DNA of 27,610 bases from an uncultured Nitrososphaerota archaeon (GCA_964636085.1 CAZWPQ010000011.1:23948-51557), one strand, 5' to 3'; counted from the first letter of the stretch, positions 1 to 27,610 are shown. Translations and numbers: made by a program. Notes: generated by a model from the sequence alone, not told the origin.

Positions 1-200
1 CCCCTAGGTATTGTGGGGGCAAGAACTTCGCCGTCGCTTATACGTATATGAACAAATACGGCTCCGTATCGTTGGGCTAGACCATGTATTTCGCTCATTA
101 TTGGGTATTTATTCCCCAAGATGGCTGCTCTACTGAATAACCTGCCCAGTGTTAGTATTCCTAAACCACCAACACCGCTTATTGCTATATTGAAGCGCAT
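1..200 (-). CDS. iorB: Indolepyruvate:ferredoxin oxidoreductase beta subunit (2-oxoacid oxidoreductase gamma-type domain), 5' part only; runs off the left edge
   Basis: Hand translation from ATG at 200: MRFNIAISGVGGLGILTLGRLFSRAAILGNKYPIMSEIHGLAQRYGAVFVHIRISDGEVLAPTIPR. This matches the IorB pattern GVGGQG...SEvHGmAQRGGsV.vHvRi...sP.Ip. A GGGTGAT RBS-like motif lies upstream. Not in the ORF track. Confidence 0.85.
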   Translation of the reverse strand, partial: MRFNIAISGVGGLGILTLGRLFSRAAILGNKYPIMSEIHGLAQRYGAVFVHIRISDGEVLAPTIPR

Positions 201-393
201 CTTGGATAATCACCCTAAACCATAGAGATAAAATACTATTTATATCGCATAGCATGCCGATGTAGTAATTACTCAGCCAACAATCGTCTAAAATTGCCAG
301 AGTGGTTTTTACCACTATTTTCTGGGAAATTTGCAAGCTTAAGAGCATGTCGCAACTATTTCTTGGAGATCTGCATGGATCAAGGTGAACTAT

Positions 394-3300
394 ATGCATA
401 TATCATTTAAGCGGAGATCGGCAAGATACGAAGCTCTAATATTACTCGCAATACTTACACTACATATCTTATACATAAATGGCTATCTAGTGATGGATTT
501 ATCGAATGGTAGGGTGGTTGAGAACTACCGTATAGCCAAAAATGTGGGTAATAAAGAAAATCTTTCTGTGTATCCCAAAAAGGAATCCATAGGAAATAAT
601 GGTACAAATTTAGAAGACGACACTCCATTAAATAGTACAGGAATAATATATGTGGCATATACTCAGGAGTTGATACCAGTAGACATAAAATATCTCGCAG
701 GTAACTATATATCTGGTTCATACACTTTCCTGCATAGAGGAGATGGAAAATATATTGTTTTGAGATCCGATGATGTGACTGGCAGTAATGATTTTCGTAT
801 AGATATCATAGCGACATTCAATATAACTAGTGTAGAGAATGATGAAATGGTCTTGTATCTAAAGATAAATGCGACATCTAATGTATCTAGTACAATATAC
901 ATATATAACCAATCAGCAGAAGAGTACCAAATATTGTATGAGATCAATTATACAAGCGACATTATCTTGAAGGCCAATGTGTCAGATAATAACCATGATG
1001 GAAACGTCACAGTACGGATACATCTACAGTCTGGGCAAAGCTTTACAGCTAAGATGTGGCATTTATCATTGTTTACGAATAAAGTTAGAAACTTCAAGTT
1101 GGAGTATACCTTTATAAGTCAGAAGATATTAGAGTATAGGATGAGAATTGCAGGCTTTTTAAGGTATACGAAGCTATACATGCTTAATTTGTCGGAATGG
1201 TTGGCAATCAAATATATAGATCCCCCCAGCTCAATAATTTTCAATTATACAGAGAGAAGCATATTGCTAGTGGCATGTGGTATAGTGGAGATCGTCTTTA
1301 GGGGATACGACTACTGGGAAAGGGAGGGGATTATGAATGTGAGTATGGAATTCTACTGTGGTAACCATTCGATAGACATAAATAAGATTAGGCCATACTA
1401 TAGACTGACATACCTAACATACAATATTTCAAATTATACTGGCTATGGTTTCTCCCGTGTTATTAGGGTGAAAAATCCAACGAATCTAGATCTATACTAT
1501 GTCCCCATAAAGATAGTGTTAAATGATTCATGGTTTAACATGTTGGCACTTAGGAGGGATGCAAGCAATATTGTATTTTACATCAAGGAAGATGAGACTC
1601 TTGAAAGACTTAAGTCAATACTTGCCTATTGGGATGGTGTCAATGCAATATACTATGTGAAGTTGGATTCTTTAAAGGCGGGAGAGGAGAAAGACATCGT
1701 CATATACTATGGAAACCTTAATGCTCCAACCCCCCTACAATACCCAGAGGCCATGAAGATGGGTAAGGTCGAAAATATGAGTATGTTGGCTAGAGGATCC
1801 ATGTGGGATATATCTGGTGGCTATATAGACGAAATCTACTATAATGATGAAGAAAATTCATCGGAGATGGAAGTAATCTCGGAAGGCTATACTTCAATAC
1901 GCTATGATTACGTATTAAGTGGAGTGTTTGAACTGAGCGTCTCGTTAGCCTCCCCTAAGGGTTATGTCGCCCCAAATTTTAGCTTTCGTGTGAAGTTCCT
2001 ATACGAATATAGCGATAGGTATTATTGCCTAGAATATACCAATAATACTGCAAGTGGTCATCCAGAGATAATACTGTACTGGGTTAATGGCACGCACACG
2101 GAAATTATAGATAGATGTGCCGCGTCTAACGTGGCTGAGGCATTTTATGTTCAAGTCAGTTTGAGAATAAATACTGTGATTGACTACATTGATATTTCTG
2201 CCACTGCTCCCTATAACCGCTTAGAGGTATATGGATATGAGGATGTTTTAGATATATCTCATGGGGCTTGGTACCTTGTTTTCGAGGTAGAGGGGGTTGA
2301 CTGGCTGGATCTAAAAATTTTAAAGTGGAGCCAAAGAGTGGGTTGTAGTAATTGGTTGTCATATTATTGGCCAGAGACATTAGAGGACTTTGTGTTAGAA
2401 GAAACATACGTAGAAACGGATTGGTCTTATCTAAATAAATCTACTCTAGCCGTGAAGAATAATGCTATTATGGCCCTAAAAGTGTATGATCCTATGGGAA
2501 ATATTTTGTTTGATTCAAATATCTCAGTGAATGTCACAGGAAGTAATGTTGTAAGAGTAAAACTCAATGGATCCATTCTCAGATTCGTAAATGAGGTTTC
2601 TAGGCCCCACCGTATAGATTTATGGGCCGACTTAAACTATTGTGTTGTCCATTTAGGTTCCTTCGAAAGCGACTATATAGTGATTAAGAGGGGACTCTAT
2701 ATTCTTTATGATACGGATGAGATATCTGGTATACAAAAAGGCTACGTAATTTTTGTAAGGGATTATGAAGTGATCATATCTGTCGATAACATGTGGGGTT
2801 TGCTCAAAACTTGGGAAAATACGGATTCCATATCGATAGCATACACACTTCTTGACTTTCTAAATGGAGAAACAAGATGCCCTCTCTATGGCATTCTAAT
2901 AAACTATAGTGTTGCCGCAAGCTATGTAAACGATATAATTGATTTCTTAAATGCCACGGTATTCAACCAATGGTTATCCATGAAAGCTTTGTCGGAAAGT
3001 GAGTTGGAAAATCTTACGCTAATCTTAAGTGCTCTTAACATAAGTCTTGAGGACGTGGATGTGCTAACTCTGAGTAGCGATGGAACAAGTTGTGTTGTTG
3101 AGGCAAGAGACGACAACAACCAGACACACATTTATCAATATGACAGATCATTGATGGAGATGATAGACATATTGATCTCCAAGAATATTGTCAGCATGGC
3201 CTTATCCGCCAACATAGCCAAATTCATTGCCTTATTCGCACCAATAACAATGGTTAGATTTGATGGTCAGAATTATAGTGTTCTAATTCGCATGCAATGT

Positions 3301-4473
3301 GGTTCTTCAGAAATAATGTTGAATATGGATTTTGATGACGACACAATACACATAGAGTACACATCATTAAACACGACTAATAGTTATCTTAGAGAATTAG
3401 TCTCCTTACTTTTGGTCAGTTCTGTAATTGCGAATAGGAGTTCCGTCATTTTTGGTTTTAGGGGGGCGGAAAGCAAAGGTATAGAATTTGACATGAAGTA
3501 TAAACACATAAAAGTCTCTTTTGTACGATCACAACGCAATCTTTATATGGATATGAATCTCATAGATAGGAGAGTATTGATATCTTTTTGTGACTCTTGG
3601 AATGCAGAGATTGATTTTAGTGATCTAATTGTTTTAAGCCAAGGCGATATAATAAATATCTCTAACTCTCGCCTTGATTGTTTAGTGGATCCACATTTTG
3701 GTGGAGTCAAATACAGGTTATGCTCTAACAATTCACTGAGCAACTTCATAGAGTGGATTCTGGACAACATAGCGTATAGAAGATTGCGACTATATGATTA
3801 TTATACCAATAACCCCATGGAGTTGACAGACGGTATACTGACTATCATGGTTAATGATACGGTTATACATGATTATGAATTTGTAACATTGAAGGGGCCT
3901 ATAAGGTTGGTTATACTGGATAGATGGAATATAACACTAGCTAACACTACTACCAGTGACATAAACATAGATGTAATTGTAAAACTTGGCTCTATAATTA
4001 TTATGAATTGCCTAAATGTGTGCACATTCGTTTCCTTGAAACCTGAGGAATCAAACATTCCAATGAATTATACGTTGGGGCCTAATCAAAGTATGGCTGA
4101 CCTTCTAGCAGTAGGCAAATCGTATAACCTCCTTATAGAGGATTATTATGGAAACATATTTTTTAACGATACTATTTTCCTACAGGCCAATACATCATAT
4201 AGGCCACTGATCGTAGTAATAATTAGCACCATAACGATTATTCAGGGAAGCGAAATTAATCAGAGTTCAGAATCAAATGAATCTAATGGCGTCGAGATAT
4301 CAGTATCACCGAATATTCCAAGATCACGTGGCATTGACTATCGTATCGTCATTATAATCCTCCTAGCGGTACTTATCACTGTAGCGATCAAAATTATGCT
4401 AAGGAAAATAAGGAAGAGAAAAGTTGTGGAGATAGAGAAACTAATAGAAAAAATAATTTCGGACGAAGAATAG
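394..4473 (+). CDS. Large membrane-anchored cell-surface glycoprotein with a DUF2341 domain
   Basis: N-terminal hydrophobic segment (YEALILLAILTLHILYI), C-terminal TM helix followed by a basic tail (IVIIILLAVLITVAIKIMLRKIRKRK), about 45 N-X-S/T sequons by manual count, and a DUF2341-like segment (RVIRVKNPTNLDL..VPIKIVLN...DASNIVF...YVKLDSL......IVIYYGN, ~1450-1716). Start placed at ATG 394 because GTG 385 lies inside the AAGGTGA RBS. Confidence 0.8.
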   Translation: MHISFKRRSARYEALILLAILTLHILYINGYLVMDLSNGRVVENYRIAKNVGNKENLSVYPKKESIGNNGTNLEDDTPLNSTGIIYVAYTQELIPVDIKYLAGNYISGSYTFLHRGDGKYIVLRSDDVTGSNDFRIDIIATFNITSVENDEMVLYLKINATSNVSSTIYIYNQSAEEYQILYEINYTSDIILKANVSDNNHDGNVTVRIHLQSGQSFTAKMWHLSLFTNKVRNFKLEYTFISQKILEYRMRIAGFLRYTKLYMLNLSEWLAIKYIDPPSSIIFNYTERSILLVACGIVEIVFRGYDYWEREGIMNVSMEFYCGNHSIDINKIRPYYRLTYLTYNISNYTGYGFSRVIRVKNPTNLDLYYVPIKIVLNDSWFNMLALRRDASNIVFYIKEDETLERLKSILAYWDGVNAIYYVKLDSLKAGEEKDIVIYYGNLNAPTPLQYPEAMKMGKVENMSMLARGSMWDISGGYIDEIYYNDEENSSEMEVISEGYTSIRYDYVLSGVFELSVSLASPKGYVAPNFSFRVKFLYEYSDRYYCLEYTNNTASGHPEIILYWVNGTHTEIIDRCAASNVAEAFYVQVSLRINTVIDYIDISATAPYNRLEVYGYEDVLDISHGAWYLVFEVEGVDWLDLKILKWSQRVGCSNWLSYYWPETLEDFVLEETYVETDWSYLNKSTLAVKNNAIMALKVYDPMGNILFDSNISVNVTGSNVVRVKLNGSILRFVNEVSRPHRIDLWADLNYCVVHLGSFESDYIVIKRGLYILYDTDEISGIQKGYVIFVRDYEVIISVDNMWGLLKTWENTDSISIAYTLLDFLNGETRCPLYGILINYSVAASYVNDIIDFLNATVFNQWLSMKALSESELENLTLILSALNISLEDVDVLTLSSDGTSCVVEARDDNNQTHIYQYDRSLMEMIDILISKNIVSMALSANIAKFIALFAPITMVRFDGQNYSVLIRMQCGSSEIMLNMDFDDDTIHIEYTSLNTTNSYLRELVSLLLVSSVIANRSSVIFGFRGAESKGIEFDMKYKHIKVSFVRSQRNLYMDMNLIDRRVLISFCDSWNAEIDFSDLIVLSQGDIINISNSRLDCLVDPHFGGVKYRLCSNNSLSNFIEWILDNIAYRRLRLYDYYTNNPMELTDGILTIMVNDTVIHDYEFVTLKGPIRLVILDRWNITLANTTTSDINIDVIVKLGSIIIMNCLNVCTFVSLKPEESNIPMNYTLGPNQSMADLLAVGKSYNLLIEDYYGNIFFNDTIFLQANTSYRPLIVVIISTITIIQGSEINQSSESNESNGVEISVSPNIPRSRGIDYRIVIIILLAVLITVAIKIMLRKIRKRKVVEIEKLIEKIISDEE

Positions 4474-4475
4474 AT

Positions 4476-5756
4476 CTAGAGCTTATATATTTCCAATGTT
4501 CCTTCGCCACCACATAGAATTTCTTTTTGTCCATCATTATCCACATCTATACACAATAAAACCCTCGGGATAGCCGAGGTTGTTGTAGAAGCGATTCTGG
4601 AGCCGTTGGTTTTGTAAATGGAAAAACTCCTAGAATTCCAACCTACCAGCACCTCGACTTCATCATCAGCATCTATATCTTGGAGGTTAAAGGCAGTAAT
4701 ATAGCTTCTTCCCTCGACAGAAAGAATTTCTTTTTGATTTTTCTTGATAACGAGTTTTTTAGAGCGGACCTGTATTCTTTCAACGATGCCGTCATTGTCT
4801 ATATCCATATCTAGTGTCCTTTCCAACGCAGGGATGATTTGCACAGATCTCTTCTTGATTATGAGTGAATTCCCAATCCAGTCTCCGATGACTACTAGAT
4901 TACCATCCGTGGTGGATGCCGTCGCTATGAATGCTATCTTATCCTGTAGCTCATAGGACTGCAAGACAGTTCCTTCAGAACCAACAATAATAAGTTTGCC
5001 GTCAGAAAATCCTATTATTATTTCCTCTCGCCCATCTTCATTGATGTCTTGCGTGTCTATAATCACAGGCTCACCGGTCTTCGGTAGGCCTATAGTGTTT
5101 AAGACATTTAAAGGTTTTTTTCGTTTGAATATTCCTTTCGAATCCCTCGGTATGTCTAGGAAATATAATACTCCGTCTCTCACGATAACAAAAAGGCGAT
5201 AGCATCCATTATGTTGTATACTTCCAATAAATGCGGGCGAACCAAAAATGCCTTCTAATGGATACGTTGTGACTTTCCCCTTATGGTTTATTATGTAAAG
5301 ATTTCCTATCCGAGAAATCGCAATGATCTCCTTGAATCCATCATTGTCTATGTCGAATAAGCAGAAATCTTGGACATATGGATCCTTAAATATAGACCAA
5401 AGCTCTTTTTCTCTAAAATTATAGCAAGCCATAATACCATCTGCCCTTAGTATTATGAATTCGGGGGAACCATCATTGTTTATGTCTTCGAGTTCAAATT
5501 TGATGATGATCTCACCAGATATGCTAGGGCGTTCAATCAAAGTTTCGCTGGTTGAAACCGAACGAAGCAGTGTTCTATTGTACTCCTCAACACTTCTCTC
5601 CACTTTTGGCTTCACGACGATTTTTTTAATCAATTTTCCCGTTAGCGGATTCGAGACGAGTATTGTTGACAAACGCACATTGACAAGCTCTGTAGCGTTG
5701 TCATTATTCACATCGGCCATTTTTGCCCTATTGGAAATTATATTTACTAGCTTCAT
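4476..5756 (-). CDS. FG-GAP/VCBS-like repeat beta-propeller protein without a signal peptide
   Basis: Seven clear D-x-[ND]-x-D-x-x-x-E blade motifs (DVNNDNATE, DINNDGSPE, DIDNDGFKE, DINEDGREE, DIDNDGIVE, DIDADDEVE, DVDNDGQKE) plus degenerate ones. Likely start ATG 5756 (MKLVNII) with GGAGA upstream; the ORF track extends to 5822. Confidence 0.8.
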   Translation of the reverse strand: MKLVNIISNRAKMADVNNDNATELVNVRLSTILVSNPLTGKLIKKIVVKPKVERSVEEYNRTLLRSVSTSETLIERPSISGEIIIKFELEDINNDGSPEFIILRADGIMACYNFREKELWSIFKDPYVQDFCLFDIDNDGFKEIIAISRIGNLYIINHKGKVTTYPLEGIFGSPAFIGSIQHNGCYRLFVIVRDGVLYFLDIPRDSKGIFKRKKPLNVLNTIGLPKTGEPVIIDTQDINEDGREEIIIGFSDGKLIIVGSEGTVLQSYELQDKIAFIATASTTDGNLVVIGDWIGNSLIIKKRSVQIIPALERTLDMDIDNDGIVERIQVRSKKLVIKKNQKEILSVEGRSYITAFNLQDIDADDEVEVLVGWNSRSFSIYKTNGSRIASTTTSAIPRVLLCIDVDNDGQKEILCGGEGTLEIYKL

Positions 5757-5830
5757 CGCAATCTCCAGACGACTAATAAAGAAATAGAGAATTAAAGGAA
5801 AAATATAATGCGATATGGTCAAATCAGAGA

Positions 5831-6991
5831 TTAACTAATCTTGTCGATATACTTCATGGCGATTTGAAGGATTTCTTTCCGGATAATTTCGCTCGGGATT
5901 TCATCAATTTTTCCCTCCCTTAATTTCCTTCTTATGAAAGTCATGGAGATCTGTATGCGATTCTCTTCTGAATGCCCACATGTACTATCAGTGGCAATCA
6001 TTCCACATTTTTTACAGTAGAAAGGCCCATGAAGCAACAGTGGTTGAATACCGAGTTCATCAATATCGAATTGCCTCAAGAAATCGTGAGTGGCGTACTC
6101 TGGATAATAGCCAGCGGGGGATGCATGTAAGCGACCAATTATGTGGTGAGTTGCCCCATAATTTTTGCGAACAAGGCAATGATGAAGGGCCTCACGGGGC
6201 CCCGCGAACCGCATCCATGTCCAGAGAAAAGAAAGCAAAACCTTTTCTCTTGGATACAAGTTATTGGTTATCCAATTATAAGCCTCTATGATGGCTTGAG
6301 GAGGGAAATCGCCTGGCTTACGCTCACCAATGATTGGATGGATAAATAATCCATCACAGATCTCTAGACCGATTCGTTGCAAGTATTCATGGGCCATATG
6401 GGGTATATTTCTTGTCTGAAATGCTACAATGATCTTCCACCCCCTTCTTCTAAACTCTTCTCGTGTCTCCTTTGGTTCTAGCTGGATGGCTTCCTTCGCT
6501 CTGCTAGGTACATTAATTAGGGTGATTTTTCCGCCGATTAGGTAATTGGGCTCCTCTAAGACCTTTTGCACGCCAGGATGTGATGTGTCTTCAACATTGA
6601 AAAATTTTCTTATTTCTAGCCCTTTATCACGTTCATATATCTCCTCCACGCTTACCATGGCTATAGGTTTGGTGTCCTCAGTAATACAGATAGCGTCTCC
6701 CTCCTCTATTTGTTTGCAAAATTTTTCAGGGACTGGAAGCACAACTGGAAAGCTCCAGATGATTCCTGACGCTAACCTAGCGTTCTCTATTACAGAGATG
6801 TAATCATCTCGTGTCAGGAATCCTTCTAAAGGCGAGAATCCCCCGATTGCTATTTGCCAACAGTCACTTAATATGCGTTCATTGCCTGGTAGGCTTGGCA
6901 TCTCTTTTGCTTCTTTTTCTAACCTAGGTTTTTTCCTAGTATCTACTCGCCTATCTATTAGCTTGCCTCCATGCGGTTCTCCAAGTCGCAT
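5831..6991 (-). CDS. sat: Sulfate adenylyltransferase (ATP sulfurylase, Sat type)
   Basis: PHGGKL N-terminus, GGFSPLEGF, VAFQTRNIPHMAHEY (HXXH), AGPREA.HH...RKNYGATH, and a CKKC...C.H zinc site. GRD is replaced by GRL. Confidence 0.93.
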   Translation of the reverse strand: MRLGEPHGGKLIDRRVDTRKKPRLEKEAKEMPSLPGNERILSDCWQIAIGGFSPLEGFLTRDDYISVIENARLASGIIWSFPVVLPVPEKFCKQIEEGDAICITEDTKPIAMVSVEEIYERDKGLEIRKFFNVEDTSHPGVQKVLEEPNYLIGGKITLINVPSRAKEAIQLEPKETREEFRRRGWKIIVAFQTRNIPHMAHEYLQRIGLEICDGLFIHPIIGERKPGDFPPQAIIEAYNWITNNLYPREKVLLSFLWTWMRFAGPREALHHCLVRKNYGATHHIIGRLHASPAGYYPEYATHDFLRQFDIDELGIQPLLLHGPFYCKKCGMIATDSTCGHSEENRIQISMTFIRRKLREGKIDEIPSEIIRKEILQIAMKYIDKIS

Positions 6992-7000
6992 ATCGTTTAT

Positions 7001-8395
7001 TCACCCAACAAGCGATACTCCATCAAGTTTTCGATCGATTTTTACGTCCATAAGATCTAATATGGTAGGTGCAAGATCCTCTAGTTTTATCTCACTAAGG
7101 TTTTTGCGAGGAATATTGGGTCCACTCATAATGAATATACCAAACTCCCCGTGATTAGAATCATCAGCCCCCTTTGCTGTTTCTAGACTATAGAGACTAT
7201 TGAATCCAATCATTTCATTAGAACCGTAGTGAAGGTTGTCGAAATATACTGTTAGGTCAGGCATACGCTTTAAGAGAGGGCCTCTATACGCATCCTCCCT
7301 GAATATGATCTTATTATCGAGACGCTCACCATTCTCTCCCCTTACTTCTTTAAACACATCGGCGATTTGATTCCTAATAGCCAAGTACTCCTCTTCTGAA
7401 ATTTTCCCAGATGGTTTTTCGGTCGTATTTATAAATACTTGGGCAACGTAGGCTCCAATAGCAAATGCATCGGTATTTTTCATATCAATATAACCGTTCT
7501 CGTATGCCTCCTTGATAGAGATGGGCTTACTGGGATATTTGTTTAGCTTCAAATAGCCCTCTTGGATAAGTATTTCATTCGCGTTGATCCTTGCATACAT
7601 TCTTTTTGCTCCATGGTCAGAAAGAATAACATAATTTGTATCCTCTGGAAGTATCTCGAGAAGCGAACCTAGGTAATTATCAATTCTCTTATATATGTCG
7701 AGAAGACCAAGCTCTAGGTCGGGATCTTCAACATACCTAGGGTGGCCCTTGTCAAAGAATTTCCACAGTGTATGTTGCGCCCTGTCTATAGACATGATCA
7801 CGCTCATAAAGAAGTCCCACTCATAATTATCCACTAGATATCGAATTATTTTGAAATCATGATCAACCTTCTCCAACAACCTCCTATATAATCGCCTAGG
7901 ATCCATGCGCCGATACTCGTATACATCGATAATATAGCGATCCTCCCCCCCAATTACGTTAAATAGTTCTTGCTTGATGCCGGCTGGATACGTAAAATTA
8001 GATTTTGTGTCGGGTGTAAGGAAACCAGCAATTTGTATTCCATTAATAGGATGCGGGGGGTATGTAGTGGGAATCATGACGGTTATTGATTTAAACCCCC
8101 TGTCACCCAAGTAGTCCCAGACTTTTTTTTGTTTTATTAATTTTGAGCTTACCAGTCCAAAATCGAAGTAGTGTCTTTTTATATATCTAAGATCATATAG
8201 TCCAAAATGGCCCGGATTAAGCCCCGTCAACGATGTCATCCAAGCGGGGCATGTTATTGGAGGGACTGTACTTGCAATATTACCATATGAACCGCTTTGG
8301 ACGAGTTGCTTAATATTTGGTAGATCGTTTAACCACTGATCAAATACCTGTTGAGGAGCAGCAGAATCTATGCCTAACACAAATACTTTCATCAT
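7001..8395 (-). CDS. Alkaline phosphatase superfamily / type I nucleotide pyrophosphatase-phosphodiesterase family protein
   Basis: VLGIDSA (metal Asp), STVPPITCPAW..SLTGLNPG.FG (nucleophile region), IDRAQH, VILSDHG, and SNHGEFGIFI...DLAPTILDL. Start among the ATGs at 8404, 8395 and 8392. Confidence 0.9.
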   Translation of the reverse strand: MMKVFVLGIDSAAPQQVFDQWLNDLPNIKQLVQSGSYGNIASTVPPITCPAWMTSLTGLNPGHFGLYDLRYIKRHYFDFGLVSSKLIKQKKVWDYLGDRGFKSITVMIPTTYPPHPINGIQIAGFLTPDTKSNFTYPAGIKQELFNVIGGEDRYIIDVYEYRRMDPRRLYRRLLEKVDHDFKIIRYLVDNYEWDFFMSVIMSIDRAQHTLWKFFDKGHPRYVEDPDLELGLLDIYKRIDNYLGSLLEILPEDTNYVILSDHGAKRMYARINANEILIQEGYLKLNKYPSKPISIKEAYENGYIDMKNTDAFAIGAYVAQVFINTTEKPSGKISEEEYLAIRNQIADVFKEVRGENGERLDNKIIFREDAYRGPLLKRMPDLTVYFDNLHYGSNEMIGFNSLYSLETAKGADDSNHGEFGIFIMSGPNIPRKNLSEIKLEDLAPTILDLMDVKIDRKLDGVSLVG

Positions 8396-8410
8396 GGTCA
8401 CCATGCTTTA

Positions 8411-8422
8411 GTTTTTTATAAA
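8411..8422. promoter_or_regulatory. Putative TATA box in the divergent AlkP-sat / longin-PGI intergenic region
   Basis: TTTTTTATAAA reads as a TATA box on either strand. It lies ~20-25 nt from ATGs 8395/8392, consistent with a leaderless transcript on the - strand. No clear BRE. Confidence 0.4.
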
Positions 8423-8490
8423 CAAAAAAACGATGAGTATATAGAGTGTTTTTGGCAAATCTTGAGTATTAATCCACATGGGCAAGGAGG

Positions 8491-9591
8491 GTGATAAAGA
8501 TTCCTGAAACACTATTCATAGGTAAATGGATTCCGCGGGGTGCCCCACGGCTTCTAGGTGCGTATCCCATAAAGGAATTAAGGTATGACCTAATAATAGA
8601 CATATTTGGGTTGATCCTAAGAGAAGAATATAGACAAGAGGAAGAGCCTCGTGAAGGGTTCTACATAGTTCAGTATCCTCCGAAGAATGCTGCTTTCTCA
8701 GACACATATGGGGGAAGATACTTTGTGTGTTACTTCTCTGGAATGGAGTTGAGGCAATTGGTTGGTCTTATACTGGATGCTGGCGAGCGTCCAGACCCTT
8801 TTAGGGGTGCTTTAGTCAGAGCCGCTCTCCGTTTATTTAGGCGGGGAGAAATACCGACGACTGAAGAGGAATGGAGTAATCTGTGGAATCAAATTATTGC
8901 ATACCCTGAATCGCCATTGGAGCAAAAAATAGCCGATATTTTTAGAGATGTTGAAGCTAGGATAATACTATCGATAATGCTTCAGGATGGTATTCTAACA
9001 CTAGATGAACTTGTAAGAAAGGTAAGAGAACGTTTGGCGACGCCTGTGAGCAGGGATCTGATTGTTACCTATATATATGTACTATCTGCTCTAGGAATCC
9101 TAGAGGTTAGGTATGATGAAAAAGCATTAATGGAGCGAGTTTATTTGATCTCGGACGTTATATTTTATAGGAGGAGACCAAATGCCTATAATAAAATTGC
9201 TAGTAAAGTTCCAGAATATAAGGATGCATATGCACAATTTGCGTCAGAATATATAGCATCATGGGAGGCAGATATGAGTCTCATACCAGAAGTAATAGGG
9301 AACCCTGAGCTCTATGCATTTGTGGAGAGATTAAGAAAGGAGGGTGTTATGCAGGTGACAGATCTGTCTTCTGAAGAATTGAAGATTGTTGAAAAGTTAG
9401 CGGACATAAAGATAGTCAAAAGAATAGGCGATTACGTGTGCTTCTTGTCTGATCCTACATACAAAATAATATTTCCGAGATGGACAATAAAGGAAGTACT
9501 TAACCGAGCCAAGGAAAATGAGGAATTTAGGGAGATAGTAATTAAATGGCTAAATATACTAAGGGAGGCATATTTAAGAAAGAAGGGATGA
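8491..9591 (+). CDS. Conserved Asgard-type protein: N-terminal longin/uDENN-like domain plus two winged-helix-like domains
   Basis: N-terminal LFIGKW....APRLLGAYP resembles the longin/uDENN beta1-beta2 pattern. Two wHTH-like segments follow (ARIILSIMLQDGILTLDELVRKV...YIYVLSALGILEV and LYAFVERLRKEGVMQVTDL...IVEKLADIKIVK). Overall similarity to a Lokiarchaeal family is recalled from memory and not verified. Confidence 0.6.
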   Translation: MIKIPETLFIGKWIPRGAPRLLGAYPIKELRYDLIIDIFGLILREEYRQEEEPREGFYIVQYPPKNAAFSDTYGGRYFVCYFSGMELRQLVGLILDAGERPDPFRGALVRAALRLFRRGEIPTTEEEWSNLWNQIIAYPESPLEQKIADIFRDVEARIILSIMLQDGILTLDELVRKVRERLATPVSRDLIVTYIYVLSALGILEVRYDEKALMERVYLISDVIFYRRRPNAYNKIASKVPEYKDAYAQFASEYIASWEADMSLIPEVIGNPELYAFVERLRKEGVMQVTDLSSEELKIVEKLADIKIVKRIGDYVCFLSDPTYKIIFPRWTIKEVLNRAKENEEFREIVIKWLNILREAYLRKKG

Positions 9592-9637
9592 CTGATATAA
9601 AACTATTTGTGGTTCCAAACGAGGTGTGTGTTTTTTT

Positions 9638-10705
9638 ATGGTAGAATCGATCTATGACATGATAGTATCCAGTTCTAATAGGAGGATGCTAAGACAGGTT
9701 TTAGAATTTCCACAACTTCTAGCGCGGGGAATAGAAGATGGACTTGAAGTTGCGGAGGATGGGGGGATAATACATTGTGAGGGGAGCAGCGTTAGGGTAT
9801 ATTGGTACGGTATGGGAGCCTCTGCTCTTATTGGTGATTATATTAGGGCGTACTGCCTCTATTCCAAGAGCAAGGAAAGTTTAGAGGTATTCGTGGAGCG
9901 TAGCCATGAGCTAAAATATGATCCAAATGAGAATGCATTATATGTTTTCTACAGCTATTCGGGAAATACCTTTGAAACCTTATGTACGTTTAGGAAAGCA
10001 TTAACCTCAATCCCAGCGGAAAAAATAATTACTTTTTCATCGGGCGGAAAGATTGGTGAGATCGCCAAGGATAAGGGTATTATAAACATAAGCATACCTA
10101 GTGGATATGTCTCTAGGTCACATTTTCCATACGGTCTAGGCGCCGCCGTAGCTGTTTTATCAAAATATCTGGGTAATTTAGACATATTAAGCGAAATTAA
10201 AGAGGCTGTTGATATAATTGCAGAGGATATTTCCAGCGATATGATTGAATATGCGAAAGTGCTGAATCTAACAGCAAGAAAAATGGCGAGCAAGATAGCT
10301 GTTTTAATGGCTGATTACACTCTCGAACCGGTAGCGAGGAGGTTTATAGCGCAACTAAATGAGAATTCCAAGCACTTTGCAACATTCTTCGAAATACCTG
10401 AGGGATGCCACAACTTCATTGTTGGCATAAGACACATGCATAAGAAGTGTTTTATGGTTGTGCTGAGGAGAGAATCGGAAGACGAGTTTATAAGGAATAC
10501 GATAAATACACTGACGAGGCATATCTTGAAGTGTGATTGCCTTGAATACAAGATAGAGGACGGAGAAACTTATTCTTGGTCGACGCTACTGAAACCAACA
10601 TTTTTCATAGATTTACTTTCTATTTTTCTGGCTGATATCAAGGGGGAGAATGCTTTTGATATCACCGAAATTGTGTCATTTAAACAATCTATTGGTGGTG
10701 GCTGA
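9638..10705 (+). CDS. Bifunctional phosphoglucose/phosphomannose isomerase (SIS domain, archaeal PGI/PMI family)
   Basis: GMGASALIGD, SYSGNTFET, SSGGKI, RRFIAQLNENSK and PEGCHN match PGI/PMI catalytic motifs. ATG 9638 follows GAGGTG. The stop overlaps the next start (TGATG). Confidence 0.85.
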   Translation: MVESIYDMIVSSSNRRMLRQVLEFPQLLARGIEDGLEVAEDGGIIHCEGSSVRVYWYGMGASALIGDYIRAYCLYSKSKESLEVFVERSHELKYDPNENALYVFYSYSGNTFETLCTFRKALTSIPAEKIITFSSGGKIGEIAKDKGIINISIPSGYVSRSHFPYGLGAAVAVLSKYLGNLDILSEIKEAVDIIAEDISSDMIEYAKVLNLTARKMASKIAVLMADYTLEPVARRFIAQLNENSKHFATFFEIPEGCHNFIVGIRHMHKKCFMVVLRRESEDEFIRNTINTLTRHILKCDCLEYKIEDGETYSWSTLLKPTFFIDLLSIFLADIKGENAFDITEIVSFKQSIGGG

Positions 10706-11739
10706 TGATAGCACTAATCCTAGCGGGAGGATTCGCGACAAGACTCTGGCCTCTAACAAAGGATTACCCAAAACCCCTACTGAGACTAGGTAAGCGTAGG
10801 ATCATAGACTTTGCGCTTGAACATTTATACGAGAACGAATTTATTTCCCGCATATTCATATCCACAAATACTGCATTCAGGCATGTATTTGAAGCATGGC
10901 TAAAAGAATCACCCTACTGTACCAAAGCAGAACTTATCTTTGAGCCATCTCTTTGTGAAGAAGAGAAACTTGGGGCTATAAGGGGTATAAAGTATGACAT
11001 TGAGGCTATAGCGGATAGACATGGATTAGATGACATGATAATCGTGGCTGGTGATAATGCGTTCTTTATGAACTTCTCCGAATTTATAAAGCAATTCAAC
11101 ATTAAGAGATCTCCGATGGTTGCGGTAAGAAAGATAGAATCGATTGAAGAAGCTAAAAGATTTGCGGTCGTTAGTATAGACAAAGAAAGCAAGATAATAG
11201 AGTTCGAGGAAAAACCAAGGCAACCAAAGTCAACACTAATAGCTACTGCCATCTATGCACTTCCAAAGGACTGTATAGGCTATGTATCAAAATACTTGGA
11301 GGAAGGTGGAAATCCGGATGCGCCTGGCTATTTTTTTGAATGGCTTATAAACAAAACCGATGTATACGCATTCATGTTTGAGGGCTTCTGGTTTGACATA
11401 GGCGCACCTAGTGGTTTCTTTGAAGCGTTGAGGGAGACACTAAAAGAATCATACATACATAGAAGTGCCGTTGTGGATGGCAAGATAGTGGATCCAGTAT
11501 TCGTTGGAGACAATGTTTTTGTCTCAAAGGACTCCGAGGTAGGTCCTTGGGTAGTTTTAGAGAACGGAGTTCGTGTTGAGGAAGCGAAAATTTCCAGTTC
11601 CCTTATAATGGAGAGATCTTACATTCGTGGGTCAGAAATAAGGAATGCGTTGATAGGAGCTCATTCAAGGATCGAGGGTTCAATCATAAAGAGTGGCATT
11701 TTGTCGAGTTATAGCAAGCTACTAGGGCATCTAAGCTAG
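10705..11739 (+). CDS. NDP-sugar pyrophosphorylase (sugar-1-phosphate nucleotidyltransferase) with a C-terminal left-handed beta-helix
   Basis: ILAGGFATRLWPLT...PKPLL, VAGDN, FEEKP, WFDIG, and C-terminal hexapeptide repeats. Confidence 0.92.
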   Translation: MIALILAGGFATRLWPLTKDYPKPLLRLGKRRIIDFALEHLYENEFISRIFISTNTAFRHVFEAWLKESPYCTKAELIFEPSLCEEEKLGAIRGIKYDIEAIADRHGLDDMIIVAGDNAFFMNFSEFIKQFNIKRSPMVAVRKIESIEEAKRFAVVSIDKESKIIEFEEKPRQPKSTLIATAIYALPKDCIGYVSKYLEEGGNPDAPGYFFEWLINKTDVYAFMFEGFWFDIGAPSGFFEALRETLKESYIHRSAVVDGKIVDPVFVGDNVFVSKDSEVGPWVVLENGVRVEEAKISSSLIMERSYIRGSEIRNALIGAHSRIEGSIIKSGILSSYSKLLGHLS

Positions 11740-11752
11740 GGATTATTTGGTG

Positions 11753-11769
11753 CGATATTTTTTATATCG
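11753..11769 (+). terminator. Possible T-rich terminator within a short inverted repeat
   Basis: CGATAT-TTTTT-ATATCG, 14 nt after the NDP-sugar pyrophosphorylase stop codon. Confidence 0.3.
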
Positions 11770-11861
11770 TTAATATCTGAATAATTTATTCAAATTAAAT
11801 CTAAAGTACTAAGTCACTTTTTCAAAATTTAGGGCTAGAGAGGATTACACGGAGTGGAAGA

Positions 11862-13124
11862 ATGCCTATTACAGGGGATGGATATAATGTATGGAGAAAA
11901 TTCTTGCGGGGGCTAAGTCTAAAACTGGATGAGTATAGATTGTTATGTAGGAAAATTCGGGAAGGAGAATACTCAGAATCCATGCTGGCAACTATCATAG
12001 CCAGAACATATTATAAACCCCTGAGCCCAGAAGAGATATATAAATTGGTACTGGCGTTCGTGGAGACCGGCGACATAATAGAGTTTGATGGCACATATAT
12101 CGTCGATAAACACTCTATAGGGGGGGTCCCGGGAAATAAGGTATCGCTTTTAGTGGTTCCTATTGTTGCTGCAGCGGGCTTAACAATTCCAAAAACAGCT
12201 ACCAGATCAATAACGACAATTGGAACTGCGGAAAAAATGAGTGTCTTCGCATCAGTAGATTTGACTGGCGATGAAGTCAAGGAGGTCGTAAAAAAAGTAA
12301 GGGGATGCATTGTTTCCACAAAAAAGCTAAATCTAGCCCCTGTTGATGATATTTTAATAGATGTCCAGAGTTCACTGAGGATAAATCCAGTGTCATTAAT
12401 GGTGGCATCAATCCTCGCTAAGAAAAAGGCAATGAATATAAGATACATGGTGTTGGACATACCACAGGGCAGAGGCACAAAAGTAAGGACGATGAAAGAA
12501 GCAATGTCTCTAGCCAATAGATTCATCATGGTCGCAGAGAGATTAGGCATAAATTTACGATGTGCAATTACCTATGGGGAGCAACCAGTTGGACATACGG
12601 TGGGTGTTGGCCTAGAGGCAAGAGAGGCATTGGAAACCCTACAAGGAGGAAAACCTTCAACATCATTAATAGAGAAATCCGCTGGGCTTGCAGGCATACT
12701 ATTCGAACTAACAGGCATAACGTCTGAAGGGCCGAGACTTGCCAAAAATATATTAGAGTCGGGCAAGGCTCTAGAGAAATTTAGGGAAATAGTAGAAGCC
12801 CAAGGCGGCAATAGGAATATCAGATTAGATGACATACCTATTGGTAGCTATACGGCTGAGATAAGATCCAACGTCAATGGATATGTAGTTCAAATAGACA
12901 ACAAATTGATTAATGAAATAGCTCGAATTGCCGGGGCTCCCGGTGATATTGGTGCAGGAGTCGTGATACCATTTAAGGGGGGCAGGTATGTTAGGGAAGG
13001 AGATGTCATACTCAAGATATACTCCAACAACGAGGCACGCCTAGATAAGGCATACAGGTATGCGATAGATAATCTTCCAATCATCATAGAGGGAGCGGTA
13101 AGAAGAATAGTAAGAAGCCTATGA
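11862..13124 (+). CDS. deoA: AMP phosphorylase / thymidine phosphorylase family protein lacking the usual N-terminal domain
   Basis: DKHSIGGVPGNK, LVVPIVAAAGLTIPKT, ASILAKKKAM, VLDIPQGRGTKV, GEQPVGHTVG..LEAREAL, ARIAGAPGDIGAG. The protein is 420 aa versus ~500 aa for typical archaeal AMP phosphorylases. Confidence 0.88.
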   Translation: MPITGDGYNVWRKFLRGLSLKLDEYRLLCRKIREGEYSESMLATIIARTYYKPLSPEEIYKLVLAFVETGDIIEFDGTYIVDKHSIGGVPGNKVSLLVVPIVAAAGLTIPKTATRSITTIGTAEKMSVFASVDLTGDEVKEVVKKVRGCIVSTKKLNLAPVDDILIDVQSSLRINPVSLMVASILAKKKAMNIRYMVLDIPQGRGTKVRTMKEAMSLANRFIMVAERLGINLRCAITYGEQPVGHTVGVGLEAREALETLQGGKPSTSLIEKSAGLAGILFELTGITSEGPRLAKNILESGKALEKFREIVEAQGGNRNIRLDDIPIGSYTAEIRSNVNGYVVQIDNKLINEIARIAGAPGDIGAGVVIPFKGGRYVREGDVILKIYSNNEARLDKAYRYAIDNLPIIIEGAVRRIVRSL

Positions 13125-13177
13125 GGCCAGAAAAAATTTAATATAGCTATTGTAGTAACATAGCAAGCCCAACATAG

Positions 13178-13203
13178 CTGAGTGTAGGAATACCTACACT
13201 TGG
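13178..13203. terminator. Hairpin between convergent genes; possible bidirectional terminator or protein-binding palindrome
   Basis: Perfect 8-bp inverted repeat AGTGTAGG-aata-CCTACACT (13181-13200), extendable by two G-U pairs and one C-G pair. Confidence 0.45.
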
Positions 13204-13245
13204 GAATCGAGGGGATAATAATATCATAGACAAAAACACTTAAGT

Positions 13246-14295
13246 TTATTCTATCTCGCCAAACTCTATCTTTTCCCAGTACTCTCCCCAAGCCTCGTAA
13301 GGGTCGAGATCCGCGAGATCCTCTGCGAAATGGCAAAAAACTCTTCTACCATCAATCATATGATATTCAGGTAACTTCTCATCACAAATATCCTTACGGA
13401 AGGGACATCTATCTCTGAATGGGCAACCCTTAGGGAAAAACCTCAAGTCAGGTGGAGACCCAGGAATTGCGACGACCTTTCTTTCCTCGATCTTTTGTGG
13501 CGAGGGGACAGCAGCAATAAGGCCTTTAGTATATGGGTGTGCTGGTCGTTTATATATGGAAACAACATCTCCCTCCTCGACGAGAAAACCAGCATACATC
13601 ACACTAACCCTATCGGAAAGCTCAGCCACAACAGCGAGGTCATGCGAGATATAAATCATTGACATACCATAACGACGCTGAAGTTTCTTAAGAAGATCAA
13701 TAATCTGGGCCTGGATGGTGACATCTAAAGCGGTTGTAGGCTCATCGCAGATAAGGAGCGAGGGATTCATTGAGATGGCCATGGCAATAACAACACGTTG
13801 TTTCATACCTCCACTCAATTGATGTGGATAGTCATTCATTCTCGCCGGATCTAGACCTACTTCTAGGAAGAGCTCCCTGACGATTTCGAAGGCCTCTTCC
13901 TTAGAAATACCCTCATGATATATCAATGCCTCGGCGACCTGATCCCCCACCTTAAACACTGGATTTAGTGCATTCATCGCTCCTTGGAAGACCATCGCTA
14001 TTTCGCTCCAGAGGATCTTTCTCATTCTGACGTCAGGGATTCTCACTAGGTCTTCGCCCCTAAAATCGACAACACCTGATTCGATGTAGCCATTGGAGGG
14101 TAGTAGTCTCATTATTGCTAGGGAAAGTGTCGATTTGCCGCAGCCTGATTCTCCTACGAGACCCATTGTCTCGCCTTCTCTCACTTGGAAGGAAACATCA
14201 TTGACTGCATGTACCGTGAATGGGCCTAATTTATATCTAACTCGGAGGTTTTTTATATCTAGGATTATATTTTCTTCGGACAAAATGCCCACCAT
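13246..14295 (-). CDS. Oligopeptide/dipeptide ABC transporter ATP-binding protein (DppD/OppD family)
   Basis: Walker [10 protein letters not shown]-loop MVFQ, signature [12 protein letters not shown], Walker [22 protein letters not shown], and a C-terminal Cys cluster (GCPF..RCP....C...CH). Confidence 0.95.
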
Positions 14296-14385
14296 AATTC
14301 TACTTAACTAGAGTAAAATGATTAATTTTTATTTTTAATACATGGAGAAACATGGGTGGTCTTGAGTGTTGTTTTGTTTTTCGTT

Positions 14386-16410
14386 TTATGCTAGATCTAT
14401 TTCTGTATAAGGGTTCCATCTTATCTCTCTAAAAACATCTGTTCCAAAGTTTTTCTTTACATAGTCCCCTATGTATCTTACTAGGTCTAGGCTTCCTCTT
14501 TTTCTGGCCATATATTCCTCTACGGTTCCCTCTGATATTATTTCGTATACTCTGGCTAGTTTGCCCCTATGGGGTCTTAAGACACGTCCAACTCTTTGTA
14601 TGAATTCCCTTTTTTGTTTGGAGCCACCAGTGATTATAGCGATGCTGGCTTCGCCGATGTCGACTCCTTCTTCGGCCTTTTTTATGATGACCAGGACGGA
14701 TATGATGCCCATTTTGAATCTCTTTATGATATTTTCTTCCTCTCTTTTAGATTCTTCGGCTGTCAGTGCTGCTGTAGGCACAATTTTGTTGATCTCAGAT
14801 GCAATTCTTTTTGCATATTTTATGCTTGTGGTAAAGATGAATATTCTCTCTGAGGAAAATTTTTTGACTATTTCCTTTATTACATCTATCTTGTTGGGGT
14901 TCTCTTGGGCTAGTGCTATCAGCTTATTTAGGAGTTGTCGTTTCTTTATAGGGTCGTGCTCTTTATCAACTAAGTGCCGTAGTTGGTAGTATTCGGCAAT
15001 GATTTCTGGTGGGAGCGGGACATATATTCTTCTGAAGATCATGGGTGCTAAGAGGCCCTTTTTGACGAGTTCGTGGTAAGTAATGGAGTATACGATTTTT
15101 CCAGCTAGCTTGAATATTAGTTCCTCATTTCTATCTCTTCTACTTGGCGTTGCTGAGAGAGCCAGCCTATAGGGGGAACACAAATTCATAGCGATTTTCC
15201 TAAAGGTTCTAGCTGGTATATGATGGCATTCGTCAAATATAGCTAGCCAGAATCTCCTCTGAATCTTATCCATGTGTCTTACGCCAGATTGATATGTCGC
15301 TATTGTTATATCCCTAATATCAATATCGCCTTTTCCTAGGACTCCAATAGCAGACTTGGGTATCCCCGTGAATTGGGAGATTTTTTCTCTCCACTGATCT
15401 AGGAGCCAGAGGTTTGGCACGAACACTATTGTTGGTTTCTTTATCCTAACCATAGCGGCGATTCCTACAAGCGTTTTTCCGCCACCAGTAGGTATAACGA
15501 CGGTTCCTCTGAACTTATTATCGATCCAATTCATGAGCGATGCGAGTTGGTGAGGATATAACTCATATTTTTCTTTGAGACCTCTGATCTCTCTATCGGG
15601 AAGACCTATGTTTATCTCTAATTCTAATCCAAACTTGTTCGCTATTTCTTCTAGATAAATAACTGTGAATGGGGCCATGTAAACATCAATGGTGCTGGTC
15701 TTTCTATAAACCCTGCATGTATCAATGATTTTCTCCTCTAACAAGCCTTCAGGGGTCTCATAATAGTATTTTATTTTGCCCGTCTCGACCAATTCAGATA
15801 TTAGTTCTTCATACACATCCGCGGGGAGTCTTATATGAATTCTATTTCGCTCTGTTAATTTAGCTACGAGTTTTCTAAGTCTTGCTTTTTTGCTTAGCTT
15901 TAAAAGTGTGCCCATGATGGGTTTTGGCAATAACTTTATTTTATCCGTAGAGGCTAAGCTTGCAATGTCCGTCAAATTAGCCACAAGGAATGGAATTTCA
16001 ATTGTTCCTACTTCTGGTATATCGAAGTTTCTAATTTCGATTCGGAGGGGTAGTATATCCCTACTGACTTTTTTTATGAGCTCATATGGGTCCTCTCCAA
16101 TTACACAAATGTAGGCCTTATTGGCATCAGGGTCTACTATATGGTGGGGGATGTTGGCAATGAGTTTATCTATAATGTCTAGAATCCTATAAGCGTAGGC
16201 CTGATCAACATACATAAGTTTTTGATTGATAAATCGTAGAAAGTCATTAACCTTGGCTATAATTCTCCAATTTGCTCTCCATTCTTTGTGTTCTGCATTC
16301 CATCTGGCCACCTTTTTAATTTCTTTGGCTATTTCCTTTATTGTTTCCCATGAAAGTTCCCTTGATTCGATAACTATATTGCCGATTACTAGTCTTTGTT
16401 TTACCCCCAT
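14386..16410 (-). CDS. xpb: XPB/Rad25-like superfamily 2 DNA helicase with an extended N-terminus
   Basis: LYPHQ, IPTGGGKT (motif I), FDECHH (II), LSATP.RRD (III), EGVDI (V), QRVGRVLR (VI), YEIISEGTVEE. Confidence 0.88.
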   Translation of the reverse strand: MGVKQRLVIGNIVIESRELSWETIKEIAKEIKKVARWNAEHKEWRANWRIIAKVNDFLRFINQKLMYVDQAYAYRILDIIDKLIANIPHHIVDPDANKAYICVIGEDPYELIKKVSRDILPLRIEIRNFDIPEVGTIEIPFLVANLTDIASLASTDKIKLLPKPIMGTLLKLSKKARLRKLVAKLTERNRIHIRLPADVYEELISELVETGKIKYYYETPEGLLEEKIIDTCRVYRKTSTIDVYMAPFTVIYLEEIANKFGLELEINIGLPDREIRGLKEKYELYPHQLASLMNWIDNKFRGTVVIPTGGGKTLVGIAAMVRIKKPTIVFVPNLWLLDQWREKISQFTGIPKSAIGVLGKGDIDIRDITIATYQSGVRHMDKIQRRFWLAIFDECHHIPARTFRKIAMNLCSPYRLALSATPSRRDRNEELIFKLAGKIVYSITYHELVKKGLLAPMIFRRIYVPLPPEIIAEYYQLRHLVDKEHDPIKKRQLLNKLIALAQENPNKIDVIKEIVKKFSSERIFIFTTSIKYAKRIASEINKIVPTAALTAEESKREEENIIKRFKMGIISVLVIIKKAEEGVDIGEASIAIITGGSKQKREFIQRVGRVLRPHRGKLARVYEIISEGTVEEYMARKRGSLDLVRYIGDYVKKNFGTDVFREIRWNPYTEIDLA

Positions 16411-16439
16411 GTTGAATCCGCTAAGTCATTACATGGAAT

Positions 16440-18074
16440 TTACATGGTGACTTCATACTTAAATCTTGAATACTTTGCTATGAATGCCTGCTTAATTGTT
16501 TTCTCAAAATCCTTCGTAATAATAGAACTTATTAGGCGCCTAATTTTGTCGTCTGGCATACCTATTCTTTCTAGAACATGTCTAGGAATCAAAACCCTAA
16601 ACACGGCAAAGTCCGTTATTCTAGCCGATGTTATTACCCATGCATTAGCCTCGCTAACGGACACAATTTTATGTCTCTCAACATCGATAAGAGGAAACAT
16701 CGAGTAGGGCAAGTATGGATTTAGTGGGAAGAACTTTATTGGTGGAGAATCTATAAATATGTCGTTTGTATCTATCTCAAGGATCTCCCCTATTGTCTCC
16801 TTGAGATTTCTTATGACAACATCGAAATTATCCACATCGCCTATATGTTCTATATCTGATTGAAGTATTGTGATCTCTTGCGAATATATCTCCCTGAGGT
16901 AGGGCTTCCTATAGAGTATACGCTTTGCCAACTCCCTGAGTTTGCCATCGTTGCTCTCTAGTGCTTTAAACAGTATATAGTTGTCATCCATTTTTTCCAA
17001 TAGATCCAAGATTTCCTCTTCTCCCCTCACAATACCTTCATAGATTCCCTCAAAATCTATGATTTGCTTATCATAGATGCTCACTAGAAGCTCCTTTATA
17101 ACATAATCCATGAGTCGTGAAAATTTGTGGAAGTAAACATTGTTAAAAAGCCAGAGCCGGGAATATAGGAATGCCCTCAAGGCCCCAATAGCCTTCCTAA
17201 GCAAGCCTATATAAAGTTTCTTTTCTCCCTTGGTGTCAATCTTATTCTTCTCCACGATCATCGAGAATACAAACAGTCGATCCACATCGATTCTTCCATA
17301 TTCTACCGCACCTGTGAAGTAGGAATCTCTTAAACAAAAATCAATAATATCTGCTGGGTAGACAAATTCCTTGACTACATGTCTCATAACTTCATATGCT
17401 ATCCTTTTTGGCCTACCTAATAGCCTCCTAGGCTTCATTATATGATCTAAGCATTCAATCACAATATCGGCGTCCACAAGATTGTCGTCGTAATGCCTCT
17501 CCATGAATCTTATCATGTTATCCCTAAGGAAGTTTTTATATATGAAGTAGCTTGTGTCTTCATGAGACTGAATTCCCAGACTTCTTATCTTTTTGCTCCT
17601 AGAAATAATGGCCTCGTCAAATGCATGGGAGTAAGGCATATGCCCGACATCGTGAAGTAATCCCCCCAGCCTAACAGCTATTAAAATCGAAACTATATCT
17701 CTTTCTTCCTCTAACCCAATTTCGTCGAATAGGGGGACAGAATAGGAGGTGTCGCCAGCGGAAGCACATGGAGCTTTTTGTCCCGCAAAGGCGTGGGATG
17801 TTCTCAGCAAAGCCAATGCAAACTTGCCGGCTAGATGCATAACCCCTACCGAATGAAGAAATCTGCTGTGTGTAGCGCCAGGATAAACAGTATATGCTAC
17901 TTGAAGCTGGTGAATTCTACGGAGTCTCTGAAAGATTTTAGAATCTATGACTTGTTCTTCTAACCTGGTGAAGGGTATGTATATGTGTATTGGGTCTCTT
18001 ATATATTTATGCACATGAGTAGACATAATCCCGGTATCCAGCAATTCTATTATTTGAATCCTCGCGTTCATCAT
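16440..18074 (-). CDS. HD-domain phosphohydrolase (SAMHD1/dGTPase-like, YdhJ type)
   Basis: IRDPIH, FQRLRRIHQL...VYPGATHSRF.HS.GV.HLA, LLHDVGH.PYSHAF, HED, AD..D...RDSYFTG, VYFHK. Start uncertain (18092, 18074 or 18071); AGGGGG precedes 18074. Confidence 0.9.
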   Translation of the reverse strand: MMNARIQIIELLDTGIMSTHVHKYIRDPIHIYIPFTRLEEQVIDSKIFQRLRRIHQLQVAYTVYPGATHSRFLHSVGVMHLAGKFALALLRTSHAFAGQKAPCASAGDTSYSVPLFDEIGLEEERDIVSILIAVRLGGLLHDVGHMPYSHAFDEAIISRSKKIRSLGIQSHEDTSYFIYKNFLRDNMIRFMERHYDDNLVDADIVIECLDHIMKPRRLLGRPKRIAYEVMRHVVKEFVYPADIIDFCLRDSYFTGAVEYGRIDVDRLFVFSMIVEKNKIDTKGEKKLYIGLLRKAIGALRAFLYSRLWLFNNVYFHKFSRLMDYVIKELLVSIYDKQIIDFEGIYEGIVRGEEEILDLLEKMDDNYILFKALESNDGKLRELAKRILYRKPYLREIYSQEITILQSDIEHIGDVDNFDVVIRNLKETIGEILEIDTNDIFIDSPPIKFFPLNPYLPYSMFPLIDVERHKIVSVSEANAWVITSARITDFAVFRVLIPRHVLERIGMPDDKIRRLISSIITKDFEKTIKQAFIAKYSRFKYEVTM

Positions 18075-18081
18075 AATCCCC

Positions 18082-18960
18082 CTACTCAACATGGAATTCT
18101 TCTAGGACTTCCGGTTGTAGTTTTGAATAGACAATATTTTCCAAGTATTCCCTGGATAAAAGAGCACCCTCTTTATCCGATACCTCAAAAATTAGTGGAA
18201 CTTTTAAGTTGAGTCTTAATAATATTTCAACGAATTTTTCCCAATTAATAGTTCCCTCTCCGCATGCTAGCATATCTTTTGAAAATGCTGGGTTCGTATC
18301 CCTTACATGGAAGGATATGATCTTTTCCTTAAATCTATCTATTATTTCTGACATCTCCATTATTGGAAAACCTACAGCCTGCACTGTGTCTATAGTTACA
18401 TAGATGTACTCGTCGTTATCAAAATCGTTTAGAATTTTTTCTAGTAACTTGGGGTGGCCAAGATCAAAGCAACCACTTCTAAGTTCCATGCTGAGTTTTA
18501 CGTTTAAATCTTTGGCGACCTTCAAAAGATCTGAAATGGAGCCCTTTAGTTTTCTGTACGCTTTGCCCCATAATGTTTTGGCTGGAAAGAATTTAAAGCC
18601 GAGGTGAAAAGTGACCCATTTAGCATTTATGATGCTAGCGAAGTGTATAGAGTTAATCAATTCATCCACTGCAAATTTTCTCATTCGTTCACTAAGACTA
18701 GCAAGGTCAATAGAATAGAACGGTGCGTGGATGGATAGACTAATTTTGTGTTTATGACTAAGCTCCCTAACACGCTCAACATGACTATCTGGAATCAATA
18801 CCGAGTGGTAGTGGCCGTCATTAATTATCTCGAGATGCCTGAAATCATTTCTTATAGCAAAGACTATCCCATCAACTATAGTTTCTTTGCGTCTGACATT
18901 GAGTATTGATGTGGACACACCATACTTAAATGTAAAGGGATGCGACAAAATAAACACCAT
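18082..18960 (-). CDS. Xylose-isomerase-like / AP endonuclease 2 family TIM-barrel protein
   Basis: SIHAPF..IDLAS.....R, VTFHLG, LSMEL, TIDTVQ, FHVRD, GEGTINW, LIFEV. Most metal ligands are kept; two His positions are replaced. Confidence 0.85.
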   Translation of the reverse strand: MVFILSHPFTFKYGVSTSILNVRRKETIVDGIVFAIRNDFRHLEIINDGHYHSVLIPDSHVERVRELSHKHKISLSIHAPFYSIDLASLSERMRKFAVDELINSIHFASIINAKWVTFHLGFKFFPAKTLWGKAYRKLKGSISDLLKVAKDLNVKLSMELRSGCFDLGHPKLLEKILNDFDNDEYIYVTIDTVQAVGFPIMEMSEIIDRFKEKIISFHVRDTNPAFSKDMLACGEGTINWEKFVEILLRLNLKVPLIFEVSDKEGALLSREYLENIVYSKLQPEVLEEFHVE

Positions 18961-19029
18961 TATGCTATATACTTATCTATTATTTATCTACTTAAGACAA
19001 AACTCACTACTATCATTGTCACTATTATG

Positions 19030-19080
19030 TTTGAACGTTTTCAAATTCTTTTATAAGATACTTACAGTGATACTTACAGT
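19030..19080. promoter_or_regulatory. Divergent promoter: inverted repeat, TATA box and 12-bp tandem direct repeat
   Basis: TTTGAA-cgtt-TTCAAA (19030-19045), TTTTATAA (19049-19056), then GATACTTACAGT twice (19057-19068 and 19069-19080). Confidence 0.55.
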
Positions 19081-19160
19081 TATAATGGATTACAAAATCC
19101 CCCGAGTAGTGGTATTGGTGTTCGCTGAGCAGAAAGAAAAAATTGTTAGGTATGTCTAAT

Positions 19161-20003
19161 ATGAGTCAACAGAGGGGCTATATTCAACTGGATTTGTTTG
19201 GAAAGGCACCAGAAGTTATCATCGATACGCATGAAGTTGGAACAAATAGGACAACATCGGTGACACTATTTCTGGAGAAAGTCAAGGCTAGAAAAATTAG
19301 CTTTAAGATACAAAAACTAGATATTGGAGATGTTATATTGCCCAATGGCTATGCTATAGAGAGAAAATCTGTCAGGGATTTTCTAAATTCTCTCATGGGG
19401 TCTAAGGATGGAAGAGCAAGGCTCTTCGAACAAATCCGTACACTATCTGAAGCTTATGAACGTCCAATTCTACTTATTGAGGGCGGCCTCTCGATAAGAC
19501 TAGATCCATGGGATAAGGCCATATACATACCTATTCGAAAGAAGAAACTAAGAAGACGTATATACGCAGTAATAGAGGAGAGAATTGGCGTCCACCCTAA
19601 TGCCTTTCTCGGTACGATCAAAAAAATCGAAGAACTAGGTATAGAAGTAATTAAGAGTTATGGTCCCCGACATGGAGCGCATATTCTTTGGAGTCTGTAC
19701 CTAAGGGCACGTGGCAAGGATAATCTTGGTGAAGAAATAGGTCCTAATGAATATCCTATAATCAGGGTGAAGCCTAGGCTTAGAAGTCTTAGGGAGCAAC
19801 AAATATTCTTTCTGTGTGGGCTACCGGGTATTAGCTATGCGAGGGCGATAAAAATATTAAAAACATATGGGTCTCCCTATAATGCAATTCTAAAGGTACG
19901 TAGATGGGACATCGATGTGGATGGTATTGGTGCTGCCACACTGGATAAGGTTCATAGGGTTCTTTTTCGTGAGTTTCCAATAGATCGAGATGAGGAAAAA
20001 TGA
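19161..20003 (+). CDS. xpf: ERCC4/XPF-family structure-specific endonuclease, short form (nuclease + HhH2, no helicase)
   Basis: IIDTHE, LDIGDVIL, AIERKSVRDFLNSL (ERKx3D), RLFEQ..LSEAYERPILLIEG, and HhH motifs LPGIS and VDGIG. Start is 19161 or 19152; the ORF track uses TTG 19143. Confidence 0.9.
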   Translation: MSQQRGYIQLDLFGKAPEVIIDTHEVGTNRTTSVTLFLEKVKARKISFKIQKLDIGDVILPNGYAIERKSVRDFLNSLMGSKDGRARLFEQIRTLSEAYERPILLIEGGLSIRLDPWDKAIYIPIRKKKLRRRIYAVIEERIGVHPNAFLGTIKKIEELGIEVIKSYGPRHGAHILWSLYLRARGKDNLGEEIGPNEYPIIRVKPRLRSLREQQIFFLCGLPGISYARAIKILKTYGSPYNAILKVRRWDIDVDGIGAATLDKVHRVLFREFPIDRDEEK

Positions 20004-20815
20004 CCGTTCTAGGAATAAGTTCGATATATAAGTATCCGAAAGCACTAATTGGCGCTATTAAGGAATCCGCACTCTTAGGATTTAGACATATAAATATATT
20101 TGCTTACCCCCCCCACTTCAAAGAGGATTCGGAGGAATATATAAGGAAGGTATCCAAAGCATTATTGGAGTATGGTATTGACTGTTCGATAAAGATACAG
20201 GGCTATACATTAAACCTTGCTGCGACAAATCCAAATCTTAGGAAGAAAAGCATTGATGAGGTAATTTACTGGATTTATGTGGCATCAAGGCTTAATTGTT
20301 CTGCGGTAATACTTAGGGCGGGGATGTTCTTCTATTCAGAGCGTGTCTTTAGGGATAGGACATATGATAGGCTAGTAAAAACACTTAGGGGGATAATAGA
20401 TAAGGCGCATGAAGTGGGTTTGGATGTCTATGTTGAGAACTATCCATATCCCTTCGATATAATTGTGTTGCCTTCAGATTTTGCTAGGCTTTCGAGGGAT
20501 GTGCACTCGAGGCTCCACTTCGCATTAAACATACCTCACCTATATGACATATATAAAAATAGAAGGGTCGATGTAAACACGGAACTGCAGCTTGTGCTTC
20601 CATGGACTCGTATGGCCTATGTAAGTGATTATATAAACCCTTGGGACTGTCCGCATAGAATACTAGAGGCCGAAGAAGAAAAATTTAGAGAGTTTACCGA
20701 GAGAGTTCTAAGAACTATTAAAAGAGGGGAGCTGGGACTCCTGATAATCGTGGGCTACAGTAAGGAAGATATCATAAAGATAAAAGAATACCTAACGGAG
20801 GCTGAGCTTATATAG
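20000..20815 (+). CDS. Xylose-isomerase-like TIM-barrel protein with degenerate metal ligands
   Basis: The scaffold is kept (LNLAATNPNLRKKSI, VYVENYP), but ligand positions read SIKIQ, ILRAG, LNIPH, AYVSD and IIVGY. ATGA overlap with the xpf stop. Confidence 0.75.
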   Translation: MTVLGISSIYKYPKALIGAIKESALLGFRHINIFAYPPHFKEDSEEYIRKVSKALLEYGIDCSIKIQGYTLNLAATNPNLRKKSIDEVIYWIYVASRLNCSAVILRAGMFFYSERVFRDRTYDRLVKTLRGIIDKAHEVGLDVYVENYPYPFDIIVLPSDFARLSRDVHSRLHFALNIPHLYDIYKNRRVDVNTELQLVLPWTRMAYVSDYINPWDCPHRILEAEEEKFREFTERVLRTIKRGELGLLIIVGYSKEDIIKIKEYLTEAELI

Positions 20816-20826
20816 GAGTCTGCTGT

Positions 20827-21192
20827 CTAGTATCCGAAATCATGCTCAGAACTTTCAGCATCAGATTGTTCTTCCTCCCCTTCCTCCTCTTCTTCTTTTC
20901 CCCCATATTGCTCCTTTTCCTCAAGGATTTTCTTTATTCTCTCCTCTATTAAACGTTTTTCTTCATCCTCTCTTATGGAGCCGATGAAGACTTTCAGGGC
21001 GAAGATTCTCGAGGCAACTACGAGGAGCGAAAGTATAGTGCCTAGAAGAAATATATAGCCCCACACAATTATACCTGGACAACCAATTCTATATCCCATA
21101 TAAACAATCGCAATGGAGAGAGAAATCATGAACAAAATAGCAAATACACCACTCATGTTAATCTTTAACTCTGGTTGTTGTTCCTCGCTCAT
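20827..21192 (-). CDS. Small membrane protein: two TM helices and an acidic C-terminal tail
   Basis: Two hydrophobic stretches followed by a Glu-rich coiled/acidic tail (EEEEEGEEEQSDAE). A GTGTGA RBS-like motif lies upstream. Confidence 0.75.
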   Translation of the reverse strand: MSEEQQPELKINMSGVFAILFMISLSIAIVYMGYRIGCPGIIVWGYIFLLGTILSLLVVASRIFALKVFIGSIREDEEKRLIEERIKKILEEKEQYGGKEEEEEGEEEQSDAESSEHDFGY

Positions 21193-21531
21193 AAAACATC
21201 ACACTTACTAAATATCAGTATTGTAACAACTTCTAAAAAAGTTTCGTAAAAATTAGCGAAGGAATCAAAGTGATGTGGTGATAAAGACAAGTACAATGAG
21301 ATTAATAAACTGTGATATGGCCTCGAATAGAAGGATAAACTTGTTTTTTACGTGAATCGTCGAATTGTTTATTCGATGAACATAATTTCAAAATAACAAG
21401 TTAGGTAAAATGAAGTGTTAGGGTTGGGAACATTTTGTCTGGTTCTGGAATATAAATAAAAAAATGTACTTTACCATGATGTAAAAGTGGGATTATTTGA
21501 ACATATAATTGAGCAAGAAAGGTGAAAAATA

Positions 21532-22812
21532 ATGGGTAGTGCTGTTCCAAAGCGTATGGTCACAATATATAAATGGAGAGTCCCTGCAATGTTTCTAGTC
21601 TATATGTTTATTGTTATTCTACTTGTAATCTCAGCGATATTACCATGGGTTCATTGTAGCGTAACTCTAACTAAGCTCGTTGACATATTATCTGCAGAGG
21701 GATCCATATGTCTTAATGTGTATCTATGGGGCCACTATGAGTTGAGTGGAAGTATAACCGCATATACCAAGGAAGGAGTCGAGGTATCGATACCTTTCCA
21801 CAATGCTAGTGGGGTAATATCGGCCATGTATCCAGTATTTGCGTCGGTGATTATATTGATCGTGTTGAACTTAATATTGGCGTTATCAGAGCTTGGAAAA
21901 TTTAAGTTTCTTGAGAGAATAACCGATAGGATTAGGTTTATCATAGAGACTGCTTGCTGGGTCATAGCCTTGATGACAAGCCTATACTTCGCGTATTTCC
22001 ACAATACGTTTGGCATTATGGATAGTAACATAGGCTCCACTAAGGCCTCTCTATATTCCAATGCATATCAGGTAACCGTCGAATATACACACACGGACAT
22101 AGGATATTCGTTTTCTTGGGGCCCTGGCTATGTGATATTCTTCATTTGTACTGTCTTGATAACGTTGATGTATATTGACAAATATATCTTTACCGATATG
22201 CTAGAGCTCTCATCGATGTGGAGATTTAGGGGTCATTTAAATGTATTTGCCCTATTTATGCTAGCCTATCCGTTCGCCGAAGCGGTCGTGGGTGACTCCT
22301 ATCACATGTGGTCGAGTCTATATCATCTCGTGGTATTCGATTATGGATGTATTGCCGAGTTAAATCCGTCTGTATTTATAAAAATGGTCGTTCTAATCTA
22401 TATTAACATGATATTGTTTACGTTGGGAACAACGATACTTCCATCACGTCACGTGATGAAGTCGACCCCATTTATCACTCTTGCACTTCCAGACGAGGAG
22501 ATTTTAAGAAGACACAAAATGTTGCCGTCGGTTACCCGATGGAAAAGAGTAATTGATTTTAGCATATCCATAATCGCGTTCATAGCTCTGGTGCTATGGT
22601 ATCTTGGTCTTGTGCGGGGATTAGGAGGGGTATCAATAAGCATATCTCAGTATGGAGGTGTGGTTCCCGAGGCTATCTTGACAGAATCTCCATGGATTGC
22701 TAAATGGTCAATACCTCCCGCAGTAGGGGAATTATGGTCGACACCGCCTGCTTATATCTTGACCATAACGATAATGATACAAGCGTTAATAATACTTAAA
22801 CCAACGCGCTAG
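21532..22812 (+). CDS. Polytopic membrane protein (~8 TM), possibly two tandem claudin/PMP22-like tetraspan units
   Basis: AAGGTGA RBS 6 nt upstream. Pattern: TM1 ending SAILPW, beta-rich loop with YLWG, TM2, TM3, then SFSWGPGYVIFF leading into TM4. The second half repeats this layout (LAYPF...WSTPPAYIL). Confidence 0.7.
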   Translation: MGSAVPKRMVTIYKWRVPAMFLVYMFIVILLVISAILPWVHCSVTLTKLVDILSAEGSICLNVYLWGHYELSGSITAYTKEGVEVSIPFHNASGVISAMYPVFASVIILIVLNLILALSELGKFKFLERITDRIRFIIETACWVIALMTSLYFAYFHNTFGIMDSNIGSTKASLYSNAYQVTVEYTHTDIGYSFSWGPGYVIFFICTVLITLMYIDKYIFTDMLELSSMWRFRGHLNVFALFMLAYPFAEAVVGDSYHMWSSLYHLVVFDYGCIAELNPSVFIKMVVLIYINMILFTLGTTILPSRHVMKSTPFITLALPDEEILRRHKMLPSVTRWKRVIDFSISIIAFIALVLWYLGLVRGLGGVSISISQYGGVVPEAILTESPWIAKWSIPPAVGELWSTPPAYILTITIMIQALIILKPTR

Positions 22813-22888
22813 GTTTTTTCCTTTAGTTTCACTAATTTTTCTATTGATCGTCTTATCGGAATACATCAGCTACTTAGTTATATTGTGG

Positions 22889-24112
22889 CTAGTTAATCTT
22901 TTTCCTCCAATTAATCAATTTCTTTATAGCAAGAATAATAAGCTCTATTTCCTCGGAATCAAGGCCCGGATACATTGGAAGCCAAATGGAGTTTTTGGCG
23001 AGTTTTTCTGCTAAGGGGAGTGTTATCTTGGAATAATTGGGATAGCGCAAAATTTTGGCAAAATGATTTATCTGAGGGTCATTAATATTGGAAAATAGTT
23101 TTGTCTTATGGAGTGGTATGTGATAGCCTTTTCTAGCCATGATTCCTTCTGCATTTAGTGCATTCACAAATGCATCTCTATCCCAACCAATAGCATTGGG
23201 ATCTACACTTATGTTGAATATGTAGTATGCATGTTTTTTATAGGGCTTTTCCTCGGGGGGTGTGATGCCAGGGATATTTTCTAACATTTCACGCATAATT
23301 TTTGCGGCCCTTCTACGTTGCTCTATAAACTTATCTAGTTTTTTTAACTGGCAACAGGCAATGGCGGCCTCGATTTCTGAGATTCTCATATTGTATCCCA
23401 GTCTGATGTACTCATATGCTCTTTTTGCCCCTTCTAGTACCTTTAACTCTCCATGAGCTTGGAGAAGCCTAATTTTCTCCGCAATTTCGTCACTATTTGT
23501 GGTAATAATACCTCCCCATCCCCCCGCGGCTATTACTTTTGATGGGTATAGACTAAATACAGCAATATCGCCTAGTTTCCCCACTTTATAGCCACGATAT
23601 TCAGCACCATGTGCATGTGATGCATCCTCAATTATTGGTACTCCTTGTTCTTCCGCATATTGTCTTATCTCATTGAACTCTACTGGATTGCCATACAAAT
23701 GAACGATTGTGATCCCATCGCACCTATCCAATCTTGACAATTCATCTGGGTTAATGTTCCCATCAGGTAAGACGTCAACGAATATAGGGATTGCTCCCGT
23801 ATGTACTATGGCAGAAGCTGTCGAGATGAATGTGAGTGGTGTTGTTGCGATTTCTTTGCCAAATGTAAGGTCTAGGGCTAAATTGGCCAAAAAGAGACCA
23901 TCTGTGCCGTTACTAACGGCTATTGCATGTTTGACTCCGATATATCTAGCAAACTCTTTCTCAAGAATCCTAGTATATTTTCCTCCAACAAATCGCCTAG
24001 ATGTTATGACCTCCCTAACAGCCTCAGACTCCTCCTCGCCTATTATTATCTTTGTGAAGGGGATGGGTCTCTTTGTAATTGGTGGTCCACCAAGTATTGC
24101 TGGTTTTTCCAT
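22889..24112 (-). CDS. DegT/DnrJ/EryC1/StrS family PLP-dependent sugar aminotransferase
   Basis: KPAILGG, AVSNGT, TFISTA, VHLYG, IIEDASHAHGA, FSLYPSK (PLP Lys), GYNMRISEIEAA, LPMYP. Confidence 0.93.
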   Translation of the reverse strand: MEKPAILGGPPITKRPIPFTKIIIGEEESEAVREVITSRRFVGGKYTRILEKEFARYIGVKHAIAVSNGTDGLFLANLALDLTFGKEIATTPLTFISTASAIVHTGAIPIFVDVLPDGNINPDELSRLDRCDGITIVHLYGNPVEFNEIRQYAEEQGVPIIEDASHAHGAEYRGYKVGKLGDIAVFSLYPSKVIAAGGWGGIITTNSDEIAEKIRLLQAHGELKVLEGAKRAYEYIRLGYNMRISEIEAAIACCQLKKLDKFIEQRRRAAKIMREMLENIPGITPPEEKPYKKHAYYIFNISVDPNAIGWDRDAFVNALNAEGIMARKGYHIPLHKTKLFSNINDPQINHFAKILRYPNYSKITLPLAEKLAKNSIWLPMYPGLDSEEIELIILAIKKLINWRKKIN

Positions 24113-24495
24113 TATATGCTCCCTAGGGAATGCGTAAAAATAATTATATACAACAATAGTATAGAAGTATGGTTATCAATGTAAATATCCCGCAGTTGAA
24201 TAGATGAGAAGGTTTATTCCCCAAATTTGTCTGGCATTACTTTACGATTTTCTATGGTATCAATATACTAAGTCTGTTGTATGCTTTGGTTTTTAGATAG
24301 ACACACTCTATGACTGGGTCTGGAGGTATAATGACTAAGCAGCCAGGGAGGGATACTTAGGTATCTTTCAAAACGGTATACTCACGAATTAGGGGATACT
24401 ATAACTAACTTCTATGTGAGGCTTTTTTATTTAATGTTTACAATTAAGTAGAGGTGCAAGCAATTTTTAAATGGTGAATTAATGGGTGTATTGGA

Positions 24496-27400
24496 ATGGG
24501 TAGGATTTATGTTAAAAATACGCTAATTTTAGTTCTCTTAATATTTGCGGCACAATTGATATCCAGCTATAGCATAGTATCAAGTGATACGGTTTCCACC
24601 GAGAGAACTTCAAGCATTTTGTTTAAAGATGCGACAAAAAACACTCTAACAGGTTGGAGGGCATACACTCAAATTGGCCCCAATGTCATGCATATAGGTT
24701 TTTCCTCCAAGTACACTAGGACAGAGACCCTTTGGAACTATACCGCGGAGGGAATGCGTATAGAGACACCATTAGTCGTCGACATAAACAATGATGGTGC
24801 ATATGATGTTATCCTATGTGCATATGGTAGGTTAGGTTCTGAAATTTTGGCACTGAACGGAAAAAACGGAATAGCTATGTGGAGAAAGTCATTTGCGCCA
24901 CCATTCCCAATATTGTCCCCCCTCGTTGCCTCGGATATAAATGGTGATTCCATAGTAGAGATTGCATGTACTACTGCCAGTGGAGAACTATATATCTACA
25001 ACACCTCAGGTACACAAATACTGGCAGAAAAAGTTGGTGTTGGCCCCCTCACCTATCCAGTAATGGGGGATATAGACGGCGACGGGATAATAGAAATCAT
25101 TATAGGTGATTACGCAAACACTACAAGGGTTTATAAGGCGAGTGGGGCAACAATAGCTTCCTACTGGAATTATACTATTGGTGGGCCTGTGGTTGCTTCT
25201 CCCGCTCTTGGTGATGTTGATGGTGACGGATCTCTGGAGATAGTTGTTGGCGGTGTGGATGGTGTTGTTTATGTTTTGGGTAATGATGGCTCATTGGAAT
25301 GGGATTATACTATTGGTGGGCCTGTGGTTGCTTCTCCCGCTCTTGGTGATGTTGATGGTGACGGATCTCTGGAGATAGTTGTTGGCGGTGTGGATGGTGT
25401 TGTTTATGTTTTGGGTAATGATGGCTCGTTGGAATGGAACCATAACATATCGACTCCTATGAATTATACTCCTGCTCTTGGTGATGTTGATGGTGACGGA
25501 TCTCTGGAGATAGTTGTTGGCGGGAGTGACGGTGGCATCTATGTTATTAATGGCGTAGATGGTGGTCTCATCTGGGATCTAAGTGTCGGACCCAATATAA
25601 CAACTGGTATAGCTATTGGAGATCTTGATGGGGACAATAAATTGGATATAGTGGTGGGAGCAGGTGATGGTAGAATTTATGCCGTTGATGGAAAAAGGGC
25701 AAGACTTTTATGGAGCTATCAAACAGAAGATGCCATATCTGCGTCACCGATATTTGGGGATCTGAATGGAGATAATACCGTGGATGTGGTTGTAGGTAAT
25801 GGAGTGGGCGAAGTATATGCACTTTCGGGTACGACAGGGTCGGTAAGAATTTACTGGCAAGGCCTGAGGGGCGAGGATACTGGAGCGAAGAATTTGGATC
25901 TAATAGATCCCGACCATGATATGGCCTCCAACTATACGGAGAGCATATTTGGAACAGACCCAGCAAACAATGATACCGATGACGACACAATGATAGATGG
26001 ATGGGAAATAAATTTCAATTTAAATCCAATGGATCCAAGCGATGTAGATCTCGATTTAGACGAGGATGGTCTAACGAATCTGCAAGAGTACAACCTAGGT
26101 ACTGATCCACAAGCTGTTGATTCCGATGGCGGTGGTGCTGGTGATGGTTGGGAAGTTCAATATGGTTTTGACCCGTTAAATGCATCTGATGAGGAACTCG
26201 ACAATGATTTGGATGGATTAACTAATATTGAGGAGTATATTTATGGCACAAATCCTTGGGAAGCGGATACGGATTCCGATGGAATGTCAGACGGATGGGA
26301 GGTATGCTATGGATTTGATCCTATTAGTCCTCATAATGCTCATCAAGACATTGATGGAGATGGCCTAACAAATCTTGAAGAATATCAACATGGCTCTAAT
26401 CCCTACAGGACTGATACTGATGGCGACGGGCTTGATGATTATGAAGAGGTACAGTATGGCACAGACCCAGCAAATTATGATACAGACGGCGATGGCATGT
26501 CTGATCTATTCGAGATAATAATTGGCACAAATGCTACAAGCATAGATACCGACGGAGATGGAGCCAATGATACTCTCGAATACTTAGTAAACAATACGAA
26601 TCCTCTGGATCCAGATACCGATAACGACGGAATGTATGATGGCTGGGAAATCCAATATAATTTATCCCCCCTCAATTCTAGTGATGCGTCTTTTGACCTA
26701 GATGGAGATGGCTTAACAAATCTAGAAGAGTTTAATCATGGTACAAATCCATTGCTATATGATACCGATGGCGATGGTCTAGCGGACAACGCGGAACTTT
26801 TCGAAGGAACGGACCCCATAAATCCTGATACTGACGGCGATGGCCTAAGTGATGGTTGGGAAGTTCAATATAGTCTCAACCCACTAGATAGTAGTGACGC
26901 AACAGCCGATTTCGATGACGATGGGCTAGAGAATTACATGGAATTTGAAATAGGTTCGGATCCAACATCAGCAGATACGGATGGGGATCAACTAACAGAC
27001 TATGATGAGTATGTGTATTATAATACCAGCCCAATAAAGTCTGATACTGATGGGGATGGCCTACCAGATAACATCGAAATTGACTATGGGACAGATCCTT
27101 GTTCTGCCGATACTGATGGGGATGGCCTACCGGATGGGTGGGAGGTTCAATATGGTCTGGATCCATTATCACCAACAGACGCCAATATGGATCCAGATAA
27201 TGATGGCATGCAATCTCTAACTGAGTATCTTTATGGTACGGATCCGTTGTCGAATGATACTGACGGCGATGGTGTTGGTGATTTGGCGGAGTTGGTTTAT
27301 GGTACGGATCCGTTGTCGAATGATACTGACGGCGATGGAATGCTTGATGGGTGGGAGTTATACTATGGTTTAGATCCGGTAAATGCGTCTGACGCCTTTG

Positions 27401-27610
27401 CTGATCCTGACGGGGACACGATTCTCAATTATGATGAGTTCGTATATAATACAAATCCTCTAGATGCTGACACGGATGGAGATGGTACGCCCGATGAATG
27501 GGAAATTCGCTATGGACTTAATCCAAGGGATCCTGAGGATGCGAACTATGATATCGATGGAGATGGGTTGACAAACTGTGATGAATTTGAAAGGGGCACG
27601 AACCCATGGG
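24496..27610 (+). CDS. Secreted/surface protein: signal peptide, 8 FG-GAP/PQQ-like propeller blades and ~24 or more TSP3-like Ca2+-binding repeats; truncated by the window end
   Basis: Hand translation is open from ATG 24496 to the end: MGRIYVKNTLILVLLIFAAQLISS (signal). Blades: DINNDG, DINGDS, DIDGDG, 3x PALGDVDGDGSLEIVVG, DLDGDN, DLNGDN. These are followed by repeats of DTDGDG[LM]xDxxE...GT[DN]P and DxDxDGLTNLEE. Absent from the ORF track because the stop lies outside the window. Confidence 0.9.
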   Translation, partial: MGRIYVKNTLILVLLIFAAQLISSYSIVSSDTVSTERTSSILFKDATKNTLTGWRAYTQIGPNVMHIGFSSKYTRTETLWNYTAEGMRIETPLVVDINNDGAYDVILCAYGRLGSEILALNGKNGIAMWRKSFAPPFPILSPLVASDINGDSIVEIACTTASGELYIYNTSGTQILAEKVGVGPLTYPVMGDIDGDGIIEIIIGDYANTTRVYKASGATIASYWNYTIGGPVVASPALGDVDGDGSLEIVVGGVDGVVYVLGNDGSLEWDYTIGGPVVASPALGDVDGDGSLEIVVGGVDGVVYVLGNDGSLEWNHNISTPMNYTPALGDVDGDGSLEIVVGGSDGGIYVINGVDGGLIWDLSVGPNITTGIAIGDLDGDNKLDIVVGAGDGRIYAVDGKRARLLWSYQTEDAISASPIFGDLNGDNTVDVVVGNGVGEVYALSGTTGSVRIYWQGLRGEDTGAKNLDLIDPDHDMASNYTESIFGTDPANNDTDDDTMIDGWEINFNLNPMDPSDVDLDLDEDGLTNLQEYNLGTDPQAVDSDGGGAGDGWEVQYGFDPLNASDEELDNDLDGLTNIEEYIYGTNPWEADTDSDGMSDGWEVCYGFDPISPHNAHQDIDGDGLTNLEEYQHGSNPYRTDTDGDGLDDYEEVQYGTDPANYDTDGDGMSDLFEIIIGTNATSIDTDGDGANDTLEYLVNNTNPLDPDTDNDGMYDGWEIQYNLSPLNSSDASFDLDGDGLTNLEEFNHGTNPLLYDTDGDGLADNAELFEGTDPINPDTDGDGLSDGWEVQYSLNPLDSSDATADFDDDGLENYMEFEIGSDPTSADTDGDQLTDYDEYVYYNTSPIKSDTDGDGLPDNIEIDYGTDPCSADTDGDGLPDGWEVQYGLDPLSPTDANMDPDNDGMQSLTEYLYGTDPLSNDTDGDGVGDLAELVYGTDPLSNDTDGDGMLDGWELYYGLDPVNASDAFADPDGDTILNYDEFVYNTNPLDADTDGDGTPDEWEIRYGLNPRDPEDANYDIDGDGLTNCDEFERGTNPW
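25165..25523 (+). repeat. In-frame 135-bp tandem repeat: two near-identical copies plus an in-phase partial third
   Basis: 25165-25299 and 25300-25434 differ at 2 positions (AAT/GAT and TCA/TCG). A 50-bp exact segment recurs in phase at 25474-25523. Confidence 0.95.
27230..27338 (+). repeat. 43-bp exact direct repeat at 66-bp period within the TSP3-like repeats
   Basis: TTTATGGTACGGATCCGTTGTCGAATGATACTGACGGCGATGG at 27230-27272 and 27296-27338. Confidence 0.95.

Follow-up and report, generated by a model that had tools for sequence, protein, structure and literature searches.

An Asgard longin and tandem winged-helix protein as a probable link between cell surface and GTPase switch

NPRL2 and NPRL3 are composed of a longin domain followed by tandem winged helices, as described in the accessible part of Levine 2013 (PMC3747258). 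For GAP-type longins, the available text of PMC12290439 treats residues W33-D34 and G38-P39 of C9orf72 as essential or diagnostic; the study covers 15 Asgard longins, and such W-D/G-P motifs are reported for some Asgard longins. NPRL2-like longin proteins of Asgard archaea, as well as a conserved Asgard operon that combines a LAMTOR1-like roadblock protein, a Rab-like GTPase and a 'DENN' protein, appear in the available sections of Liu et al. (10.1101/2020.10.19.343400). Longin-GTPase and roadblock-GTPase fusions in Asgards are described in the accessible portion of Tran et al. 2024 (PMC10933270), according to which the GTPase genes of MK-D1 generally lie outside operons with longin/RB genes, and genome layout is of no help in pairing longin/RB proteins with GTPases. 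Asgard genomes contain dozens of longin, roadblock and small-GTPase genes.

Here we describe the protein P0001, encoded in a window of 27,610 nucleotides (the whole stretch of DNA analysed), the host of which is an Asgard (Njord-type) archaeon. Similar to NPRL2 and NPRL3, P0001 has the longin-then-winged-helix layout, a comparable length (about 366 versus about 380 aa) and a genetic association with small GTPases. However, its family has neither a profile match to NPRL2 nor a family-wide arginine finger, is tied to surface glycoproteins by linkage or fusion, and would have an Arf-like client GTPase, not a Rag-type one. The family partly resembles the GAP longins C9orf72, SMCR8 and FLCN in a W-D...G-(P) motif in b1/loop/b2 with the C9orf72 spacing (available text of PMC12290439), whereas its C-terminal half is a pair of winged helices (WH-WH) instead of a DENN domain, and the proline of the motif is found in just 17 of the 45 family representatives. 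The GTPases encoded next to family genes are built like the fusions in the accessible portion of PMC10933270, with an N-terminal domain of ~120 aa and an Arf/Rag-like G domain; in contrast to the gene layouts described there, one GTPase orthogroup adjoins the P0001 family in 11 of 21 GTDB families. The operon of Liu et al., as far as the available sections describe it, shares with the present family the pairing of a longin-type protein with a small GTPase and the expanded paralog families in Loki, but differs in that the C-terminal half of the P0001 family is WH-WH and negative for Pfam DENN. That 'DENN' operon may nevertheless overlap the GTPase-linked subset of the P0001 family.

The surface-giant and GTPase context of the family seems to be new. 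Three features seem to be described here for the first time, namely the split soluble form, the juxtamembrane motif common to the partner tails and the single GTPase orthogroup.

The P0001 gene, its family and its domains

The reading frame of P0001 is intact and starts with GTG. Eight more full-length homologs share 55-80% identity with it, and a library of 1.84 billion proteins yielded 45 representative clusters of the family at E≤1e-3. The alignment of these 45 representatives is the basis of the family profile and of the per-residue conservation counts given below. The profile matched P0001 over its full length (E 1.2e-115). Of the 400 phylum genomes searched with it, 311 contained the family, as did 74 of the 90 high-quality ones and, counted by genus, 68 of 85. 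It is nearly absent from the families f10 (1/31), f12 (0/12) and f13 (1/22), is found throughout f24 (135/135), and reaches at least five matches in many genomes. In addition, all 21 genomes sampled from 21 GTDB families carried it, with up to 16 matches each, many of them longin-only proteins. With eight homologs, 45 clusters and matches in 311 of 400 phylum genomes, P0001 is therefore not a chance ORF, and the 366-aa protein called in the first-pass annotation, which was made from the sequence alone, is the product of a real conserved gene. The features of the locus are listed in Table 1.

The loci related to that of P0001 come from Njordarchaeota and from one 'Crenarchaeota' MAG that groups with them. 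The P0001 genome (83% complete) encodes two full-length members, P0001 and a 344-aa paralog on contig C15 with 27% identity, and no standalone longin of the P0001 subfamily was found in it. Homologs of 715-2040 aa were not detected at 1e-10, which is weak evidence, since the fusion proteins of ~2650 aa described below fall outside that range. Searches of Pfam and NCBIfam returned no family for P0001, with weak matches to DUF2551 and EcoEI_R_C below the cut-offs, and a PDB sequence-profile search gave a single, spurious match to a PvuII repeat (E 0.0035). Family members are labelled just 'hypothetical' or 'uncharacterized' in public records.

Table 1. Coordinates of P0001, its predicted domains and neighbouring features in the window
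Feature	Description	Position	Strand
P0057	1362 aa; N-terminal anchor, NxS/T-rich ectodomain, C-terminal TM helix, short basic amphipathic tail	385..4473	+
P0057 C-terminus	TM helix and predicted cytoplasmic tail, residues ~1321-1362	4345..4470	+
FG-GAP protein	Beta-propeller without signal peptide; separates P0057 from P0001 in each of the three related loci	4476..5822	-
P0001 gene	366 aa; longin + WH1 + helical linker + WH2 + C-terminal helices	8491..9591	+
Longin domain (predicted)	Residues 1-141; W13..R16-G17-A18-P19....Y25-P26 in b1/loop/b2	8491..8913	+
Winged helix 1 (WH1)	Residues ~142-225; VYLISD motif at end	8914..9165	+
Helical linker	Residues ~226-271	9166..9303	+
Winged helix 2 (WH2)	Residues ~272-325; CFLSD motif at end; duplicate of WH1	9304..9465	+
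C-terminal helices	Residues ~326-366; net charge +4	9466..9588	+

The AlphaFold model of full-length P0001 was of middling quality (pLDDT 73.7, pTM 0.51). Modelling of residues 1-141 alone, with a 45-row alignment, gave a pLDDT of 92.9 and a pTM of 0.86. The secondary structure elements of this model (b1 7-13, b2 19-25, a1 32-47, b3 56-61, b4 77-82, b5 89-94, a2 102-118 and a3 125-140) are arranged in the order b-b-a-b-b-b-a-a with a five-stranded antiparallel sheet, which is the order of longin domains. Foldseek found nothing at E≤1e-3 with this domain; its best entries were DENND1B (E 1.7e-3), entries of AP5, SEAC and GATOR1, and a Lokiarchaeal longin. Structural comparison by VIA-align against 48,161 chains aligned the domain with the longin of VAMP7 (Z 10.5, rmsd 3.0, 110 residues aligned), Gse1 (Z 10.4), a 362-aa GATOR1 chain (Z 10.4, rmsd 3.4, 121 aligned), AP5 (Z 10.3) and a Loki longin (Z 10.3). 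A second pass over the 1000 best chains of Foldseek ranked first the 368-aa chain 9o5d_D of a KICSTOR-GATOR1 entry (Z 11.2, rmsd 2.9, 122 aligned), which fits NPRL2 as judged by chain size alone. The best structural matches of the domain are all from entries titled for longin/roadblock chains, at Z 9-11.2. On model confidence, topology and structural matches, the longin fold predicted for residues 1-141 is firm, in agreement with the earlier reading of an N-terminal alpha/beta domain as a longin.

The W....AP..LG.YP motif that had been picked out in this domain proved to be the most conserved N-terminal feature of the family. W(0), corresponding to W13, is present in 41 of 45 representatives, followed by D(+1) in 27, R/K(+3) in 37, G(+5) in 34 and P(+6) in 17, and then by the Y-P pair, of which P26 is conserved in 44. 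P0001 itself reads W-I-P-R-G-A-P, with an isoleucine at the position of D(+1).

The C-terminal half consists of two winged helices. WH1 superposes on the cullin WHB with a Z of 11.2 (rmsd 1.6, 67 aligned) and on Fur/PerR/MarR with Z values of 10-10.9, indicating a winged-helix fold, and WH2 is modelled at a pLDDT of 83-92. Comparison of the family profiles of residues 142-235 and 262-340 by hhalign gave a probability of 97.1% (E 6.7e-11, 71 columns), against 0.4% for a control of the longin domain with WH2. The alignment includes both [YF]L[IS].D motifs and the conserved proline after each, bearing out the proposal that the two wHTH-like units arose by internal duplication. The matches listed for the whole model were all to winged helices, the best by Foldseek being 2zme_B (E 3.9e-3) and 3cuq_A (E 8.5e-3). 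Tandem winged helices for protein contacts are also a feature of ESCRT-II (Vps22/25/36), the cullin WHB and MAGE/Nse3, but these matches are weak (TM 0.17-0.29) and those proteins have no longin domain.

Surface glycoproteins and an Arf-like GTPase beside family genes

Genes of the family recur beside genes for large surface proteins. In the Loki-like family f24, a large ORF directly precedes 32 of the 36 distinct family genes (33 of 38 rows, in which two genes appear twice), at a distance of -11 to 0 nt, and these ORFs end in a TM helix plus a tail of 75-206 aa. This count overstates independence because the f24 genomes are kin, and the adjacency counts are generally drawn from related genomes and hence non-independent. 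Three cassettes of a family gene and a giant stand in tandem in the loci L036 and L037. Among 40 loci from 21 families, a same-strand NxS/T-rich giant adjoins 18 of 41 family genes; 10 of these giants are upstream and end in a TM helix and tail, and 8 are downstream and start with an anchor. Six further family genes in the same loci have smaller single-pass proteins nearby.

The upstream partners have a basic amphipathic juxtamembrane motif in common, which was present in all 15 that were tabulated from diverse loci, the locus of the own-genome paralog (L002) and one Loki-like locus (L036). It can be written approximately as [RK]-[IYF]-P-x-x-[IV]-[KR]-[KRQ]-[IM]-x3-[IMLK]-K-x-I-x-[KR]-[GK], a by-eye summary that not every tail fits throughout. 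The ectodomains of the partners are unrelated, as BLAST with P0057 finds just 2 orthologs among 19 other giants. In genome G170, two tandem genes encode proteins of 2663 and 2648 aa, each comprising an anchor, an ectodomain, a TM helix, the tail motif and a complete family module, which covers positions 1-360 of the HMM (E 1e-131 and 2e-129). These fusions provide a gene-fusion argument for a functional link between the module and the surface giants. P0001 and the majority of its family are separate soluble proteins.

In the P0001 genome, the paralog on C15 abuts a 1617-aa giant with a 1-nt overlap. At least four giants of this genome carry the full tail motif (one on C15, two on C39 and one on C13), and the C15 giant alone abuts a family gene; with at least four such giants and two family genes, the pairing is not one-to-one. 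About half of the diverse family genes adjoin neither a giant nor a GTPase, and both linkages are scattered over the tree of the family.

P0001 is itself abutted by neither partner. P0057, which we consider the probable cognate surface protein, is encoded 4 kb upstream on the same strand. Three opposite-strand genes occupy the interval in the window, of which only the FG-GAP propeller gene is found in the related loci L004 and L005, where orthologs of P0057 lie 1.5 kb upstream of those of P0001. The P0057 orthologs are 23-24% identical overall, compared with 58-59% for the P0001 orthologs. The tail of P0057 is 19-24 aa long and lacks the I-P part of the motif, and the tail HMM search of its own genome missed it; the distal half of the motif is kept in the L004 and L005 orthologs. 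The propeller matches Itfg2 and BBS proteins, but a KICSTOR reading of it was rejected, as another FG-GAP protein encoded in the window, an extracellular one, yields the same matches, which are therefore generic to FG-GAP proteins.

The second recurrent neighbour is a small GTPase. Arf-like GTPases make up 12 of the 30 neighbours chosen for a Pfam scan (E 2e-12 to 7e-24) and carry an N-terminal domain of ~120 aa, which showed no significant similarity to the P0001 longin by hhalign (4%); one of them has a weak Clat_adaptor_s match. All 12 best-match a single ORF on contig C34 of the P0001 genome over the full length (E 1e-22 to 2e-41), and the other GTPases of that genome match them at 2.5e-10 or weaker. 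Since they all share this best match, the 12 GTPases represent one orthogroup. It is present in 20 of 22 genomes and has a single ortholog in the P0001 genome, the C34 ORF at L089:1135-1974, located apart from P0001.

Across 21 genomes, an ortholog of the C34 GTPase is encoded no more than 1.5 kb away from 15 of the 44 full-length family genes, and of the 15 best GTPase matches, 12 are less than 1 kb from a family gene. The adjacent pairs span the 11 of 21 sampled GTDB families mentioned above, when the partial-match gene of genome G285 is counted. Given few orthologs among roughly 2000-4000 genes in each genome, chance adjacency should be well under 1% per gene, by our own estimate rather than a computed control. 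In G285, which belongs to the same order as the P0001 genome, the operon consists of the family gene, the GTPase gene after 9 nt, a gene for a 171-aa protein and one for a 582-aa membrane glycoprotein. The connection to small GTPases, suggested earlier for P0001 as a candidate regulator, is thus strongly backed by the gene neighbourhood.

Proposed role and rival explanations

Based on the relatives of P0001 that are fused to or located beside giant surface glycoproteins and one Arf-like GTPase, we propose that P0001 probably connects the surface of the cell with a GTPase switch. On balance, we favour the view that it is a soluble member of an Asgard-wide longin-2xWH family, that would act at the inner face of the membrane, with surface giants and Arf-like GTPases of one orthogroup, which have a longin-like N-terminal domain of their own, as partners. 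Its most likely role is that of a cytoplasmic adaptor or platform between the tails of surface proteins and the GTPase, with binding that we infer; the functional steps are likewise drawn from fold, fusion and neighbourhood. In this scheme, the module would dock onto the basic amphipathic helix conserved just behind the TM helix of the surface protein, and the fused forms would be tethered there covalently. The longin domain may offer the Arf-like GTPase a platform, a regulator or an effector site, with NPRL2/3, FLCN/FNIP, C9orf72/SMCR8, DENN, TRAPP and AP complexes as models. This might tie the surface protein to a GTPase switch that serves sorting, positioning, or signalling from outside in or inside out.

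The role of a GAP subunit of the NPRL2/GATOR1 type (or FLCN/SMCR8 type), in which a longin heterodimer supplies an arginine finger to a Rag- or Arf-like GTPase, appears unlikely for P0001. The NPRL2-like reading of the first-pass annotation holds for the longin-then-tandem-winged-helix layout, and the top structural match is the GATOR1 chain 9o5d_D; however, this match ties within 1 Z with the longins of VAMP7, Gse1, AP5 sigma and TRAPP, which are non-GAP longins, and NPRL2 is absent among the best 50 matches of the whole model. The Pfam profile NPR2 (PF06218) has no match in the P0001 genome even at E≤10, nor does any of the 45 family representatives match it at E≤0.01, and Pfam DENN has no match in five genomes at E≤1, consistent with a C-terminal half of the form WH-linker-WH. 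The family motif W(0)-D(+1)-x-[RK]-x-G(+5)-[P](+6) is spaced as W33-D34/G38-P39 of C9orf72 in the available text of PMC12290439, but the low frequency of P(+6) and the isoleucine at D(+1) in P0001 weaken the likeness. An arginine finger had been suggested as a point to check, and there is a candidate, R76, immediately ahead of b4; 8 of 9 close relatives share this arginine, against just 9 of the 45 representatives of the family. The arginine finger of NPRL2 is reportedly Arg78 (Shen et al. 2019). GTPase genes adjoin family genes and the P0001 genome holds a paralog, as a GAP heterodimer would allow, but that genome lacks a standalone longin of the P0001 subfamily. We therefore do not file P0001 as a member of the NPRL2 family, given the negative NPR2 and DENN profiles and the limited conservation of R76, although it may work like a longin GTPase platform.

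Two further explanations take up the genes downstream of P0001, which in the window, L004 and L005 are same-strand SIS/PGI-like and NTP-transferase sugar-nucleotide genes; sugar-nucleotide genes also adjoin a family gene in L076. P0001 could control these genes by binding DNA, as a conventional regulator composed of a longin-like sensor and two wHTH units. WH1 does resemble Fur/MarR/MecI repressors as well as the cullin WHB, and weak HTH_5, MarR and TrmB matches occur in 1-2 of 45 members per HTH family at E≤0.01. But WH1 and WH2 carry net charges of -3 and -1 in P0001, identical to the family medians, the segments of recognition helix plus wing carry -2 and -1, the pI is 5.8 (family median 5.3), and no conserved basic residue was found in either recognition helix across the 45 sequences. 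The module moreover occurs fused behind the TM helix of surface giants, and its recurrent neighbours are GTPases and membrane proteins with no fixed regulon, so that DNA-binding regulation is very unlikely. Alternatively, P0001 might be a biogenesis or targeting factor for giant secreted proteins, similar to the SRP receptor (SRX longin of SR-alpha with the Arf-like SR-beta), that would act during membrane insertion or glycosylation rather than as a permanent adaptor. This explanation is improbable, though not as remote as a regulator of transcription. It would agree with the translational coupling to the giants, the SRX chains among the structural matches (Z 8.5), the nearby sugar-nucleotide genes and the weak SRPRB matches of two neighbour GTPases (E 7e-6 and 5e-5). 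However, the Arf scores of these GTPases are far above their SRPRB scores, and the permanent fusions speak for a cytoplasmic domain that is stable rather than a factor that acts transiently.

The proposed adaptor would make the family a source of testable pairs and triples of a glycoprotein tail motif, a longin-2xWH module and one GTPase orthogroup, supported by split genes, fusions and operons in most Asgard lineages, including cultured Lokiarchaeia-like genomes. If true, longin/GTPase machinery of the eukaryotic type acts on surface proteins of the plasma membrane in cells free of endomembranes. A wider and rather doubtful extension is that the family is the cytoplasmic adaptor of a three-part archaeal system, consisting of a TM cargo or receptor with a tail signal, a longin adaptor and an Arf-like GTPase, that predates eukaryotic endomembranes. 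Such a system would share the logic of eukaryotic coat adaptors (AP sigma/mu longins with Arf) or lysosomal longin GAP complexes, here at the Asgard plasma membrane.

In the P0001 genome, a 242-aa ORF that matches nothing in Pfam lies 23 nt downstream of the GTPase gene on C34. The three genes concerned are dispersed in this genome, with P0001 and, 4 kb upstream of it, P0057 with its variant tail in the window, and the GTPase gene on C34.

Genes surrounding P0001

The region around the longin and winged-helix protein P0001 encodes an ATP sulfurylase, a type I phosphodiesterase/pyrophosphatase, an SIS/PGI-like isomerase, a sugar-phosphate nucleotidyltransferase and a DegT aminotransferase, so that it looks like a glycan-building neighbourhood beside surface glycoprotein genes. 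A nucleotidyltransferase gene also abuts a family gene at L076, another locus of the family.

Between P0001 and the giant surface glycoprotein gene upstream lies an FG-GAP/VCBS β-propeller gene, whose likely start is an internal M-K-L-V-N and whose product matches the Itfg2, BBS2 and BBS7 propellers of Pfam. FG-GAP propellers are unusual in the cytoplasm. The Itfg2 match is generic, as the extracellular FG-GAP protein at 24496-27609 matches Itfg2 too. The position of the propeller gene is conserved in the loci L004 and L005, where it separates the giant from the P0001 ortholog. The window also contains a DNA-repair cluster, with genes for an XPB-like helicase and an HD-domain protein, for a xylose-isomerase-like TIM barrel that weakly resembles endonuclease IV, and for an ERCC4 nuclease of the Hef/XPF type.

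Features around P0001 and elsewhere in its genome (G000)
Feature	Location	Strand	Remark
FG-GAP/VCBS β-propeller gene	window 4476-5822	-	without signal peptide
Putative glycan-building genes	window 5831-8404	-	
Putative glycan-building genes	window 9626-11739	+	
Putative glycan-building genes	window 22889-24112	-	
DNA-repair cluster	window 14386-20003		
Giant	C15:2615-7465		C-terminal TM helix, then common tail
Giant	C39:682-7635		as above
Giant	C39:8734-16554		as above
Giant	C13:53276-56908		as above
Longin-Arf-like GTPase	L089 (C34) 1099-1977		family-linked; sole ortholog in the genome
242-aa ORF	L089 (C34) 2001-2729		starts 23 nt after the GTPase gene

Giants and GTPase in the same genome

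Four giants of 1211+ to 2607 aa share an L-P-[WK]-E-V-K-E..L-K..-K-G tail following the TM helix; the one on C15 is alone among them in having a family gene directly next to it. At L002 2538-4010 (minus strand), the giant partner of the P0001 paralog gave a weak match to the Ribophorin II second domain, with an E-value of 6.4e-4, below the cut-off.

A Pfam scan of the ORF behind the GTPase gene returned no match. Judged by eye, its N-terminus has a roadblock-like look.

Family loci in other genomes

Cassettes of a giant and a family gene are repeated three times in tandem at a spacing of about 6 kb in L036 (G191:C2) and L037 (G202:C93), with an Arf-like GTPase gene on the opposite strand between the second and third cassettes of L036. 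Standalone longin genes of 126-148 aa were found a few kb from family genes in L049, L054, L057, L064 and L048; all of these small longins match the family longin profile, and one matches Fuz_longin_1. They are possible dimer partners. Variants of 574-603 aa, extended at the C-terminus, occur in L068, L069, L072 and L078, that of L072 with TPR matches. Assembly errors, overlaps at start sites or some other cause may lie behind the in-frame TAG, TAA or TGA codons reported in several matches to the family and to the GTPase from other genomes (e.g. G117, G120, G121 and G310).
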